Translations under genes and position numbers: made by a program
Part shown: piece by piece, positions 1-64,000 of the stretch
Layout of the letters: every line of letters starts with the position of its first letter
Numbering within the stretch: the stretch's first letter is position 1
Notes under the pieces: model-generated
The model's database searches: none
What the model was told of the DNA's origin: nothing
Seen by the model: only the letters and a program-made list of their open reading frames with translations
Assembly (NCBI GenBank): GCA_964559945.1
Contig: CAZLJY010000001.1
Location: forward strand, 24,081 to 88,080
Direction of reading: 5' to 3'
Length of the DNA: 64,000 nucleotides
Source: an uncultured Gammaproteobacteria bacterium
GTDB taxonomy: Bacteria; Pseudomonadota; Gammaproteobacteria; Xanthomonadales; SZUA-38

Positions 1-1272
1 CATTTTCCTCGTCCGTTAAATCAAGTTGATCACAGCGACTCTCTTGATGAGCTGAGACAGTATTTGATCCAGCTGGACAAGCGACAGGTAGAGCCAGACA
101 ACAACCTCAACGACATTTTTTCCGAATACTCCTGGAGCGGCGGATTCATTTGGATTCAAAAGCCAGGTGTTCGGGCGGCACCCTATTTAGAAGAGTACGA
201 TCCTAAGATCGACACGCTGGCAAATGTGGTCATGGGCCACAGGGGGCAGCAGAAAATTCAGCTTTCCGGGTCGGCCAAGATTGCCGCCGGTGACATTATT
301 CAGGTGCAGTGGATCAATAGCAGCGGCCCTGAGGCAGGCATTGTTAAGTCGCTTTATGGCTCTGAGTACAAAAGTGCCGGGTCACATCATTGGTCCTTTC
401 CCAACCGGCCGTTGGTTCGTCAGACCTCTCGAGTGCTGTCGGTCAGCGGCCGTACTGTGTCTTTAGCCGATCCTCTGCTGCATGACGCAAACGCTGCAAT
501 TCCTGCCCAAATAGCGTCATGGGATGGATTGCAGCACGTGGGCGTGGAGGATATGCATCTGGATTTTCCCGATTCACCGTTCTTTGGCCACCATATGGAA
601 CGAGGGTACAACGGTATTTACTTCACCAGTGCCTTTGATTCCTGGGCCAGAAATCTGCGTATCACCAATGCCGATAGCGGTATCCTAAGCTACAACAGCG
701 CCAATGTGACGTATAAGGACATTCTTGCTGACGGCTCACGCCGCGCTCACTACGCGGTTCATATGGGCAACGTGCATAACGTTTTGGCGGAGAATATTAC
801 GGTGATGAACCCCGTGCGGCACTCCTTAACTTTTAATACTCAGTCAACCAAGTGTGTATACAAAAACGCCCAGGTGTTCATCAGACCCACGTTGGACCAA
901 CACGCAGGGGCCAATCATCAAAACCTGTTCGACAACGTCACATTGCATATGGAAGCGATCCCAACCGAGGATGGGCCGGTGACACCCGTGTTTAACGGCA
1001 GTGGCGCGGGCTATTGGCAGCCCGGTCACGGGGCCTTTAATACGACCTGGAACCTGCGAGTATTAATCACGGGAGGGGCTTACCCTGACGAGACGGTAAC
1101 AGTGCAAGGCCTGGACGAGGGCCCAATGGCGCGAATCATTGGCCTGCACGGTAATAGACGTTTTGCGCTGGACTATCATCCCAAACCTTACGTTGAATCG
1201 CTCAACACCCAGCTTAACTTGGTTCCATCGCTCTACGATTTCCAAAAAAAGCAGCGGTTAAAAACCCCCTAA
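1..1272 (+). CDS. right-handed parallel beta-helix (pectin-lyase-fold) protein, putative polysaccharide-active enzyme; 5' end lies outside the window
   Basis: Frame 1 is open from nt 1, with no stop before the listed ORF at 64. The stop is at 1270-1272. Short strand/turn segments recur (NADSGILSYNSANVTYKDIL, HNVLAENITVMNP, KCVYKNAQVF, NLFDNVTLHM), as is typical of beta-helix folds. The gene ends 12 nt upstream of a PL6-type lyase gene. Confidence 0.55.
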   Translation, partial: HFPRPLNQVDHSDSLDELRQYLIQLDKRQVEPDNNLNDIFSEYSWSGGFIWIQKPGVRAAPYLEEYDPKIDTLANVVMGHRGQQKIQLSGSAKIAAGDIIQVQWINSSGPEAGIVKSLYGSEYKSAGSHHWSFPNRPLVRQTSRVLSVSGRTVSLADPLLHDANAAIPAQIASWDGLQHVGVEDMHLDFPDSPFFGHHMERGYNGIYFTSAFDSWARNLRITNADSGILSYNSANVTYKDILADGSRRAHYAVHMGNVHNVLAENITVMNPVRHSLTFNTQSTKCVYKNAQVFIRPTLDQHAGANHQNLFDNVTLHMEAIPTEDGPVTPVFNGSGAGYWQPGHGAFNTTWNLRVLITGGAYPDETVTVQGLDEGPMARIIGLHGNRRFALDYHPKPYVESLNTQLNLVPSLYDFQKKQRLKTP

Positions 1273-1284
1273 ACGAGACAGCTA

Positions 1285-3528
1285 ATGAACCTATTGATGA
1301 CTCATCGATTGAAACAACATTTATATGTCGGTGTCGGCTGTTTGCTGGCTGCGCTGCTGTTATCCACTGCAGCCCAAGCCGACGCGCTGGTCTCGACTCA
1401 AAAAGAGTTTCGCTCGGCAGTAAATAACGCCAAGCCCGGTGACACCATTACGATGGCCAATGGTGTGTGGCGGGACTTTGAGATGGTATTTAGCGGAAAC
1501 GGAACGGCCCAAAAGCCGATTACGTTGACCGCTCAAACCCCCGGCGAGGTGATTATTTCCGGTGTTTCCAATCTCCGCATAGCCGGCGAACATCTCGTGG
1601 TAAGGGGGCTGGTTTTTCGGGACGGGTATACACCCACCAACGAGGTGATCTCTTTTCGGCGAAGCAAAGATGAGGTTGCTAATTACTCTCGTGTGACTGA
1701 GGTGGTGATTGATCACTTCAATAACCCAGAACGTTTTGAACGGGATTTTTGGGTCATGATGTATGGCCAGCATAATCGGTTCGATCACAATCATATTGAA
1801 GGAAAAAGCAATTCTGGTGTGACCATGGCGGTTAAGCTCAACACCAAAGCCAGTCAGAATAATCATCACCGAATCGACCATAATTACTTTGGCCCACGTC
1901 CTGAGCTGGGCTCCAACGGCGGTGAGACCTTACGAATCGGTACTAGCCATTTCTCGTTGACCGACTCATTTACCACGGTTGAAAACAATTACTTTGATCG
2001 GTGCAATGGAGAGGTCGAAATTATTTCCAGTAAGTCCGGTAGTAACACGTTTCGTGGCAACGTGTTTTTTGAGTCCCGGGGTACCCTGACCTTGCGCCAT
2101 GGCAATGACAACCTCATCGAGAACAACGTTTTTCTCGGTAACGGTGTTGATCACACTGGAGGCATTCGGCTGATCAACAAACGTCAGACCATCAGGAACA
2201 ATTATCTATACGGCCTGAGAGGTTACCGTTTTGGCGGTGGGCTTGTTGTGATGAATGGGGTTCCCAATTCGCCAATCAACCGATATCACCAAGTGGAAGA
2301 TTCGCTGGTGGAAAACAACACCATCGTCGACACCGATCATGTGGAATTTGCTGCAGGCAGCGACGAGGAACGCAGCGCTGTTCCGATTACGACGAAATTT
2401 CTCAATAATCTGATTGTTCACCGGCAGCCCACCGAGGTGATTGCCGTCCATGACGACATTAGCGGTATCGAGTTTGACGGTAACATTGTCTCCGGTGCCA
2501 CTTCAGTGCCTGAGATCAAAGGTTTAACTGAGGCAAAGGTTGAGCTGGAAAAATCCTCCGAAGGTTTGTTCTATCCAAAGAGCCAGCAAGGCGTAGGGAT
2601 CAAGCCGGGTTTGCGCGCCTTACCTCGCGATGCCACCGGGGTTGCGTGGTATCCGAAGCCTGGTTACGCCAGTCGATTTGATTCGGGCCAGGTGCACAAG
2701 ATCGAGCCCGGTCAAGATACCCTCGCCGCGGCAGTTGCTGTTGCAAAAGCCGGGGATGTGATTGAACTTAATCCAGGTGATTACATCTCCACGCGCCTTA
2801 TCAACGTGAACCTGCCGATCTCTATACGCGGCGCGCCGGATCAGAACAGTCGGCCAGTGCTGCGTTTTGAGCGCACCACATTATTTGAGATCAAAGATGG
2901 CGGCAGTCTGAAATTGGAGCACCTGGATATTGATGGGTCGGCAGCGCCTGATGCCTATGACAACTCCGCAGTGCGCACCAGTCGTTACTCCATGTTGTCC
3001 AACTACGAGTTAATCGTTAACCACGTCAACGTGAGTAATTTAAATACCAACCACTCGTTCAATTTTTTAAAGGTGTCCAAGCACACCTTCGCAACCAATA
3101 TTGAAATTCGCAATTCTCATTTTTCCGATATTTCCGGCAACATTATTGGTCTTGAGCGTGAAATCGACGATCTGGGAATTTACAATGGCGAGTACATCAC
3201 CATTGCTGATTCGACGTTTGAGAACGTCGAGAAAACGCTGGCCAATATTTATCGCGGCGGCACAGATGAGAGTACCTTTGGCCCCCATTTCCAGCTCACT
3301 AACAGCACGCTGAAAAATGTTGGCAATGGAAAGCGAAACAAAGTCGGGGCATCGATCTTTTTACTCGGTGTCCAGGTTGCCACGGTGAACAACAATCAAC
3401 TGACAAACAGTCAGCCAATCAGGGTTGTGGAAACTGTCGGCGATCCAATTACGCGGTTATCAGACAATCATTTTATCGAGACAAAACAACCTATGGTCGG
3501 CCCAATTTCTGCCCGACCAAGGCGATAA
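1285..3528 (+). CDS. polysaccharide lyase family 6 (alginate/poly-mannuronate lyase-like, chondroitinase-B fold), secreted
   Basis: There is an N-terminal signal peptide (VGVGCLLAALLLSTAAQA). The PL6 signature block NNYFDRCNGEVEIISSKSGSNTFRGNVFFESRGTLTLRHGNDNLIENNVF is present. A second beta-helix half lies in the C-terminal region, as in two-domain PL6 lyases. Confidence 0.8.
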   Translation: MNLLMTHRLKQHLYVGVGCLLAALLLSTAAQADALVSTQKEFRSAVNNAKPGDTITMANGVWRDFEMVFSGNGTAQKPITLTAQTPGEVIISGVSNLRIAGEHLVVRGLVFRDGYTPTNEVISFRRSKDEVANYSRVTEVVIDHFNNPERFERDFWVMMYGQHNRFDHNHIEGKSNSGVTMAVKLNTKASQNNHHRIDHNYFGPRPELGSNGGETLRIGTSHFSLTDSFTTVENNYFDRCNGEVEIISSKSGSNTFRGNVFFESRGTLTLRHGNDNLIENNVFLGNGVDHTGGIRLINKRQTIRNNYLYGLRGYRFGGGLVVMNGVPNSPINRYHQVEDSLVENNTIVDTDHVEFAAGSDEERSAVPITTKFLNNLIVHRQPTEVIAVHDDISGIEFDGNIVSGATSVPEIKGLTEAKVELEKSSEGLFYPKSQQGVGIKPGLRALPRDATGVAWYPKPGYASRFDSGQVHKIEPGQDTLAAAVAVAKAGDVIELNPGDYISTRLINVNLPISIRGAPDQNSRPVLRFERTTLFEIKDGGSLKLEHLDIDGSAAPDAYDNSAVRTSRYSMLSNYELIVNHVNVSNLNTNHSFNFLKVSKHTFATNIEIRNSHFSDISGNIIGLEREIDDLGIYNGEYITIADSTFENVEKTLANIYRGGTDESTFGPHFQLTNSTLKNVGNGKRNKVGASIFLLGVQVATVNNNQLTNSQPIRVVETVGDPITRLSDNHFIETKQPMVGPISARPRR

Positions 3529-3562
3529 ACATCAGTAAATACCAAAAGGGATATACATCGTT

Positions 3563-4315
3563 ATGAGTGTGAAAGACAAAGTTGCCATTGTTACAGGCGG
3601 TTCACGAGATATCGGCAAAGCGATATCGCTGCAATTGGCGGCAGGGGGAGCAAAAGTTGTGGTCAATTACCACAATAACGCGGCCCATGGGGCTGAGACA
3701 GTGAAGGCAATCACCGATGCGGGCGGCACAGCCATTGCTGTGGCTGGCGATATGACGAAGTCGGCAGATGTTGACAAGCTGGTGGCTGAAGCAGTGGCTG
3801 CTTTCGGCGACAAGGTCGATATCTTGGTCAATGTTGTGGGCGGCCTGGTTGCTCGTAAATCATTGGACGAGATGGATGAGGAATTCTTCGATCACGTCAT
3901 GAAATTGAACGTGAACAGCGTTTTTCTTGCGATGAAAAAGGTGGTTCCATTGATGGGCGATGGTGGATCGGTGGTGAACTTGTCATCGTTGGCCGGGCGC
4001 GACGGCGGCGGTCCTGGAGCGGTCGCTTATGCCACATCGAAAGGCGCGATAATGACCTTTACCCGCGGCATGGCGAAAGAGCTTGGGCCAAAAAACATTC
4101 GGGTCAATTGTGTTTGCCCCGGAATGATCAGCACCACCTTCCACGACGAATTTACAAAGGACGAAGTGCGCAAAAATGTTGCGGCTGGCACGCCGCTGCG
4201 ACGTGAGGGGCAAGCGGACGAAGTGGCAAACCTGGTCACTTATCTAGCCTCCAGTGAGTCTAGCTTCTTGACCGGCACCAGCGTAGATATTAATGGTGGC
4301 CTAGCGTTTTCATAA
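3563..4315 (+). CDS. short-chain dehydrogenase/reductase (SDR); possibly the uronate-derived keto-sugar (DEH-type) reductase of the locus
   Basis: It has a Rossmann motif (TGGSRDIGKA), a catalytic YxxxK (YATSKGA) and an NVVGG block, and is 250 aa long. The specific substrate is inferred only from its neighbours. Confidence 0.85.
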   Translation: MSVKDKVAIVTGGSRDIGKAISLQLAAGGAKVVVNYHNNAAHGAETVKAITDAGGTAIAVAGDMTKSADVDKLVAEAVAAFGDKVDILVNVVGGLVARKSLDEMDEEFFDHVMKLNVNSVFLAMKKVVPLMGDGGSVVNLSSLAGRDGGGPGAVAYATSKGAIMTFTRGMAKELGPKNIRVNCVCPGMISTTFHDEFTKDEVRKNVAAGTPLRREGQADEVANLVTYLASSESSFLTGTSVDINGGLAFS

Positions 4316-4341
4316 GCTCGTCTGTCGGCATAGAATAGGAG

Positions 4342-4371
4342 AGGCACCCTCAAATAGGGTGCCTTTTTTTT
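4342..4371 (+). terminator. rho-independent terminator after the SDR gene
   Basis: A 9-bp stem (aggcaccct at 4342-4350 pairing with agggtgcct at 4356-4364) encloses a 5-nt loop and is followed by an 8-T run. Confidence 0.8.
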
Positions 4372-4408
4372 ACCTGGACGATGACCAAGGCTAAGTGGGG
4401 ATAAGAGC

Positions 4409-5632
4409 TTGAAAATAACCGATGCAAAGGTTTTTGTGGGTGGTCCGGGCAAGAACTACGTCACCTTAAAGATACTCACCGACGAGGGGATTTACGGTCT
4501 GGGTGACGCCACCCTAAACACTCGGGAGACTCTGCCAGCGAAGTATTTAGAAGAGTATTTGATCCCCTGTTTGATCGGCAAAGATCCTCGCAACAGTGAA
4601 GATATTTGGCAGTATTTTTACCGCGGTGCCTATTTCAGGCGCGGCCCCATAGCCATGGCTGCCATCGGTGCCATCGACATGGCGCTATGGGACATCAAAG
4701 GCAAGATTGCAGGCCTGCCCGTCTATCAGCTATTTGGCGGCAAAAGTCGCGACGCTTCGCTAGTTTACGCCCATGCCACGGGGGGCGACGTCGAGCAGCT
4801 GTTGGAGTCCATCGCCCACTATCAATCGCTGGGTTATCAGGCTGTGCGGCTCCAATGCGGGATCCCGGGTATGCCGACGGATGGTTATGGGATTGCTGGG
4901 AAGACGGACAACGCCAAACACTTCATCACGCAATTTGGGTCATTGCCAGAGGAAGAAATTTGGAGCACAGAAAAGTACCTGCGCTATATGCCGACGGTGT
5001 TAGAAAAAGTTCGAGATCGGTTTGGGCCGGATCTAAAACTGTTACACGACGTCCACCATCGTTTACTGCCGCGAGAAGCGGCTGCCTTTGGCAAAGAATT
5101 GGAGCAGTTCAATCTCTATTGGCTTGAAGATCCAACGCCTGCTGAAGATCAATCGGCGCTACGACTGATCAGACAGCACACCACAATACCCATTGCCATT
5201 GGGGAAGTGTTTAATTCATTGTGGGATTGCAAGCAGTTGATCGAAGAGGAGTTGATCGACTTTATCCGGGTATCGGCCACCTATGGCGGCGGCATTACCC
5301 ACCTGCGGCGAATCGTTGAACTGGCGGCCATCCATAACGTGCGGACCGGGTTTCACGGGGCGCCCAGTCACTCACCACTATCAATGGCAGCCCAAGGACA
5401 CCTTAATGCTTGGGCGCCTAACTTCGGTATTCAGGAATATCTGGTTTTGGGTACACCACAATGTGATGCCTTGTTCCCGTCTGACCATAAGTACGAAGAC
5501 GGCATGTTCCACATTTCTGACGCCCCAGGACTGGGTGTGGATTTCGACGAAAAGGAATCGGAACGTTATTCCTATGAGCGCTGTTATCATCCGGTGACGA
5601 GGCTGCAAGACGGCACGATGTGGAACTACTGA
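4409..5632 (+). CDS. manD: enolase-superfamily D-mannonate dehydratase (ManD family)
   Basis: The gene has a TTG start. The N-terminus MKITDAKVFVGGPGKNYVTLKILTDEGIYGLGDATLNTRE...YFRRGPIAMAAIGAIDMALWDIKGKIAGLPVYQLFGG matches the ManD subgroup pattern. Confidence 0.8.
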   Translation: MKITDAKVFVGGPGKNYVTLKILTDEGIYGLGDATLNTRETLPAKYLEEYLIPCLIGKDPRNSEDIWQYFYRGAYFRRGPIAMAAIGAIDMALWDIKGKIAGLPVYQLFGGKSRDASLVYAHATGGDVEQLLESIAHYQSLGYQAVRLQCGIPGMPTDGYGIAGKTDNAKHFITQFGSLPEEEIWSTEKYLRYMPTVLEKVRDRFGPDLKLLHDVHHRLLPREAAAFGKELEQFNLYWLEDPTPAEDQSALRLIRQHTTIPIAIGEVFNSLWDCKQLIEEELIDFIRVSATYGGGITHLRRIVELAAIHNVRTGFHGAPSHSPLSMAAQGHLNAWAPNFGIQEYLVLGTPQCDALFPSDHKYEDGMFHISDAPGLGVDFDEKESERYSYERCYHPVTRLQDGTMWNY

Positions 5633-5881
5633 CGGGTGTCAAATTGTTCGCCAACATGCCAACCTTAGAGGCAGATGGCAATCCACTGAACGACGCCGAT
5701 TTAGAGAAATAACTTTTCAATCCGGTGAGTCGTCAGCGTTTTGGTACGTCACGGATCAGCCGTAAATCTCATCGGATAAATAGTAATTGGCGGGCCTTAG
5801 AGTGATCTTACGGCCTATGACCGAACCCAACCGGCGATTAATCTGGTACCGTCGCCATTCTTCTTGTGGGGAGTTGTTATC

Positions 5882-8800
5882 GTGAAATCTCTTGTCCTAT
5901 TTTTGCTGGGTATTTGCGCCGCTCAATGGCCTTTGATCGGGGCGGCGGTTGATGTCGAAGATACTCGTCTGCTGAAAAGCCCGACCATTAGCGCTGATCA
6001 TGTGGCGTTCCTTTATGACAGCGATGTCTGGGTTGCGCCACGAAATGGCGGCGATGCTAGCCGTGTGACAACAGCCCATGGTGAAGAGATCAATCCCGTG
6101 CTGTCGCCCAACGGTCAGTGGCTGGCATTTAGCGGAAACTACGACGGCAATACCGACGTTTACGTGATGCCGGCGGCCGGTGGTGCGGCGACGCGCCTGA
6201 CTTGGCATCCCGGTCGAGATGTGGTTTTGGGGTTTTCCGGCGACAGCCAGCGAATCGTTTTCCAGACGCCGCGCACCACTCATACTCGAGCGCATCGACA
6301 CCTTTACACGGTTAGCGTAAACGGCGGGCCAGCCGCCAAGCTACCAGTACCCACCGGCATTCATGCCGATTTGTCTCCGGACGGCAAGCAAATTGCCTAT
6401 AACCCCCACGCGCCAGCCTTTGGACAATGGAAAAACTACCGCGGCGGCCGAATTAGTCGCCTTTGGGTTATGGATCTAGACGACTATGACGTTGTGGAAA
6501 TTCCCAAACCCGAGGGCGGTTCTAACGACGTCAACCCGATGTGGATTGACGATGTTTTGTACTTCAATTCTGATCGCAATGGTGAGTTCAATTTATTCCG
6601 GTACGTCGAAGGCAACGTTGAGCAGCTAACAGAATTTTCCGAATTTCCTGTGTTAAACGCTCGGGCGGGTGCTGGCGAAATTGTGTTTGAGCATGGGGGG
6701 CAACTTAAGACCTTGAACCCAGCCAACGGCGATGTGGCGGCTCTAAAGATTTCTGCTCGCGCCGATTTACGGGAGGCCAGACCGCGTTGGGCCAGCGGTG
6801 ATCAATGGGTGCGCAATGCCCATCCATCGCCCGATGGCCAACGGGTCGTGTTGGAATACCGAGGCGAGATTGTCACCGTGCCGGCTGATAAAGGGTTTCC
6901 ACGCCAGCTCAGTGAGTCCACCGGGATCCATGATCGCAACCCGGCATGGTCGCCAGACGGTAAATCCGTCGCCTGGTTTTCCGACGCCCAGGGCGAATAC
7001 GGGATGAACATCCGATCGCTGGACTCTGATGCTGTTCAACGCATTTCGCTCAAAGGCGCTGGGTTCTATTTCAATCCCGTGTGGTCGCCGAATAGCCAAT
7101 TGATTGCGTTTCGCGATAACGCCCAAGCACTGTATTTACTGAATGTTGAGTCTGGAAAGGTTCAACAGGTGGCGGCTGAACCGGTTTACAGCCCAATCAT
7201 CACCATGAGTTACAGCTTTAGCCCCGACTCACGCTGGATGGCCTATACCCTCAACGACGCCGGCTTAACCCAGGTGGTTTACTTATACGACATTGTGGGT
7301 GAGCGCTCGGTTCGAGTCACCGACGGTCTGGCGGAAGTCAGTGAGCCGGTGTTTGACCCCAATGGTCAGCATCTTTACATGCTGGCCTCAACCCAGGCCG
7401 GCCCGCTGAAAGATTGGTTCGCCCAGTCCAGCATCGATACCACTATGACTCACCACGTCTATGTCGCCACTTTGGCTGCTGATGGTGATAATCCGCTGCC
7501 GCCGCTGCGCGATGATGTTGTCACTGACGAGGACTCTGGCGAGACAGAAGGCTCTGAGGATGAAGCCGACGGTGCTCAAGGCAGTGCCACTGCACCCCAA
7601 ACGCGGGTTGATGAAGAAGGTCTGAATCGTCGAATCCAAGTTCTTCCAGGTACAGCTGCCACACGGCATAGCCTGCGGGTCGGAAAGACCGGCACTCTGT
7701 ATTGGATTGAGACCGCGGGCAGAACTTCTTTTAATGCCTTTAACGGAGCGGGACAGTTAAAACGGTTCACCTTGGAGGACAGGGAAACCAAAACCTTATT
7801 GGATGAAGTGAGCAGCGTCCAGCTCAGCGCCAGTGGCGAGAAGCTGTTGTATCAAAGCAAAGGCGCGTGGTTTGTAACCGATGTTGCAGACAAGGTGAAG
7901 CCTGGTGATGGCAAACTCACTTTAGACGGGGTGAAGGTAAAGGTTGATCCTCGAGCCGAGTGGGTGCAAATTTTTGATGAAGCCTGGCGTATCAACCGTG
8001 ATTACTTTTACGCCACCAATTTTCACGGTGCGGATTGGCAAGCAGTGCGCAAGCGTTACTCACCGCTAATTGCTCATGCAGCCACTCGCTCCGATGTCAT
8101 GCGCGTGGTGCGCTGGATGGCCAGTGAGCTGGGTGTTGGGCATAGTTACTCCGGTGACGGTGACACCATTGAAGACCCTGCGCAGGTCACCGTGGGTTTG
8201 CTGGGTGCCGACTTTGAGATCCACCGAAATCGCTATCGAATCACTCGGATTTACGGCGGTTTGAATTGGACGCCTAATCTCGACGCGCCATTGGCAAAAC
8301 CCGGTGTGGACATCTCGGAGGGTGATTATCTGCTGGCGGTAGACGGTGTATCCGTCACGGCAGATGAATCGTTGTTTCGCCACTTTGAACAAAAAGCGGC
8401 GCGCCCAACCACCTTAACGGTGGCTGATTCGCCCAATGGGAAAAGCCGAGAGATTGAGGTGATGCCCATTGCCAGCGAAGCGGCGTTGCGCAATCGGACC
8501 TGGGTCGAAGACAACCTTCGCAAAGTCCATGAGGCAACGGACGGGCGCATCGCTTATGTGCACGTTCCCAATACCGCTCAAGCCGGGCATGCCTATTTCA
8601 AACGTTACTTTTATCCCCAGTCCCACAAATCCGGCATCATTGTGGATGAGCGATACAACGGTGGCGGGCTGTTTGCCGATTACTACATCGATATCCTGCG
8701 CCGCCCGTTCGCTGCTTGGTGGGCCATGCGCTACGGCGAAGATTTGGCAAGCCCTCGGGGCGCGGTGTTTGGGCCAAAAATTATGATTGCCGATGAAAAC

Positions 8801-9148
8801 GCAGGGTCCGGCGGAGACCTGCTGCCCTGGATGTTTCAGAAATACGAACTGGGCCCGGTCGTGGGAACCCGGACCTGGGGCGGTCTGGTTGGCATCTTGG
8901 GCTTTCCGGTATTGATGGACGGCGGCACAATCACCGCTCCCAATCTGGCCATTTGGGATGACAATGGCTGGATCGTAGAAAATGTAGGTGTGGCACCGGA
9001 CATCGAGGTTTTCCAGTGGCCGAAGCTGGTGAACGCCGGTCGCGATCCGCAACTGGAAAAAGCCATTGAGTTGGCCCTTGACGCATTGCAGACGCAGCCA
9101 GAGCTCAAGTCACAGCGCCCGCCGTTTCCACAGCGAGGGGTTCGCTGA
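5882..9148 (+). CDS. tricorn-protease-like S41 peptidase (TolB-like beta-propellers + PDZ + S41 catalytic domain)
   Basis: Repeated xSPDGxxxAF propeller motifs are present (LSPNGQWLAFS, LSPDGKQIAYN, WSPDGKSVAWF, WSPNSQLIAFR, FSPDSRWMAYT). The C-terminal S41 core includes DERYNGGG and NAGSGGDLLP. The probable start is the GTG at 5882, preceded by GGGGAG; the longest ORF starts at 5864. Confidence 0.8.
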   Translation: MKSLVLFLLGICAAQWPLIGAAVDVEDTRLLKSPTISADHVAFLYDSDVWVAPRNGGDASRVTTAHGEEINPVLSPNGQWLAFSGNYDGNTDVYVMPAAGGAATRLTWHPGRDVVLGFSGDSQRIVFQTPRTTHTRAHRHLYTVSVNGGPAAKLPVPTGIHADLSPDGKQIAYNPHAPAFGQWKNYRGGRISRLWVMDLDDYDVVEIPKPEGGSNDVNPMWIDDVLYFNSDRNGEFNLFRYVEGNVEQLTEFSEFPVLNARAGAGEIVFEHGGQLKTLNPANGDVAALKISARADLREARPRWASGDQWVRNAHPSPDGQRVVLEYRGEIVTVPADKGFPRQLSESTGIHDRNPAWSPDGKSVAWFSDAQGEYGMNIRSLDSDAVQRISLKGAGFYFNPVWSPNSQLIAFRDNAQALYLLNVESGKVQQVAAEPVYSPIITMSYSFSPDSRWMAYTLNDAGLTQVVYLYDIVGERSVRVTDGLAEVSEPVFDPNGQHLYMLASTQAGPLKDWFAQSSIDTTMTHHVYVATLAADGDNPLPPLRDDVVTDEDSGETEGSEDEADGAQGSATAPQTRVDEEGLNRRIQVLPGTAATRHSLRVGKTGTLYWIETAGRTSFNAFNGAGQLKRFTLEDRETKTLLDEVSSVQLSASGEKLLYQSKGAWFVTDVADKVKPGDGKLTLDGVKVKVDPRAEWVQIFDEAWRINRDYFYATNFHGADWQAVRKRYSPLIAHAATRSDVMRVVRWMASELGVGHSYSGDGDTIEDPAQVTVGLLGADFEIHRNRYRITRIYGGLNWTPNLDAPLAKPGVDISEGDYLLAVDGVSVTADESLFRHFEQKAARPTTLTVADSPNGKSREIEVMPIASEAALRNRTWVEDNLRKVHEATDGRIAYVHVPNTAQAGHAYFKRYFYPQSHKSGIIVDERYNGGGLFADYYIDILRRPFAAWWAMRYGEDLASPRGAVFGPKIMIADENAGSGGDLLPWMFQKYELGPVVGTRTWGGLVGILGFPVLMDGGTITAPNLAIWDDNGWIVENVGVAPDIEVFQWPKLVNAGRDPQLEKAIELALDALQTQPELKSQRPPFPQRGVR

Positions 9149-9168
9149 TTGCCAGCGGAGCATTTGTC

Positions 9169-10968
9169 ATGTCGTTAATACACAGTCGCCGTGATCTGAA
9201 TTTCTATATGTATGAGTTGTTTGGCGTTGAGGCACTGCTGAACAATGAGCGTTACGCCGATTTCGACCGAGACACGATTGATGCGGTGATTGATGCCGCA
9301 GTCGCCATTGCACAGGAGTTTTATCAACCGGTGGCGGCCAAGGTGGATGCCTGTGAGCCTCAGTTTAGTCAGGGCAAAGTCAGCGTTATTCCAGAAGTGT
9401 CCAAGGCCTTAGCGGCCTTTAACGACGCCGGGTTTCCGGCCTTGGGGTTCGACCGGGCGTTGGGCGGCATGCAGTTGCCTTGGATAGTGAAACAGGTGGT
9501 CAATGGGATTTTCACCTGTGCCAACACGGCAATTTCAAACTATTCATTCCTCACCGCTGGCGCTGCCAATCTGCTCAATACCTGTGGTAGCGACGAACTT
9601 AAAGGGCGATTCCTGCCGCCCATGCTGGACGGGCGTTGGCAGGGAACCATGTGCCTATCTGAAACTCAGGCAGGGTCCTCGCTAGCGGATATCACAACCC
9701 AGGCAGTTCACATAGAAGATGATCGTTATCGTATTTCCGGCTCCAAAATGTGGATTTCTGGCGGCGATCATGACCTTTCTGAAAACATCATCCATATGGT
9801 GTTGGCGAAAATTCCTGGCGGGCCGCCGGGGGTGAAAGGTATATCCCTGTTTCTTGTGCCCAAATTTAAGGTTGATGAACAGGGCGCTGTTGGGTCATCA
9901 AATCATATCGTGACAGCGGGCCTGAATCACAAAATGGGCCAGCGGGGCACCACAAACTGTTTGCTGAATTTTGGCGAAGGCGGGGACTGCGAGGGGTTTT
10001 TGGTCGGACGCGAACACCAGGGTCTGGCCAATATGTTTCACATGATGAACGAAGCCAGGATCGGCGTAGGCTTGGGGGCAGTGATGGCGGGTCTGGGTGG
10101 CTATCTGTATTCACTGGACTACGCCCGAGAGAGGGCTCAGGGGCGGACGCTGACAAACCGAGACCCGGCATCCGCACCAGTAAAAATCATCGAACATCCC
10201 GATGTAAAACGCCTCTTGATGACGCAAAAAGTTTTTGTCGAAGGGGGGCAGGCGCTGATCTACTACTGCGCCAGTTTGCTGGATCAGCAAAAGCTAGCTG
10301 TAGACGCGCAGGAAGTGCAACGCATAACTTTATTGCTGGAACTGCTCACCCCGGTGGCCAAATCATGGCCCTCTGAGTATTGCCTGGAGGCCAACAAGCT
10401 GGCCATTCAGGTATTAGGTGGATACGGCTACACCCGGGATTTTCCCGTTGAACGTTTCTATCGTGACAATCGCTTAAACGCTATTCATGAAGGGACTCAC
10501 GGCATTCACGGCCTGGACCTTCTGGGTCGCAAAGTAGCGATGCACGAGGGCGCCGCGTTAAAACTCTTTCTTGATGAGGTTACAGCAACCCTGGATGACC
10601 TGCCGTCATCGTCTGAACTTCAGCAGTACGCCATAGGCTTAAGCCATGCAACACAGCAGGTGGCGAAAACCGTGGGCGCGGTAAGCCAATGCGATGATGT
10701 GGAACGTGCCTTAGCCAACGCGGCCTTATTTCTCGATGGCTTTGGCCACGTGGTGGTGGCTTGGCTGTGGTTGCGGCAAGCCATCACCGCATCAGAGGGT
10801 ATAAACCATTCATCCCCTACGGACCAAGCGTTCTACACAGGAAAACTCGCCGCATGTCGTTTTTTCTATCGCTATGAACTACCTAAAGGGGTGCTTTTGC
10901 TGGAGACGGTTGCGCAATTAGACGACACCTGCACGACGCTTAGTCCCCAGGAATTTGTTGGTTGCTGA
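9169..10968 (+). CDS. long-form acyl-CoA dehydrogenase (about 600 aa, FadE-like)
   Basis: ACAD-type blocks are present (CLSETQAGSSLADI, GISLFLVP, NHKMGQRGTTN, YRDNRLNAIHEGTHGIH), together with the C-terminal extension domain. Confidence 0.85.
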   Translation: MSLIHSRRDLNFYMYELFGVEALLNNERYADFDRDTIDAVIDAAVAIAQEFYQPVAAKVDACEPQFSQGKVSVIPEVSKALAAFNDAGFPALGFDRALGGMQLPWIVKQVVNGIFTCANTAISNYSFLTAGAANLLNTCGSDELKGRFLPPMLDGRWQGTMCLSETQAGSSLADITTQAVHIEDDRYRISGSKMWISGGDHDLSENIIHMVLAKIPGGPPGVKGISLFLVPKFKVDEQGAVGSSNHIVTAGLNHKMGQRGTTNCLLNFGEGGDCEGFLVGREHQGLANMFHMMNEARIGVGLGAVMAGLGGYLYSLDYARERAQGRTLTNRDPASAPVKIIEHPDVKRLLMTQKVFVEGGQALIYYCASLLDQQKLAVDAQEVQRITLLLELLTPVAKSWPSEYCLEANKLAIQVLGGYGYTRDFPVERFYRDNRLNAIHEGTHGIHGLDLLGRKVAMHEGAALKLFLDEVTATLDDLPSSSELQQYAIGLSHATQQVAKTVGAVSQCDDVERALANAALFLDGFGHVVVAWLWLRQAITASEGINHSSPTDQAFYTGKLAACRFFYRYELPKGVLLLETVAQLDDTCTTLSPQEFVGC

Positions 10969-11103
10969 GCTTCGAGCTAACGTTTCGGCCTGTCCCCATA
11001 AAAGGGGAAGTTCGATTCATGCCATGGCCAATGAATCTGGGTTGAGTATTGTCAACGTTACGCTTCTGACCATGGGGTTTTCAGTATTGTCGATACCGTG
11101 AGC

Positions 11104-13836
11104 TTATCGGATTGGGGTTGCAGTCGTTTGGCAATCACGGGTTTCAGCGTAGGTACTCAGGAGTGATTCGGCGCCATGAGTGCGTTGATGGTTACCGATA
11201 AACTCAGCGAGCCCATCAATCCCCAGTATCGGGTGGCAAAAGACATATCCCTGCGCATGGTCGCAGCCAAGTACAGCTAGCTTTTCCAGTTCTTGTTGAG
11301 ATTCGGCGCCCTCAGCGATAGTCTTTTTTCCTAAGGAGTGTGCTAGCTGAACCACTGCAGAAACAAACCCCTGCTGAGAGCGGTCGGTATCCACTCCGGT
11401 GACAAAAGAGCGATCAATTTTAATGAAGTCAACCGGCAGTTTTTGTAGATAGGTCAGTGAGGAAAATCCGGTCCCAAAATCGTCCAGGGCTAGTGTCAGT
11501 CCTTGGTCTTTGAGGGCGCCTAGCTTTGCAACTAGGCCAGCATTTTCGACCAACAATGACTCAGTAATTTCTAATTCCAAGGCGCCTGGCGATAAGCCGT
11601 TTTTTGACAGGCACGATGTGACCAAATCAACGAAGTTGGAATCCGCCAATTGCAGTGAAGACACATTGACCGCGATGCGCGGCGGCCTAAGCTCTGCCTG
11701 CATCCCAGTGTATTGGGTGCAGGCATTTTCCAACACCCATTGTCCCAATTTCCCGATCAACCCGTATTGCTCTGCAACCTGAATCATTTCATCTGGGTCC
11801 ACATCGGAATCAGGCCATCGGACCAGCACCTCTACCCCAGAGATTTTTCCATTGACGATGTCCAGCTGTGGTTGAAAAGCCAACGCCAATTGGTCGTTTT
11901 CTAACGCGTGGCGAAGCCTGGTAACGATTTGAAATTTTCGGGTGATGTCACGATTGATATCCTCGGTAAAAAAAGTCACTCGGTTTCGACCTAACTCTTT
12001 TGAACGGTACATTGCAGCATCTGCATTGCGCATCAAGGTCTCGGCAGTGTTGCCGTCTTCTGGATACATCGCAATGCCTGCGCTGGCATTTACCTGGGCT
12101 AACTGTCCGTTGATATCAAGAGGTCGGGAAAGGGCATGGATAGCCTGTTCAGCCCAGCGGTTGGCCTCTTCTGGATTGTCACAGCCGCCAAGAATGACAA
12201 CAAATTCATCACCGCCGAGGCGGGACACGGTATCGCTGCGTTTTGCGCTCGCCTGTAAAATTCGAGATACCTGATCGAGCAGTGCGTCGCCGCCAGAATG
12301 TCCCAGCGAGTCGTTAACGAGCTTAAAATTGTCTAGATCCAAAAAAACCAGGGCAAAGGGTTCACCGCGCTTGCGCTTGAAGCCGCAGGCGAGTTTCAGC
12401 CTATCTTCTAGCAGGTGTCGGTTCGGAAGGCCGGTCAAAGTGTCAAAATTTGCTTGGGTAAATAGTTCTTTCTCCTTCTCAGCGGCAGTCAAGGTCACTG
12501 CGATTCGGTCGCGCAACTCTACTAGCTGGTTACGCAGAACTAACGTGTCGTCTTCTTCTCGCCTTATCCCGGCAAATAAAAACCCCAATGGTCGTGAATG
12601 CCAATTGATCCCAAGCAGTAGGCCCGTTTGCCCACCCAAATCATTTTGATATTCGGTACCTAGCCAGGTGGAGTCGATGGCGATAGGTCGCTGCGCGTTG
12701 GCAACCTGAGCTAACTGCGAATCTGATAAGGAAAGGTTTTTTATTTCACCAACTAGATCATCGTCTGCGTGGGTGCTTTGACAGATTGCTCGACGTTGAT
12801 CCTGATGTTTGAATACACCGATGGTCAGGTGCTGCGCATCTACGAAAACAAAGGCTCGACCAAGAATTAGATTCAGCACAGTTTCGGTGGACTCACTTTG
12901 CAAAATGAGACGGTCAATTTCAGCGTTAATCCGATAACGGCTGACCTCTTCTTGCAATCGTTCCATCATGGCGTTGAAACTGCGGCCCAAATCACCAAAC
13001 TCATTGGCCTCCTCAATCACCACCGGTTCACTGAAATTGGATTGGCTGACGCGGGCCGTGGCGTCGGTCAATAAATGCAACGGTCTTAGGCGGCGTCTTA
13101 GTAAAATCAGAGAAAAAAGCGCTGCCACCGCGATAGACAACGCTACCAGTGATGGTAGGAAACGCCCTAAGGCCAGCGCCTCGATGAAGTCGTCTGCACG
13201 GCGGAAGGCGGTAAATCGCCAGTTAGCGCCGGTTATTGGACTATTGAGAAACAACTCCCACGTGGCGATGTCAAACGTTTCATCATTGAATTCAAATTGT
13301 TGGGCTGGTTGGTCGATGCCAGAAAATTCCTGCCACATCGGTTGCAAATCCAGCTCATAGCCGTCCTGATTTCCACAATACAACAAAATTCCAGAGTCAA
13401 CCGATTCAACGCACATAGCCACTCGTGGTGGCAGCGCCACTAGTGTTTCCCAAAACCACACAGGATTGATGACGGCCCTAAGGGTGGCCGTTTCTAATGG
13501 CATCTCAACAATCAGACTTTCAGAGGCTGCGTGGAGCGTGGGTTTGCCAAGAGAATTGTCCGAGGCCGGCAAATTTTCAACGTTTAGAAACGCGTGATCA
13601 TTGGTGCCATCTTGTGCCCTCGGTAGCAGGGCCATCATCTCTTCGAATCGAGCCAGAAAAAGATGACCTTGAGAGCGTAGAGCATCACCTAGCTGGCGTT
13701 GCTGTTGCAGCGAAATGACCGATGAGAAATGCCCGAGTGCATAAATGCTGACCGTGACAACAGGTACCGCAGCTACGATCAGAAAAGCGCCAAACAAACG
13801 CCGCCCAATTCGGGTGGGTAGGCTTGAATTGGCCAT
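11104..13836 (-). CDS. membrane sensor diguanylate cyclase/phosphodiesterase (periplasmic domain-HAMP-GAF-like-GGDEF-EAL)
   Basis: Two TM segments flank a periplasmic region of about 190 aa. A HAMP-like segment follows TM2. The GGDEF motif is intact (RLGGDEFVV). EAL-domain motifs are present (EVLVRW, ELEITES, DDFGTGFSSLTYL, KIDRSF, EGAES, QGY). Confidence 0.9.
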   Translation of the reverse strand: MANSSLPTRIGRRLFGAFLIVAAVPVVTVSIYALGHFSSVISLQQQRQLGDALRSQGHLFLARFEEMMALLPRAQDGTNDHAFLNVENLPASDNSLGKPTLHAASESLIVEMPLETATLRAVINPVWFWETLVALPPRVAMCVESVDSGILLYCGNQDGYELDLQPMWQEFSGIDQPAQQFEFNDETFDIATWELFLNSPITGANWRFTAFRRADDFIEALALGRFLPSLVALSIAVAALFSLILLRRRLRPLHLLTDATARVSQSNFSEPVVIEEANEFGDLGRSFNAMMERLQEEVSRYRINAEIDRLILQSESTETVLNLILGRAFVFVDAQHLTIGVFKHQDQRRAICQSTHADDDLVGEIKNLSLSDSQLAQVANAQRPIAIDSTWLGTEYQNDLGGQTGLLLGINWHSRPLGFLFAGIRREEDDTLVLRNQLVELRDRIAVTLTAAEKEKELFTQANFDTLTGLPNRHLLEDRLKLACGFKRKRGEPFALVFLDLDNFKLVNDSLGHSGGDALLDQVSRILQASAKRSDTVSRLGGDEFVVILGGCDNPEEANRWAEQAIHALSRPLDINGQLAQVNASAGIAMYPEDGNTAETLMRNADAAMYRSKELGRNRVTFFTEDINRDITRKFQIVTRLRHALENDQLALAFQPQLDIVNGKISGVEVLVRWPDSDVDPDEMIQVAEQYGLIGKLGQWVLENACTQYTGMQAELRPPRIAVNVSSLQLADSNFVDLVTSCLSKNGLSPGALELEITESLLVENAGLVAKLGALKDQGLTLALDDFGTGFSSLTYLQKLPVDFIKIDRSFVTGVDTDRSQQGFVSAVVQLAHSLGKKTIAEGAESQQELEKLAVLGCDHAQGYVFCHPILGIDGLAEFIGNHQRTHGAESLLSTYAETRDCQTTATPIR

Positions 13837-13837
13837 A

Positions 13838-14371
13838 TCAATACTCTTCAGCCAACCCTACAAACTGGCCATCCGATGCTCTAATAATATCGTCTCTGCT
13901 GGCCTTAGCATTTAGCTGAGGTTTGAAATCGCCATCTTTTCCGGCACTAAATAGATCGTAATCACTGTTGATCGGTTTCAAATTGCGGTCGCGGCGCATA
14001 TTTTGTTTGTCCCTTCCTTGTCCGGTATGGCCTCGGCGCTGGTCTCTTTCTGAGGTATCAGCGATATTTAAGTAGTGGTATGGATTGCCCCAGGGATCTA
14101 ATTTCAGGTCCTTACTAATGTCGGCCAGGGAATCGGGAAAACGCCCTCGTCGTGCTCGAAAGCGTTCAATGGCCAGCTCAATATCCTGTATATCCGTCAT
14201 GGCGATGGCGATGTCTATCCGGTCACGATATTGCTGGTAACCCGGCACAGCGATGCTGGCCAATATCGCGATAATAGCGACGGTAGCCAGTAACTCTGCC
14301 ATGGTAAAACCTTTGTATTTTTTTGTCAGAAACAAGAAATTCCACTGCGCGAATAAAAAATCCATCGTCAT
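13838..14371 (-). CDS. GspG-like type II secretion pseudopilin (orphan), with an Arg/Asp-rich insertion
   Basis: It carries the prepilin motif KG|FTMAELL with Glu at +5, followed by a hydrophobic helix. The GspG hallmarks DPWGNPYHY and YDLFSAGKDG are present. The start is uncertain: the ATG at 14371 would give a 21-aa leader, whereas the TTG at 14335 or CTG at 14329 would give a normal short leader. The TGA stop lies 1 nt before the ATG of the downstream GGDEF-EAL gene. Confidence 0.75.
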   Translation of the reverse strand: MTMDFLFAQWNFLFLTKKYKGFTMAELLATVAIIAILASIAVPGYQQYRDRIDIAIAMTDIQDIELAIERFRARRGRFPDSLADISKDLKLDPWGNPYHYLNIADTSERDQRRGHTGQGRDKQNMRRDRNLKPINSDYDLFSAGKDGDFKPQLNAKASRDDIIRASDGQFVGLAEEY

Positions 14372-14406
14372 GGTGTCGTGATTTCGGGGCGAAAAAACGT
14401 CGATTC
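14370..14406. promoter_or_regulatory. GTCGTGATTT motif plus a degenerate second copy (GTCGATTC) 24 bp away, upstream of the pseudopilin operon
   Basis: The 15-mer ATGGTGTCGTGATTT at 14370-14384 is identical to 23060-23074. GTCGATTC lies at 14399-14406. Confidence 0.35.
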
Positions 14407-14469
14407 ATTAGTATTTTCGCCAACATTTACAATAATTTGCCGACAAAACGTATTTGAAGCGACGATAAT

Positions 14470-14958
14470 GTTTTGCTATGTCACTAAGTATCGACTGTAG
14501 GGGGCAGAGACATTAGAAACATCGGAAGTTTTTGATTTGTTGAGTCATGAGCCGAGCAAGGACTCTGTCGTTGGTATCCGACTAGAGCCTGGAGCTCAAC
14601 GTGATCTGCGATACCCAGTTGGCACCAAAAGAACCGCAAGCCTTGCCGGTAACGTAGCGTCCTCAGCCGGGTTGACGGACATCACCTCAGGCAATAATCA
14701 GGCCGGAGTTACCACACCAATAATCCTATTTGGCAATGGCTTTGAATGATGGAAACGGGGTAAACCTAACTTGGGCGGGTTGCAAAAGCCTAAAAAACCT
14801 TGGAGATAAACATCTTGCACGGGCATAGCTCCCGGTCTGCACTATTCAGCGGCAGTGGTTGCGCGTTTAGCTGCGGTCGGTAAGGTCAATCTCTAGGGTC
14901 AAGAAAATGGTGCTTTTGAGTCTTCTGATGTTAACTGATGGTTAGGCTTGTCTTTCTC
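14470..14958 (-). pseudogene. decayed C-terminal remnant of a CocE/NonD-family hydrolase paralog
   Basis: The minus-strand conceptual translation aligns with the C-terminus of the 20590-22812 gene but carries frameshifts and in-frame stops. EKDKPNHQLTSEDSKAPFS/LTLEIDLTDRS*TRNHCR aligns with QNDKTTHQLSTEASKAPASLTLEIDFADRNQSRNDYY. IGVVTPA*LLPE aligns with FGVTLYELLPD. LLVPTGYRRSR* aligns with LLVPGALTSVEFRRSRM. An identical 18-mer, gtcaatctctagggtcaa, occurs at 14885-14902 and 21106-21123. Confidence 0.6.
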
Positions 14959-16012
14959 TCAAAGTTTGTGAGGGTGTTTGTCCAAATCTAGCGCGGTAGG
15001 CTGATGCAAACCGGCCGTGATGGGTCACGCCCTGGTCACTGAGAATTCGGGTAACGTTGGAATCTATCGGGGCAGACAGTAGCCGCTGACGAACTCGGTC
15101 TAGTTTAATTTTTTGTGAGTACTGTTTAACGGTTTGTCCAACGTGCCGTCTAAACAACCCTCGTAGTTGGCGCTCTGAGACGCCGACTAGATTGGCTAAC
15201 TCAGCGGTTGATGGCGGGCAAACGAATTTTGCATGCAGTTCTTTAATGGCGGCGTCTAATGGCCGCGGATACTCCCGGCTGCGTGATCTATTGAGTCTTT
15301 CAGAATAATTATGTTGCTGGGTGTGGAGCAACGTCGTGATCAACCAGCGTTCTAGCTGATCTGCGGCCACAGGGTCGCGACGATGCCAGTCGACAAATCG
15401 GCAGTGCTGATAAAGGGCAGAGACAACCGCAAGCCATGGTTGTGCTGATTCAGTGGCAAGGTCAAGGTCAAGCTTAAACACTAAAGGATGGTCTACCTGG
15501 CGTCCCGTTAGGTCTTCCAGTTGGCGTTCTAATGATTTCCTGGAAATCTGTACGGTGAGCACAACGGCATCACTATTCCAGCGCATAAAACTGGGTTCAG
15601 TGGGAGACAGCACAGTGGCGTTTTGATTGCCCGCCCAACAGCGCTGTTGCCCACAGCGTACGTCTAAGGAGCCCGCAGTGGTAATTTGAGCCAGGTAAAA
15701 ATCCGTCAATCGGCCTGGGTCAACTACGGCGTTTGCCCCATACTGGACACTGGAAAATCCGATATTGCCAACCGATGTGCTGGCGATTCGGGTTGCGAGT
15801 TTTCGTTCCTTGGGATCTAGCTGAAATTCGTGAGGGCAAAACAAATTGCTGGCGAAATTCTGAATTTCTTCGTGATCGTTTGATGAGAAAAAATCGAAAC
15901 GATCAGGTCCTTCAGACAACGCCAATGTCATTTCTTTTACGGCCTTGTGGCCGGTCATATCACTGATCACCGTACACGACACTCTAGCCAATTCTGGATC
16001 AAAGTCTGCCAC
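14942..16012 (-). CDS. AraC/XylS-family transcriptional regulator
   Basis: The C-terminus carries a double HTH (TAELANLVGVSERQLRGLFRRHVGQTVKQYSQKIKLDRVRQRLL ... HGRFASAYRARFGQTPSQT). The gene is divergent from the TonB-receptor/ADH genes. Confidence 0.85.
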   Translation of the reverse strand: MADFDPELARVSCTVISDMTGHKAVKEMTLALSEGPDRFDFFSSNDHEEIQNFASNLFCPHEFQLDPKERKLATRIASTSVGNIGFSSVQYGANAVVDPGRLTDFYLAQITTAGSLDVRCGQQRCWAGNQNATVLSPTEPSFMRWNSDAVVLTVQISRKSLERQLEDLTGRQVDHPLVFKLDLDLATESAQPWLAVVSALYQHCRFVDWHRRDPVAADQLERWLITTLLHTQQHNYSERLNRSRSREYPRPLDAAIKELHAKFVCPPSTAELANLVGVSERQLRGLFRRHVGQTVKQYSQKIKLDRVRQRLLSAPIDSNVTRILSDQGVTHHGRFASAYRARFGQTPSQTLRERQA

Positions 16013-16099
16013 ATTTGGATATCAAAGACGATTTCACCAGGGCATCTTGGGAAGACAGATGATGTTGTCTAATGCCTTGCATCCATCGGGGAGATCAAA

Positions 16100-18463
16100 A
16101 TGGCTTACGTAAATCTCAAACAGGTTTCGTTTTCGGTCCTAGGGTTTTTCATAATCGCAGCGTCAGCCCACAGACCTGCAGTGGCTCAAGACAGTGAGTC
16201 AGGTGCCCTGTCGTCGCTGTTAGAGGAAGTGGTCGTGACGGCGCGCAAGCGCGAGGAGAGCCAACAGGATATTCCTGTGGCGGTCTCCGCATTTTCCGGT
16301 GCTAGCCTGGATGTCCGTGGCATTCAGAGCGTGTCTGAAATTGGCCGTATCACGCCCAACATGAACTATCAGAACAACCCGGTCGCTGGCGGATCTTCGT
16401 CGGTGGCTACCGTGTACGTGCGTGGTATTGGCCAAAGAGACTTCCTCGGCACGATCGATAACGGTGTGGGCTTTTACATCGACGATGTGCTGGTTGCCAG
16501 GACTGTTGGGGCGGTTATCGATCTATTGGAAATCGACCGTGTTGAGGTGTTGCGCGGTCCCCAAGGAACACTGTTTGGAAGAAACAACGTGGGTGGCGCA
16601 GTCAATGTGCATACCCGCCGGCCAGGATCTGAGCGTAGTGGATATATTGATGGTCAAGTGGGAACCGACGGACTATTTCGCGTAAGAGCCTCCGTTGATG
16701 CGCCGATAAACGAAAACGTGCGCAGTCAGTTTTCGGTCCTTTACGGACGCCAAGACGGGTACGTCGATCGACCTGCAGGTGGTGATTTGGGAAATAAGAA
16801 CGTAACTGCCGTTCGCGGCGTGCTCGAAGCCGACCTTACGCCATCGTTAGCGGTATCGCTTATCGCCGATTACAGCAACGAAGACGACAACGGACCCGCG
16901 TTTACCCTGTTTGATGCCGGCACTTTGGCGCCGGGGGGATTTGCGGGGTTTTATAACAACGTACTGAATCCGGGTAGCTGTGCATTCCCGGGTGGGATTA
17001 CCTCCACCGACCCAATTTGCTACAACAATCAATACGTCTCGGAATCACAAAATTTCGGTACCGCTCCAACCTTCAGTGAGTCCACTACCTGGGGCCTGCG
17101 GCTTGGCTTGGACTGGGATATATCCGATACCCTGGGCTTTCGGTCGATTACAGCAGTACGAGAATTGGACTCCCAGTTCGCGCGGGATTCTGACGCATCG
17201 CCCAATACCTTAGTGCACTTCTTTGATGATTTTCAGTCGGAGCAATTCTCTCAGGAATTTCAGCTTTCAGCAGATCTATGGGATGGCCGGGTTGAGTGGA
17301 TCAATGGCCTTTACTATTTTGATGAAGAAGGTGACAACCTAAACTTGCTAGATTTTGCGATTGCGAGTTTTCGAAGTGGCGCAGAATTTGAAACCGAGTC
17401 CAAGGCATTTTTCAGTCAGGCGACCATAGAGCTCTCCGAACGTCTAGACCTAACGATCGGTGGGCGTTACACCCGAGAAAAGAAAGGTTTCAATCCCGAT
17501 CAAGTTGTAGGTCCGAACTTTATTGGTATCCCCTATCTTGACGCGGCGGGAAACTGCGTGGCACAAAATGAGCCCGCCAATCTTGGCGCAGGCACGCCAG
17601 GGCTGATTGTCGACATTCCATCGGTTGTCTGTCCGGTGAGAAATTTGCCCCTGGGTCGCGAATCCCGAGACACCAATGAGTTTACACCGATGGTGAATCT
17701 CGCTTATCGAGTCGGAGACACAGGTTTGCTTTATGGTACTTACTCCGAGGGGTTTAGGTCGGGTGGATTTGTGCAGCGAGTCTTTCCACCGTTGCCCGTT
17801 GTCCCCGAGTTTGGCCCGGAATTTGTCGATTCGTTTGAAATTGGCTACAAGTATCAAAGCAACGATGGCCGGTTCCTTGTCAACACCGCTGCCTTTTTCA
17901 CCGACTATACCGATATCCAGGTTCGAACTGAGCGGCCTGGGTTTGTCGGCGAGTTGGAAGACAATATCGGCGATGCGGAAATTTCAGGAATAGAAATTGA
18001 GTCCGTGTTTCAGCTCACACCATCAACCATCGTCGAGCTGTCATACGGTTATACCGATGCGGAATACACAGCGATTCGAGTGGAGGCGCCGCTACGCTCT
18101 ACGGTGAGTGTGGATGACAGTTTTGACCATGTCCCTGAACACACTGCTGCGGCCGCGATATCCCACGAATTTTCCCTCAGTAACGGCTCCAGCCTGGTTG
18201 GCAGGATTGATGCCAGCTATTCCAGCGAATACGCCAACGATCCGGACAATAGCGAGGCAATTTTTACCCCTGATGTGACGTTAGTAAATGCTTCAGTCAG
18301 GTGGTTGTCCAGCGCACAAAACTGGTCGGTAACCCTTGGCGCAAAAAATATCACCGATGAGCAATACATTTTGACCGGTTACCTGAACGAGGCGATTGGC
18401 CATGCAGAGACGATTAACGACCGAGGTTTTCAATGGTACTTGGGGTCACGGTGGGAATTTTGA
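16100..18463 (+). CDS. TonB-dependent outer-membrane receptor
   Basis: A signal peptide is present. The plug region includes EEVVVTARKREESQQDIPVAVS and IDRVEVLRGPQGTLFGRNNVGGAVN. The long beta-barrel ends in an aromatic residue (...GSRWEF). Confidence 0.9.
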   Translation: MAYVNLKQVSFSVLGFFIIAASAHRPAVAQDSESGALSSLLEEVVVTARKREESQQDIPVAVSAFSGASLDVRGIQSVSEIGRITPNMNYQNNPVAGGSSSVATVYVRGIGQRDFLGTIDNGVGFYIDDVLVARTVGAVIDLLEIDRVEVLRGPQGTLFGRNNVGGAVNVHTRRPGSERSGYIDGQVGTDGLFRVRASVDAPINENVRSQFSVLYGRQDGYVDRPAGGDLGNKNVTAVRGVLEADLTPSLAVSLIADYSNEDDNGPAFTLFDAGTLAPGGFAGFYNNVLNPGSCAFPGGITSTDPICYNNQYVSESQNFGTAPTFSESTTWGLRLGLDWDISDTLGFRSITAVRELDSQFARDSDASPNTLVHFFDDFQSEQFSQEFQLSADLWDGRVEWINGLYYFDEEGDNLNLLDFAIASFRSGAEFETESKAFFSQATIELSERLDLTIGGRYTREKKGFNPDQVVGPNFIGIPYLDAAGNCVAQNEPANLGAGTPGLIVDIPSVVCPVRNLPLGRESRDTNEFTPMVNLAYRVGDTGLLYGTYSEGFRSGGFVQRVFPPLPVVPEFGPEFVDSFEIGYKYQSNDGRFLVNTAAFFTDYTDIQVRTERPGFVGELEDNIGDAEISGIEIESVFQLTPSTIVELSYGYTDAEYTAIRVEAPLRSTVSVDDSFDHVPEHTAAAAISHEFSLSNGSSLVGRIDASYSSEYANDPDNSEAIFTPDVTLVNASVRWLSSAQNWSVTLGAKNITDEQYILTGYLNEAIGHAETINDRGFQWYLGSRWEF

Positions 18464-18476
18464 AGAGCCCTACAGT

Positions 18477-20570
18477 ATGAAAATGGGCGCCCGCCTGGTC
18501 GCCCTAGTCATCGCAGGATGGATGGTCAATGCCTGCAGCGATCGATCCGGCGCAAATTCATTCAGCGAAGCTAAGTCCAGCGAGAATGACGTTGAGTGGC
18601 GCGTCCACGGCGGAACGCCAAATGAGGAACGCTTCAGTCCATTACGCCAAATCAATCGAGAGTCGGTGAAGAACCTGGGTTTGGCTTGGTCTTATCAATT
18701 GCGCACCGACCGAGGTGTTGAGGCAACGCCACTGGTAGTTGATGGCGTGATGTACGTAACTGGGGCGTGGAGTATTGTCTATGCCCTGGATGCGACAACG
18801 GGTAAGCAGCTTTGGGTATTTGATCCCAAAGTGTCAAAAAGTTGGGGTCAAAAGGTCTGTTGTGATGTGGTCAATCGCGGCGTTGCACTGGATGAAGGCA
18901 GAGTATTTTTAGGTGCCTTGGACGGGCGTCTGATAGCGCTGGACGCAAACGATGGTTCGATAATTTGGGAAGTTCTAACCGTTGATCAATCAAAACCCTA
19001 TTCCATTACCGGCGCTCCGCGAGTGGCTAACGGAAAGGTGTACATCGGCAATGGTGGCGCCGATTACGGAGTGCGTGGCTATATCAGCGCTTATGACGTA
19101 GAAACCGGTGCGCAGGTCTGGCGCTTCTATACGGTACCTGGCAATCCAGCGGACGGTCCCGATGGCGCAATATCGGATGCGCCGCTTAAAGATCTAACAG
19201 AATCGACCTGGACCGGTGAGTGGTGGGAGTATGGCGGCGGCGGCACGGTTTGGGACTCCATCGTTTTTGATGAGTCGACAAACTTGCTGATTTTCGGTGT
19301 TGGCAATGGTTCACCCCATGACCGGAATATCCGTTCGCCAGAGGGCGGCGACAACCTATTTTTATCATCCATTGTTGCTGTTGATGCGGACAGCGGCCAA
19401 TATCAATGGCACTACCAAACAACACCGGGAGACACTTGGGATTTCACTGCGTCTCAGCAGATTGTCCTGGCGGATGTTGAGCTTGACGGCGTGCTTCGAA
19501 AGGTTTTATGGCAGGCACCAAAAAACGGCTTTTTTTATATGCTGGATCGCACCACGGGCGAACTGTTGTCGGCGGAACCTTACACGGGAGTGACCTGGGC
19601 AACCCACGTTGATCCCCATTCGGGTCGTCCCCAAGAGACGCCCAACGCTCGTTACGAGTCTGGCACGGCATTGCTGAAACCTGCAGTGTTTGGTGGCCAC
19701 AATTGGCAACCCATGTCTTATAGCCCTTTAACTGGGCTTGTGTACATTCCCGCCATAGACACAGCAACCCCACGTTCCGTGGACCCGAACTATCGACAAA
19801 CTGAGGGTTGGTGGAACACTGGCAATCCTGGCCCCGCGTTTCCCACAGATGAAAAAGTTCTCGGCCAGATTAAGGCCAGTGCAAGAAGCTACCTGCGAGC
19901 GTGGGATCCCATAAAGCAAAAATCGGTATGGGATGTTGAGCTAACGGGTCCATGGAATGGCGGCGTCTTATCCACTGCGGGTAACCTGGTGTTTCAAGGC
20001 ACCGCTGATGGGCGACTTGTGGCCTACGACGACCACAACGGACAATTGCTTTGGGAGTTCGCCACGGGGACCGCGACGCTTGCTGGGCCAGTTTCTTATT
20101 CGATTGGAGACACGCAATACGTTGCGGTACCGGGCGGATTCGGTTCGGTGCTGTTCCTGGCACTCGGGGTGTTGATGCCAGAGGCGGTACCGAACCAAAA
20201 GGGTAGGGTGTTTGTTTTCAAGCTGGGCGGCGATGCCAAGTTACCTGCGACTACCACGGATGTACCGCCATTTCCCAAGCCGCCGGTTTTCCAATCGACT
20301 GACCAACAGGTAGCCAGCGGCAGAGATGAGTACGGATATTTCTGTTGGCAATGCCACGGCGCCAATGGGATCAGCTCAGGAGTGATTCCAGATCTCAGGC
20401 GGTCAGCCTATCTGCACGACGAAGCCGCTTGGCAGGCCGTAGTTATTGATGGGGCTCTGTCTGAAAAAGGCATGGGGCCCTTTGCGCAATGGCTGAGCGA
20501 AAAGGATGCTGAAGCCATTCGACACTATCTAATCGGCGAAGCCACCAGGGTCTATGAGGCTGCGAACTAA
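18477..20570 (+). CDS. quinohemoprotein (type II) PQQ-dependent alcohol dehydrogenase
   Basis: PQQ propeller repeats are present, with the vicinal Cys pair (KVCCDVVNRG) and the WDF active-site block (GDTWDFTAS). The C-terminal cytochrome c domain has CWQCHG. The ATG at 18477 gives a signal/lipobox-like N-terminus (MKMGARLVALVIAGWMVNAC) and removes the overlap with the receptor gene. Confidence 0.85.
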   Translation: MKMGARLVALVIAGWMVNACSDRSGANSFSEAKSSENDVEWRVHGGTPNEERFSPLRQINRESVKNLGLAWSYQLRTDRGVEATPLVVDGVMYVTGAWSIVYALDATTGKQLWVFDPKVSKSWGQKVCCDVVNRGVALDEGRVFLGALDGRLIALDANDGSIIWEVLTVDQSKPYSITGAPRVANGKVYIGNGGADYGVRGYISAYDVETGAQVWRFYTVPGNPADGPDGAISDAPLKDLTESTWTGEWWEYGGGGTVWDSIVFDESTNLLIFGVGNGSPHDRNIRSPEGGDNLFLSSIVAVDADSGQYQWHYQTTPGDTWDFTASQQIVLADVELDGVLRKVLWQAPKNGFFYMLDRTTGELLSAEPYTGVTWATHVDPHSGRPQETPNARYESGTALLKPAVFGGHNWQPMSYSPLTGLVYIPAIDTATPRSVDPNYRQTEGWWNTGNPGPAFPTDEKVLGQIKASARSYLRAWDPIKQKSVWDVELTGPWNGGVLSTAGNLVFQGTADGRLVAYDDHNGQLLWEFATGTATLAGPVSYSIGDTQYVAVPGGFGSVLFLALGVLMPEAVPNQKGRVFVFKLGGDAKLPATTTDVPPFPKPPVFQSTDQQVASGRDEYGYFCWQCHGANGISSGVIPDLRRSAYLHDEAAWQAVVIDGALSEKGMGPFAQWLSEKDAEAIRHYLIGEATRVYEAAN

Positions 20571-20589
20571 CGAATCAGCGCCTGTAACC

Positions 20590-22812
20590 TCACTCCTGCC
20601 GCATTGGAATATTAAGGTAACTTGCGCTGGATATCTCTAATTGCAGTGGGCTGCCAGCATCGCTGACACTTTCATCTGAGACATCCCCACCGGTTCCGTA
20701 ATTCACCTGGGCGAAGGGGTTAAAGTTTACGTCAACGATTGCCGCCACTCGGCTCCCTGCTCCGATCTTACGGCTGACCATTCGGCTTCGTCTGAATTCA
20801 ACGGAGGTTAAGGCGCCAGGCACCAGCAATTGTCGGCTTTCCCGATCAGCCGCGTAACTCGCACGGCCGAGATAATAGGACAGGTGAAATGCTTGGCCAT
20901 CGGGCAATAACTCATACAACGTTACCCCGAAGTCAAAATCACGTTTGTTGCTGGTGACCACCAAAGCCCCAGAGAATTGCCCGTTGATGGATCTTGCAGA
21001 CTCAAACGCCTTGGAGACAAATATCAGGCCCGGACGTTGCTCCAAATCTCCACTAATGATCGGGAAGGGGTAGTAGTCATTGCGTGATTGATTACGGTCG
21101 GCAAAGTCAATCTCTAGGGTCAATGAAGCGGGCGCTTTTGAAGCCTCCGTGCTTAGCTGATGGGTGGTCTTGTCGTTTTGTGGTGTGAAATACCAACGTT
21201 CGGTTTGTTTGTTCATATCAAACAGTGAATCTGTATGGTGCCATTGGTTGTCCCCCATCCGTTGGTAATTCACCTTGGCTTTGATCAAGGCCGGCTTATC
21301 TGCGCCCTTGAGGACATGATCTAGCCATCGATAAGTGAGGGTCGGTGTGTTGATGGGCGCCACTGGGTCCAACGTGTAACCACGCAAAGTTTGTGGGGAG
21401 ATGGTTTGCGCACCGAAATGATCGTAAGGGCCAATGACCAGATAGTGGGGCGCTTTGGTGTTGTGGCGTAGGTGCTCATTGAAATACTCAAGAGCTGAAA
21501 TCTGACCGTCATCGTAGTAGCCAGTAATGGATAGCACTGGGATGTTGATGCGTTCGTATTCCTTGCCGTAAGGCACCATGGATTGCCAATACTCATCGAA
21601 GGAAGGGTGAGTAAGCCATTTCTGCAGCCACGGGTTTGGGGGTCCTTCGACCGCGTCGACCTGGCGAAACGGCCGGCCGCTAGCAAACAAGTTTTGACGC
21701 AGAGTATTCCAACGTTGCTGGTCGTTGTAGGTATCGTTGTCCAACATCGGGTTGTTAGATACGTAAAAAGGCCAAGCGTAGTTGGCCATCAAAAACACGT
21801 TGTTCTCCATCGGCAGGCCTTGACCGGGCATTGCAGCGGCGGAAGGAACAATGGTTTTTAGGGCGGGGTGTGGATTCTTAAGTGCTGCCCATTGACTGAA
21901 GCCGTTATAGCTGCCGCCGAACATACCGATCTGCCCATCGCTCCAGGGTTGTTGGCTGATCCAGTTGATCACGGTATTGACGTCTATTGCTTCGTTTTCA
22001 TAGGGCGCGATGGGATTTGGGCTTGATCGTTTGCCGCGTGAAAACCCCACCACGCCAACATACCCCTCGGCTGCCGAGCGTATCGCTGTACGCAAATTTC
22101 TCAGCGGTACAGAGCTGGCGTAAATAGTAAACTCGAGGGCGGTGGGTTGTGCTTGGTCAAGGCGTTTGCGTACCACTATTGCGGATAAAACTACCCCATC
22201 TTTACCCTTGATAAGTACTTCATGGTCGATGTGGAATCGTCGCTTCTGATCTTCACGCAGTGCAGCAGTTGAGGATTCGATGGCGCGTTTGTAAGTGGAC
22301 AAATCCACGGCTTGGCGTAACACGCGCATTGCTGCGGAGGGCTCTAGGTCTTTTTTGCCCATCGCCTCATTGATCATCCAATTGAGGTATGACTGTCCCG
22401 ATGTAACATCGTAAGTGGCAAACTCATAGGCGCGCCAAGCATCAAGGTCGCTCAGTGCCGATAAGGATTGGTTCAAGATCCCTTCGACGGATTTGGTTTC
22501 CTTTGCAGCGCGCAACAGGAGCTCGTAATGATAGAAAGTGAAGCGGTTGCTATGGGTTTGTCCCAGCGATGACAGGATAGCCAAGGCTTGCTCGGTGTTG
22601 CCTGCAGCGACGTGCAGGCGCAGTAGGTCTTCGTTGTTATCAACAACCTCATTGGCAAGAAGATGTTCTGCCCAGCCTTTTAGTTGTTTGATGTCATGAT
22701 CCGATGCCAGCCAAGTGTGATAGTCAAACTCTGCTGGTTGGCTTTTGGTGGGTAGCGAGCCGATAGCAATCAGCGTTATGAGTCGAAGAATTGCACTTAG
22801 TGATGGGATCAT
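20590..22812 (-). CDS. CocE/NonD-family serine hydrolase (S15 X-Pro dipeptidyl-peptidase-like), secreted
   Basis: Blocks typical of the family include GVVGFSRGKRSS, IGMFGGSYNGFSQW (nucleophile elbow GxSxxG), PVLSITGYYDD and a C-terminal beta-sandwich. The probable start is the ATG at 22812, giving the signal peptide MIPSLSAILRLITLIAIGSL; the longest ORF extends to 22941. Confidence 0.75.
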   Translation of the reverse strand: MIPSLSAILRLITLIAIGSLPTKSQPAEFDYHTWLASDHDIKQLKGWAEHLLANEVVDNNEDLLRLHVAAGNTEQALAILSSLGQTHSNRFTFYHYELLLRAAKETKSVEGILNQSLSALSDLDAWRAYEFATYDVTSGQSYLNWMINEAMGKKDLEPSAAMRVLRQAVDLSTYKRAIESSTAALREDQKRRFHIDHEVLIKGKDGVVLSAIVVRKRLDQAQPTALEFTIYASSVPLRNLRTAIRSAAEGYVGVVGFSRGKRSSPNPIAPYENEAIDVNTVINWISQQPWSDGQIGMFGGSYNGFSQWAALKNPHPALKTIVPSAAAMPGQGLPMENNVFLMANYAWPFYVSNNPMLDNDTYNDQQRWNTLRQNLFASGRPFRQVDAVEGPPNPWLQKWLTHPSFDEYWQSMVPYGKEYERINIPVLSITGYYDDGQISALEYFNEHLRHNTKAPHYLVIGPYDHFGAQTISPQTLRGYTLDPVAPINTPTLTYRWLDHVLKGADKPALIKAKVNYQRMGDNQWHHTDSLFDMNKQTERWYFTPQNDKTTHQLSTEASKAPASLTLEIDFADRNQSRNDYYPFPIISGDLEQRPGLIFVSKAFESARSINGQFSGALVVTSNKRDFDFGVTLYELLPDGQAFHLSYYLGRASYAADRESRQLLVPGALTSVEFRRSRMVSRKIGAGSRVAAIVDVNFNPFAQVNYGTGGDVSDESVSDAGSPLQLEISSASYLNIPMRQE

Positions 22813-23042
22813 TTCATGTCCTGCCTTAATCCTTACTAGGGTCATTTTTTTCTGGTTAAGCGGTCGAATTTCCGCGTCTAATAGCGCCATGTTGAACCAC
22901 GAATCAACCCTCCTTGAGATTTGCCATTGGAGAAAATCCACTGAACCGAGATGTCGTGGCTCCGTAGGTCAGCGCACTTTGTGATACAGCGCGTTATCAT
23001 TTCAGTGGTGCAGATCGAAGTTTGCAATCTGGTGTTCTGGAA

Positions 23043-23074
23043 GTCGTGATTTGCCCATGATGGTGTCGTGATTT
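23043..23074. promoter_or_regulatory. two perfect direct repeats of GTCGTGATTT spaced 22 bp apart, in the divergent hydrolase/regulator intergenic region
   Basis: The copies lie at 23043-23052 and 23065-23074. A third partial copy, GTCGTGG, is at 22953-22959. The repeats sit about 92 nt upstream of the winged-helix regulator ATG at 23166. Confidence 0.4.
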
Positions 23075-23165
23075 TTTTGTGACTAAGAACAAAAGACTTT
23101 CATAACATGGGCTTGCGATCACCGGGCGGGGCGTTCTACTTACTTTGAATGGATAAACAACAACG

Positions 23166-25175
23166 ATGAATTGGAAAATAGAACAGTTTCATTTCTCGGA
23201 ATCCCGTCGAACCCTGACTGCTGGTAGTCAGGTTGAGGCGCTGGAACCGTTGGTATGTGCTGTTCTGGTCCATCTATGTCGGCATCCCGATGAGGTGGTC
23301 ACTCGAGATGCTTTGGTCGACGCTGTATGGCGGGGCAGAGTGGTGACCGACAATGCGGTCAACCGGGTAATCGTGAAACTGCGCAGTGCTTTCGGCGATG
23401 ATGCCCGAAACCCAAAGTTTATAGTGACCCAATCGAAGACGGGTTATCGCTTGATTGCACCGGTGGAGATCATTAGACCCCATACTTCAGCGGGGTTATC
23501 TACGGCTCGTTACAAGGTTGTGGGAGTTGCACTGGTAATCGCCACGATGATTGGGCTGTCGACCGTGCTTTGGCATCAGTCAACCGGACCAGTGGCTCGC
23601 AGTGCGGCCCCTCTATATAGGGGCGGTAGCGATGAGTATGGCCCGGTGGTCTCGCCGGATGGCCGCACTCTGGCCTATTCGTCCTTTGAGGAAGATCAAC
23701 TTCGCTTGTATCTGCGGGATTTACGCAGCGGCGAAGCCCGGAGGGTCGACTATGACCCTGGTTATAGCGGCGGTCCATCCTGGTCTAGTAACGGCCGCCG
23801 CCTGGTTTATTTGTATACCGAAGCACAGCGCTGCCAATTCAGGGAAATTGCCGTTTCCGGGCTCACTGGCAGTGAACCGAAAACGCTGCACAATTGTCCG
23901 GTGGGAAGCTTTGGCTTGGCTATTTATGGCCATCAGGGCGACAAACTCTACTACTCGGAAGCGCCAGACGGGCGAGAGCCCTATTCTCTATTTGAATTGG
24001 ATATCGAATCCGGTGATCGCCGCCGATTACTTCAGCCCGTGCCGCTGTTGCGTGGCAATACGCAGTTCGACCTTCACCCTTATCGAGATGCATTGTTAAT
24101 TTCCTCGCCTGACCAGCAGCAATGGCTGAACATTTACGAACTGGATTTGGCCAACCAGCAGCTTCAGCGGTTGTTTCGGTTGAACGAATACTCCTGCTGC
24201 GCGATATGGAACCACGATGGGTCGCGAGTCTCTTTACAAAGTGAAAACCCCTATGAACTTGTGAGCTTTGATTTGTCCGGTGCAGATCGTCGGGTTGATT
24301 ACCGAGGAGTGCAGTTGATCGGCGCAACCACTCGCTTTCCCAATGCTGAGGATTACGTATTCATCGGTGCGAGTCACGACGCCGATATTGTTGCGTTCGA
24401 AGATACAGGGTTAACCCCGGCAACGGTGGTTAACTCATCGGTAAACGACCATCTTCCGGCGGTTGATCCCGCTGGTCGGCAGCTGGTTTTTCTGTCTGAC
24501 CGCAGTGGTCAATACGAATTATGGGTTACTGATCTCAACACCGGTAAGGAATCACGGATTGATTCGGGAAACGGCGACTCCTATTACTACGGCATTGGTT
24601 GGGCACCGGACGGTAAACGATTGGCAGCCTTCAACAGTAATGAAATTGACGTGTTCAATTGGCCTGCAGGCAAGGCTCGGAAATTGAGGATTCCGCAGCT
24701 TGAGATCCGAGGAGTATCCTGGAAAGACGCTGAAACCCTAGCCTATAGTGTGAAAGAGAACGATCGTTGGGTGGTGAAACACTACGATATTCACAACGAT
24801 CAGGTATCTGCCGGCCCGGCTAGGTGGGCCTATGTCCAATACGGTGTGAAAGCGGTCGATACCCTGTGGTATGACGCTGATGGTCAGACGTTTTATGGCA
24901 TCGAGCAAACCGCCATCGATGTGTTGGACGATGTTCAACCCCTAATCAGGCGCCGCTTTAACGCCCACCTTGTTGACGGTACTCTGGCTTTTTATATCCA
25001 AGGTAAGGATGGTTGGCGCTTAAAGGTATCTAGGCAGGAGGATGGCCAATGGACCGAAAGTACAGCCCTTGGCTCAACGCCTAATCCTAGTCAGGTTGCC
25101 GTTTCAGGTGGGCGAATATATGTCTCTTGGCTAAGTCAAAGTACCTCGGATGTGTTTCGAACGATCAGAAATTAG
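23166..25175 (+). CDS. membrane-anchored ToxR/CadC-like winged-helix regulator with a periplasmic TolB-like beta-propeller
   Basis: The N-terminal OmpR/PhoB-type DNA-binding domain reads LEPLVCAVLVHLCRHPDEVVTRDALVDAVW...NRVIVKLRSAF...TQSKTGYRLI. There is one TM segment (VVGVALVIATMIGLSTVLW). Propeller motifs include VSPDGRTLAYSS, WSSNGRRLVY, DPAGRQLVFLSDRSGQYELW and WAPDGKRLA. Confidence 0.8.
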   Translation: MNWKIEQFHFSESRRTLTAGSQVEALEPLVCAVLVHLCRHPDEVVTRDALVDAVWRGRVVTDNAVNRVIVKLRSAFGDDARNPKFIVTQSKTGYRLIAPVEIIRPHTSAGLSTARYKVVGVALVIATMIGLSTVLWHQSTGPVARSAAPLYRGGSDEYGPVVSPDGRTLAYSSFEEDQLRLYLRDLRSGEARRVDYDPGYSGGPSWSSNGRRLVYLYTEAQRCQFREIAVSGLTGSEPKTLHNCPVGSFGLAIYGHQGDKLYYSEAPDGREPYSLFELDIESGDRRRLLQPVPLLRGNTQFDLHPYRDALLISSPDQQQWLNIYELDLANQQLQRLFRLNEYSCCAIWNHDGSRVSLQSENPYELVSFDLSGADRRVDYRGVQLIGATTRFPNAEDYVFIGASHDADIVAFEDTGLTPATVVNSSVNDHLPAVDPAGRQLVFLSDRSGQYELWVTDLNTGKESRIDSGNGDSYYYGIGWAPDGKRLAAFNSNEIDVFNWPAGKARKLRIPQLEIRGVSWKDAETLAYSVKENDRWVVKHYDIHNDQVSAGPARWAYVQYGVKAVDTLWYDADGQTFYGIEQTAIDVLDDVQPLIRRRFNAHLVDGTLAFYIQGKDGWRLKVSRQEDGQWTESTALGSTPNPSQVAVSGGRIYVSWLSQSTSDVFRTIRN

Positions 25176-25463
25176 CCAGTTGATTGGCTCAAATATCCGC
25201 TCGTCTAATAGTCGCGATGGAGCGCGAAGAAGGGTTGTCACTGTCGATCCGAACGGACAACGGTTCACCGTTAGGGTCAAAGATACCGGTGCCGCCATTT
25301 AGTCCATCCAGGCCGGCAGGCCAATCCAAACGCCGATGTTGAGAATTTCAGTCTCACCGACCATTAGGTCTGTCGTCGGCAATCCACTCGACTGCCATGT
25401 GGAGAACAATCGAAGGGGGCACTTGCGCATTTCCGCATTCTAAATCGCAATTTTTCAACCATC

Positions 25464-26135
25464 GTGAGGTCCATGGAGAGCCACAATCACAGTGTGGATT
25501 GCCCTATCGAAAGTACCCGCCGAAGGTTGCCTTGCCCGTGGCTCGCGCTATGCCTTGCAATTGCCGCTTGCGCCACGCCGATTAAAGAGCCTGAACCTAG
25601 CGGGTTTTTGACAGACTACTCCAGCCTCCAAGCGGTTTCGGAAAACCATCTGCAAGCACTAAATCCAGCCCTGGCGCACTATCATCAATTTGTGATCGAA
25701 CGCCCCATCGTGCTTTACAAACCGGACGAGGGAGGTGATGAGTTTTCTGCCGATGAACTGGATGAGCTCAAAGATCATATTGTCGGGCAGTTTGCCAGCC
25801 GGCTAGGTAAAGACGAGGTATACCAGGTGGTAGATGAGCCCGGCCCTGACATTGCGCGATTGCGCTTTGTCATTACTGATCTTGACGCAACAGACGGTCT
25901 GTTAAATATCTCCTTCATCACCAAAGCCACCGGCGCTGGCCTAGGCGGCATTGCCATGGAGATGGAGGCCAGCGATTCGATCAGCGGTGAACAGCTACTG
26001 GGCGCTGTTCGATGGGGCACCGGGAGCCGGGTGCTGCGGGCCGGGATTACCCGTCTCGGGGATGCCAAAATTCAGACTAGCCGCTGGGCCCGAGATTTTC
26101 GCCAGCTGCTTGACGAGCTGGCTGAGAAAGGCTGA
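25464..26135 (+). CDS. putative lipoprotein (DUF3313-like)
   Basis: A lipobox is present (LALCLAIAAC), followed by GFLTDYSSL as remembered for the DUF3313 family. The start is either the GTG at 25464 or the ATG at 25473. Confidence 0.5.
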   Translation: MRSMESHNHSVDCPIESTRRRLPCPWLALCLAIAACATPIKEPEPSGFLTDYSSLQAVSENHLQALNPALAHYHQFVIERPIVLYKPDEGGDEFSADELDELKDHIVGQFASRLGKDEVYQVVDEPGPDIARLRFVITDLDATDGLLNISFITKATGAGLGGIAMEMEASDSISGEQLLGAVRWGTGSRVLRAGITRLGDAKIQTSRWARDFRQLLDELAEKG

Positions 26136-26196
26136 GCGATCGCAAAAGCCCTCGCATTCAGCGTGAAATCTTTTGGGGTCCCTAATCCTCGCCGAG

Positions 26197-27681
26197 TTAG
26201 CCACGGTTTGCCTTGATTTTCGCCACCAGAGTTTCAAGCATCTGGTCACGGATAGGTGCAACGATGCTGGATGCAATCACCCAGTCTGGTGTGACCCCGT
26301 CCGACTTTGGTTCGCCGGATGGCCTGATGATGTGTGCTTTAGGAAAACCTACCGTGAAGCCAGTATTGGGCAATGAAAATTGCTCCATAGCGCCGTAGGT
26401 GGTGGCCATATCCGAAGTCTTTTCGCCAACGATTAGACCGAGTTTGTAGTCTTGAACGATGGCCGCTACATTCACTGCGTTGGAATAGCTATGGCGATTG
26501 ATCAGCACAAAGACCTCTCCCGTAAATTGTTTTCCCTCTCGGGGTTTCGAGTAGGGGATCTCAAAATCAAATACCTCGCCGCGGGGCACTTTGTCGTACT
26601 GTTTTGCAAACAGTGCCGAGACCGACTCTGCGGCGCCAGGGTTTTGTTTGAGTCGGGCTAAATTGGACGCGGCGGCTTCATCGCTGGAGCGGATCAGAAA
26701 GGCGGAGCAAAAACGAAAGGGCCTATTGGCAATCCAAGCCAACATAGGGTCGCTGAAGGAGTTGTCGCCGCCCGGGTTCGCCCGCAGATCGATAATCAGT
26801 TGCTTGGCGTTTTGTTCTATAAGTTGCTCAAACGATTGGTCAACGAAGGCCACGAATGCCGTGTTGTTCCATGGTTGGTCGGGTTGCTCGGAGTTATAAA
26901 AAGGACCGGGGCGCAAGTAGCCGATGTTTTGGTCCAGCATTCGAAATTCTCGGTCGGTGCTGCTCAGAGAAAAGCGTTTGTCTAGGGCAGCTGCCGCTTT
27001 GCGCTGTGCTTTGCGAGACGAAGCATCAATGGTGATTTCAACGATTTGATCACCACGGCGCAACTTGAGAAGAAATTGTTCTACCTCCCCAACAACGGCC
27101 CAAAGGTCTCTAGGGAACGTAAATTCCATTAATGAGTGAGCAATATAGGGTGAGTCGGCCGAGATGTGTTCCGCAACTCGGTTCAGCCAGTCGGCCACGG
27201 CTATGCCATTGATGGCCACGATTTCATCACCGCCGCGAATGCGAGGGTCACCGCTATAGTTCTCACCGACGTAAGCGGCGCCATTCACAATTCGAGGGTA
27301 GATCGGAAAGGTCCGTCCGCCGGCGTCACGAAACACCTCATAGGCCTGGTCGGGAAAATCGATTCGGGCGTGGGCCACCTTGCCAAAGGCCACAAATCTC
27401 TGAAAGGTGAGTTGGGCCTCAAAACGGCTCACGGGCTGGTTAAACGATTCCATCATTTGCCTAAAACGATCGTCGTAGGCTTGCTGACTGCGGTGCACAA
27501 ACAGGTCGGCATGGGCGCTTTTGAGGCCGCTGTACAGTGAAGCAAAATCCTCCTTGAGAGTGGTCGGAGGGATGAGCTCCTGCCAGGAGTCGGCACCCCT
27601 CGGGTGAGTCAGGTCTTGGGCGGATACCGACAGTACAAAGGCCCAGAGCAGTAGGGCGATCATGCGGGTACGTTGGCGCAT
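26197..27681 (-). CDS. S41-family (tail-specific/C-terminal processing type) peptidase, secreted
   Basis: A signal peptide is present (MIALLLWAFVLSVSAQD), together with a PDZ-like region (GDEIVAINGIAV) and the S41 core LIIDLRANPGGDNSF plus VLINRHSYSNA. Confidence 0.8.
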   Translation of the reverse strand: MRQRTRMIALLLWAFVLSVSAQDLTHPRGADSWQELIPPTTLKEDFASLYSGLKSAHADLFVHRSQQAYDDRFRQMMESFNQPVSRFEAQLTFQRFVAFGKVAHARIDFPDQAYEVFRDAGGRTFPIYPRIVNGAAYVGENYSGDPRIRGGDEIVAINGIAVADWLNRVAEHISADSPYIAHSLMEFTFPRDLWAVVGEVEQFLLKLRRGDQIVEITIDASSRKAQRKAAAALDKRFSLSSTDREFRMLDQNIGYLRPGPFYNSEQPDQPWNNTAFVAFVDQSFEQLIEQNAKQLIIDLRANPGGDNSFSDPMLAWIANRPFRFCSAFLIRSSDEAAASNLARLKQNPGAAESVSALFAKQYDKVPRGEVFDFEIPYSKPREGKQFTGEVFVLINRHSYSNAVNVAAIVQDYKLGLIVGEKTSDMATTYGAMEQFSLPNTGFTVGFPKAHIIRPSGEPKSDGVTPDWVIASSIVAPIRDQMLETLVAKIKANRG

Positions 27682-27759
27682 ATCTCAGTCCTTATTTTTG
27701 GATGCGGCCAGTAAATACTGTTGTTGGGCGTTAGATCCATGTCGGCAAGTTCTTTTTTT

Positions 27760-27776
27760 CCTGACCAAACCCTGAC
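27760..27776. promoter_or_regulatory. direct repeat CCTGAC-N5-CCTGAC (11-bp phasing) in the divergent S41/regulator intergenic region
   Basis: The sequence is cctgaccaaaccctgac, located 37 nt upstream of the regulator ATG (27813) and 79 nt upstream of the peptidase ATG (27681). Confidence 0.3.
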
Positions 27777-27812
27777 GCGAGGTAAATCAGCGGCTTATGC
27801 GATAATAACCTG

Positions 27813-29081
27813 ATGAGTCAGGAGGCCGAAAACACCGCATCAGTGGAACAATCCCGACTGGCATCGTTTATGCTCGGTCCTTGGAACGTGGACCCCGGAA
27901 CCGGCGTAATGGTGAGCGGTGATGAGCATAGGACCCTAGAACCAAAGCTCATGGAATTGTTGGTGTTTTTTGCTGCTAAGCCTCTCCAGGTTTTTACCCG
28001 AACTGAAATTGAAGGGGCGTTGTGGGCGGATCTTGTTGTTGGGGAGGACACGGTAGCTCGAGCGGTCTCCCGGTTGCGTAAGGCCCTGGGCGATTCCGCA
28101 CAGTCGTCGCGTTTCATTGAGACGCTGCCTAAACGGGGTTACCGCCTCATCGCGCCGGTGTCCGAACCTTATTCCCAGGCCCAACCCATACGCCAGCGCG
28201 TGGGTTGGCGTGTACCGCTGGCTCTATTGGTTGCCGCAGCGTTAGCGACGTCAGTCTGGCTCAGGTTGCCTCAACATACTGCACCCAATGTCGACGCCAA
28301 TGCCGATTCGTCCAGCCAGATAGTGGCGCGGGCTGATGACCTTTACATGCGGTTTACCCGCAGTGAAAACGAAGCGGCTATTGGTCTTTATGAGCAGGTG
28401 CTTGGACAACACCCCGACCACACGGATGCCCAAGCCGGCCTTGCCAATGCGCTGGTGCAGCGTGTGGTGCGCTGGCCTAGGCAGGCAGGGCAACATCGCC
28501 AGGGCGTCAGCTCGTTGCACGAAGCACTGGACAGTGGTCTGACTCAAGGCCCAGAAGCGGAGGCCGTTTTGGGTCGCGCTGTTGCCCTGGCCGAGCGTGC
28601 TGTTCGTATGGCGCCTGAAGATCCCCAAGCATTAAAAGCGCTCGCCTTTGCGACTACTGCCCAGGGAGACATTCAGGGTGCTGAAGTGCTATATCGAAAG
28701 GTGATTTCCCTAAACCCCAACGCCTGGGCCGCGCATATTAATTTGGGGGAAATTGCCACCATGGGTGACCAGCCAGCTCAGGCCATAGAACAGTTCGAGA
28801 TGGCTTGGGCCGCCATGACGCGGGCCTATGACTATGAACCTCAGCGGGTTGGGCCCTGGCAGGTGGCACTGGGCGTTGTCATTGGGGAACGCTATGAGCA
28901 ACTAGGCCAACCGGTTGACGCTGAGTTGTGGTATCGACGGGTGCTAGCCAAAGCACCTTATGAGCCGGAAGCTACGGTCAAGCTTGCTCAACTTTTAGCA
29001 AACAGTGGTGAACCCTTGGAGGCAAAGGCGTTATGCCGGGCGTTGACTGATCGCGTGGGTGACTATCCGGGATGCCAGTAG
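27813..29081 (+). CDS. membrane-anchored ToxR/CadC-like winged-helix regulator with periplasmic TPR repeats
   Basis: The N-terminal winged-helix domain reads LEPKLMELLVFFAAKPLQVFTRTEIEGALW...ARAVSRLRKALGD...LPKRGYRLI. There is one TM segment (VPLALLVAAALATSVWL). The C-terminus carries TPR-like repeats (AIGLYEQVLGQHPDHTDAQAGLA..., AEVLYRKVISLNPNAWAAHINLG...). Confidence 0.8.
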   Translation: MSQEAENTASVEQSRLASFMLGPWNVDPGTGVMVSGDEHRTLEPKLMELLVFFAAKPLQVFTRTEIEGALWADLVVGEDTVARAVSRLRKALGDSAQSSRFIETLPKRGYRLIAPVSEPYSQAQPIRQRVGWRVPLALLVAAALATSVWLRLPQHTAPNVDANADSSSQIVARADDLYMRFTRSENEAAIGLYEQVLGQHPDHTDAQAGLANALVQRVVRWPRQAGQHRQGVSSLHEALDSGLTQGPEAEAVLGRAVALAERAVRMAPEDPQALKALAFATTAQGDIQGAEVLYRKVISLNPNAWAAHINLGEIATMGDQPAQAIEQFEMAWAAMTRAYDYEPQRVGPWQVALGVVIGERYEQLGQPVDAELWYRRVLAKAPYEPEATVKLAQLLANSGEPLEAKALCRALTDRVGDYPGCQ

Positions 29082-29257
29082 TTAGCACCGGTTTTTGCCA
29101 TCGTCAAAAGCAAATGAACAACGTCCCTCATTGACTACCCGACGCAATTCCAGCCAACTCATCCTCAATTTTTTGATGACTGCGCCACGTAAGAGCGTAA
29201 AGGTTTTGACCGTCGCCAACACCATCTCATCATCAGCCAACAGAACACCGCTATCGT

Positions 29258-30739
29258 TTAAGACAGGGTACGTTCTAGCGCTCGCTGCCATCCCTGCAAT
29301 AATCCATGGCGGTCCGTTTGAGTCATTTCTGGCGCAAACTCCTGGTCCAAGCGCCAGATCTCTGCCAGTTCGTCCAAGTCTTGGTAAATCCCCGCCGACA
29401 GCCCAGCCAGATACGCTGCTCCCAATGCGGTGGTTTCCATCACCGCCGGTCGCAATACCGGTACATTGAGAATGTCGGCCAGAAACTGGCACAACCAATT
29501 ATTTGCCACCATACCGCCATCGACTTTCAGCGATGTTGGGCTAACCCCATCGCCGGCCATGGCAACGAGCAGGTCACTGGTTTGGTAAACCACCGATTCC
29601 AACGCCGCTCGGGCTAGGTGGGCCGAGGAGGTATCGCGGGTTAATCCAAACAGCGCGCCTCGGGCATCCGGATCCCAATGTGGCGCACCAAGGCCAGTAA
29701 ACGCCGGAACCAGATAGGTGCCGTCATTGCTACCAAGTTTTGAGGCCATGGCTTCGGTGTCCGCTGCATGCTCAACCACACCCAAACCATCACGAAGCCA
29801 TTGAACGGCAGCGCCAGCGACAAATATGGACCCTTCCAGCGCATAGCTGACTTTATTTTCCAGCTGGTATCCAACCGTCGACAATAGCCGGTGATTGGAT
29901 CGCAATCGTTTGCTGCCGGTATTAAGAAGCACAAAACCACCGGTTCCATAGGTACTCTTAAGATCCCCTTGTTGAAATCCGCCTTGGCCGATGGCGGCTG
30001 CCTGCTGGTCTCCTGCAACGCCACCAATGGGTAACGTATGGCCCAGAAGGTCCGCCTCAACGGTACCGAAATTGGCCACGCAGTTTTTCACCTGGGGCAA
30101 AATCTGCGCCGGGATCGAAAACAGACCGAGCAGGTCCGGATCCCAGCAGCAGTCAGTGATGTTGTACAAGCTGGTCCGACTCGCGTTGGTTGCATCGGTT
30201 ACGTGTTGCCGGCCACCGGTGAGGCGCCAAATAAGAAAGGTATCGATGGTGCCGGCAAGGAGTTCACCGCGCTCGGCGCGCTCTCGACCATTGGGCGTGT
30301 TGTCCAGAATCCAAGCCAACTTTGTCGCCGAAAAATACGGATCAAGCAGCAGTCCTGTTCGATCCTTAACCATCGCCTCATGACCTGAACGGCGCAATTG
30401 GCGACACTGCTCGGCGGTACGTCGGTCTTGCCAGACAATGGCGTTGTATATTGGAGAACCGGTCTTGCGATCCCAAACCAGCACGGTTTCCCGCTGATTG
30501 GTAATGCCAATACTCGCGACCTGATAACCGGCCCGGTCAGCAATAGATAGGGCGTTGCGGCACACCGACAGAGTGGAGTCCCAAATGTCCTCCGGATTGT
30601 GTTCAACCCAGCCATCATGAGGAAAGATTTGCACAAATTCTTGCTGATCCTTGGCAACCACTTTGGACGACTTGGTAAACACCATGGCGCGAGTCGATGT
30701 TGTGCCTTGATCAATGGCTAACAGGGCAGGTTGAGGCAT
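29258..30739 (-). CDS. glpK: glycerol kinase
   Basis: The N-terminus [16 protein letters not shown], the blocks [13 protein letters not shown] and [11 protein letters not shown], and a length of 493 aa fit GlpK. Confidence 0.95.
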
Positions 30740-30838
30740 AGGACTATCCGGTGGTGTCTGGCGTCATTATCTCATCGGGTTTTTGATACTTTCAGGGCTT
30801 TTTGTGCCGGTAACAGCATTCGACCCTCGGGGACAGGT

Positions 30839-30872
30839 CCAAGTGCCAGGTTGGATTGGACCTGGCACTTGG
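30839..30872. repeat. 13-bp-stem inverted repeat between glpK and the upstream HAMP gene
   Basis: ccaagtgccaggt (30839-30851) pairs with acctggcacttgg (30860-30872) around an 8-nt loop. No T tract follows on either strand. Confidence 0.5.
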
Positions 30873-31045
30873 TCCAGCAGGAACACCCCGAACGGCTAGC
30901 TATAGATCGTTACTCACAACTGGAGCATTGGGATCGATAAGACAGCCCGCTCCAAGATTCTAAAGGCGCCAATCCCTGGCGCCGTCAAAACAATGTCGAG
31001 GCTCAGCTCGTCGTCGCATTCAATCCAACTCAATAGACCTGCCGA

Positions 31046-32284
31046 TCACTGTGCTTTAGTCTCGACAACGTTTTCAGACGGCGCCAGTAGATGACCTAAG
31101 AATCCACTCAAACCCGACAAGAAGCTCGCGACCCCCGCACTTTCTGCAGCAGCATCTCGCCACGCGAAGACCAATAACTTCGATGGAATGTTGTCGTCAT
31201 CGGTCAGCACCACAAAAGCCAACGTGCGCAGTTCTTGTAACGACAGCTCGCGCAAGAATTTACTTTCCCCTGAACCCAAGGTATGGCGACGAATATCGGC
31301 CCACAAAGCCGACCGCGATTCAGCACTCAGACCCAATGCATCGATAATACCCTTAAGGGCGTAGGGTGTATCCAGTGACCCCGCTTGCACCTCGCTTGTT
31401 TGCGAGGCCATCTCTAGCGTGCCAATTGATAGCGTCGAATCCAACGCAAACATACCTTGCCATTGATGCCCAAGATAACTATGGCTCTCTTCCCACACGG
31501 TCTGGAATACTTGTTCGGGTGTTGCATCTTTTTCGACGCGGTCAACCACGCCCAAGACAACACGGGTGCGCGAAGATAGACCGTTGAACGCCTGCGCGAA
31601 GTCACCGATTTCGTCACGCGATTTATCGGCGATCGTGGTTCCAAAATCGCCTTCAGAAACTTTCTGACAACTCTGAGCAGCGTTCTTTATTCGTCGCGTT
31701 ACGCGCAACCAGAACCAACTCACGGTAAACAACAACACCAACGCACCGATCAACCATGACAACTTCACGAGTTCCCTCGCGCTGCTTAAACTATCGGTGG
31801 CTTGGGTTTGCAATGTTTGTTCGAGCGAATCAGCAGCAGCCTTAAGCGGCGGCGCTTGCTCTGCGAGAAATTCCGCTGCCCATTCCAATCGAGGCTCATC
31901 GACATCGCCAATTTTTTCGGCCAAACCGCTGGCAAAACTTGAGTGAAGTTCCTGGAGACCGGAGACGTTTTCCAAATGCGTTTGGACACCATCGAGTTCA
32001 GCGATAGAAGCACTCAGACCCGATAAGTCGGCGTTTAAGCTAGGATAGAACAGTTTCAAATCGCGATTGTAAGATGCGAAATCACGCGGCGCTTCTGTCT
32101 CATAGAGCATCGCTCGGCGAGCTAAGTCCGCCGCTCGCATACTCACAGCACGAGCGATCAATACATTTTGTTGATCTTCTTGTGCTTGCTCGAAGCGAAT
32201 GACATTAATCGCCAAAATCCCCGCAAAGATCAGCATTATCAGCAATAGAGCGGTAAGAACTTGCGTCTGTAATGATAGTCTCAT
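31046..32284 (-). CDS. membrane HAMP-domain protein with a GAF-like C-terminal domain and no recognisable output domain
   Basis: The ATG at 32284 is preceded by the strong SD AGGGGGAAATC. Two TM segments flank a helical periplasmic region of about 170 aa. A HAMP segment is present (VTRRIKNAAQSCQKVSEGDFGTTIADKSRDEIGDFAQAFNGL). The C-terminal 150 aa look GAF-like by eye only. Confidence 0.6.
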   Translation of the reverse strand: MRLSLQTQVLTALLLIMLIFAGILAINVIRFEQAQEDQQNVLIARAVSMRAADLARRAMLYETEAPRDFASYNRDLKLFYPSLNADLSGLSASIAELDGVQTHLENVSGLQELHSSFASGLAEKIGDVDEPRLEWAAEFLAEQAPPLKAAADSLEQTLQTQATDSLSSARELVKLSWLIGALVLLFTVSWFWLRVTRRIKNAAQSCQKVSEGDFGTTIADKSRDEIGDFAQAFNGLSSRTRVVLGVVDRVEKDATPEQVFQTVWEESHSYLGHQWQGMFALDSTLSIGTLEMASQTSEVQAGSLDTPYALKGIIDALGLSAESRSALWADIRRHTLGSGESKFLRELSLQELRTLAFVVLTDDDNIPSKLLVFAWRDAAAESAGVASFLSGLSGFLGHLLAPSENVVETKAQ

Positions 32285-32471
32285 GATTTCCCCCTGGTAA
32301 TTTGTCTTGAGAGGGAGACCCCAATGCCCCAACAAAGCTGACAAAATAGAGGAAGAAAACAGTTGAATAGAAGAAAAAATGAGAACTAGAGCACACAAAC
32401 AAGCGCTCTGACGAAAAATGTGCACGAACTTCAGTGTGGCGTCAGCTCAGCGTCAACCAAATTGGGGTCCA

Positions 32472-32553
32472 AATTGGGGTCAGACAACTTTCTCGAAAAA
32501 GTGTGGTGCCCGATTGCTGATTGTGTAGCCCGAAAAGTTGTCTGACCCCAATT
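32472..32553. repeat. 82-bp inverted-repeat element (21-bp perfect arms, 40-nt spacer) at the left edge of the AT-rich island
   Basis: aattggggtcagacaactttc (32472-32492) pairs with gaaagttgtctgaccccaatt (32533-32553). It is preceded by a half-copy, attggggtcc (32461-32470). Confidence 0.7.
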
Positions 32554-32815
32554 CCGTAGGGAGGTACAGGACACGGACGGCGGTTGATTCGGTGCCCGAC
32601 TGAAAGTAACAACAAGACAATGTTCACGAACTAATTCTTGGGCTAGCAAAGGCTTTCCGAAAGCAGGCTGACACGCAAAAACGACCCACTGGGTCAGCGA
32701 ATGACGATACATCCATATTGTTTGAGGTTGTTTCCAGATACTTGAAATTACTTTGACTCTGCTTGGCAAGCACCTAGCTACGCTTCCTGGCTCTAGTTTT
32801 AATCAGACTATCGAA

Positions 32816-33073
32816 CTAGGCCGCAGGCTTCCGCTCCAATATTGCCACCATGTACTCGCTTACAATTTTGGCTATCTTGTATGCCAACAATGGCGGCACT
32901 GCATTTCCTACCTGATTGTGACGCTTTGACGGCTCGTGGTGCCGCTTGCCGCTCACCAGAAGGTCATGAAAAGTTGAGGAAAGAGTGCCTGGTATCGCTT
33001 CAGTATTTTCTAATGGCTCGGAATGGGTATCGCCAGTTGTCAAATTTGTCACCTTGACGGATTTTTCTAGCAT
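32816..33073 (-). pseudogene. C-terminal remnant of a DNA (cytosine-5) methyltransferase
   Basis: The 85-aa ORF ends with the C5-MTase motif X context QVGNAVPPLLAYKIAKIV. No N-terminal catalytic motifs (PCQ, ENV) lie upstream, because the AbiEii gene ends 63 nt away. Confidence 0.5.
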
Positions 33074-33136
33074 TTTTGTTTGAGCAGCCGTAAACCAAAG
33101 GCCTAGCAGTCAATTAGCTTCCAAGATCGACGCCTA

Positions 33137-34003
33137 TTACCAAGGTAGTTGCTCGTAAAATGTTTTTGCTGTGTCATACACGTCCTCGAATTCAGGCAAT
33201 TCACCTTCTATTTCGTTTTGAAGGGTGTGGTATTCAGCCCTTGATCTTTGGCGAATCTCTGGGTCCTGTAAGGATTCAGAGTTTGCTTCGATTCCTCGCG
33301 ATGCTGCCTTTTTCATCAAGCTGGTTTTGATTTTTTTTCGTTCCAACTTGGTTGTTTCTGGTAGTTTTTTAATGAGAAGAAATAGATCGTAGACGTCTTG
33401 GCGTCGTTGCCTGTTTCTCGCTTTTTGTTGTAAGACTGCCCGGTATTTTTCTGCAAACAGGTCAGCTAATGAATAGACCCTGATTGTTTCTCCTTCGGTA
33501 ATAGCAAAATTTTCTGTATTCAGCATGAGTTCGTTCATGCTGAAATCTATGTCGAGCGTTGTAGGGCTTTTACCATCAAGTAGCCGTTTATGTTTCGGCT
33601 CATATTTATAAGCGTAGCCTATTTTCATTTTTATCGATGGGAATTTTGCATTCGGGTTTTTTGATGGTTGTACTTTACAACTTTGTACTCTGCATTCGAG
33701 GTCATAGCCCAAATTCTCTGCGACTATTGCCATGCTTTGATTTAACTTTCTTTGGATCTCATCTTTATCATTTTGAGCAAGAGATTGGTTTGTCGAGAAA
33801 TCTATGTCGGTTGTGTGCCGATGGGTTCTGTATTTTATCGCGAGGAGTACTCCCCCTTTCATTACCATTGAAGATTGTAGGTCGGCGTCATTGGAGATTC
33901 CCGACAGAGCAATATGAACAGCTTCCCTAAATTCTCTTTGCCCTTTTGATGGGGATTCGGTTATCCAATCGATTATCCCGCCCTCATTGAAAAAACCCGA
34001 CAT
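33137..34003 (-). CDS. abiEii: AbiEii/AbiGii-family nucleotidyltransferase toxin (type IV TA, DUF1814)
   Basis: The NTase motif reads MKGGVLLAIKYRTHRHTTDIDF (GG-x14-DxD). The C-terminal motif reads EKYRAVLQQKARNRQRRQDVYDL. The protein is 288 aa, and its gene starts 12 nt downstream of the partner gene. Confidence 0.75.
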   Translation of the reverse strand: MSGFFNEGGIIDWITESPSKGQREFREAVHIALSGISNDADLQSSMVMKGGVLLAIKYRTHRHTTDIDFSTNQSLAQNDKDEIQRKLNQSMAIVAENLGYDLECRVQSCKVQPSKNPNAKFPSIKMKIGYAYKYEPKHKRLLDGKSPTTLDIDFSMNELMLNTENFAITEGETIRVYSLADLFAEKYRAVLQQKARNRQRRQDVYDLFLLIKKLPETTKLERKKIKTSLMKKAASRGIEANSESLQDPEIRQRSRAEYHTLQNEIEGELPEFEDVYDTAKTFYEQLPW

Positions 34004-34015
34004 CGATAGATTTCC

Positions 34016-34933
34016 CTATCCCAAATTTCCAACGTTGATCGAGAGTTTCCACTTGTCTGAGAACTCTGGTAGGTATTCGCCACTTGGATCTAGTTTTCTA
34101 GACCCACCGCGCTGAGCGTATGAAACCCAGTCATGGAAGCAAGGGCTATCCAAGCCAAGCAGCTCTTCCAGTAAGTAACCTGCCCTAACTTTATCTATTT
34201 GACTGCCGTGACTAGTTACTTCGTCAGTAATCAATCTTTGGTACTTTTCAGCGTATTCTGAGAAAACTTCGAGAACATGAGCCATACCTCCACATAGGTC
34301 TGGGGCCTTAAGCATATCTAGGAAAGTTCTTCCAACAGTTGATACTCGAAGAGTCATCTTCTGCACATTCCTGTATGCCCCGAGATGAATGCTGTTTTGC
34401 CTGTGTACCACTGTCTTCCCGATTTTTTCCATTTTTATTTTTGCCAATCGTGGCAGGCCATTACTCAAGTAGATATCAAGATCTTCTCCTAGGTCCTTTT
34501 TCATTCGCTCTAGTGCGAATTCTTTCCATAGGTTCTTGCCGGGGGAGGAAATGAATAATTTACCAGGAATACGATTTGTTAGACCGTGGTAATCCATAGC
34601 GCTTAGGTGAGATACGTAGCAAAATGGATCTACTGAGCATGCGATTTCGCTGGGCTGAGCGTCCTTTCTCCCGAGGATACTGAATACATATTTTGTTGCT
34701 AATCCCCTGTAATGGTTAAGAATGCCTTCATCCAGCATTGAGTTTTGGATCTTTGATAGCTCTCGACTGCTTGCGAATTCTTTTGTAATGGACGCAATTG
34801 GTTCTCGTCCAATCGACTTTTTTCGATACAGTCGATGCAGAGCTAGTGCAAGTTGGTAGTTCGTAATAACAGGTTGATTCAACTCCGTTATCTTTTTGGC
34901 AACTGCTTTTTTGAGTTTCATCACGATACTCAT
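34016..34933 (-). CDS. abiEi: AbiEi-family antitoxin / transcriptional autoregulator (type IV TA)
   Basis: The gene lies immediately upstream of abiEii. The block CYVSHLSAMDYHGLTNRIPGKLFISSP is typical of AbiEi. The start is ambiguous: the ATG at 34933 has an AGGA 8 nt upstream, and the alternatives are the ATG at 34921, the ATG at 34960 and the TTG at 34972. Confidence 0.7.
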   Translation of the reverse strand: MSIVMKLKKAVAKKITELNQPVITNYQLALALHRLYRKKSIGREPIASITKEFASSRELSKIQNSMLDEGILNHYRGLATKYVFSILGRKDAQPSEIACSVDPFCYVSHLSAMDYHGLTNRIPGKLFISSPGKNLWKEFALERMKKDLGEDLDIYLSNGLPRLAKIKMEKIGKTVVHRQNSIHLGAYRNVQKMTLRVSTVGRTFLDMLKAPDLCGGMAHVLEVFSEYAEKYQRLITDEVTSHGSQIDKVRAGYLLEELLGLDSPCFHDWVSYAQRGGSRKLDPSGEYLPEFSDKWKLSINVGNLG

Positions 34934-34968
34934 GCTATACGTCCTTAGGACGTATAGCATGAGTATCG
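34924..34968. promoter_or_regulatory. 45-bp near-perfect palindrome (22-bp arms, core CGTCCTTAGGACG) overlapping the abiEi translation start region
   Basis: cgatactcatgctatacgtcct (34924-34945), then t, then aggacgtatagcatgagtatcg (34947-34968). Every arm position pairs. Confidence 0.8.
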
Positions 34969-35009
34969 ACAAATATCAAAAATGTCAGAGCGAATTTGGG
35001 CTAGATCTA

Positions 35010-35038
35010 CTTATATCCGGCTATATTTTTCTATACAA
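35010..35038 (-). promoter_or_regulatory. putative sigma70-type promoter of abiEi-abiEii
   Basis: On the minus strand, TTGTAT (35038-35033) and TATAAG (35015-35010) are separated by a 17-nt spacer. The promoter lies between the two palindromes. Confidence 0.45.
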
Positions 35039-35049
35039 AGGCGTTGTAT

Positions 35050-35088
35050 TTGGCTATCCTTGCGTCCTTAGGACGCAAGGATAGCCAA
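35050..35088. promoter_or_regulatory. 39-bp palindrome (19-bp arms) with the same CGTCCTTAGGACG core, just upstream of the putative -35
   Basis: ttggctatccttgcgtcct (35050-35068), then t, then aggacgcaaggatagccaa (35070-35088). Confidence 0.8.
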
Positions 35089-35104
35089 TTCTATAATTTT
35101 CATT

Positions 35105-35169
35105 TTGTAGATTGAATAGACAATCCGTCTATCGGTACTGCCAACTGAGCCTCGCTGGTAGAATCAGAG
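35105..35169 (-). other. degenerate tRNA-Lys-like relic plus a copy of the tRNA 5'-flank
   Basis: ccaactgagc (35141-35150) equals 38286-38295 in the tRNA D-arm region. cctcgctgg (35150-35158) equals 38335-38343 in the tRNA upstream flank. ttgtagattgaa resembles the T-arm gtgtaggattcgaa, and actgc is also shared. All blocks occur in the same order and orientation. Confidence 0.45.
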
Positions 35170-35235
35170 TGTAATCCCTCCGGAAATTAATCGTCGCTCG
35201 AAGTAGAGTTTTCCATTGACAGGAGATTCTACGAA

Positions 35236-35502
35236 ATGAAGAAAGGACGATTTAAGGAAAGCCTGATATTTCAGGTGCTCAAAGAAGCCGAAGCCGGCGT
35301 CCCGGTGCCAGAGCTCTGCCGCACCCATGGCATGAGCACCGCCAGCTTTTATAAGTGGCGCGCCAAATACGGCGGAATGGACGTTTCCAGCATGAAGCGG
35401 ATGAAGGAGCTCGAGGAAGAAAACGCTCGGCTGAAAAAGATGTATGCCGAGGAAAAGCTCAAAGCTCAGATCGTAAGGGAAGCTCTTGAAAAAAAGTGGT
35501 GA
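35236..35502 (+). CDS. IS3-family transposase OrfA (HTH)
   Basis: [49 protein letters not shown] is followed by a leucine-zipper-like tail ([19 protein letters not shown]). Confidence 0.9.
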
Positions 35503-35528
35503 CGCCATCTCGACGCAAAGAGATGGCG
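35490..35528 (+). promoter_or_regulatory. programmed -1 ribosomal frameshift signal (slippery heptamer plus stem-loop)
   Basis: A AAA AAG lies in the orfA zero frame at 35490-35496. After a 6-nt spacer there is a 9-bp stem (cgccatctc at 35503-35511 pairing with gagatggcg at 35520-35528). Confidence 0.8.
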
Positions 35529-36323
35529 CAAAAAGCCGTGAATGACAGAGCGGTGACTATCCGATTGACCTGTCTGGCCTTTGGTATTTCTGAGACGTGC
35601 TATCGCTATCAGGCAAAGCTCAGCGATGACAATGCACTGATTGCCGATTGGTTGTTGCGAATCACGACGGCAAACCGCCGTTGGGGATTTGGCTTGTGTT
35701 TTTGCTTCCTGAGAAACGTGAAAGGTTTTGGTTTTAATCACAAGCGCGTCTATCGCATTTATCGTGAGCTGGAACTGAACCTTCGGATCAAGCCGCGTCG
35801 CCGGATCAAACGGAATAAACCTGATTCATTGGACGTTCCTCGTCAGATCAACCAGACCTGGTCCATCGATTTTATGCACGATCGTTTGGCTGATGGTCGA
35901 GCATTTAGAACGTTCAACGTGCTGGACGACTACAACCGAGAAGGCCTGGGCATTGAAGTTGATCTGAGTCTGCCAGGAGCACGCATCACAATGGCGCTGG
36001 ATCAGATCATCGAATGGCGAGGAGAACCTAGAGTCATCCGATCAGACAATGGCAGTGAAATGCTCAGCGCTGAATACCAGACGTGGGCCGAAAACCGAGG
36101 CATCAAACTACTGTTCATCCAGCCCGGAAAGCCCACTCAAAATGCTTATGTGGAGCGATATAGCCGAACGGTTCGACACGAATGGTTGGATGAGCATCTG
36201 TTCGAATCCATCGATCATGCGCAGCAAACGGCGACGCAGTGGTTGTGGCGTTGCAATAACGAACGGCCCAATACGGCCATTGGAGGAATAACTCCGATCC
36301 AAAAGCTTGCGTTAGCAGCTTAA
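35496..36323 (+). CDS. IS3-family transposase OrfB (DDE/RNase-H-like catalytic domain), expressed as an OrfAB fusion by -1 frameshift
   Basis: The catalytic region contains [14 protein letters not shown] and [14 protein letters not shown]. The -1 frame relative to orfA is continuous from the slippery site. Confidence 0.9.
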
Positions 36324-36362
36324 TAGCTACTTCCAGCAGCGGTTAAAAATGGGGGGATTACA

Positions 36363-36853
36363 GACCCTCATGTGCAAATGAGTCTCAGACTTCAACAGGC
36401 GTTTGGGCTCAGGCGCGAAGAAGCCATCAAGTTTATTCCGACCCTGGCGGACAAGGGCACAGAGGTCTATCTGAAGCCCACTTGGACCAAAGGTAGCAAA
36501 GAGCGATTAATCCCTATTCGTACGACCCAGCAAAAAGAACTGCTGAGTGAAGCCAAGCGTCTGGCCGGAAAAGGCTCGTTGATTCCGTCCCACCGTAAAT
36601 ACATCCACCAACTTCGAATCTATGAGCGGCGACCGCAAACGCTGGCCTGTCCAAGATGCATGGGCTGAGGCATGCCTATGCGCAGAAACGCTACTTCGAA
36701 CTCACTGGTTGGGAGTGCCCTGCAAATGGTGGACCCAAGAAGTCCCAAATGGCTGAAAACCTTCGTTACATAGATACGCTAGCGCGGCAAGAGATCAGTC
36801 AGGAGTTGGGCCATACGCGACTACCGATTACCGACGTCTATCTGGGCTCTTGA
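36363..36853 (+). pseudogene. tyrosine recombinase (Integrase_1-like) remnant, 5'-truncated by the IS and frameshifted
   Basis: The frame is open from the IS junction (DPHVQMSLRLQQAFGLRREEAIKF...). A 1-nt frame break near 36625-36632 separates ...IHQLRIYE from ...NAGLSKMHGLRHAYAQKRY. The C-terminus LGHTRLPITDVYLG carries the catalytic Tyr context. Confidence 0.7.
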
Positions 36854-37236
36854 TGATTATCGCAGCGGCCGGGCAAGGCGAACCAGACAGTAAAGCTGAG
36901 CGACTTGAAACCATTGGCGTCCAGCAGGTCGCTGAACTCTTGCGGTGCTGTCCAGAAACTGTCAAACGCGCAGCGCGAAAAGGTGACCTCCCCGGTCGCC
37001 GAGTTGGCCGCTCGTGGGTCTTTGTTCGCGCAGACGTCATCAACTTCGTGCGGGGGTATACTAATCCCGAGCGGTCGCCGCACCTACCCAATAGGAGACT
37101 GCATTCATGCAAATCTACCAACGTGGAAAAAGCGGCATCTGGTGGGTTCGGTTCACAACGCCGAACCACCAAAGAGTACGCGTCAGCTCTGGGACTGCCG
37201 ACAAAAAAGCGGCCCAAGAATTCGCCGACAGACTAA
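36850..37236 (+). CDS. excisionase-family helix-turn-helix protein (HTH_17-like); ends uncertain
   Basis: The segment IGVQQVAELLRCCPETVKRAARKGDLPGRRVGRSWVFVRADVINFV matches the excisionase/MerR-like HTH pattern. As read, the ORF overlaps the integrase gene by 130 nt. Confidence 0.55.
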   Translation: MMIIAAAGQGEPDSKAERLETIGVQQVAELLRCCPETVKRAARKGDLPGRRVGRSWVFVRADVINFVRGYTNPERSPHLPNRRLHSCKSTNVEKAASGGFGSQRRTTKEYASALGLPTKKRPKNSPTD

Positions 37237-38213
37237 AAGCGGATTCATGGCGTGTTAGCAAGCTCGGGGAAAGTCCCCGAAGATCATGGCAGGAAGCTGT
37301 GGTGCGGTTTTTAAAGGAAACCTCCGACAAACGGACTCACTACCAGGACATCGCAAAGTTGAAATGGCTTGATCCTCATTTGGGACACCTGCAGCTCGAT
37401 GAAATAAGACCGGACGTCATTCGTTCGGTGCGAGAGCTTATTTTGTCTGGCAAAGGACCCAAGGGCGGCTCAAGTCACGCAAACGCTAATCGATATCTCG
37501 CGGTAATCCGAGCGATTCTTCGAAAATCGGCAACCGAGTGGGAGTGGTTGGAGCGCGTACCAGCGATCAAGCTGTCCTATGAGCGTGGTGGTAACCGCCA
37601 AGATTTCCGTTGGCTTACTCGACATCAGGCGAATAGTCTGCTCGATCGGTTACGCGAGCATCCGCACATTGCCGATATGATGAGGTTTACACTCTCTACA
37701 GGCTTGCGAGAACGTAATGTCACTCAGCTTGAATGGTCCCGTGTGGATTTGAGTCGTCGAGTCGCTTGGGTTGCCGCCAGTGAGTCCAAGTCAAAACGCG
37801 CGATGTCTGTACCTTTGAATGACGATGCGTTGACGGTACTGCGGCAATGGCGTTTCAAACACACGGAGCGTGTTTTTTGCTGGAAGGGTCGTCCTGTGAA
37901 AAGGGCCAATACGAAAGCATGGCGAGATGCACTGGAGTCCGAGGGTCCAAAACCTCGTGCCGGAAAGCATCCCGAGAACTTCCGTTGGCACGATCTGCGT
38001 CATACCTGGGCGACCTGGCATGTGATGTCCGGAACCCCTCTGGAGGTGCTACAAAAGCTTGGCGGTTGGGCCAGTTTTGACATGGTTTTGAGGTACGCAC
38101 ATCTTGCCCCAAGCCATGTAGCAGCCTATGCAGCTTACGTATCTGGCACAAATCTGGCTCAAATGGAAAACGGAACAAACGTCACGCGTATTGAGGCTGC
38201 GCCAACACGCTGA
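37107..38213 (+). CDS. int: site-specific tyrosine integrase (phage/P4-like)
   Basis: A strong SD (AGGAGA) lies 9 nt upstream of the ATG. The N-terminus MQIYQRGKSGIWWVRF is typical. Catalytic blocks are present (LSTGLRERNVTQLEW, HDLRHTWATWHVMSG, LGGWASFDMVLRYAHL). The gene ends 15 nt from the tRNA 3' end. Confidence 0.9.
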   Translation: MQIYQRGKSGIWWVRFTTPNHQRVRVSSGTADKKAAQEFADRLKADSWRVSKLGESPRRSWQEAVVRFLKETSDKRTHYQDIAKLKWLDPHLGHLQLDEIRPDVIRSVRELILSGKGPKGGSSHANANRYLAVIRAILRKSATEWEWLERVPAIKLSYERGGNRQDFRWLTRHQANSLLDRLREHPHIADMMRFTLSTGLRERNVTQLEWSRVDLSRRVAWVAASESKSKRAMSVPLNDDALTVLRQWRFKHTERVFCWKGRPVKRANTKAWRDALESEGPKPRAGKHPENFRWHDLRHTWATWHVMSGTPLEVLQKLGGWASFDMVLRYAHLAPSHVAAYAAYVSGTNLAQMENGTNVTRIEAAPTR

Positions 38214-38228
38214 AATATCGAGGAAAAA

Positions 38229-38304
38229 TGGTGGGCCGTGTAGGATTCGAACCTACGACCAATGGATTAAAAGTCCACTGCTCTACCAACTGAGCTAACG
38301 GCCC
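38229..38304 (-). tRNA. tRNA-Lys: tRNA-Lys (anticodon UUU)
   Basis: The reverse complement is GGGCCGTTAGCTCAGTTGGTAGAGCAGTGGACTTTTAATCCATTGGTCGTAGGTTCGAATCCTACACGGCCCACCA. It has a 7-bp acceptor stem, a GCTC/GAGC D stem, the anticodon loop CTTTTAA, a GTAGG/CCTAC T stem and an encoded CCA. Confidence 0.95.
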
Positions 38305-38425
38305 CCCTAGGAAGGTCGCAAAGGATAATGTAATCCTCGCTGGCTGTACAGACCATAGGTCAACGGATTTTGTCCTGCCGCGTTGTCATCTCTGAGAGGT
38401 AAACCACACATCAGGGAGACATCCT

Positions 38426-39904
38426 ATGGCTATTCGTCGAATTTTACTGGCGTTAATCTTTATTTCCGCGGGCGGGCAGCTCTGTGCTCAACCGTTTACC
38501 GGCAACATTCCATTACCGACTTTGGGCCCCGATAGCTACCAGGGATTTCAAGGCGGGTTGTATCCAGGCGGCAGTAATCAGGTGCCGGTGAGTCATGGCG
38601 AGGCGGCCAGGATTCAGGCTGCAGCCATCACCCCGCTAGATGCTTTGGGCAATGCAGATGGGCAGGGGAAAACCGGCTTCATTACCATTGGTATGTCCAA
38701 TACCACTCAGGAATTTAAAGTCTTTGAGCGCTTCGCTGATCTCACCGTTAGCCGCCGCTCTCGGGTTGTGCTGGTCAATACGGCACAGTCTGGGCAGACG
38801 GCAGACGTTATCGCCGACCCAGACGCGCTGTACTGGCGAGTTGTGCAGGACAAACTCGCTGCCGCCGGACTTAGCAATCAGCAGGTGCAGGTGGCCTGGG
38901 TAAAGCTGGCCCAGCGCGACCCTGTCACGACGTTCCCGGAACATGCTCGCGCCCTGCAAGGGCAGATTAGCGCGGCACTCAATAATGCTCGTGATCTTTT
39001 TCCGAATCTGCGCATCGCCTTTTTGTCCAGTCGCGTCTATGGCGGTTATTCCGACGACCCGCAACGGGGTGAGCCGTTGAGCTATGAAACCGGGTTTTCC
39101 GTTAAGTGGTTGATTGAAGAGCAAATCAATGGCGCACCGCAGTTAAACTTTGATCCGGCAGTGGGCCCGGTAGAGGCGCCCTTATTGCTATGGGGTCCCT
39201 ATCTTTGGGCCGACGGCATCAATGAAAGCCAGTCGGGTCTGCGTTGGTTGGCAATCGATTTTGAAGCAGACGGTGTCCATCCCAGTCTGCATGGAGAGTT
39301 AAAAGTAGGGCGTCGTCTTACACGCTTTTTCGACAATCTCACCGATTTTGTTCGCCCCTGGTGGCAAGGCTTGGCAGCCCGCGGCCTGCATCCAATGATT
39401 GTTGAGGATGACGCCACTGTAGATGCGCTCCAACCCGGCGGAAACTTCGGCGGTTTACCAGCACTTAGCACCGGCAATGATACCCGTTCCATCTATCTGC
39501 GCTTCGACACTAGCCGGATACCGGTGAGCGACGTGCTACATGCCAAGTTAAGCCTTAGAAGCTTAGCCAATTCCGCCGCTACCATCAGCGTAGATCTGGC
39601 GGACGACAGCAACTGGGACGAACACAGCATCACAGCAAACAATGCCCCGCTGGCATCGGGCAATGCCCTGTCTGAGGGGGTGTTGTGGTCGAGGGACTCG
39701 TCCCCCAGCTTTGATTTAACCGACGCCCTGCGGCGCGATGATGATGGCATCATTACGGTGGTGATTACCCGCCAGGAAGGGTCCTTTCAGGAACTGGCGG
39801 CCAAGGAAAACTGGCACGGGGGCAGGCCAGCACTGTTTGTGTCCTACAAAGGGCAACACCGGCCCGACGTCATTCACCGCGGCGAATTTGAACTTCGTTA
39901 TTAA
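38426..39904 (+). CDS. secreted hypothetical protein: SGNH/esterase-like N-terminal region plus a DNRLRE-like C-terminal domain
   Basis: A signal peptide is present (ILLALIFISAGGQLCAQP). The N-terminal half contains GFITIGMSNT and VHPS-type blocks. The C-terminal block IYLRFDTSRIPVSDVLHAKLSLRS...SNWDEHSITANNAP resembles the DNRLRE-domain pattern. The assignment was made by eye only. Confidence 0.4.
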   Translation: MAIRRILLALIFISAGGQLCAQPFTGNIPLPTLGPDSYQGFQGGLYPGGSNQVPVSHGEAARIQAAAITPLDALGNADGQGKTGFITIGMSNTTQEFKVFERFADLTVSRRSRVVLVNTAQSGQTADVIADPDALYWRVVQDKLAAAGLSNQQVQVAWVKLAQRDPVTTFPEHARALQGQISAALNNARDLFPNLRIAFLSSRVYGGYSDDPQRGEPLSYETGFSVKWLIEEQINGAPQLNFDPAVGPVEAPLLLWGPYLWADGINESQSGLRWLAIDFEADGVHPSLHGELKVGRRLTRFFDNLTDFVRPWWQGLAARGLHPMIVEDDATVDALQPGGNFGGLPALSTGNDTRSIYLRFDTSRIPVSDVLHAKLSLRSLANSAATISVDLADDSNWDEHSITANNAPLASGNALSEGVLWSRDSSPSFDLTDALRRDDDGIITVVITRQEGSFQELAAKENWHGGRPALFVSYKGQHRPDVIHRGEFELRY

Positions 39905-39995
39905 ATCGTTGGTTGCGGTGCTGATAGTGGGCTTGCTGTCAGCACCGTAGCTGTTCTGAATTGACGATTGCGCACTTAAGCCTGCCCGCAAGCAG

Positions 39996-40988
39996 TCACA
40001 TTTTTTCTCTGAGCGCGGTTTTTTGTTGCTCGCTGAGAAACGCGCTTTGAAGTCCATTTCTTTGCGCCTGGTGGATCTGTTCCAGGCTAAGGCCAGCCGC
40101 CGGCGCCGCGGTCTCGTATTCGTGGGGCAGGTCGATGCCGCTGATGGACGGGTCGTCAGTATTTAGCGTCACGTTGAGTCCCGCTGCCATCATCTTGCCC
40201 ACCGGGTGGGAGGGGTAATCGGCCACTGCGCTAATGTGAAGGTTAGAGGTAATACACACCTCCAGTGGCACTTGGTGTTCGACCAAATGCTCCACCAGTT
40301 GTTGATCTTCCAGGCACCGAAAGCCATGTCCGATTCGGGATGCCCCCAGATCGTTTAACGCCGACCAAACGCTTTGCGGGCCATCGGCTTCTCCGGCATG
40401 AACGGTCACCTCAAGGCCGGCGTCCCTGGCCCGGCGGAAATGCTTTTTGAATAAGGCGGCGGGAAACCCGGCTTCGTCACCGGCCAGGTCGATGGCCACT
40501 AGGGCCTGTTTTGCGCTCAGCAAGGCTTCCAGTTCCTGTTCACAAATATCCGGCCCATAGGTCCGGCTCAGGATGCCAATGAGGTTACAGTGGATTCCGG
40601 TTTCTTCGCGGCCTTGCTGGACGCCTTCCGCGACCGCGGATACCACGCTGGCCGGATCCAGCTTGTGGGTTTCGGCCATGAACCATGGGCTAAATCGCAG
40701 TTCAGCGTAATCTATGCCGTGAACGCCAAGATCGAGCACGTTCTCATAGCCAATGCGCCGGCAGGCGTCCAGGTCCACCAGAATCTTGGTCAGGTATTCG
40801 AACCGCTCCAAAAAGGCCAGTAAACCCGGTGCGCTGTGATCAATCTGGACCCACGGTCTGAGTGTCTCTGGCGTTGATGCGGGCAGACTGACGCCATGCT
40901 TTTTTGCCAGGTCCAGTAGGGTGGTTAGGCGCACATTGCCATCTAAGTGGCGGTGCAGGTCGGTCAGGGGCAGGTTTGGGTTAATCAT
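39996..40988 (-). CDS. add: adenosine deaminase
   Basis: The N-terminus MINPNLPLTDLHRHLDGNVR aligns with Add N-termini. The blocks GIDLAGDE, VHAGE and NTDDP are present. The ATG at 40988 gives 330 aa; the longest ORF starts with the GTG at 41009. Confidence 0.9.
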   Translation of the reverse strand: MINPNLPLTDLHRHLDGNVRLTTLLDLAKKHGVSLPASTPETLRPWVQIDHSAPGLLAFLERFEYLTKILVDLDACRRIGYENVLDLGVHGIDYAELRFSPWFMAETHKLDPASVVSAVAEGVQQGREETGIHCNLIGILSRTYGPDICEQELEALLSAKQALVAIDLAGDEAGFPAALFKKHFRRARDAGLEVTVHAGEADGPQSVWSALNDLGASRIGHGFRCLEDQQLVEHLVEHQVPLEVCITSNLHISAVADYPSHPVGKMMAAGLNVTLNTDDPSISGIDLPHEYETAAPAAGLSLEQIHQAQRNGLQSAFLSEQQKTALREKM

Positions 40989-41036
40989 TGGCGCGGATTG
41001 TCGATCCACCCCTTGGTGTGTGTCAATCGTTCCGGG

Positions 41037-41062
41037 AAAACGACCCGCGGCGGCGGGTCGTT
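41037..41062 (-). terminator. rho-independent terminator of dps
   Basis: A 10-bp GC-rich stem (aacgacccgc at 41039-41048 pairing with gcgggtcgtt at 41053-41062) encloses a 4-nt loop. On the minus strand it is followed by TTTT and starts 8 nt after the dps stop. Confidence 0.6.
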
Positions 41063-41069
41063 GCTGGGA

Positions 41070-41537
41070 TCAGGCCAACAGGCTGCGCAGCATCCAGGCG
41101 TTTTTCTCATGGATGTGCATGCGTTGGGTTAACAGGTCAGCGGTGGGTTCATCACCGGTGCCATCAACGATCTGGAAAACGCTGCGAGCGGTGCGTACGA
41201 CGGTTTCCTGTCCATCGGTCAGTTGACGGATCATGTCTTCCGCACTGGGAACCCCGGTTTCTTCATCTATCGAGGACAGGGCCGCGAACTGTTGGTAGGA
41301 GCCCGGTGCCGCAACACCCAAGGCGCGAATGCGCTCGGCGATTTCATCCACCGCGACGGCAAGCTCGGTGTAATGGGTTTCAAACATTGTATGTAAGGTG
41401 GCAAACATCGGGCCGGTAACATTCCAATGGAAGTTATGGGTCTTCAGATATAATGTGTAGCTGTCGGCCAGCAGTCGAGAAAGACCTTCGGCAATCTGTT
41501 TGCGGTCGCCTTCGTTAATACCGGTGTTGATGTTCAT
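41070..41537 (-). CDS. dps: Dps (DNA starvation/stationary-phase protection, ferritin-like)
   Basis: The blocks [32 protein letters not shown] and [11 protein letters not shown] are present, and the protein is 155 aa. Confidence 0.95.
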
Positions 41538-41593
41538 GGTGCGTTCTCCCTAAGTGATGGGATCAGTCTACGCAGTGACAATCAATTGTTCAA

Positions 41594-41617
41594 ATTAATT
41601 AAAAACATTTAATTAAT
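41594..41617. promoter_or_regulatory. AT-rich 10-bp inverted repeat (ATTAATTAAA-N4-TTTAATTAAT) in the dps/hrpA divergent region
   Basis: The arms are perfect. The repeat lies 57-80 nt upstream of the dps ATG and 16-39 nt upstream of the hrpA GTG. Confidence 0.4.
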
Positions 41618-41632
41618 AGAAGTTTCCTATCA

Positions 41633-44600
41633 GTGACTGACCCAGCAAGCCGCCAGCTGAATATCAGCTTCGACCCGGATCTGCCGATTAGTGCGCACAT
41701 TAAGGAGATCTGTGCCCACTTGAAAAATCACCAGGTGTTGGTGGTAGCCGGAGAAACCGGCTCAGGCAAAACCACTCAGCTACCCAAAGCCTGCCTGCTG
41801 GCAGGTCGCGGCAAATCAGGCTGGATCGGTTGCACCCAGCCGCGGCGCATCGCGGCGCGCAGTATTGCCAGCCGGCTAGCAGAAGAATTGGCCGTTCCAG
41901 TGGGTGACGCCGTCGGCTATCAAGTGCGGTTTGATCAGCGGGTCAGTAAAGACAGCCTCATTAAGGTCATGACCGACGGTATCTTGCTCAGCGAGACCGA
42001 GCGCGATCGCCACCTTAAGGCCTACGATACGCTGATTATTGATGAGGCCCATGAGCGTTCGCTAAATATCGATTTCCTTCTGGGGTATTTGAAACGCTTG
42101 TTACCCAAGCGCCCAGATCTGCGAATAATCATTACCTCAGCCACCATTGATACCGCGAGGTTTTCCGCCCACTTTGATGATGCCCCAGTGATCGAGGTAT
42201 CCGGGCGAACCTATCCCGTTGAGATGCGTTATCAGCCGTTGATGGACGATAGCGGAGATACCCAAGATCTTGCTAGCGGTATTGTGGATGCGGTGACCGA
42301 ACTTAGCCGCGTTGACCATCGGGGCGACGTGTTGGTGTTCCTATCCGGCGAACGGGATATTCGCGAAGCGGCCGATGCGCTGGCAAAGGCGCAGCTGAAG
42401 GGCACAGAAATTCTTCCGCTGTACGCCCGGCTTTCCCGGGCTGAACAACAACGTATTTTCAAACCCGGTCCTGCTCGACGGATCGTGCTCAGCACCAATG
42501 TGGCAGAAACCTCGTTGACGGTGCCGCGGATTAAGTTTGTGGTGGATACGGGTCTGGCCCGAATTTCCCGCTACAGCCAGCGCAGCAAGGTGCAGCGACT
42601 GCCCATAGAACCCATCTCCCAGGCCAGCGCGAATCAGCGCGCCGGGCGTTGTGGCCGCTTAGGGCCTGGGGTCTGTATTCGGCTGTATTCCCAAGACGAT
42701 TTTGATTCCCGTGATCGCTACACCCAGCCCGAGATACTGCGAACCAACCTTGCTGCGGTGATTTTGCAGATGGAGATGCTAAGGCTTGGCAAGGTAGATC
42801 AGTATCCATTCCTGGATCCGCCATCATCAGCCTTTATTCGCGACGGCTACCATTTGCTGAAAGAACTTAACGCGATCAACGATCGTGACCAGCTCACAGC
42901 CCTGGGGCGCAAGATGGGACGCTGGCCATTAGACGTGCGCCTCGCAGCGCTGGTGCTGGCAGGTAAGAAATTTGGCTGTTTCGACCAGGCCATCGTGTTG
43001 GCGGCGTTTTTGTCCCTACCCGATCCTCGGGAGCGGCCTCTTGATGCGCAGCAGGCCGCGGACCAACAGCAGCAGCGCTGGCAGGATCCAGAATCGGATT
43101 TCGCCGGTGTGCTGCGGTTATGGAACGAGTGGCTTGAGGTGCGGGCCGGTAACACTCAACGCAAACAGCGCAGTTGGGCCAAACAGCATTTTCTCAGTTA
43201 CCTGCGCCTGCGTGAGTGGCATGACCTAACCCGTCAGCTGGCGGAAGTAGGTAAGGCGAAGCCGCCAGGTTCCTGTGAATGGGTTGGTGAGGCAGAGGAA
43301 GCCCAGTCCAAGCCAAAATCTGGATCAAAATCTTCCGCCAAAACATCGCCGGGTGAGCCCATTCACCGAGCAATAGTGAGTGCATTCCTGGGTCATGTGG
43401 GGGTGAAAGATGAGAAGGGCTACCAGGGGGCGCGAGATCGGCGCTATGACATCTTTCCCGGTTCCGGTTTATTTAAGCGTGGGCCGCGCTGGATGGTCAG
43501 TGCGTTCCTGGTTGAGACCACCCGGCTTTATGCTCGCCTCAACGGCGCGGTTGATCCGGCCTGGATAGAGCAGGCGGGCGCGCATCTGGTGAAACGGCGG
43601 TATTTTGATCCCTATTGGTCAGCCCGTCAGGGGCGCGTGTTGGGGTTCGAGCAGGTGACTCTTTATGGGCTGATTTTAGTGGGCAAACGCCGGGTGCATT
43701 TTGGACCCCATGATGAAGCACAGGCGCATCAGATATTCCTGCTGGAGGCATTGGCCCGCGGGGCGCTGAAAACCCGCGCAAGTTTTGCCCAGCACAACCA
43801 TCGCCTACTGGAACGCATCGACACCATCGAGCAACGCATGCGTCGGCGCGATCTACGAGTCTCCGATGAAGTCCTGGCCGGAGAGTTTGGCGCCCGGGTA
43901 CCGAGTAGTGTTTACACAACAAAAGCGTTTGAGGTGTGGCGTAAGGGGGCGGAAGAAAGCGACCCCGATCTGCTGAAATTGAACGAGTCGGATGTACTGA
44001 CTTGTGAGACGGCCCCTGACATCAGCCAATGGCCAAACCAGCTCACACTCGGAGGTGCTCAATTTGAGCTGCAATACCATTTCGAACCTGGCGCGGTGAA
44101 TGATGGGGTGACCTTGCTATTGCCTTTGGCGCTGGTCAATCTACCCGACCCCAGAGCGTTGCAGTGGCTGGTGCCCGGTTATTTATTGGAAAAGGTGGTG
44201 GCGCTGATTAAGAGCCTGCCCAAGGTGCACCGCCGCCATGTGGTGCCTGCGCCGGATTTTGCCCGTCAGTTTGTGGCTCGTGTTGATCCGTCGTCGAAAC
44301 AGAGGTCATTAACCGACGCCTTAGCTAAGTTCTTAACCCAGGCCACCGGTCATCGGCTTTCTGCTGATCAATTCGATCAAGCCGCCGTTGAGGACTGGTT
44401 GACCATGAACGTGCGCTTGATGGATGAAGACCGGGTGGTGGAGGAGGGGCGAGACCTTCAGGGGATTAAGGATCGCTGGGAGACCCGAGGTCGAGAGAGG
44501 TTCCTGCGCCTAAGCGATCGCCAGTTACGCCATGACGGCGCCCAGAGCTGGGATTTTGGTGAGCTGCCAATGACCACTGAATTGCCCGGCAATATCACCG

Positions 44601-45370
44601 CGTTTCCCGCCTTGGTGGACCAAGACGTCAGCGTTGGGGTTAGAGTGTTTGATGAGGCACAGGAGGCAGCGGATCATCACCGATTTGGGCTGCGCCGGCT
44701 GCTCACGCTTACCTTAGGCGATAAATTCAAATATTTGTCCCGCCACCTAGGGTTGGGTCCAGAGGACTACCTTCGGTATGCCAGCATCGGGTCAGCCAAA
44801 GAGCTACAGCGGGAGATGGTGTTTGCCGTGTCCATGACGTTGGTGGATAGCGCCAAGCCGCCGCCGCGCTCGCAGTCAGAGTTTGACACCCTTGTGTCGG
44901 CCGGCCGGTCCCAAGTGATCGAGGTGGGTAATCAATTGTCGGCCTTAATGCGCGACACCTTGGCGCGGTATCACGATATTCGCCAACAGCTTAACGATGA
45001 ACTGGAGAAAATTGCTCCCAGTGCTGTTGCCGATATCACCGAGCAGCTGGAATACCTGATCTACCCGGGTTTTCTGACTGAGGTGAGTCCCGATTGCTTG
45101 TCCCACTATCCTCGGTATCTTAACGGCGTGCAGCTGCGCATAGAACGGTTGCTCAAAGACCCGATGAAAGACCGCAAACATGCCGCGCAAATCAGCGGTT
45201 TCTGGCGGGACTACATCAATCGCTGTCAGGCTGATGATAGTTACCCGGCGTCACTGGATGCTTTTCATTGGTTGTTAGAAGAGTATCGAATTTCACTATT
45301 TTCCCAGCCGTTAAAAACCGCTCAGCCGGTCTCCGCCAAGCGTCTGAAAACTGCCTGGGGCCAAATTTGA
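41633..45370 (+). CDS. hrpA: ATP-dependent RNA helicase HrpA (DEAH-box)
   Basis: The gene has a GTG start. Helicase motifs are present (GETGSGKTTQLPK, DEAHERS, TSATID, TNVAETSLT, QRAGRCGR), and the protein is 1245 aa. Confidence 0.95.
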   Translation: MTDPASRQLNISFDPDLPISAHIKEICAHLKNHQVLVVAGETGSGKTTQLPKACLLAGRGKSGWIGCTQPRRIAARSIASRLAEELAVPVGDAVGYQVRFDQRVSKDSLIKVMTDGILLSETERDRHLKAYDTLIIDEAHERSLNIDFLLGYLKRLLPKRPDLRIIITSATIDTARFSAHFDDAPVIEVSGRTYPVEMRYQPLMDDSGDTQDLASGIVDAVTELSRVDHRGDVLVFLSGERDIREAADALAKAQLKGTEILPLYARLSRAEQQRIFKPGPARRIVLSTNVAETSLTVPRIKFVVDTGLARISRYSQRSKVQRLPIEPISQASANQRAGRCGRLGPGVCIRLYSQDDFDSRDRYTQPEILRTNLAAVILQMEMLRLGKVDQYPFLDPPSSAFIRDGYHLLKELNAINDRDQLTALGRKMGRWPLDVRLAALVLAGKKFGCFDQAIVLAAFLSLPDPRERPLDAQQAADQQQQRWQDPESDFAGVLRLWNEWLEVRAGNTQRKQRSWAKQHFLSYLRLREWHDLTRQLAEVGKAKPPGSCEWVGEAEEAQSKPKSGSKSSAKTSPGEPIHRAIVSAFLGHVGVKDEKGYQGARDRRYDIFPGSGLFKRGPRWMVSAFLVETTRLYARLNGAVDPAWIEQAGAHLVKRRYFDPYWSARQGRVLGFEQVTLYGLILVGKRRVHFGPHDEAQAHQIFLLEALARGALKTRASFAQHNHRLLERIDTIEQRMRRRDLRVSDEVLAGEFGARVPSSVYTTKAFEVWRKGAEESDPDLLKLNESDVLTCETAPDISQWPNQLTLGGAQFELQYHFEPGAVNDGVTLLLPLALVNLPDPRALQWLVPGYLLEKVVALIKSLPKVHRRHVVPAPDFARQFVARVDPSSKQRSLTDALAKFLTQATGHRLSADQFDQAAVEDWLTMNVRLMDEDRVVEEGRDLQGIKDRWETRGRERFLRLSDRQLRHDGAQSWDFGELPMTTELPGNITAFPALVDQDVSVGVRVFDEAQEAADHHRFGLRRLLTLTLGDKFKYLSRHLGLGPEDYLRYASIGSAKELQREMVFAVSMTLVDSAKPPPRSQSEFDTLVSAGRSQVIEVGNQLSALMRDTLARYHDIRQQLNDELEKIAPSAVADITEQLEYLIYPGFLTEVSPDCLSHYPRYLNGVQLRIERLLKDPMKDRKHAAQISGFWRDYINRCQADDSYPASLDAFHWLLEEYRISLFSQPLKTAQPVSAKRLKTAWGQI

Positions 45371-45399
45371 ACCAGGGTTATTCAGGGTTTGACTAGGCA

Positions 45400-46713
45400 A
45401 TGAAATCCACCGCACCCAATCATCGGCAGGTGTTAAATCTGGCGTTGCCGATGATCGCCTCCAATCTGTCGATCCCGCTGTTGGGAATGGTGGACACCGC
45501 TGTAGTGGGTCATTTGCCCGAGGCCCATCATCTGGGCGCGGTGGCGGTGGGGGCGCTGATCTTCAGTTTTGTGTTTTGGGGTTTTGGCTTTTTGCGTATG
45601 GGTACCACGGGTTTTGTTGCCCAAGCCTTTGGCGCCAACGATCAGCGCCGAGTGGCGGTATTGCTGGCTCAGGCATTGGCACTGGCTCTGATTTTGGCGC
45701 TACTGGTTATCCTGACGCAAAAACTCGTGCTGGGCGTGGCCTTGGGCTGGATTGCGCCGCCGCCTGCGGTGGAGTCGGAGGTCCGAGTGTATTTCGCCAT
45801 CCGCATCTGGGCGGCGCCGGCGACGCTTTTAACCTATGGGCTGGTTGGGTGGTTCTTGGGGTGCCAGGACGCGCGATCGCCATTGCTGGTGATGTTAACG
45901 GCGAATTTGGTCAACGTGGTTTTGGATCTGTGGTTTGTTGTGATCCTGGAATGGGGGGTAGCCGGTGTCGCTTGGGCATCGGTGATCGGTGAGTACTTGG
46001 CGGTGTTGTTGGGCTTGACCTTAGTGATGGGCAAAGGCGCGCTGCATCGGGCTTTTCGTCATCGGGCGGATATTTTTCGTTCGGCGGATTTACTGGCGCT
46101 GTTAAAGGTCAATCGGGACATCATGCTGCGCACGGTGTGTCTGATCGTGGCGTTTGCGTTTTTCACCCGCCAGGGCGCCAGTCAAGGTGAGGTTATTCTG
46201 GCCGCCAACGCCATATTGCTGAATTTACAAAGCTTTATGGCCTATGGGCTGGACGGCTTTGCCCATGCTGCGGAGGCTTTGGTCGGTCGAGCCATTGGCG
46301 CGGCGAACAAGGCCCACATTGCCGCAGCCATCCGAATCAGCGGTTGGTGGTCCTTATGGTTTGCTGGTGCGATGGCTGTCATCTACCTGATTGGCGGTGA
46401 CAGCATTGTGGGTCTAATGACCGACATACCCGCGGTTCGGCAAGCGGTATCGACCTTTCTTCCCTGGATGGTGATATCGCCGCTGTTATCGGTCTGGAGT
46501 TTTTGGCTCGATGGCGTGTTTATCGGCGCAACCCGCGGTCGCGACATGCGCAATACCATGTTGTTATCAACCTTCGCCGTGTTCCTACCGGCCTGGTGGC
46601 TGCTGCAGGGTTGGGGTAACCATGGGTTATGGGCCGCGTTTATGGCGTTTTTTGTGGCCCGAGGGCTGTTACTTGGGCGCTTAACGCCCCGGATTGTTGC
46701 TCTAGGGCGCTAA
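45400..46713 (+). CDS. dinF: MATE-family efflux transporter (DinF-like)
   Basis: The protein is a 12-TM-type hydrophobic protein. Its N-terminus LNLALPMIASNLSIPLLGMVDTAVVGHL is typical of the DinF/NorM family. Confidence 0.8.
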   Translation: MKSTAPNHRQVLNLALPMIASNLSIPLLGMVDTAVVGHLPEAHHLGAVAVGALIFSFVFWGFGFLRMGTTGFVAQAFGANDQRRVAVLLAQALALALILALLVILTQKLVLGVALGWIAPPPAVESEVRVYFAIRIWAAPATLLTYGLVGWFLGCQDARSPLLVMLTANLVNVVLDLWFVVILEWGVAGVAWASVIGEYLAVLLGLTLVMGKGALHRAFRHRADIFRSADLLALLKVNRDIMLRTVCLIVAFAFFTRQGASQGEVILAANAILLNLQSFMAYGLDGFAHAAEALVGRAIGAANKAHIAAAIRISGWWSLWFAGAMAVIYLIGGDSIVGLMTDIPAVRQAVSTFLPWMVISPLLSVWSFWLDGVFIGATRGRDMRNTMLLSTFAVFLPAWWLLQGWGNHGLWAAFMAFFVARGLLLGRLTPRIVALGR

Positions 46714-46759
46714 CCGGTGGCGCCCGCCTAGAGACCACTTTGGCAGAATTTTCATCCGC

Positions 46760-47287
46760 CTATTTAATGCGTTTCACCTTCACCGACCGGCCCACACCTT
46801 CAACATAAAGCTTCCAAGAACCCAGAGACTTAGGTTCGATAGTGACCTTAGGGCTGTTGGAACGGGCGCGCACACTGCCTGAACCCACTTGTTGCCAGAT
46901 CATGCCGTTGTCTAGCTTGAACCGTGTTTTGCCCGACCAGCCGGAAAAATCGCCGTCGATGCGAGCCTCAATGGTGCTGCGACTGGCTTCCTTGGGCCGC
47001 AGGCCTCTTTGGTCTACCGTTTGTTGGGTCGCCGCTACTGGCGCTGCGGCGGCGGGTGCGGCGCTGGCAGGTGTGGAGGTGTTTTGGGGGTTGCCTAGCG
47101 CTTGATCGTCTTTCAGCCATTGATTGAGATACTCGAGCTCCGCCGGTGTGAGTTTTTCCAGGCCAGAGCGGCGAAATTCCTCGCCTGACATTTGCTCTTC
47201 AATGGACGACTGGGCCAGCGTTGGCGCAGTGGCGCTGAGGGTTGAAATTGCCACACAGAGCAACAATACGGGGGAGAGTCGAAGCAT
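46760..47287 (-). CDS. secreted hypothetical protein with an Ala/Pro-rich linker
   Basis: A signal peptide is present (LLLCVAISTLSATAPTLAQS). A low-complexity linker (TSTPASAAPAAAAPVAATQQ) is followed by a small C-terminal beta-rich domain. No family was recognised. Confidence 0.5.
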   Translation of the reverse strand: MLRLSPVLLLCVAISTLSATAPTLAQSSIEEQMSGEEFRRSGLEKLTPAELEYLNQWLKDDQALGNPQNTSTPASAAPAAAAPVAATQQTVDQRGLRPKEASRSTIEARIDGDFSGWSGKTRFKLDNGMIWQQVGSGSVRARSNSPKVTIEPKSLGSWKLYVEGVGRSVKVKRIK

Positions 47288-47675
47288 ATCGGGTTTCCGG
47301 TCCTAAATAACGGCTTGAGTCAGGAGCATTCTGAGTGACAACTGGGGCGGTTTGCAACGAAGATTTGGAACGTAAATTTAACGCCCCTCTAATGTTTGTC
47401 TGGTAGCCTGTCCCAAATTTCAGACAGGCGTACAGTGGTTTTGCCGTGGTGTTTGCTAAACTACTTTAAGTTGTGAAGCCAAATTACCAATATTGAAGCG
47501 GCTTACGCCCAGGTCCTTTGATGAGAGTTGAGCTGTGCCACTGTCGTTGGGAAGCGAACGATAGGCTCGTCAAGCCGGCGTTTTGCTAGAGAAAAACGCA
47601 GCGCCATGGGCGCGATGAAGGGCTTGAACATTTAACCGTACCGATGCGCCGCTGGGGCGCGTCCGAGAGCACGCT

Positions 47676-50435
47676 ATGAGTTTACCTACACCTTCGGCCA
47701 GAAATAGACGATCCGATTCGGCAACCGCAGTTGCTGCCTCCGTCGTGTTGGCTGCCAGTTTTCTTTTTACGGATGCTTCGCACGCCGAATCTGAAGCGTC
47801 GCTGCGCTTAGCGCGCAACGACGCTGGCAGTATTATTCAGGCCATTGCCCTGAGCAGCTGGCGTTTCGACGCAAAATCCGGTGAGCTCACAGTCACCTCT
47901 AAAGGGGGGGCGCGATATTGTGGCATCAGCTCAGCGAAGAAAACCGCGCAGACCTTAATTCTGGATGGCACGCGGTACCCCATCGAGCGATTTCAGGTTG
48001 ATGGTAAAACACAAAAACTCTTATCAGTGGTTCCCGTCATCGCTGGCGACCTATTTCCGCTGTGTACAGTTCCCACTAGCCAATCCCTGGTCAGCACAAC
48101 CGTTGCTAAGGGTGCCTCAACCGGCCTAAACATAGAATTGGATGTTCTGGGCAGGCCGCCTGTGGATCTTGGCATCACCGATACCATTGGTTACAGCGTG
48201 TTTTCCGCACCGGCAACGATTTCTCTGAGCTTAGATGAGGATGTGTTGTGTCTGTCGGACGCAACCCAAGCAGGATTGCGCTTAGCGGTCACCGATACCA
48301 ATCAAATCACCACCGCCTATCAAGGTTTCGAATCGCTGGACTACCAGCCCTTCGGCGGCAGCGGGTCTATCAGACCGACCCTGCGGGCGGAAACGGACGG
48401 AAATCCTGTGTGTCTTGCCTTGCCCGAGGTGGCTGAAGTGGTAACGACGGATAGCCTCGCCGGTGTGTGCTCACCCCTCGACACATTCTTCCGCGACGGC
48501 TTTGAAACAGCCGGTGGTGGGGCCGGCAACGCTGGAGGTACTGACCTTGAGATTGATTTTCAACTAGTCAGCAATCCCAACACCACCACCAACCAGGGGG
48601 CTGAATACAACCTGGTGGTCACCAACTGCGGAGACAATGCGGCTAGCGCTGTTGCGGTTAGGGATCTTTACCCCACCGGTGCGTCCTCTGGCAAGCCGAC
48701 GCGGCTGGCTGCCGGCAGTTGGAGTTGCGCCTCTGGTGCTACCTGTGCCGGTGGGTCCGGTTACGTTGATGTGGTCTTAGGCGCTCTTGATCCGGGCGCT
48801 ATGGCGGTCATTAACGTGGTGCGGCCACTAGAAGCCGGCACCGCAGGCCAAGACATACTGGTATCAGCATCCGTCGCTGATCTTAGCGACAACGGGGAAA
48901 CCGACCCTAACGATAACGTTGCCTCCTGGCAGTTTGATGTTCGTGACAACGAGCTACCCGAAATTGTTAGCAGCGGCAGTTGCACTATCGACGAAGATTC
49001 TGGTGTATCGGATCTGGCCAACGGCGAATGTAACGGCGGCGCTGGGTTCACAATTACTGGCACCGACGCTGATGGAACCATTGCCTCGGTCACAGCAACT
49101 TCTCTCAATCCAACACTGCTGACGGTTTCCGGCACACCTACCTTATCGGGCGCTGGCACGGCCTCGGTGAGTGTAACTGGCCTTGAAATTTCGCCGGTCG
49201 CCGATAGCAATGGTACGGGGACGATTCAACTTGCGCTGATTGATGATCTTGGCGGCCAGTCGACGGTCGACCTAAACGTTACCGTTGACCCGGTCAATGA
49301 TGCGCCGAGCATCACCATCTTGGGTGGGTTTGATTATAACGGCGGCAACCCAGTATTTAACGGACCAAACTGCGACGAAACCTCAACTCAGGGTTGCGCC
49401 AGCCAACTGTATCCTGCCGATGTGCCGGCTGAATTTGAGGCAATCTTCGCTGATTGGGTGGTGTCAGTGAATCCAGGCCCCGCAGACGAAGCGGGCCAGG
49501 CCGTTAGCGTTAGCATCGGTGCGCCATCCGACCCTGGTCTGTTCTTCGGTACGTCGGGTCAGCCGGATTTACGGGAAAATGAACTGGCTGGCACATGGGA
49601 CCTGGATTACGTCCTTAGCGGCAACAGCGGCAGCTCAACGATCACCATTACGGTAGATGACGGTGAAGCAATCAATAACACCTCGGTCTTCACCTTTGAG
49701 ATTTCGGTCGACAACTCAGCGCCTGTTGTGTCAGTGACCGGGGCGCCTGACAACCTGGCGGAGGAAGCCGCTGCCGAGCCCCTAACAGGTGCTGGCTTTA
49801 CCGTAGCTGCCACCGATCCTGAAGGTGACGCGGTGACCATTGCGGTGACCTCCTCAGATCAAACCCTCATTGCTGACGGAGACATTACCGTCGACGACTC
49901 TGACTTAAATAACATTGTGATCTCGGTGACCACCGCCCCCGATGCATTTGGAATGGTAGACCTGTCGGTGGTGGCGTCGGACGGTATACCTTCTGCGCCG
50001 GGGGTAATCACGGTTACCGTGGACAACGTCAACGATGCGCCATCAGTGATATTCGCTGATCAGGCAAGCATAGAAGCTGATGACAACGTCATTAGTTTTG
50101 TGCCAGGAACCGCCACCTTGACGTTGGATTCAACCAATATGGGTTTTGAGAGCATCGATGCGATGGTTTTGGTCAGCGGTGATATGGCTCTGGGGCCGTT
50201 TGAAGGAGCGATTCAATCGGTAGCGAGCATTTCAACCACAGTCACTAGCGATCCTGACGGGATCTTTGCCGTTGCTCCGGAAGTGGATGACGATGGCGCC
50301 GACGCAGGCAATTTAGACTTTGCCGTGTCCGGCAATATCGGCACCGCAACCATTGACATCGTTTTGATGGACGATGGTGGCGGCACAGACACATCTACCG
50401 CGGTCACATTGACTATCATCACCGCGACGCCCTAA
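47676..50435 (+). CDS. large secreted adhesin-like protein (DUF11-like plus cadherin/Ig-like tandem modules)
   Basis: A signal peptide is present (AVAASVVLAASFLFTDASHA). There is a DUF11-like block (EYNLVVTNCGDNAASAVAVRDLYP). Module ends recur (VTVDPVNDAPSITI, ISVDNSAPVVSV, VTVDNVNDAPSVIF), and the composition is rich in D, T, G, S and V. Confidence 0.65.
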   Translation: MSLPTPSARNRRSDSATAVAASVVLAASFLFTDASHAESEASLRLARNDAGSIIQAIALSSWRFDAKSGELTVTSKGGARYCGISSAKKTAQTLILDGTRYPIERFQVDGKTQKLLSVVPVIAGDLFPLCTVPTSQSLVSTTVAKGASTGLNIELDVLGRPPVDLGITDTIGYSVFSAPATISLSLDEDVLCLSDATQAGLRLAVTDTNQITTAYQGFESLDYQPFGGSGSIRPTLRAETDGNPVCLALPEVAEVVTTDSLAGVCSPLDTFFRDGFETAGGGAGNAGGTDLEIDFQLVSNPNTTTNQGAEYNLVVTNCGDNAASAVAVRDLYPTGASSGKPTRLAAGSWSCASGATCAGGSGYVDVVLGALDPGAMAVINVVRPLEAGTAGQDILVSASVADLSDNGETDPNDNVASWQFDVRDNELPEIVSSGSCTIDEDSGVSDLANGECNGGAGFTITGTDADGTIASVTATSLNPTLLTVSGTPTLSGAGTASVSVTGLEISPVADSNGTGTIQLALIDDLGGQSTVDLNVTVDPVNDAPSITILGGFDYNGGNPVFNGPNCDETSTQGCASQLYPADVPAEFEAIFADWVVSVNPGPADEAGQAVSVSIGAPSDPGLFFGTSGQPDLRENELAGTWDLDYVLSGNSGSSTITITVDDGEAINNTSVFTFEISVDNSAPVVSVTGAPDNLAEEAAAEPLTGAGFTVAATDPEGDAVTIAVTSSDQTLIADGDITVDDSDLNNIVISVTTAPDAFGMVDLSVVASDGIPSAPGVITVTVDNVNDAPSVIFADQASIEADDNVISFVPGTATLTLDSTNMGFESIDAMVLVSGDMALGPFEGAIQSVASISTTVTSDPDGIFAVAPEVDDDGADAGNLDFAVSGNIGTATIDIVLMDDGGGTDTSTAVTLTIITATP

Positions 50436-50454
50436 ATTTCAGCTAACCTCAGAG

Positions 50455-50507
50455 GGGTTCGCTACCATTAAGTTGTCACCATGGTAGCGAACCCTTTGTT
50501 CGTTTTA
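50455..50507 (+). terminator. rho-independent terminator after the adhesin-like gene
   Basis: A 14-bp stem (gggttcgctaccat at 50455-50468 pairing with atggtagcgaaccc at 50481-50494) encloses a 12-nt loop and is followed by the T-rich tail tttgttcgtttta. Confidence 0.8.
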
Positions 50508-50637
50508 TGTTGGTTTTTCGTTCCAACTTTTTAACGCCAATGTCGCAATAAAAATCTTCCCGCTGACACCCTGATGGGTCGTCAGCCGTAAAACCGGTTC
50601 CAACCCCAAACCTGCAGCCGGTACAATAGCCATCCTT

Positions 50638-52731
50638 ATGCAACGCCAGAAACCCCAGCACGCCAATCTTCAGAACTGGTGGGACTACTATCAACAGGCC
50701 CACGTGAGTCACGAACTTGCAGAGCTAGCGGTCACCATCGAGCCAATTCTGGATGACCCGCAGGCCCAGATCGAACTGCTCCCGGCCTTGCTTATTATGT
50801 CTGAGTTGGAAGCCGACCCCCATTGCCTGGCGGTTTATTGCGATTATTTTAACCATCAGGAAACTGGCAGTCAGCCGCAGCTGGAACTCACCGATCAGAT
50901 ATTGCAGATCGACAGTCTGGAGGCAGCATTTGATCCAACCGCCGGTGCTGATGAGGGGCTGCGTCGGCTGCTGATGGCAATCGTCAGAGACGTCAGGGTG
51001 GTCCTTGTTGTGTTAGTGCAGCGACTGGTCAGGCTGAGACAGCTGACCGATGCGCCTGCTGACCTGCGCCGCAGTGCTGCTCTGGTGGTCAAGGCCATTC
51101 ATGCCCCATTGGCCAATCGGCTGGGAATTTGGCAGCTCAAGTGGGAATTGGAAGATTTGGTTTTCCGCTTTCTTGAACCCGAGCTATACCGGCGGATCGC
51201 TGGTTTGTTGGCTGAGCGGCGAATGGACCGAGAGCGGTATATCGGGCGTTTTATCAACCAGATTAATACGGCATTGACTGAGGCTGGCATCGAGGCAGAG
51301 GTGGTCGGCAGGCCCAAACATATTTTTAGTATCTGGAAAAAAATGCAGCGCAAAGGTTTGGCCTTTAGCGAACTGTACGATGTGCGAGCAGTTCGGGTTC
51401 TGGTGGATGATCTCGCTCAGTGTTATTCGTCCCTGGGTATCGTGCATTCGCTATGGCGCCCAGTGCCTGGCGAATTCGACGACTATATTGCTAATCCCAA
51501 AGGCAACAATTACCAGTCTCTGCATACGGCGGTATTTGGACCGGATGGCAAAACCGTCGAAATTCAGATTCGCACCCAGGCCATGCATGAGCATGCAGAA
51601 CTAGGAGTGGCTGCTCACTGGCGATACAAAGAGGGCGGCGATCACGACCCGGGTTACCAACGCAAACTCAACTGGATGCGGCAACTGCTGGACGGGGGAG
51701 ATGAGGCAGGGGTGCTGGATGAGTTCATCAACGAGAGCAATGATGACCGGGTGTATGTGCTCACCCCCAAAGGCAAGGTGTTGGATCTTCAACAGGGCAG
51801 CACGGTGCTGGACTTTGCTTATCAGGTCCACACCTCAGTGGGCAATCGTTGCCGTGGTGCGAAGGTCAACGGGCGTATTGTGCCTTTGACCTATCCACTG
51901 AAAAACGGCGAGCAGGTCGAAATTCTCACCAGCAAACAAGAAGATCCTAGTCGAGATTGGTTGGTGCCTCGGTTAGGTTACCTGGTCAGTGCTCGCTCAA
52001 GAGCCAAGGTTCGACAATGGTTTCGCGCCAAAGATCGTGATCGCAATCTGGTTGAAGGCAAAGAGATTCTGGACAAGGAGCTCAAGCGCCTAGCGGTTCC
52101 CGCAAAAGACCTTGAGCCCTTGGTGTCGCGATTTAATTTTAAAGATCTGGAAGGCCTTTATGTGGCGGTGGCTATCGGTGAGGTGACGGTAGGTCAGGTG
52201 GCCGCAGCACTGGATGACCTTAGCCGCAGCGATGAGGAAACGCTGCCGTTGGTGCGTTCGCCCCAGGCGCAACCAAGGCCCGATGACGACCTAGTGATTG
52301 AAGGCGTGGGGCAGCTGTTAACCGTTATTGCGCGCTGCTGCAGTCCGCTGCCTGGTGACCCGATTATTGGTTTCGTGACGAAAGCCCGAGGTGTCAGCAT
52401 ACATCGACGGGATTGCAAGAATGTGGACCGGTTAGTGAGCTCGGATCCAGCCAGGATGCTGGAGGTTGCCTGGGGCGGCGATCCAAAGGGTAAGTACCAG
52501 GCTGAGGTTCAGGTGCTGGCCTACGACCGCAAAGATCTGCTGCGAGATATTGGGCAGCTTACGTCCACTCTTCGCAGTGAAATGCTGAATTTCAATTCCC
52601 AGTTAGATTCAGCGCGGGGTGAAGTTGATATCCGAATGGTGGTCAGAGTCACCGATTTTGAGCATCTCAATGACTTGCTGGTTCGATTGGTCACCATACC
52701 CAATGTCTATAGTGCGGTGCGGGTGGGTTAA
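50638..52731 (+). CDS. relA: GTP pyrophosphokinase RelA ((p)ppGpp synthetase I)
   Basis: Synthetase-domain blocks are present (RPKHIFSIWKKMQRKG, YDVRAVRVLV, DYIANPKGNNYQSLHT, EIQIRTQAMH), along with the TGS (VYVLTPKGKVLDL) and ACT regions. No intact HD hydrolase motif was noticed. Confidence 0.9.
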   Translation: MQRQKPQHANLQNWWDYYQQAHVSHELAELAVTIEPILDDPQAQIELLPALLIMSELEADPHCLAVYCDYFNHQETGSQPQLELTDQILQIDSLEAAFDPTAGADEGLRRLLMAIVRDVRVVLVVLVQRLVRLRQLTDAPADLRRSAALVVKAIHAPLANRLGIWQLKWELEDLVFRFLEPELYRRIAGLLAERRMDRERYIGRFINQINTALTEAGIEAEVVGRPKHIFSIWKKMQRKGLAFSELYDVRAVRVLVDDLAQCYSSLGIVHSLWRPVPGEFDDYIANPKGNNYQSLHTAVFGPDGKTVEIQIRTQAMHEHAELGVAAHWRYKEGGDHDPGYQRKLNWMRQLLDGGDEAGVLDEFINESNDDRVYVLTPKGKVLDLQQGSTVLDFAYQVHTSVGNRCRGAKVNGRIVPLTYPLKNGEQVEILTSKQEDPSRDWLVPRLGYLVSARSRAKVRQWFRAKDRDRNLVEGKEILDKELKRLAVPAKDLEPLVSRFNFKDLEGLYVAVAIGEVTVGQVAAALDDLSRSDEETLPLVRSPQAQPRPDDDLVIEGVGQLLTVIARCCSPLPGDPIIGFVTKARGVSIHRRDCKNVDRLVSSDPARMLEVAWGGDPKGKYQAEVQVLAYDRKDLLRDIGQLTSTLRSEMLNFNSQLDSARGEVDIRMVVRVTDFEHLNDLLVRLVTIPNVYSAVRVG

Positions 52732-52813
52732 TGGGTAACGGTGTGGACCCCCAAACAGTGATCCGTGGTTTTACCCGTTTGATGATTCGCTAATCGGTAA
52801 CCAAGGAAAGTCT

Positions 52814-53701
52814 ATGACGATCTTAAATTTCGGCTCAATTAATGTTGATCATGTGTATCGATTGCCGACTATCGTTAAGCCCGGTCAAACCCTCGCAAGT
52901 GAGGGCTTAACGATAGGCCTGGGCGGTAAGGGGGCGAATCAATCCGTCGCCATTGCTGCCGCTGGTGGAGAGGTAAAGCATTTCGGCCGGTTAGGGAAAG
53001 ATTGTCGATGGGCCGAACAACAACTGGCGCAACGGGGGGTGGATACCGAGCACATCGCCTTGGTGGATGAGCCCAGTGGTCATGCCATTATTCAGCTGGA
53101 CTGCAATGGCGAAAACGCCATTGTGGTTCACGGAGGGGCCAATCTATCTTTTGCTCGTTCATCGCTAGCGGCGGTGCTGAACAGTTCGGATCAGTGGTCC
53201 CATTTATTGATGCAAAACGAGTGCAACTTAATGGCCGACGCCATCGAGCTGGCCCATGGGAAAAGCTTGCCAGTGATCCTGAATCCGGCGCCAATGTCTG
53301 ACACTGCCATAGCGGCGCCGCTGCATAGGGTCAACACGCTGGTGGTCAACGAAACTGAGGCCAATAAGTTATCTGGCCAGAGTAGTCCGCAGGCGGCGCT
53401 GGATTTTCTTCATAAAACCTACCCACAGATTCGGCTAGTAATGACCTTGGGTGGTGCTGGCGCAATGTTGGTTCATGGCGATGAGCGGCTGATCATTGAA
53501 GCCACAAAGGTCGATGTGGTGGACACAACGGCTGCGGGTGATACGTTTGTAGGGTATTTCGTGGCGGGGCTTGCTGCGGGTATTAGCAACGCAGAAAACT
53601 TAGCCCGTGCGGTGGTGGCGGGCACGTTGGCGGTGACCCAGGCGGGTGCTGTGGCTTCTATCCCTGCTGCTGACGCGGTAGCCCAGGCTATGGGTGATTG
53701 A
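52814..53701 (+). CDS. rbsK: ribokinase (PfkB family)
   Basis: The blocks GSINVDHVY, GGKGANQSVA and DTTAAGDTFVGYF (the PfkB signature) are present, and the protein is 295 aa. Confidence 0.85.
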   Translation: MTILNFGSINVDHVYRLPTIVKPGQTLASEGLTIGLGGKGANQSVAIAAAGGEVKHFGRLGKDCRWAEQQLAQRGVDTEHIALVDEPSGHAIIQLDCNGENAIVVHGGANLSFARSSLAAVLNSSDQWSHLLMQNECNLMADAIELAHGKSLPVILNPAPMSDTAIAAPLHRVNTLVVNETEANKLSGQSSPQAALDFLHKTYPQIRLVMTLGGAGAMLVHGDERLIIEATKVDVVDTTAAGDTFVGYFVAGLAAGISNAENLARAVVAGTLAVTQAGAVASIPAADAVAQAMGD

Positions 53702-53814
53702 CAAAGATTCACGGTAAAATGGCCCTTTGAACCGGTTTTTGCCGTAAAATCGGTGTCTCTTTTTAGCTGTTGCAGGCTAATCGTCGGCGCCAGGGGGCCC
53801 GCAAAGCACTGACT

Positions 53815-56580
53815 ATGGATTCCGGTAGTTCCGTCAAAATTCCAGGCTACGTGGTTGAGCAGGAGCTCGGCCGTGGTGGTATGGCTGTGGTGTATTCCGC
53901 CATGCAGGAGTCTGTGGAGCGCAGGGTAGCGCTGAAAGTGATGTCTCGGGTGCTACTCGTCGACGCCAGCTTCAGCGAACGCTTTATGCGTGAGGCGAAA
54001 ATCGCTGCCAATCTCTATCACCCACACATTGTTGCGGTGCACGATGTTGGGGTGTTCGACGAACAACATTACATCGCCATGGAATATCTTTCCGGTGGCG
54101 ATTTGGCTGTGCGCTGTGGAGACAATATCCAGTTGGTGAGCACTGTCCGAGTGGTGCGGGAAATTGCCGGCGCCTTGCACTACGCTCACAGCAAAGGTTT
54201 CGTGCACCGAGACGTAAAGCCAGAAAACATTCTGTTTCGGGAAGATGGCGGCGCGGTGCTGACGGATTTCGGCATTGCTCGGGCGGTCAATTCAGCCACG
54301 CAAATGACAAAAACCGGAGCGGTCGTTGGAACCCCTCAGTATATGAGTCCGGAACAAGCCCGAGGCAAAGACCTTGACGGCCGTTCCGATTTGTATGGAT
54401 TGGGTATCGTCTTTTACGAAATGCTCATGGGGAGAGTGCCTTTTGAGGGGGCTGATTCGGTGGCTGTGGGGATCCAGCATGTGACCGAACCGGTTCCTCG
54501 GTTATCGGAGAAATTGAATTACATTCAGCCTGTACTCGAGCGCTTTCTGGCCAAACATCCAGACGACCGTTATCAGACCGGCGGCGAGGCGTTGGTAGAT
54601 TTGCAAGCTCTGGAACAACGATTGCTCAGCGGTGAGGTGCCAGCGGTAACCGGAGAGGTTGGCTCTGATCGAGTGACTCGAGTCAGCAATCCGCCGCCCA
54701 ATAGTGATCTACCTTCCATGAAGGCTCTTGATGAAACCCGGGCGATGAACACACCTGCGGTGGATGCAACGCGCGTCGCCAGCACTCCGAAAGAACCGGC
54801 GAGGGGATCCAACACCAGGGCTGCGGCAACCCCCTTGGCTGCAACGCCGAGGCCTGACGGTAGCGTTCGCCAGGAGCCCAGGCTGGGGTCCATGGAAGAC
54901 CTAAGCAGTTTCGATCGCACGGTGAGTCAGCCTCAATTCAAACCGACTAAAATCAGTGCTACAAGGCAGCAGAAAAAGCGCAGTGGTGGGTGGCTGGTTG
55001 CACTGATGTTGCTAGTCGGTGCCGGAGCAGCAGCCTGGTGGCAAAAAGATCGCTTGCTAGAACTTTTGCCCAACCAAGACGTAAATCGGTGGCTGGCTCA
55101 AGCGGAACAGGCGGGTGACTTCGGGCGTTGGTATGGCGAGTCTAGTGATTTTGCCAACGTGCTCTATGCGCAGGTTTTGTCGGCAGAGCCAGGAAATAGA
55201 CGTGCTATGGCGGGGCAAGAACTTGTCGCTATATACCTGTGCGATCAAGCCGAACAGGCTTTAACCGATGGCAACAGCGCACAGGCACAATTGCTGTTGA
55301 GTAAAGCGCAGGAGATTTCCCCCTCATTGCCGCGGGTTACTGAGCTTGTTGCCAGGCTTGGCGGGTCGGAAGGGGATGCCAGCGAACGAGCCGATAGTCA
55401 GGCCGCGGCTCGGCCCGTCGTTCAAGAAACCGTCAATAGGGATCAGGCGCGTCGACGGGAACAACAGGAAAACATCGACGCTCTGCTGCGGCAAGCCGAG
55501 CAGCATTTAGATGCAGGACGTTTGGTAAGGCCGGCTAACGGCAGCGCGCTTAGTGCGTATGAGCAGGTGCTAGAGCTCGAGCCAAACCAGGCAGAGGCTT
55601 TGGCGGGCCGGGCGGATATTGAGAGGCGCTTCATCGATGAGCTGGAACAAGCCTTAGCCGCCGAGAACATCACCGAGGCCGAAAGTGCCTTGCAACAACT
55701 CGTGCTGGTTTCAACGGACGCGAGCATTCTCAACGATTCCCGGCAACGTTTGACTGAGCTTCGAGACGCGGTGCAAAACCGCGAACGGGCCCAACAGGTC
55801 CGAAATGATCGTATTGCCCAAATGCTCGGCGAAGGTAATCAGTTTCTACGCCAGGATCAGCTCAGCGAGCCACCAGGAGAAAACGCCATTAGTCGTTTTC
55901 AAGGTGTATTGAGGACCGACCCGGGCAATCAGCAGGCTAAAGATGGACTGGGTAAGGTTGCCAAACGCTTGTTGGCGTTGACTGAGATTGCGTTAGAGGA
56001 AGACCGGCTTGACAGTGCGGCCGCCATGATCGGCACAATTGAGAATCTAGATCCCAGCCTTGGAGGGCTTGGGAGAGCGAAGCGCCGATTGGAAATTTAT
56101 TCTGAGCAAAATGCACTGAAGGACAATCTCAGCGCTGAGCAACTGAGCCAAGTGGATAGCTTGCTCAACCAAGCGGCTAGCGCATTATCAAACGGTTCAT
56201 TGATGGAGCCTCCAGGGTCCTCAGCGTTTGATTCCTTTCGCGCCGTTCAGCGCATTCAGCCCGATAATGCCGAAGCCCAGCTGGGCATCAGTCAGGTATC
56301 GACTCAGCTGGCTGAGCGTGTCGAGTCTCGGATGAGTAGTGGAGACTTGAATGACGCTGTCGCCTCGTTTCTGGACGCGGAACAAGTTAATCCATCAAAC
56401 AATCAGCTGCCGGCCCTGAGAGCCGGCCTGGGAGCCGCGTTGCGAGATGCTGCTAGAGTAGCCATTGATGCGGGCCGCTTGGATGATGCGGGAATTTGGC
56501 TGACCCGAGCCAGTGACATTGAGCCTAATCATCCGGATCTTGATGCGCTGCAGCTGCAACTAAGTATTGCCAACGAGTAA
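53815..56580 (+). CDS. Hanks-type Ser/Thr protein kinase with one TM and a large periplasmic repeat (TPR/Sel1-like) domain
   Basis: Kinase motifs are present (GRGGMAVVY, ALKV, HRDVKPENILF, DFGIAR, GTPQYMSPEQ). The TM segment is WLVALMLLVGAGAAAWW. It is followed by about 4.5 repeats of about 80 aa. The ATG at 53815 is preferred over the TTG at 53770. Confidence 0.85.
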   Translation: MDSGSSVKIPGYVVEQELGRGGMAVVYSAMQESVERRVALKVMSRVLLVDASFSERFMREAKIAANLYHPHIVAVHDVGVFDEQHYIAMEYLSGGDLAVRCGDNIQLVSTVRVVREIAGALHYAHSKGFVHRDVKPENILFREDGGAVLTDFGIARAVNSATQMTKTGAVVGTPQYMSPEQARGKDLDGRSDLYGLGIVFYEMLMGRVPFEGADSVAVGIQHVTEPVPRLSEKLNYIQPVLERFLAKHPDDRYQTGGEALVDLQALEQRLLSGEVPAVTGEVGSDRVTRVSNPPPNSDLPSMKALDETRAMNTPAVDATRVASTPKEPARGSNTRAAATPLAATPRPDGSVRQEPRLGSMEDLSSFDRTVSQPQFKPTKISATRQQKKRSGGWLVALMLLVGAGAAAWWQKDRLLELLPNQDVNRWLAQAEQAGDFGRWYGESSDFANVLYAQVLSAEPGNRRAMAGQELVAIYLCDQAEQALTDGNSAQAQLLLSKAQEISPSLPRVTELVARLGGSEGDASERADSQAAARPVVQETVNRDQARRREQQENIDALLRQAEQHLDAGRLVRPANGSALSAYEQVLELEPNQAEALAGRADIERRFIDELEQALAAENITEAESALQQLVLVSTDASILNDSRQRLTELRDAVQNRERAQQVRNDRIAQMLGEGNQFLRQDQLSEPPGENAISRFQGVLRTDPGNQQAKDGLGKVAKRLLALTEIALEEDRLDSAAAMIGTIENLDPSLGGLGRAKRRLEIYSEQNALKDNLSAEQLSQVDSLLNQAASALSNGSLMEPPGSSAFDSFRAVQRIQPDNAEAQLGISQVSTQLAERVESRMSSGDLNDAVASFLDAEQVNPSNNQLPALRAGLGAALRDAARVAIDAGRLDDAGIWLTRASDIEPNHPDLDALQLQLSIANE

Positions 56581-56605
56581 TCTCGATAGGCGCAAACGCT
56601 TCACG

Positions 56606-59600
56606 TCAATTTTCTAAGATTTTACCCAGTGCTTGTTTGGCTGCCTCAAAGGAAAAGTGCTGCTCAACATTTTTCAGCCCGCTGGCTGATAGTGTTTGCC
56701 AGAGTGCTTTATCGCTGTATGCCTGTATGACCGCCTCAGCAAATTGTTCCGGGGTGTCGCCGACCATTACATCGCGCCCTGCTTCAACGTGCATTCCTTC
56801 AACAGCTGGGCCGGTTGCGACCACGGGTTGGCCGTAACTCATGGCCATATTGATTTTGCCTTTAACGCCGGCGCCATAGCGCAAAGGTGCCAGGGACAGT
56901 CGAGCACCGTCCAAGTGCGGCTCGATGTCCTCCACGAATCCCAGCACGTTGACGTTCTTTCCGGCTAAACTGCGCACGGCATCGTTGATCTTGCTGCCAA
57001 TAATCGTTACGTCTAATTCTGGCAGTTGTTTGTTAACCAATGGCAGCACTTCGCGAACAAACCAGGTAATTCCATCCACGTTCGGTGGGTGTTGAAAACC
57101 TCCCACGAAAAGGAGCCCGGCCCTCTCCTCAAAGGGCTTGCGACACCCATGCACTGGGTGAATGTTGGACAGCACGGATACGTTAAGGTCGGCGGCATCG
57201 TTGGCAAGAAAAGCCTTTTCAAATTCGCTAACCACCAGCGTCAGGTCGCAGCGGCGCGCCACATCCAGTTCGCGGGTTCGCGTTTTCCGGGCGGCGTCGG
57301 CCAGCGCTGCATCGTTTTCCAATTCAGCCAATCGTTGTTCGCGGAGATAATGCAAATCTACCGTGTCAAAGATCAGCTGGGCATCGGGGCAGTAGCTGCG
57401 CACCGCTTCGATGTGATTGCTGGCGATGTAGTGACGGCTCAATATGACGGCATTCAACTGACCGCCGACAGTCTTTAGGTAGCTGCGGGCCGATCTCACA
57501 AAAGGGTGGTACAGCACTTCAACGCCGATCTGCTGGAGGCTGATTGTGTATTGATCATCAAATGATCGGTTTTCGGCCATAAAACGCACGTGCCAGCCGA
57601 GATTGAGCAAAAGCCGCATTAAGTTGACCATTCTCACCGAACCAGAGTCTTGGTCCGGTGTTGGCGTACATGCATCAATAATCAACACGCTACGGGGTCG
57701 GCGGTGGCGTCGATTTAGGTCCAGTGCGGCCTGCGGGTCTGGCTGCTTTTCCAGCGCTTCAGACCAGCGTTGCACAAACTTATCCTGGTTTACCACCTGG
57801 TATTTTTTGACCCCACTGGTGGTGTCTGTGCCGCTGGTAATACCCTCAAAATGCACAACCTGGGCGGCGGGTTGATAGAGCACCTGTTGGCCTTGCTCTC
57901 GAACTTGAAAGGCCAGGTCCGTATCTTCGTAATACGCCGGCCTATAGCGCTGATCAAATCCGCCCAGGTGGTCGAAAAGTTGCCGCCGAATCAAGATGGC
58001 GGCGCCGGAACAGTAATCGACCTCACGAACAAAATTAACTTCCGGTGCCGCTGGGTTTTCAAACCGACCGAAATTCCAACCTGACCCATCGTTGAAGACG
58101 ATGCCGCCGGCTTCCTGCAAGCGGCCGTCGGGATAAACCAGTTTTGCCCCAGCTAGACCGCACTGGGGGTGGGTGCTGAAGGTTTCTACCAGATGATCCA
58201 GGCATTTGTCGGTCACCACGGTATCGTTGTTGAGAAAAAACAAAAACTCGCCCTTGGCCTTCCTAGCGCCCGCGTTGCAGGTATCAATAAAGCCGCTATT
58301 TTCCTCGTTATGGATGACCACCAGGCCGCTATGTTCAGCCAGTTTTTCCCGCGTTTCATCACTGGAGCAGTCGTCCACAACAATGACCTCAAAGGGTATG
58401 TTGGTCTGGTGGACGGCAAGAGATTTGAGGCAGGCCTGTGTATGGTTAAAGTGATTGAATGTTGGAATAACGATCGACACCAGCGGATCGTCTAATGCCG
58501 GAAACGTTAACGCCTCAAACGGTGCCTGGGTATCAATGCCGGTCAAAATTTTGGGGGCGATATCCGGTTCGCCCCGTTTAAGCTCCTGTCCAACCCGCTG
58601 GATGGTGCCCTTCACTCCCCGAATTCTTAGACTGTTCCTGGCTCGGTGTTGCAAGCTGCTGGCTCGCCGGCGTTGCAGGCCAAGATGTTTCAGGCTGCGC
58701 CCCAGTACTCGGGCCACTACCCGCAGTGGACGGGTCATTTTCCAACTTAAGGTCGAGAACACAAAATCCAGTTTGCCGGAGGTATCATCCAACTCCTGCC
58801 CCAATGTATCGATGAACTGGGCTTGCTCCTGGGTCTGTTCATTGAGGGCCAATGCCCACGCCGTGCGATCATCAAACTCTCGGTGCAGATCAGAAAACTC
58901 TCCTTGCAAATCAGCAAACGCGTCCTGTGTTTCCTGGTTTTGCAACTCCAGGGAACGCGCCCATTTTACCGACTGTTCTGCTCTTCGCGCTTCGTTTGAC
59001 GCCCAGCTTGAGCGCCGCTCAATTTCCAACTGTTGCTGTTTAACTAACTGCTCTAGGTGGCGAACTTCTTGGGTGTTTTGCAGTAACTGGTGAGTGCTGG
59101 AAACCCTCGCGAGTTGATCAGCGCTTGGCGTCACCACCCGATACCCCATGCCTTGGCTCTGAGGTAACGGCAGAAGGTCGGCATAGGCTGATGTTGCCTG
59201 TTCTAGCGTCATGCTGGGTTTGCTGTGTTCGCGCAATTTAGCCAGCAGGTCCGGGGTCAAGTCTGCGACGGCGTTCACCAAAGCCGATCCCTTAGCTTCG
59301 ATAAGCAAACCGGTTTTGCCATGTTCAATACGTTCAGCCAACGCGCCGACTCTAGTGGCCAGCACCGGTACCTCCAGCGCCCACATTTCGCTTAATGTGT
59401 AGTTGAAGGTTTCTGAAACCGTTGACAAAAGTAACGCCAGATCGGGTCTGATTTGATCTAGGAGTTGGGGCAACTCCTCACGCTCGTACTGCAGCACGAT
59501 ATGCACGTGGTTTATGCCATAAAAGGCCTCGGCGCACTTGCCTCCACCCAGCAAATAGACGTCAGCATGACGGGTCAATTCCGGCAATGCATCCCGCAAT

Positions 59601-60958
59601 ACCGAGGCGCCTTTGAGTTGACTGATGCGCCCTGGCACTAGCAACCGCAAGCGTTTTCCCGGTGAGTAATCACCTGTTTTTCTTTGGTGTCTAAATTCAG
59701 CTAGCCCATGGCTCACCGTGTGAATATTCGGCAATGGATCAGAGGTGAGCCGGGCCAAATTTTTGGCAACGCTATTGCTGGGCGCCAACACTACAGTGGA
59801 CGATTGATTTAACGCGCGAACCCAGTGGCTGCGCAATGCGTTCCAATCGTCCAAACAGGCGACTGGAAAGGGGCTGCGCTCCAGGGCAGCGGGCAATTGA
59901 GCCGCAGAAAAATCTGCATTGATGTCTTCAAACGACAGGCCCAAATCCGGCCACGCAGGGTAGTAATCGTGCAGCATGCAAAGGGTAGGTAGGCCAGTTT
60001 CCAATGCCTGTAGGCTGTGTCCAATCAGCGAAGAGACAACTAAACCACTGACCTGATAGTTGTTAAGCACAGATTGCAAAACGGTTTGGTAATCCTGATG
60101 CTCCAACGCACTCGCGACGATGGGAGCTGGTAGCGCCCAACGTTGTAGGCAAGGGCCATCCAGGGAGCCTGCATGCAGACGTAACTCTTCGCAGTTGTTG
60201 TGGCTAGCGGGGCTGGCATAACTCAGCAGAAATAGGTGGTGAACCTTAGACCATGCGCTAGCGGTATCATTGACCCAGCGATAAGTTCCGCCACCCCAAT
60301 CGTGCAGAACGTGGAGCACTACCGGTCGGTTGTCCAATCCGGTTAGGGGTAGTTTGGTGGGTGAGCTTTGATCGGTTATTGACCACAGCTGGCTGGCAAG
60401 AGCCTCCATGGGCGTGGACGCCGCAGAAGCATCGGGGTGTCTGGTGGGGTGCGTTTCCTGATGCCCATTGGTGTGGCCGACCAGCAGATGGGAGCAAACC
60501 GAGGTGTGTTGATCTGGGTGGTTTGAAAGGACTGGCTTGTTAAGCAATTCAATCGCCGCGTTTTGACGCCAATAGCTGCAGGACGAATTCACCTGCCGAC
60601 TGGAAAATACCTGTCGCGGCGTGCACCACCAAAGCGCTGAGTCTGACTCCAGCGGCGGCCATTGAGCGTCTACCCAGGACGGATGTACTGCGGACACAAC
60701 GGCTGTTTGTGGCGCGGCTTGGGCGGCAAGCCGGAGCCTATCTAAGGCTGCGAAAGGTAGCGTCACCTCCGCTTCCAGCAGAATCACATCCGTTTTATTC
60801 TGGAAGGCTGAGGTCAGCGCCGCCTGTGGGTTTGCAAAAAACCGACCATCATTGGAGATCAGATCTGCCCACGGCGGTAGTTCGTCGGCAAGGTTCCCTA
60901 CCAACGCGGGTTTTAGCGCGGCGCTCCAGAAAGCGACCGCGCAACGTGATTTGGTCAC
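56606..60958 (-). CDS. 1450-aa multidomain glycosyltransferase (unknown N-domain, GT-B/GT4-like, coiled coil, GT2, GT-B/GT4-like)
   Basis: The gene has a GTG start. The GT2 block reads VSIVIPTFNH...EVIVVDDCSSDET...FLNNDT...YCSGAAILIRRQLFDHLGGFDQRYRPAYYEDTDLAF (about aa 826-1045). A heptad-rich Q/E/R segment spans about aa 615-735. A GT-B-like region with EVPVLATRVGALAERIEHGKTGLL spans about aa 211-590. The C-terminal GT-B region contains GAGVKGKINMAMSYGQPVVAT (about aa 1088-1450). Confidence 0.8.
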   Translation of the reverse strand: MTKSRCAVAFWSAALKPALVGNLADELPPWADLISNDGRFFANPQAALTSAFQNKTDVILLEAEVTLPFAALDRLRLAAQAAPQTAVVSAVHPSWVDAQWPPLESDSALWWCTPRQVFSSRQVNSSCSYWRQNAAIELLNKPVLSNHPDQHTSVCSHLLVGHTNGHQETHPTRHPDASAASTPMEALASQLWSITDQSSPTKLPLTGLDNRPVVLHVLHDWGGGTYRWVNDTASAWSKVHHLFLLSYASPASHNNCEELRLHAGSLDGPCLQRWALPAPIVASALEHQDYQTVLQSVLNNYQVSGLVVSSLIGHSLQALETGLPTLCMLHDYYPAWPDLGLSFEDINADFSAAQLPAALERSPFPVACLDDWNALRSHWVRALNQSSTVVLAPSNSVAKNLARLTSDPLPNIHTVSHGLAEFRHQRKTGDYSPGKRLRLLVPGRISQLKGASVLRDALPELTRHADVYLLGGGKCAEAFYGINHVHIVLQYEREELPQLLDQIRPDLALLLSTVSETFNYTLSEMWALEVPVLATRVGALAERIEHGKTGLLIEAKGSALVNAVADLTPDLLAKLREHSKPSMTLEQATSAYADLLPLPQSQGMGYRVVTPSADQLARVSSTHQLLQNTQEVRHLEQLVKQQQLEIERRSSWASNEARRAEQSVKWARSLELQNQETQDAFADLQGEFSDLHREFDDRTAWALALNEQTQEQAQFIDTLGQELDDTSGKLDFVFSTLSWKMTRPLRVVARVLGRSLKHLGLQRRRASSLQHRARNSLRIRGVKGTIQRVGQELKRGEPDIAPKILTGIDTQAPFEALTFPALDDPLVSIVIPTFNHFNHTQACLKSLAVHQTNIPFEVIVVDDCSSDETREKLAEHSGLVVIHNEENSGFIDTCNAGARKAKGEFLFFLNNDTVVTDKCLDHLVETFSTHPQCGLAGAKLVYPDGRLQEAGGIVFNDGSGWNFGRFENPAAPEVNFVREVDYCSGAAILIRRQLFDHLGGFDQRYRPAYYEDTDLAFQVREQGQQVLYQPAAQVVHFEGITSGTDTTSGVKKYQVVNQDKFVQRWSEALEKQPDPQAALDLNRRHRRPRSVLIIDACTPTPDQDSGSVRMVNLMRLLLNLGWHVRFMAENRSFDDQYTISLQQIGVEVLYHPFVRSARSYLKTVGGQLNAVILSRHYIASNHIEAVRSYCPDAQLIFDTVDLHYLREQRLAELENDAALADAARKTRTRELDVARRCDLTLVVSEFEKAFLANDAADLNVSVLSNIHPVHGCRKPFEERAGLLFVGGFQHPPNVDGITWFVREVLPLVNKQLPELDVTIIGSKINDAVRSLAGKNVNVLGFVEDIEPHLDGARLSLAPLRYGAGVKGKINMAMSYGQPVVATGPAVEGMHVEAGRDVMVGDTPEQFAEAVIQAYSDKALWQTLSASGLKNVEQHFSFEAAKQALGKILEN

Positions 60959-60979
60959 AACCGAGTTCTTTAGATCGAT

Positions 60980-61777
60980 CTACAGTCCGAGATCGCCTAA
61001 ATCAGGCATTTCCATTTTTTTATAACCTGCGGGGATTTCGAAAAGAGACGGATCGATATCGTCGAAGGTCACGGACTTCAGCTGCCCGGTGCTGGTGCCA
61101 CTCATTTTTCCATAATGGATAAACTCTACGGGAAATTCGCCTTTGCCGGGCTCACCAAAATCTAGAATTTCGTCGGAGATTTGGCCGAAGCTCTTGGATA
61201 GGTCCTGGACAAAACTCATCATGGCTTGGATTGTCGCGTAGTCTTGTTCTGGAAAATCCAGTTCATCAGCAGACGTGACGCATTGCTGGGACGCCTTGCG
61301 ATCACCGGAATAAACCTCTATCACCTCGCAGTCGTAGCCGGCGATTTGTTTGCTTTCGCCACTACGCTCATAGGACCTAGGCTTCGCTTCGCCGCCTACC
61401 TTGGGCATCATGGAGCTCATCATTTTTTTCATTTGTGCGCGTTGAGATGCTGGCAGCGCAGCCAATTGTGATTCCATTTGGGCCATCACTTGCTGTTGCA
61501 TATCAACAATTTTCTGAATTTGGGCTTGGTCCATCACCATGTAACTCTTGTCCGCTGGATTTAGGGTGATGAATTGTTGGTTATTGGTATCGAAAATCAC
61601 ATGGCCGCCGCCAGCAGAGGACACCGCGACCCGTCCGTCAGCGATTTGGGTTTTACCTGTCTCCACACCACCATCGCTGGAGTTTACGTAGACAATGGTG
61701 GTATCGGCGCCAGCAATGCTTAAGGAGGCAGCCAATCCGGCGCCAATCAGAGCGCAACACAGTGATCGAAATTTCAT
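60980..61777 (-). CDS. periplasmic hypothetical protein (possibly DUF4412-like)
   Basis: A signal peptide is present (LCCALIGAGLAASLSIAGA). A Met/Gln-rich central segment is present. The gene ends 21 nt upstream of the giant glycosyltransferase on the same strand. Confidence 0.5.
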   Translation of the reverse strand: MKFRSLCCALIGAGLAASLSIAGADTTIVYVNSSDGGVETGKTQIADGRVAVSSAGGGHVIFDTNNQQFITLNPADKSYMVMDQAQIQKIVDMQQQVMAQMESQLAALPASQRAQMKKMMSSMMPKVGGEAKPRSYERSGESKQIAGYDCEVIEVYSGDRKASQQCVTSADELDFPEQDYATIQAMMSFVQDLSKSFGQISDEILDFGEPGKGEFPVEFIHYGKMSGTSTGQLKSVTFDDIDPSLFEIPAGYKKMEMPDLGDLGL

Positions 61778-61888
61778 GATAGATATCCGTTTCTAGTTGA
61801 ACGTGAATTATCGGCGATTGCGCGCTGGCTGTCATCCGTAATGGCCGGTGTACAATGGGGCCTGCTTTGGAGTCCTGGCGCGATTACT

Positions 61889-62407
61889 GTGAAAACGTTC
61901 TTTGCTTCACCCTATATCAACATCGTTGCTGCCAACGCAGTGGTGCTAGTGCTCATTGTTGGCTGTGCCCAACAGCCGGCACCGATTGAAGAACGCTCCG
62001 TTGCGGCTCAGGTGCGTCAACAGGCCGCGGAAACCTCCGGCGTGGTGGAGGTGTTTCCCCTTGGCGGTGGCGAAGACGGCGTGCTGATCGAACGCGCCCG
62101 AGAGGCCGAAGCGCAGGGAGCGCTTGAGCAGGCCAGCATACTGATCTCTCAAGCCATCGATTTGGCCCCGTCCGATGCCAGTCACTGGCAATATCTGGCG
62201 GAGATCGAACTTGAGCAGGGGCAATACTCAGCGGCTATTGATCATGCCCGCCAATCCTTTGAGTTGGGACCTCAAATGGGTCAGATTTGCGCTCGAAACT
62301 GGCTGACCATCCAGCGCGCCAACGAAGGCTTACGCCAATCGACGGCGGCAACCCAGGCCGGTGCCCGGGCGGAAGAATGTGCGGTACAGAGCCAGCCGGA
62401 GTACTAG
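61889..62407 (+). CDS. TPR-like lipoprotein
   Basis: The GTG at 61889 gives a lipobox (VVLVLIVGC). The C-terminus is TPR-like (ASHWQYLAEIELEQGQYSAAIDHARQSFELGP). The longest ORF starts at 61841. Confidence 0.55.
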   Translation: MKTFFASPYINIVAANAVVLVLIVGCAQQPAPIEERSVAAQVRQQAAETSGVVEVFPLGGGEDGVLIERAREAEAQGALEQASILISQAIDLAPSDASHWQYLAEIELEQGQYSAAIDHARQSFELGPQMGQICARNWLTIQRANEGLRQSTAATQAGARAEECAVQSQPEY

Positions 62408-62410
62408 TGC

Positions 62411-64000
62411 TTGTCTACCGATTCGCCTCAGTCGGGCAGGGGTCTGGCTGACAACGTTGAGGAACTGCTTGGCCCTAACGGTGAGTTGGATTTGGCGTGG
62501 CCCAAATTTCGGCCGCGAGATGGCCAACGTCAGCTAGCTGCAGAAATTTCAGAGGCGATTGAATCGGCATCCGTTTTAATTGCTGAAGCAGGCACGGGCA
62601 TCGGCAAAACCTATGCGTATTTGCTGCCCGCGCTGGTTTCAGGCCAGAGGGTGGTTGTCTCCACCGGAACCCGTACCTTGCAGGATCAGTTGTATCAGAG
62701 GGATATCCCGAATTTACTGGCTGCGTTGGACCTTAACCCCAGGGTGGCGTTGCTCAAAGGGCGATCCAATTACCTCTGCCTGCAGCGGATGGATAATGCC
62801 GCTGATAGTGGCCTGATAGACACGCAGGACCTATATTCACTGCTATCCAAAGTTCGCCGTTGGGCGGAGCAAACCCGCGATGGGGAGCTTAGCGGCGCCC
62901 ATTTTTTGCCGGAAAATTCCAAACTCAGACCCCAGGTTTCCTCCACCGTCGACAATTGCCTAGGCGGTGACTGCCCGCGGTATGGCGATTGCTACGTGAT
63001 GAAGGCCCGCCGCCGCGCCCAGGAAGCCGACCTGGTGGTGGTGAATCATCATTTACTGTTTGCCGATTTGTCACTGAAGCAGGAGGGGTTTGGCGAGTTG
63101 CTGCCTGAATGCGACGTGATTGTTGTTGATGAGGCCCATCAGGTTCCAGATGTGGCGAGCCGATTTTTTGGGCGCGGATTTACTTATCGTCAACTCAGTG
63201 AGCTGGCTCGCGATTGTCGCACCGAAGCCGGTGGGGAGGCAGGGGTGCTGCCTACGGTTACAGAGGTGTTGGGGAAATTGGATGCTGGGGCAAGGCGACT
63301 GCGCTTGGCGCTGACAACGTCTGGGAGTCAATTGGGTAGCCGAGGACCCTGGCAGCAGGCGCGTCACAGAGGGGGCGTAGAACAAGAGCTAGTGGTAGTG
63401 GTGCAGACCCTTAGCGAACTGAGCCAAACCCTGAAGCCTCTGGCTCCGGCCAGCGCGGGTCTAGAGTCGGTTTGGGTCCGATGCCAGCGGGTTCAAAGCG
63501 CAGCCCAGACGTTTCTGAACGATGAAGATGGGGATCACGTGTGTTGGTATGAAACCAGTCGACATGGTTTTCAGCTTCAGCGGACACCGCTAAATTTGTC
63601 CCAGGCTCTGGGGTCGATCCGAGAAGCGGCGGCTCCGTGCTGGATCTACACCTCAGCGACGCTATCAGTGGGGGGCAAGTTTGACCTGTTTCAGAGTCAA
63701 TTGGGACTGCAAGATGCGGCAACGCTATCCATTGACAGTCCCTTTGACTTCGCTAGCAAAGCATTGCTTTACCATCCGCCCGCTTTGCCGGAACCCGCGT
63801 CACCGGGTTTCGTCGCCGCATTTGTTGCTGCCTTGTTGCCACTGCTTCAGATTACCGGCGGGCGTGCTTTTTTGCTGTTTACCAGTCATCGCAACTTACA
63901 GCAGGCTCGCAGCTTGTTGAGTCATGCCCTCGATCTACCGATTTTTGTTCAAGGAGACGCCCCACGTCATCAATTGCTAGAGGATTTTCGGCAATCAGGT
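62411..64000 (+). CDS. yoaA: DinG-family ATP-dependent DNA helicase YoaA; 3' end lies outside the window
   Basis: This ORF is not in the supplied track because it runs off the window. Frame 2 is open from the TAG at 62405-62407 to nt 64000. Conserved blocks include FRPRDGQRQLAAEISEAIE, AEAGTGIGKTYAYLLPA, LKGRSNYLCL, DNCLGGDCPRYGDCYVMKARRRA and VVDEAHQ. The start is provisionally the TTG at 62411. Confidence 0.85.
   Translation, partial: MSTDSPQSGRGLADNVEELLGPNGELDLAWPKFRPRDGQRQLAAEISEAIESASVLIAEAGTGIGKTYAYLLPALVSGQRVVVSTGTRTLQDQLYQRDIPNLLAALDLNPRVALLKGRSNYLCLQRMDNAADSGLIDTQDLYSLLSKVRRWAEQTRDGELSGAHFLPENSKLRPQVSSTVDNCLGGDCPRYGDCYVMKARRRAQEADLVVVNHHLLFADLSLKQEGFGELLPECDVIVVDEAHQVPDVASRFFGRGFTYRQLSELARDCRTEAGGEAGVLPTVTEVLGKLDAGARRLRLALTTSGSQLGSRGPWQQARHRGGVEQELVVVVQTLSELSQTLKPLAPASAGLESVWVRCQRVQSAAQTFLNDEDGDHVCWYETSRHGFQLQRTPLNLSQALGSIREAAAPCWIYTSATLSVGGKFDLFQSQLGLQDAATLSIDSPFDFASKALLYHPPALPEPASPGFVAAFVAALLPLLQITGGRAFLLFTSHRNLQQARSLLSHALDLPIFVQGDAPRHQLLEDFRQSG

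Follow-up and report, generated by a model that had tools for sequence, protein, structure and literature searches.

Two divergent gene pairs of a ToxR/CadC-type transmembrane regulator and a secreted serine hydrolase as predicted sensor-controlled modules in a gammaproteobacterium

In a 64-kb stretch of DNA from an uncultured gammaproteobacterium (hereafter the window, meaning this whole stretch), two genes for exported hydrolases each lie back to back with a gene for a membrane-bound regulator. This arrangement raises the question of whether each regulator controls the hydrolase gene opposite to it, as the sequence-only reading had proposed for a family of periplasmic peptide- or protein-sensing regulators. 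Five open reading frames of the region have the coordinates given in that reading, and its domain calls hold against Pfam and NCBIfam. The two units stand side by side in the window, as it described, but this adjacency was absent from every other genome examined. The lipoprotein gene that it noticed between them (25464-26135, plus strand) is a DUF3313 gene according to Pfam and has a lipobox (LAIAAC), but it is part of neither unit. Units 1 and 2 are modules independent of each other. Elsewhere in the window, the tricorn-like S41 protease was confirmed at 5864-9148; the supposed relic of a second CocE paralogue is represented by three short frameshifted HSPs at 14793-15006 (residues 526-603), although the match is weak (summed E 6e-5). 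A TonB receptor and polysaccharide-degrading genes are also encoded in the window.

The hydrolase of unit 1 (20590..22812, minus strand) is a secreted CocE/NonD (S15) serine hydrolase, with Peptidase_S15 and PepX_C domains in Pfam and a TIGR00976 (CocE_NonD) score of 175 bits against a cutoff of 66. Its N-terminus, like that of the unit 2 hydrolase, is signal-peptide-like, in line with the claim that both are secreted, and an N-terminal extension of ~200 aa has no Pfam match. The frame is open up to 22941, and translation could instead begin at 22845 or 22941. By alignment, the catalytic residues are Ser (GGSYNG), Asp (GYYDD) and His (GPYDH), corresponding to S117, D259 and H287 in CocE numbering. 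The Ser-Asp-His triad is intact and the enzyme is predicted to be active.

The divergent regulator of unit 1 (23166..25175, plus strand) is a ToxR/CadC-type transmembrane transcription regulator (TTR) with Trans_reg_C and PD40 repeats in Pfam and with NCBIfam support. Its wHTH domain (residues 1-103) is followed by a TM segment, which the AF2 model (pLDDT 87.7) shows as a helix at 117-137, and then, at 145-668, by two tandem beta-propellers in the periplasm. In each of the two regulators one hydrophobic segment follows the wHTH domain, as had been noticed before. The sensor had been called a TolB-like propeller, but Foldseek and hhalign identified it as a tricorn-type tandem double propeller instead: tricorn (PDB 1k32) was the second-ranked Foldseek match of the model, and the sensor aligned with the tricorn-like protease of the window over 376 columns (hhalign probability 97.7, E 1.7e-12). 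The latter result agrees with the suggestion that such regulators carry the same kind of substrate-capture domain as proteases. Both tricorn-type proteases have tandem propellers homologous to the sensor, whereas the regulator lacks their PDZ and S41 catalytic domains and instead joins its propellers to a membrane helix and a domain for DNA binding. Cys223, Cys244, Cys344 and Cys345 are invariant in the regulator family (alignment A1).

In unit 2, the hydrolase (26197..27681, minus strand) is a secreted CPAF-like S41 serine peptidase, as assigned by Pfam (Peptidase_S41) and its AF2 model (pLDDT 90). The closest structural neighbours of the model are Chlamydia CPAF and a Bacteroides S41 protein (4GHN), with TM-scores of about 0.6-0.73 at a sequence identity of only about 15-16 %, and Prc and CtpA are much further away. 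Assignment as a classic tail-specific protease was rejected, as the protein scored 37 bits against a cutoff of 218 with the C-terminal processing protease model and lacks the catalytic Lys of Prc. S400, D411, H57, H104, H397, E420, D424, E433 and K448 are invariant (alignments A3 and A5), and this enzyme, too, is predicted to be active. In the alignment of the 29-member S41 subfamily, this applies to His57 and His104 of the N-terminal domain and to Ser400, Glu420 and Glu433 of the core, a pattern that would allow a Ser-His-Glu arrangement. Whereas the unit 2 enzyme adjoins a TTR, CPAF, a virulence protease that is secreted, has none next to it. The unit 2 regulator (27813..29081, plus strand; Pfam Trans_reg_C and TPR, with NCBIfam support) is again of the ToxR/CadC type, with a TM segment read from its sequence as VPLALLVAAALATSVWL (about residues 133-152), a periplasmic TPR domain and, near the C-terminus, invariant Cys408 and Cys421 (family alignment A2).

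The sequence-only reading would have been given up if the pairing were not conserved in other genomes, but it is conserved. Of 76 testable loci in species representatives from Gamma-, Beta- and Alphaproteobacteria, 69 have a CocE-family gene divergent from the unit 1 regulator, and these hydrolase orthologues show 38-71 % identity. Across 78 related loci, the regulator and CocE were the sole common gene families, and a search of these loci for any other conserved neighbour found none. CocE homologues in these loci occurred solely at the divergent-neighbour position, and the pairing is far beyond chance. In a Variovorax outgroup, CocE adjoins an SbmA/BacA-type peptide transporter. For unit 2, Gamma- and Alphaproteobacteria provided 11 further loci, and the pairing was kept in every one, including three found starting from the peptidase side; regulator orthologues there show 42-62 % identity and always have the S41 gene alongside. 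Colwellia psychrerythraea, Pseudoalteromonas luteoviolacea, Shewanella abyssi and Caulobacter mirabilis are among the carriers of such modules. By hand comparison, 29 of the best 120 S41 clusters share contigs with the best 120 regulator clusters.

A sister clade of the unit 1 regulator retains the operator described below and its geometry, and faces a beta-lactamase-fold serine hydrolase (PF00144). Regulator paralogues of this kind originate at at least two separate points in the tree. This partner swap suggests that regulator and operator together form a cassette, with any hydrolase gene placed opposite coming under its control.

The predicted unit 1 operator (23043..23084, plus strand) was read from the sequence as four phased direct repeats, R1 GTCGTGATTT, R2 CATGATGG, R3 GTCGTGATTT and R4 TTGTGACTA, with TGA at 23047, 23058, 23069 and 23080, i.e. 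an exact 11-bp period of (G/A)TGAY; an extra TGTCGTGG is present at 22952-22959. The strict triple-repeat pattern has a single match in the window, at 23046, and precedes the regulator gene in 52 of 77 loci, the other 25 having the relaxed pattern only, versus 2 matches in the other 968 kb. Thus, the regulon is likely to be local. In the four-repeat consensus derived from 55 loci, R4 is the -35 box of the regulator promoter, with an extended -10 (TGnTAnTTT) 17 bp downstream; in the window, the same 17 bp separate R4 from the -10-like TAACAT that follows it (23103-23108). The median distance from R1 to the CocE ATG is 70 bp across the loci, so that one bound array would span both divergent promoters. 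The spacer of the window is unusually long (320-353 bp versus about 130-190 bp elsewhere). No hydrolase promoter could be located with confidence, and a simple sigma-70 scan of both spacers found no promoter.

The unit 2 operator is predicted at 27737..27776 (plus strand), again read from the sequence, and comprises CCATGTC (27737-27743) and CCTGACCAAACCCTGAC (27760-27776), with TG dinucleotides at 27740, 27762 and 27773 (spacings of 22 and 11 bp). CCTGAC-N5-CCTGAC and the phased CCATGWC are conserved in orthologous spacers of Gamma- and Alphaproteobacteria. Exact CTGAC-N6-CTGAC occurs once per locus at the identical place and orientation in 8 loci. The unit 1 loci, 995 kb in all, gave no match, and the window has a single stray one at 9383. 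No promoters were resolved in the unit 2 spacer. The phased direct repeats of both spacers are typical of operators of OmpR/PhoB-type wHTH proteins, and each array is likely the operator of the adjacent regulator. At PhoB/OmpR-type promoters, direct repeats of 11-bp period stand beside or replace the -35 hexamer, and unit 1 is alike. However, the half-site here is (G/A)TGAY or CCTGAC rather than a pho box, the array lies between divergent genes, and the regulator lacks a receiver domain and is tethered to the membrane.

The unit 1 repeats point toward the regulator gene, and this orientation together with the R4/-35 overlap fits autoregulation best. The same two features, and a hydrolase promoter that is not clearly identified, would suit a role of the repeats in autoregulation only, with the true targets elsewhere and the hydrolase a passenger by shared inheritance. 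We consider this highly improbable: adjacency of the pair outlasts transfers among Alpha-, Beta- and Gammaproteobacteria while all other neighbours change, the swapped partner is again a secreted serine hydrolase at unchanged spacing, and neither the 64 kb of the window nor about 1 Mb of flanking sequence shows a second operator array. Since the pairing is conserved in many bacteria and the shared control region carries conserved repeats, it is most likely that each ToxR/CadC-type one-component regulator acts as a sensor that switches its own hydrolase gene. We infer three things: binding of the regulator to the repeats, activation as opposed to repression, and a ligand of peptide or protein nature. 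On the other hand, given the conserved periplasmic cysteines and the precedents of ToxR and TcpP, control may be redox-based or proteolytic and not depend on a bound ligand.

Could the hydrolase act on its regulator as a protein? It might cleave the periplasmic sensor as the site-1 protease that starts intramembrane proteolysis, or dock on the TPR or propeller domain to give a complex of adaptor and protease; the pair would then be a proteolytic switch and co-transcription would merely match stoichiometry. There are precedents: site-1 cleavage of the ToxR-like TcpP is the work of the S41 protease Tsp, DegS and DegP cleave ToxR in a way governed by the redox state of the cysteines in its periplasmic part (PMC6598108), and the TPR lipoproteins NlpI and LbcA bind and activate S41 proteases (PMC8764530, PMC11021448). 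Strict two-way pairing, as expected of interacting proteins, the invariant periplasmic cysteines of both regulator families and the presence of PDB 5wql and 8sxe among the fold matches of the unit 2 S41 also agree with it. Tsp-TcpP, NlpI-Prc and LbcA-CtpA each tie an S41 protease functionally to a ToxR-like regulator or TPR protein, as unit 2 may do. However, Tsp, Prc and CtpA belong to the Ser-Lys C-terminal processing proteases, and their genes lie apart from those of their partners, whereas the unit 2 enzyme is encoded divergently beside its regulator. Being CPAF-like, without the Prc Lys and with a low score (37 bits versus 218), it makes the analogy with NlpI-Prc and LbcA-CtpA weak. The unit 1 partners, S15 or beta-lactamase-fold, are exopeptidase-/esterase-type enzymes and improbable site-1 proteases, and a partner swap with the operator retained is easier to explain by transcriptional coupling. 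Direct partnership thus seems rather unlikely to us, although it is compatible with transcriptional control of the hydrolase and both could hold.

Another question concerns the signal. The pairs may be true regulator-target pairs whose signal comes from the cell envelope or is of an antibiotic type; examples would be stem peptides of peptidoglycan, peptides with D-amino acids and compounds resembling beta-lactams. The hydrolases would then serve defence or recycling rather than nutrition. The alternative PF00144 partners have the beta-lactamase/DD-peptidase fold, and among the nearest relatives of the S15 enzyme with a solved structure are alpha-amino-acid ester hydrolases, which act on beta-lactam side chains; moreover, CTP-type S41 proteases control cell-wall hydrolases, and PD40 and TolB-type propellers occur in envelope systems. 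However, no peptidoglycan or resistance gene is conserved near unit 1 loci, and the carriers are mostly marine heterotrophs with many secreted peptidases. The tricorn-like protease, TonB receptor and polysaccharide-degrading genes of the window and the peptide transporter beside the Variovorax CocE also speak against such a signal, which we regard as quite unlikely.

TTRs are widespread according to a census (PMC10269533) that makes no mention of TPR or propeller sensors or of neighbouring peptidases. Known ToxR/CadC-like members (ToxR, TcpP, CadC, PsaE and VtrA) share with the present regulators a cytoplasmic N-terminal OmpR/PhoB-type wHTH domain, a single membrane helix, a periplasmic sensor with conserved cysteines and the absence of a phosphorelay. 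They bind phased repeats near promoters, and the same arrangement is predicted here. The regulators are not CadC orthologues, as they score 64 and 76 bits with the CadC equivalog model (cutoff 400). In contrast to the small periplasmic domains of ToxR and CadC, one sensor is a double propeller of the tricorn type with roughly 520 aa and the other a TPR solenoid. Unit 1 loci have no downstream co-component gene of the ToxS, TcpH, VtrC or PsaF kind; unlike in those systems, the dedicated neighbour is a divergent secreted serine hydrolase. A full-text literature search found no earlier description of such regulator-peptidase modules, as the sequence-only reading had supposed.

The sequences show the architecture, a pairing and an operator that are both conserved, and the overlap of operator and promoter. 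On this basis we consider the following scheme reasonably probable as a whole for both modules. The region comprises two independent, horizontally mobile two-gene modules, each made up of a ToxR/CadC-type one-component regulator and a divergent exported serine hydrolase. The periplasmic sensor (unit 1, double propeller; unit 2, TPR solenoid) would bind either a substrate, namely a peptide or protein, or something that the hydrolase produces, upon which the membrane-tethered wHTH domains may oligomerise on the repeats. These oligomers would turn on the hydrolase gene and autoregulate the regulator gene, and the hydrolase, by consuming the inducer, would close the feedback loop.

The sequence-only reading had described two adjacent divergons, and all five ORFs were present, with domain assignments borne out by both Pfam and NCBIfam. 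In unit 1, a gene for an S15 CocE/NonD hydrolase with a signal-peptide-like N-terminus (20590-22812, minus strand) lies divergent from a gene encoding a Trans_reg_C plus PD40 protein (regulator 1; 23166-25175, plus strand). In unit 2, an S41 peptidase gene (26197-27681, minus strand), whose product also has a signal-peptide-like N-terminus, is divergent from the gene for a Trans_reg_C plus TPR protein (regulator 2; 27813-29081, plus strand). A DUF3313 protein with a lipobox is encoded between them (25464-26135, plus strand). The best-supported interpretation is that each regulator would be a ToxR/CadC-type transmembrane one-component regulator, controlling its own gene together with the hydrolase gene opposite. 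With several corrections, the proposal of peptide- or protein-sensing regulators with cognate peptidases is supported to the limit of sequence analysis.

The window as a whole is unremarkable chromosomal DNA of a marine-type proteobacterium, and its nearest relatives are uncultured marine Gammaproteobacteria. It includes a tRNA-Lys-associated island (approximately 32.5-38.3 kb). This probable genomic island (32500-38304; low GC of 0.446-0.458) encodes a toxin-antitoxin pair of the AbiEii/AbiEi kind on the minus strand (33137-34972) and a transposase from an IS element, which has an rve domain (35496-36323). A tyrosine integrase gene (37107-38213) abuts tRNA-Lys(ttt) (38229-38304). A 1450-aa ORF at 56606-60958 (minus strand) fuses three glycosyltransferase domains (GT1, GT2 and GT1). 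No known RNA elements were detected by Rfam in the segment from 20 to 30 kb at E <= 0.1. The suggested relic of a second CocE paralog is weak: a frameshifted remnant at 14793-15006 (minus strand) covers about 70 aa of the CocE C-terminal domain (query residues 526-603, summed E 6e-5), but it consists of three short HSPs in different frames and overlaps the 3' end of an AraC-family ORF (14942-16012).

Both regulators contain an OmpR/PhoB-type winged-helix (wHTH) domain (PF00486, Trans_reg_C; E 4.3e-14 for regulator 1 and 1.4e-14 for regulator 2, both above the gathering score), and these domains share 36-40% identity with each other. As expected from the earlier reading, one hydrophobic segment follows the wHTH in each protein. 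In the AF2 model of regulator 1 (pLDDT 87.7), the wHTH (residues 1-103) and a disordered linker precede a TM helix (117-137) and an all-beta region (145-668); in regulator 2, the hydrophobic stretch read from the sequence is VPLALLVAAALATSVWL, flanked N-terminally by Arg-rich sequence. Response_reg and HisKA domains were found in neither protein by Pfam. These features are those of ToxR-like transmembrane transcription regulators (TTRs), but the two proteins are neither CadC orthologues nor co-component systems. The model of CadC proper (NF007540), which is full-length and includes the periplasmic pH/lysine-sensing domain, gave 63.6 and 75.9 bits for the two regulators versus a cutoff of 400, and aligned to the wHTH region only. 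In ToxRS, TcpPH, VtrAC and PsaEF, a small membrane or periplasmic partner is encoded directly downstream in the same operon, whereas no downstream family occurred in more than 7 of 78 unit 1 loci and the genes downstream of regulator 2 differed in all loci compared.

The sensor of regulator 1 is a tricorn-type substrate-channel module and not TolB, because both Foldseek and hhalign matched tandem double propellers, tricorn-type ones among them. Foldseek with the regulator 1 model retrieved tandem double-propeller proteins, with the tricorn protease 1k32 at rank 2. By hhalign, residues 146-545 aligned with the N-terminal double propeller of the tricorn-like protease that is indeed encoded in the window (5864-9148), with a probability of 97.7 and an E of 1.7e-12 over 376 columns, which agrees with the earlier idea that the sensor resembles the substrate-capture domains of the proteases themselves. 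The description of this sensor as a TolB-like propeller had to be abandoned: TolB (TIGR02800) has a single six-bladed propeller and an N-terminal TolA-binding domain, whereas regulator 1 is modelled as a tandem double propeller and scores 84.9 bits versus the equivalog cutoff of 343. Within this periplasmic propeller, all 21 family members compared keep Cys223, Cys244 and the vicinal pair Cys344-Cys345. Since vicinal disulfides are rare, Cys344-Cys345 could mark a ligand or redox site. Cys408 and Cys421, near the C-terminus of regulator 2, are also invariant. Two remote homologues of regulator 1 (P0095 and P0102; about 1040 aa) are fusions of Pkinase, Trans_reg_C and a PD40 propeller; the window itself encodes a Ser/Thr protein kinase of 936 aa that has TPR repeats at its C-terminal end (53770-56580, plus strand).

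By sequence, the unit 1 hydrolase belongs to the CocE/NonD group of peptidase family S15. It scored 175.3 bits with TIGR00976 (cutoff 66.3), matched PF02129 and PF08530, and has a GxSYxG nucleophile motif and an intact Ser-Asp-His triad whose positions align with Rhodococcus CocE. Its N-terminal extension of about 200 aa (residues 1-200; 22213-22812, minus strand) had no Pfam match and is partly conserved in paired orthologues. A reverse search from CocE in the plasmid collection returned solely two Variovorax outgroup homologues (one at locus L176), which lack this extension and are located beside an SbmA/BacA-type ABC transporter without a regulator.

The unit 2 enzyme is assigned by its PF03572 match (70.4 bits versus the Pfam cutoff of 24) to peptidase family S41. 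A C-terminal processing protease (Prc/CtpA, TIGR00225) was considered and rejected at 37.3 bits versus a cutoff of 218.6. Enzymes of that type use a Ser-Lys catalytic dyad with the Lys of TxGKG, whereas the stretch SDMATTYGAME following GEKT contains no GKG Lys and the Prc Lys position is not conserved. In the structural model (pLDDT 90), the closest solved structures were 4GHN (a Bacteroides S41 protein) and the Chlamydia protease CPAF, with TM values of approximately 0.6-0.7 versus 0.3-0.4 for Prc, CtpA and CtpB. Ser400, invariant in 29 subfamily members, is within a stretch aligning with the CtpA SASASE motif. Asp411 and several His and Glu residues are invariant as well, and Ser400 and Asp411 correspond to the nucleophile and Asp positions of Prc. 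The protein is probably an active Ser-His-type enzyme.

Conservation of the pairing in other genomes, on which the sequence-only reading had staked its proposal, was found for both units. Regulator 1 defines a full-length and well-defined family (32-61% identity). In a Xanthomonadaceae-like MAG, Kordiimonas (Alphaproteobacteria) and Marinicella, its orthologue is divergent from an S15 plus PepX_C gene (740-760 aa) across spacers of 136-176 bp, and all other neighbours are different. A profile scan of species-representative genomes yielded 78 loci in Alteromonadales, Colwelliaceae, Pseudoalteromonas, Paraglaciecola, Kangiellaceae, Rheinheimera, Marinicella, Alcanivoracaceae, Undibacterium (Betaproteobacteria) and Kordiimonas. 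A CocE homologue (38-71% identity) is immediately upstream on the opposite strand in 69 of them; two loci were cut by a contig end and left out of the pairing test. Unbiased clustering of all ORFs revealed only two shared families, the regulator (78 loci) and CocE (69 loci, in each case on the opposite strand); the next most frequent one was in 13 loci and all remaining ones in at most 7. It is very unlikely that the hydrolase gene is a pure hitch-hiker, carried along beside the regulator. Other peptidase genes (M16, M28/M20) were noticed near the modules at 12095-14824 in L001/L008, 5593-7248 in L173 and 9444-11036 in L170, and they are not conserved across loci.

The unit 1 spacer contains a predicted operator of four phased repeats (R1-R4, with R4 nearest the regulator 1 gene), whose TGA cores at 23047, 23058, 23069 and 23080 have an exact 11-bp period. 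A strict pattern of three consecutive [AG]TGA[CT]-N5-7 elements matched once in the 64-kb window (at 23046). Of 77 loci, 52 have it in this orientation ahead of the regulator gene, compared with 2 matches on both strands of the remaining 968 kb. Relaxing the pattern to a TGAY chain gave two or more phased repeats in 73 of the 77 loci and four in 39. The exact hexamer GTCGTG was also tried as operator motif; it occurred in a minority of loci only and was therefore replaced by the phased TGAY patterns. In the consensus, GTcGTGAtaa...gGTGATTTtTtaTGACTTTTnaTGACCaa-N11-taTGnTAnTTT, R4 (aTGACC) precedes an extended -10 element by exactly 17 bp, a 5' UTR of about 25 nt follows that element, and at this distance R4 is predicted to act as the -35 box of the regulator 1 promoter. 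The median distance of 70 bp from R1 to the CocE start codon appears to leave room only for a CocE promoter whose -35 region abuts R1; a search for it gave nothing beyond a weak TAAA patch located 21-26 bp to the left of R1. The window's own spacer (22813-23165) is 320-353 bp long, about twice the usual 130-190 bp, and some 90 bp to the left of R1 it has an outlying extra copy of TGTCGTGG (22952-22959). A simple sigma-70 and terminator scan detected no promoter in either unit's spacer, and shuffled sequence gave a larger total of sites than the real one.

Of the seven unit 1 loci that lack CocE, six have as divergent neighbour the gene for a beta-lactamase-fold serine hydrolase (PF00144; L010, L048, L052, L053, L069 and L085) of about 504-521 aa, or 369 aa in L085. 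This gene is sometimes followed by a DJ-1/PfpI protein (L048), or an S9 prolyl-oligopeptidase is found further along (L069). In a less favoured rival reading, the signal could be an envelope or beta-lactam-type molecule and not a nutritional peptide. The repeat operator is kept in five of the six loci, the exception being the distant L085; L052 and L069 have the four-repeat array at the same position, with the last repeat at -59. Both pair types coexist in Thalassotalea castellviae (L048 and L080). In a neighbour-joining tree of the regulators, PF00144-partnered cases appeared in at least two separate places within the S15-paired radiation, and the Beta- and Alphaproteobacterial copies were nested among Gammaproteobacterial ones. 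This topology indicates that the pair moves horizontally as a unit and that the regulator-plus-operator core can exchange its hydrolase partner.

Regulator 2 belongs to a large family (the best 120 clusters are 42-62% identical), with members in Woeseiaceae-like Gammaproteobacterial MAGs and in the Alphaproteobacteria Hyphococcus, Caulobacter, Temperatibacter, Algimonas and Marinicaulis. Its orthologue is divergent from an S41 gene (482-500 aa) in six independent genomes that have no other neighbour in common, and two more metagenomic relatives have the same arrangement. The S41 subfamily is equally large, and by hand comparison 29 of its best 120 clusters share contigs with the listed regulator 2 clusters. 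Three S41 members, picked because their contigs matched no listed regulator contig, all have a divergent Trans_reg_C plus TPR neighbour (3/3). Since starts from the regulator side and from the S41 side both find the partner, the association is bidirectional and holds in all 11 further loci examined. A metagenome scan with the regulator 2 profile was less specific: 78 of 80 loci matched the DNA-binding domain only, because the derived peptide patterns are generic to CadC-like wHTH domains.

The unit 2 spacer contains CCATGTC (27737-27743) and CCTGACCAAACCCTGAC (27760-27776), phased at 22 and 11 bp, and this motif is conserved between spacers from Gamma- and Alphaproteobacteria whose remaining sequence cannot be aligned. 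Exact CTGAC-N6-CTGAC occurred once per locus, at the same place and in the same orientation, in 8 loci with no other match there. The 995 kb of unit 1 loci contain none, and the only other copy in the window, at 9383 (minus strand), is inside an acyl-CoA dehydrogenase gene (9169-10968), probably by chance. Half-sites of the two units are related (TGAY and CTGAC), and OmpR/PhoB-type wHTH domains classically bind phased direct repeats.

Neither unit 2 nor DUF3313 was found in unit 1 loci, and the reverse was likewise true. The DUF3313 lipoprotein gene is missing from every related locus and therefore belongs to neither unit. Adjacency of the two units was seen in no other examined genome, and a functional meaning of it was therefore rejected; their juxtaposition in the window is incidental.

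The sequences show the architecture of the modules, their conservation and mobility, the operator and the overlap of R4 with the -35 position; that the regulators bind this DNA, whether they activate or repress, and what ligand they sense is what we infer. Each regulator would bind the phased repeats in the shared spacer and thereby control its own expression as well as that of the divergent hydrolase gene, while the periplasmic sensor would report a peptide or protein substrate, or the hydrolase product. The main rival explanation has the hydrolase acting on the regulator protein itself. There are precedents: the S41 protease Tsp makes the site-1 cut in TcpP, reduced ToxR is cleaved by DegS and DegP (PMC6598108), and S41 proteases are activated by TPR adaptors (PMC8764530, PMC11021448). 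However, this explanation is weakened because the unit 2 S41 is CPAF-like, the unit 1 enzymes are of exopeptidase or esterase type, and hydrolase partners have been swapped while the operator was kept. Transcriptional control and action on the regulator are not mutually exclusive. A broader view, which we regard as rather speculative, is that these modules are self-contained protease-sensor signalling cassettes, in which a portable membrane regulator with a four-repeat operator captures varied secreted hydrolases and the enzyme is part of sensing. The captured genes would be S15, beta-lactamase-fold and CPAF-like S41 genes, and possibly aspartyl, trypsin-PDZ and TAP-like ones in more distant relatives. 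The enzyme would then make or destroy the ligand of the protease-derived substrate-capture domain, or cleave the sensor.

The regulator class and the logic of a local regulator divergent from its target are known; what appears to be new is the sensor types, the class of dedicated target and a defined, predicted operator. A TTR census makes no mention of TPR or propeller sensors or of peptidase neighbours (PMC10269533). No published description of the regulator-peptidase pairing was found in the full-text literature searched, which leaves most subscription journals outside, and an earlier report is possible. About 8 of 31 divergent neighbours of generic CadC-like regulators, in a small and uncontrolled background sample, were hydrolases, which hints at a wider regulator-hydrolase theme.

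ToxR-like regulators are widespread, but for almost all of them no signal or target is known. Here, two large TTR subfamilies, and a third with a swapped partner, gain a predicted target gene, a predicted operator and a protease-derived sensor type, and are therefore directly testable. The compact regulator-operator-promoter cassette may also be reused as a biosensor. If the signalling-cassette view is true, it would represent a class of extracytoplasmic substrate-sensing circuits that is widespread in marine and soil Proteobacteria and has so far gone undescribed. If true, the proposed regulation would explain how abundant marine heterotrophs, such as Colwellia, Pseudoalteromonas, Alteromonas, Paraglaciecola, Woeseia-like and Caulobacterales-type bacteria, adjust single periplasmic peptidases to the substrate that is available. 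The finding is a modular and easily tested regulator-hydrolase cassette, which offers concrete targets, operators and candidate signals for large TTR subfamilies.

Follow-up and report, generated by a model that had tools for sequence, protein, structure and literature searches.

Paired perfect palindromes upstream of abiE as probable antitoxin operators with an invariant centre and co-varying arms

Why should a small toxin-antitoxin operon be preceded by two long, flawless palindromes? The window analysed here, a 64-kb stretch of DNA, has a perfect palindrome of 45 bp at 34924-34968 (22+1+22, centre 34946) immediately before abiEi, and a second of 39 bp further upstream at 35050-35088 (19+1+19, centre 35069). 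These proximal and distal palindromes share a 13-bp core, CGTCCTTAGGACG, which even with two mismatches allowed occurs at these two sites only in the 64-kb window. They are also the two longest palindromes in the window; the third has arms of 13 nt, and the longest palindromes in the shuffled window (n = 20) had arms of 8-13. A check against the sequence confirmed the coordinates, arm lengths and common core reported in an initial annotation of this DNA.

The downstream genes lie on the minus strand. The 301-residue product of abiEi (34016-34921), the antitoxin and repressor, matches the Pfam family AbiEi_1 (PF09407, E = 6.9e-8; 33.3 bits, cut-off 22.2). The 288-residue product of abiEii (33137-34003), a DUF1814 nucleotidyltransferase toxin, matches PF08843 (E = 8.7e-32) over profile positions 7-237 of 238. 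abiEii begins 12 nt past the abiEi stop codon, and the pair recurs in relatives. Searches of the PDB with the single AbiEi sequence and with a profile found no AbiEi; a fold search alone succeeded, with Streptococcus agalactiae AbiEi (6y8q) as the top structural match to the AF2 model. The DNA of 33000-35100 had no match in the plasmid database. Judged by sequence and predicted fold, the locus is an AbiE type IV toxin-antitoxin, or abortive infection, module, its AbiEi made of a winged helix and a C-terminal domain. The start of abiEi had been placed at ATG 34933, buried in the proximal palindrome. Met18 of the long ORF, encoded by ATG 34921, is invariant across 26 aligned sequences, and the alignment makes this ATG, not 34933, the abiEi start codon. 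The proximal palindrome, with its 22-bp arms, ends 2 nt upstream of it, and the distal one, with 19-bp arms, 128 nt upstream.

We surveyed 81 loci encoding relatives of the window AbiEi, 428 kb in all. Long odd-centred perfect palindromes in this DNA had CCTNAGG at the centre in 137 of 140 cases. All 137 lay 13-292 nt upstream of abiEi and none elsewhere in the 81 loci, 79 of which had at least one. Of the relatives, 78 had a proximal counterpart, its centre 13-77 nt upstream of the start codon, and 56 had a distal counterpart, at 80-152 bp from the proximal palindrome (202 bp in one). Arm length was 18-26 nt in 125 of the 137, with a median of 21 nt. Positions ±1 to ±4 around the centre were 100% invariant in 118 non-redundant palindromes, and again in alignment A3. 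In the window this invariant core, TCCTNAGGA, occupies 34942-34950 in the proximal palindrome, within a wider consensus YGTCCTNAGGACR at 34940-34952, and 35065-35073 in the distal one, 35063-35075 with the common flanks. Centre-to-centre spacing, which bears on the suggested looping between the two sites, showed only weak helical phasing (p~0.007, n = 67), with the 123 bp of the window off-phase. Across the loci compared, perfect palindromes are thus a trait of this AbiEi family in about 80 species, the arms differing and the nine-base centre constant. Dispersed REP- or MITE-like repeats were ruled out by the two copies in the window and the position of all 137 upstream of abiEi. A role for CCTNAGG, a Bsu36I-type specificity, as a restriction or methylation site had no support in the data.

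The same association was seen in metagenomes. The 15-mer core had 120 matches, 29 with arms of at least 15 nt; 20 of these 29 adjoined an AbiEi homologue (28-56% identity), as did 0 of the 91 short-armed copies. Viral sequences held 27 core matches with arms of 7-14 nt and without AbiEi, and a search of the viral contigs for AbiEi relatives found none. Because the palindromes lie upstream of 79 of the 81 relatives and nowhere else in those loci, and because the long-armed metagenome copies adjoin AbiEi, they are very likely AbiEi operators, the sites through which the antitoxin would control its own operon. The original proposal that they belong to the abiE control region is borne out by the same evidence.

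The size and position of the window palindromes match those of published AbiEi and Rv2827c operators. The S. agalactiae PabiE operator has 23+3+23 bp and overlaps a promoter whose transcript starts 26 nt before the ATG (PMC3985639). There, as here, a palindrome of about 45-49 bp, with about 20-23 bp per arm, lies directly upstream of abiEi and overlaps the promoter (PMC3985639, PMC7319586), a two-domain AbiEi is the repressor, and the AbiEii toxin gene follows. The leader mapped in S. agalactiae is 26 nt and the one predicted here about 25 nt. The palindromes had been described as far longer than a typical operator; published AbiEi operators have 23-bp arms, against which the roughly 20 bp per arm seen here is not unusually long. 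The differences lie in the details. The S. agalactiae operator has an N3 spacer and four mismatches per 23-bp arm, whereas the spacer here is 1 bp and the arms are perfect. Its outer 11 bp (TGTTGCTTTTA) form the perfect and conserved stretch, while here the invariant part is the central TCCTNAGGA, with the outer arms free; the window operators had no sequence similarity to that published consensus, with TGTTGCTTTTA at the outer ends. It is also a single palindrome, where this family usually has two, facing opposite directions. At the Rv2827c promoter of Mycobacterium tuberculosis two pairs of 23-bp repeats, IR1-IR4, lie within -1 to -131, in the 130 bp or so upstream of an AbiEi-like gene, and the antitoxin binds each of the four half-sites (PMC7319586). 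One pair straddles the promoter, as here. However, the Prv2827c pairs stand in tandem, separated by 4 bp and each with an internal gap of 13 bp, in contrast to the 80-152 bp (202 bp in one case) between the palindromes of this family. The Prv2827c repeats are imperfect and have graded affinities, whereas those described here are perfect and accompanied by divergent promoter signals.

Where, then, are the promoters? A strict sigma-70 scan of 34800-35250 returned zero canonical promoters, so the assignment of promoters rests on family-wide position statistics. The predicted abiE promoter (34951-34979, minus strand) has a -35 TTGATA at 34979-34974, a 17-nt spacer, a TG at 34959-34958 and a -10 TATACG at 34956-34951, which does not end in the consensus T and does not pass the strict scan. 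Transcription would start at about 34946-34943, giving the leader of about 25 nt. This conserved type of promoter, TTGATA-17-TGC-TATACG, overlaps the upstream arm of the proximal palindrome, and a second locus, L025, has the same geometry with TTGACA-17-TGC-TATATG. On the proximal side the family logo has TATA at positions -10 to -7 and, at -33 to -28, a signal resembling TTGACA, and across the family the -35 score was 8.44 towards abiEi against 2.14 on the mirror side (p = 2e-11). On the distal side TAnnaT falls within the arm, and the inner flank carries a -35 resembling TTGAAA on the opposite strand. The outward -35 score was 6.65 against 2.16 for the mirror (p = 1.8e-6, family-wide), and outward matches to the PWM fell at the modal position in 24 of 53 distal palindromes, against 13 of 53 for the mirror. 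In the window the predicted outward promoter (35032-35060, plus strand; -35 TATACA 35032-35037, 17-nt spacer, -10 TATCCT 35055-35060, start at about 35067-35069) is a weak match, 8 of 12, that fails the strict scan. We found no conserved divergent gene or small ORF for the distal promoter, the upstream ORFs being heterogeneous or spurious. From these signals we infer two promoters placed back to back, each with its predicted start site on one of the palindromes. The initial annotation had chosen TTGTAT-17-TATAAG (35010-35038, minus strand) as a good promoter. It has no T at the last -10 position, fails the strict scan and is not the conserved one; a -10-like hexamer stands at the equivalent place in only 5 of 64 relatives.

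An IS3-family insertion sequence (35170-36362, plus strand; orfA 35236-35502, orfB 35496-36323; ends TGTAATCCC... and ...GGGATTACA) begins 81 bp beyond the distal palindrome. As it starts at 35170, outside both palindromes, they were ruled out as parts of the element or as its ends; it lies outside the operator system but breaks up the sequence, whatever it was, that the outward promoter once read into. In the window and in L025, L037 and L068 transposase genes directly adjoin the distal palindrome, the module lies within a tRNA-Lys/integrase island, and in several pairs of related loci from different contexts the homology stops precisely at the end of abiEii on one side and 6-36 nt beyond the outermost palindrome on the other. 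These observations would suit palindromes that serve not as operators but as insertion sequence targets, or as the boundaries or recombination sites of a mobile abiE cassette. This is highly improbable, as both palindromes are on one side of the module with none at the 3' end, no recombinase is encoded, other pairs keep homology for 126-2,355 nt beyond the palindrome, and the promoter signals are placed precisely relative to the palindrome centres. The location of the distal copy at the module edge, the great stability of the stems and a T-rich stretch 3' of the distal palindrome on the plus strand might instead suggest insulators, or intrinsic terminators working in both directions, that keep read-through transcription out of the module. 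We give this next to no credence: a terminator scan of 34800-35250 found none, there being no adequate T-run, the family logo has no T-run beside the arms, and an invariant 9-bp centre would be unexpected.

The arms themselves need explaining. All 2,871 arm pairs were Watson-Crick (100%), with no G·T, and the arms end sharply, only 31% of positions beyond the arm edge being complementary. In the alignments 99.9% of 1,216 cells were paired (32-42% in slid controls), with 484 two-sided changes and 0 one-sided, and related pairs of loci showed 59 compensated arm changes and 0 uncompensated. Arms differ completely between loci. The two copies within a locus agreed at 4.35 of 12 positions, against 3.87 by chance, and with essentially no arm sequence shared between such copies the outer arms were ruled out as a common recognition sequence. 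The unpaired centre base differed in 6 of 9 comparisons (p = 8e-5; three complement flips and three transitions), the pairs being few and partly non-independent. Rapid flipping or phase variation of this base was ruled out by contigs with identical AbiEi, whose palindromes are identical, centre included. Symmetric binding of a protein does not by itself account for arms as perfect as these. Perfect, co-varying arms around a fast-changing centre base imply that the arms would pair with each other, and do so as DNA.

Pairing as RNA is the alternative raised by the initial annotation, which proposed combined transcriptional and translational control. The leader, transcribed from further upstream, would form a 22-bp hairpin hiding the ribosome-binding region, with translational control atop repression. 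Such a transcript would fold at -45.9 kcal/mol (z = -8.7) with its stem ending 2 nt before the AUG, and it could start at the weak TTGTAT-17-TATAAG between the palindromes; a promoter-like site towards abiEi is also present in 13-23 of 53 distal palindromes. However, not one of the 1,216 cells holds a G·U-type pair, stems stop at G·T boundaries and both strands are equally symmetric. The distal palindrome is equally perfect, yet the better-supported promoter there points away from abiEi, and the true start codon is outside the proximal palindrome. The RNA-hairpin reading is not supported because the conserved -35 signals place the palindromes on predicted start sites: with a start at the palindrome centre, which the 26-nt leader mapped in S. 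agalactiae fits, the mRNA would carry one arm only. An Rfam scan gave no family at threshold, the sub-threshold matches being generic hairpins (miRNA). We regard the hairpin leader as improbable. The transcriptional part of the earlier proposal is supported, with palindromes at 79 of 81 loci, and the translational part is not.

Perfect symmetry might also carry no function. Intramolecular template switching at replication perfects imperfect inverted repeats, copies changes from arm to arm and can invert the loop base, and in laboratory reporters this quasi-palindrome correction is a known cause of mutational hotspots; we know of no account in which it preserves an entire family of regulatory sites in different phyla. 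It fits the compensated arm changes and A/T flips at the centre seen here. Ordinary AbiEi operators, whose protein-constrained palindromic core with a 1-nt centre supplies a perfect nucleus for template switching, could then become symmetrical as replication-associated hairpins copy arm onto arm, the two drifting jointly and neutrally. The strictly Watson-Crick, co-varying arms without intermediates, the partnerless centre base that varies freely and often by complement flips, the imperfection of the S. agalactiae operator with its N3 spacer and near-centre mismatches, and the established conversion of quasi-palindromes to perfect ones all agree with this. Neutral copying, however, predicts a near-neutral arm rate, and the arms change about three times more slowly than third-codon positions (5 of 153 non-core arm positions against 150 of 1465, p = 0.003, from few and partly non-independent pairs). 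The tight arm lengths (125 of 137 at 18-26 nt) and sharp edges suggest a selected length. Copying without function thus seems a minor possibility.

The probable joint explanation, in our view, is that the palindromes are AbiEi operators on back-to-back promoters, with an invariant centre that is read and arms paired as DNA. The predicted -35 boxes of both promoters fall between the palindromes; the proximal promoter would drive abiEi-abiEii and the distal one point away. AbiEi would recognise the invariant centre TCCTNAGGA (YGTCCTNAGGACR), probably with one monomer per arm as in characterised systems. By covering about 20 bp per arm it would occlude the -10 region and start site, repressing both promoters. 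Against this explanation count the weak promoter matches in the window, the lack of a conserved gene for the outward promoter, and the canonical recognition helix of the winged helix predicted in the AF2 model (residues 52-64), which is variable in the alignment although the DNA core is invariant. The outer arms may stay complementary through pairing of the arms in a transient hairpin or cruciform, with this pairing selected, or mismatches erased by hairpin-templated copying, or both.

Hairpins of this kind are known from the replication origins of rolling-circle replicons and geminiviruses, in which an invariant, non-palindromic loop on a co-varying stem is nicked by an HUH Rep protein. The constant centre, the stem that co-varies by lineage and the strict pairing at the DNA level are similar here. 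Unlike the loop of the origin hairpins, the invariant centre described here is a palindrome too, suggesting a symmetric duplex site, and no nuclease gene accompanies it. A bolder and rather doubtful version is that the arms must pair in vivo and the operators work as extruded hairpins or cruciforms, with TCCTNAGGA at the tip or dyad and arms kept flawless by arm-to-arm copying, so that AbiEi binding and promoter activity respond to supercoiling or single-strandedness. If true, such changes could come from phage infection or divergent transcription, and this would be a self-correcting, structure-dependent class of operator tying DNA topology to the activation of toxin-antitoxin defence.

AbiE is a widespread anti-phage toxin-antitoxin system whose regulation has, to our knowledge, been studied in two species only. 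What is new here is an invariant core at the centre, arms that co-vary without losing their perfection, and a centre base that changes fast. At this locus the gene start and the promoter model are corrected. The operator so defined would cover a large clade of AbiEi, in cyanobacteria, proteobacteria, Verrucomicrobiota, Desulfobacterota and other phyla. If the arms do pair as DNA, a natural regulatory site becomes available for direct tests of whether hairpins or cruciforms form in vivo, or whether a hairpin serves as template for correction.

Two perfect palindromes lie upstream of the minus-strand abiEi-abiEii pair, a proximal one at 34924-34968 (22+1+22 nt) and a distal one at 35050-35088 (19+1+19 nt). 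They have their central 13 bp, CGTCCTTAGGACG, in common, which confirms the twin palindromes described in the initial annotation. They are the longest two in the 64-kb window; the third-ranked has 13-nt arms, and the maximum in shuffled window sequence was 8-13 nt. That third palindrome (30839-30872, 8-nt loop, CCAAGTGCCAGGT...ACCTGGCACTTGG) separates two ORFs of the minus strand and is probably a terminator.

The abiEi-like gene matches Pfam AbiEi_1, with S. agalactiae AbiEi (6y8q) as the best PDB match of the modelled protein structure, and is followed 12 nt downstream on the minus strand by the AbiEii/DUF1814 toxin gene (PF08843, E=8.7e-32). Across 26 aligned sequences the invariant start is ATG 34921, Met18 of the long ORF, with the upstream residues unconserved. 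The ATG at 34933, which the initial annotation took as the start and which the automatic gene call P0001 (305 aa) also uses, is thus not the conserved one, and the proximal palindrome stops 2 nt short of the true start.

The family comparison drew on 80 further genomic loci whose encoded AbiEi relatives share 43-56% identity with this one; they come from cyanobacteria, gamma-, beta- and alphaproteobacteria, Verrucomicrobiota, Desulfobacterota, Nitrospirae and Omnitrophota and, with the window, make up 81 loci and 428 kb. Perfect palindromes that are odd-centred and have arms of 10 nt or more number 140 in this set. The centre is CCTNAGG in 137, and all 137 are positioned 13-292 nt upstream of an abiEi start. 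At least one is present in 79 of the 81 loci (two in 54, one in 23, three in 2), and one of the two loci without has no upstream DNA. At the remaining 47 CCTNAGG sites of the set the arms reach just 3-7 nt. Across 118 non-redundant palindromes core positions ±1 to ±4 (TCCTNAGGA) are invariant, with G/C at ±5 in 87-98% and Y/R at ±6. Arm length has a median of 21 nt and falls between 18 and 26 nt in 125 of the 137, and complementarity past the first mismatch drops to 31%. Just two copies turned out to be imperfect, both of them distal (L003 at -138, L026 at -107); each has a single mismatch in the core while its outer arms stay perfect, and these may be decaying or inactivated distal operators. 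The Pseudanabaena loci (L005, L012, L014, L018, L021, L022 and L024) have an architecture distinct from the two-palindrome design, a single palindrome at about -57 with arms of 32-34 nt that include a consensus TATAAT. One of them, L022, has an additional overlapping even-centred palindrome with 23-nt arms just upstream.

The association was also examined in reverse, by searching viral contigs and metagenomes with the 15-mer core ACGTCCTNAGGACGT. The 27 matches in viral contigs have arms of 7-14 nt, and no AbiEi gene lies near any of them. Of the 120 metagenome matches, 29 are long-armed (15 nt or more), and 20 of these lie beside an AbiEi homologue (28-56% identity), compared with 0 of the 91 short-armed matches. 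It follows that long perfect arms belong specifically to the AbiEi context and are not an automatic consequence of the core. Most of the nine long-armed exceptions have a degenerate AbiEi-like ORF or lie near the left edge of the sequence retrieved, where the gene may simply fall outside. In one locus (L213) two long-armed palindromes sit at that left edge, with the abiEi side outside the retrieved sequence, and a DNA adenine methyltransferase-like ORF (551-1498) lies about 330 nt beyond them. The core also occurs four times within the 1.8 kb of viral contig L095, and twice, 21 bp apart, in the matched contigs L099 and L115, each time with short arms and no AbiEi gene; these may be an unrelated repeated element sharing the core.

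Aligning the loci on their palindrome centres brought out promoter signals. At proximal palindromes these are TATA at -10 to -7, in many cases with TG in front, and a TTGACA-like signal at -33 to -28; at distal ones they are TAnnaT at -13 to -8 and, on the opposite strand, a TTGAAA-like hexamer that a 17-bp spacer separates from the mirrored -10. In a PWM scan the modal promoter faces abiEi at proximal palindromes and away from it at distal ones (24/53 vs 13/53 for the mirror). Best -35 scores (background 1.12) agree, being 8.44 towards abiEi and 2.14 away for proximal palindromes (p=2e-11), and 2.16 and 6.65 for distal ones (p=1.8e-6). One relative, L025, is near consensus in both directions (TTGACA-17-TGC-TATATG towards abiEi, TTTACA-17-TATACT outward). 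The predicted promoters in the window are weak matches: for abiE, on the minus strand, TTGATA (34979-34974), a 17-nt spacer with TGC, and TATACG (34956-34951); outward, on the plus strand, TATACA (35032-35037), 17 nt and TATCCT (35055-35060). A strict scan of 34800-35250 found no canonical promoter and no terminator, and the TTGTAT-17-TATAAG pair originally proposed as the abiE promoter failed it and has been replaced. From these signals we infer that both transcripts would start at approximately the palindrome centres, with an abiE leader of about 25 nt; experimental mapping placed the S. agalactiae abiE start 26 nt ahead of its ATG (PMC3985639). No conserved protein-coding gene was found downstream of the outward promoter among the loci. 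Its possible roles are insulating a mobile cassette from read-in transcription, making a small RNA, or providing a second site for AbiEi titration. As to possible looping or cooperation between the two sites, the distances between paired centres are weakly phased with the helix (n=67, Rayleigh p=0.007 at 10.5 bp, phase close to integral turns), and the 123 bp of the window is off-phase.

The arms vary freely in sequence and hardly at all in complementarity. In 64 diverse palindromes 99.9% of 1,216 cells are Watson-Crick paired, against 60% when shuffled and 32-42% with a slid partner, and nearly every arm position outside the core shows all four pair types. Both sides changed in 484 cells and one side alone in none, so not one G·U-type pair occurs among the 1,216. 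All 2,871 pairs in 134 non-redundant palindromes are Watson-Crick, and between related loci 59 arm changes are compensated on both arms and none is uncompensated. The two palindromes of one locus match in their arms at 4.35 of 12 positions, against 3.87 by chance. Binding by a symmetric protein cannot make change in one half-site depend on change in its mirror, nor can one protein co-evolve with arms whose sequence differs between its two sites; base pairing must be how the arms 'see' each other. The initial annotation had proposed an RNA hairpin burying the start codon, a model that the results do not support. A transcript starting at a palindrome centre carries one arm and forms no such hairpin, the conserved start at 34921 lies outside the palindrome, and wobble pairs are absent. 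The lack of wobble, stems that stop at G·T-type boundaries occurring at chance frequency, strand-equal symmetry and predicted starts at the centres all point to pairing at the level of DNA rather than RNA. Folded as single strands, the two window sites give hairpins with a T-N-A loop and energies of -23.2 and -21.7 kcal/mol. Read from sequence, the covariation in this AbiEi operator class is an exceptionally clean sign that the arms pair at the DNA level.

Rates of change fit with this picture. In five close pairs, a small and partly non-independent sample, non-core arm positions differ at 5/153 (3.3%, Fisher p=0.003) and the centre base at 6/9 (67%, p=8e-5), compared with 150/1,465 abiEi third-codon positions (10.2%). 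Slow, always-paired arm change is the pattern of stems selected for complementarity. The six centre changes are three complement flips (A/T) and three transitions, and a fast, flip-prone centre is the pattern expected of an unpaired loop base under hairpin template switching. The centre bases lie at 34946 and 35069 in the window, and this base differs between near-identical loci with identical arms (compared in L010/L011, L014/L018/L021/L024, L016/L020, L044/L047, L066/L079 and L012 vs L237-L242). The L016/L020 pair has C/T in both palindromes, L012 has G where L237 has C, and Pseudanabaena centres are A, T, T and C despite identical 32-nt arms. Rapid phase variation of the centre is ruled out, since contigs encoding identical AbiEi proteins have identical palindromes, centre included.

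Where related loci lie in different contexts, their homology stops at the abiEii stop and, in several pairs, also at a point 6-36 nt past the outermost palindrome; the mobile unit therefore consists of the palindrome(s), abiEi and abiEii. To its right in the window are an IS3-family element (35170-36362, separated from the distal palindrome by 81 bp and flanked by two different 3-bp sequences, GAG and GAC), a 5'-truncated Integrase_1 fragment (PF12835, 36372-36668) and an intact tyrosine integrase (37107-38213) adjoining tRNA-Lys(ttt) on the opposite strand (38229-38304). The integrases and the adjacent tRNA place the module in a tRNA-associated integrative island. Unrelated transposase genes abut the distal palindrome elsewhere, IS3-like orfA in relatives L025 and L037 and IS256-like in L068, making four of 56 two-palindrome loci with the window. 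This could be chance in surroundings rich in mobile DNA, or an insertion preference near the palindrome or outward promoter.

The initial annotation considered the palindromes far longer than a typical operator, but published AbiEi-family sites have 23-bp arms. S. agalactiae AbiEi binds TGTTGCTTTTATACCACAAATAT-N3-AAAATTGTAGTGTAAAAGCAACA, with 23-bp arms, four mismatches and a perfect outer 11 bp, overlapping the -35 and -10 (PMC3985639), and the sites bound by Rv2827c are two pairs of 23-bp repeats lying between -1 and -131 relative to its start (PMC7319586). Arm length, position and even paired palindromes thus have precedent. The sites described here differ in having a 1-bp centre and flawless arms, an invariant determinant that is central rather than outer, and two palindromes that lie on divergent promoter signals at a distance of 80-152 bp. 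Within AbiEi, residues 52-64 (about 34730-34768, minus strand), the expected recognition helix of the winged helix, are among the least conserved parts despite the invariant DNA core; the N-terminal helix (K5, A6) and segment 35-51 (K35, K47) are better conserved. Family-wide association together with precedent gives good support to the original prediction that the palindromes are AbiEi operators. Among the papers covered by our literature search, none has the core motif in an AbiE context. The class is a widespread, previously undescribed variant of the known AbiEi operator, not a categorically new one; it would surprise specialists and is directly testable.
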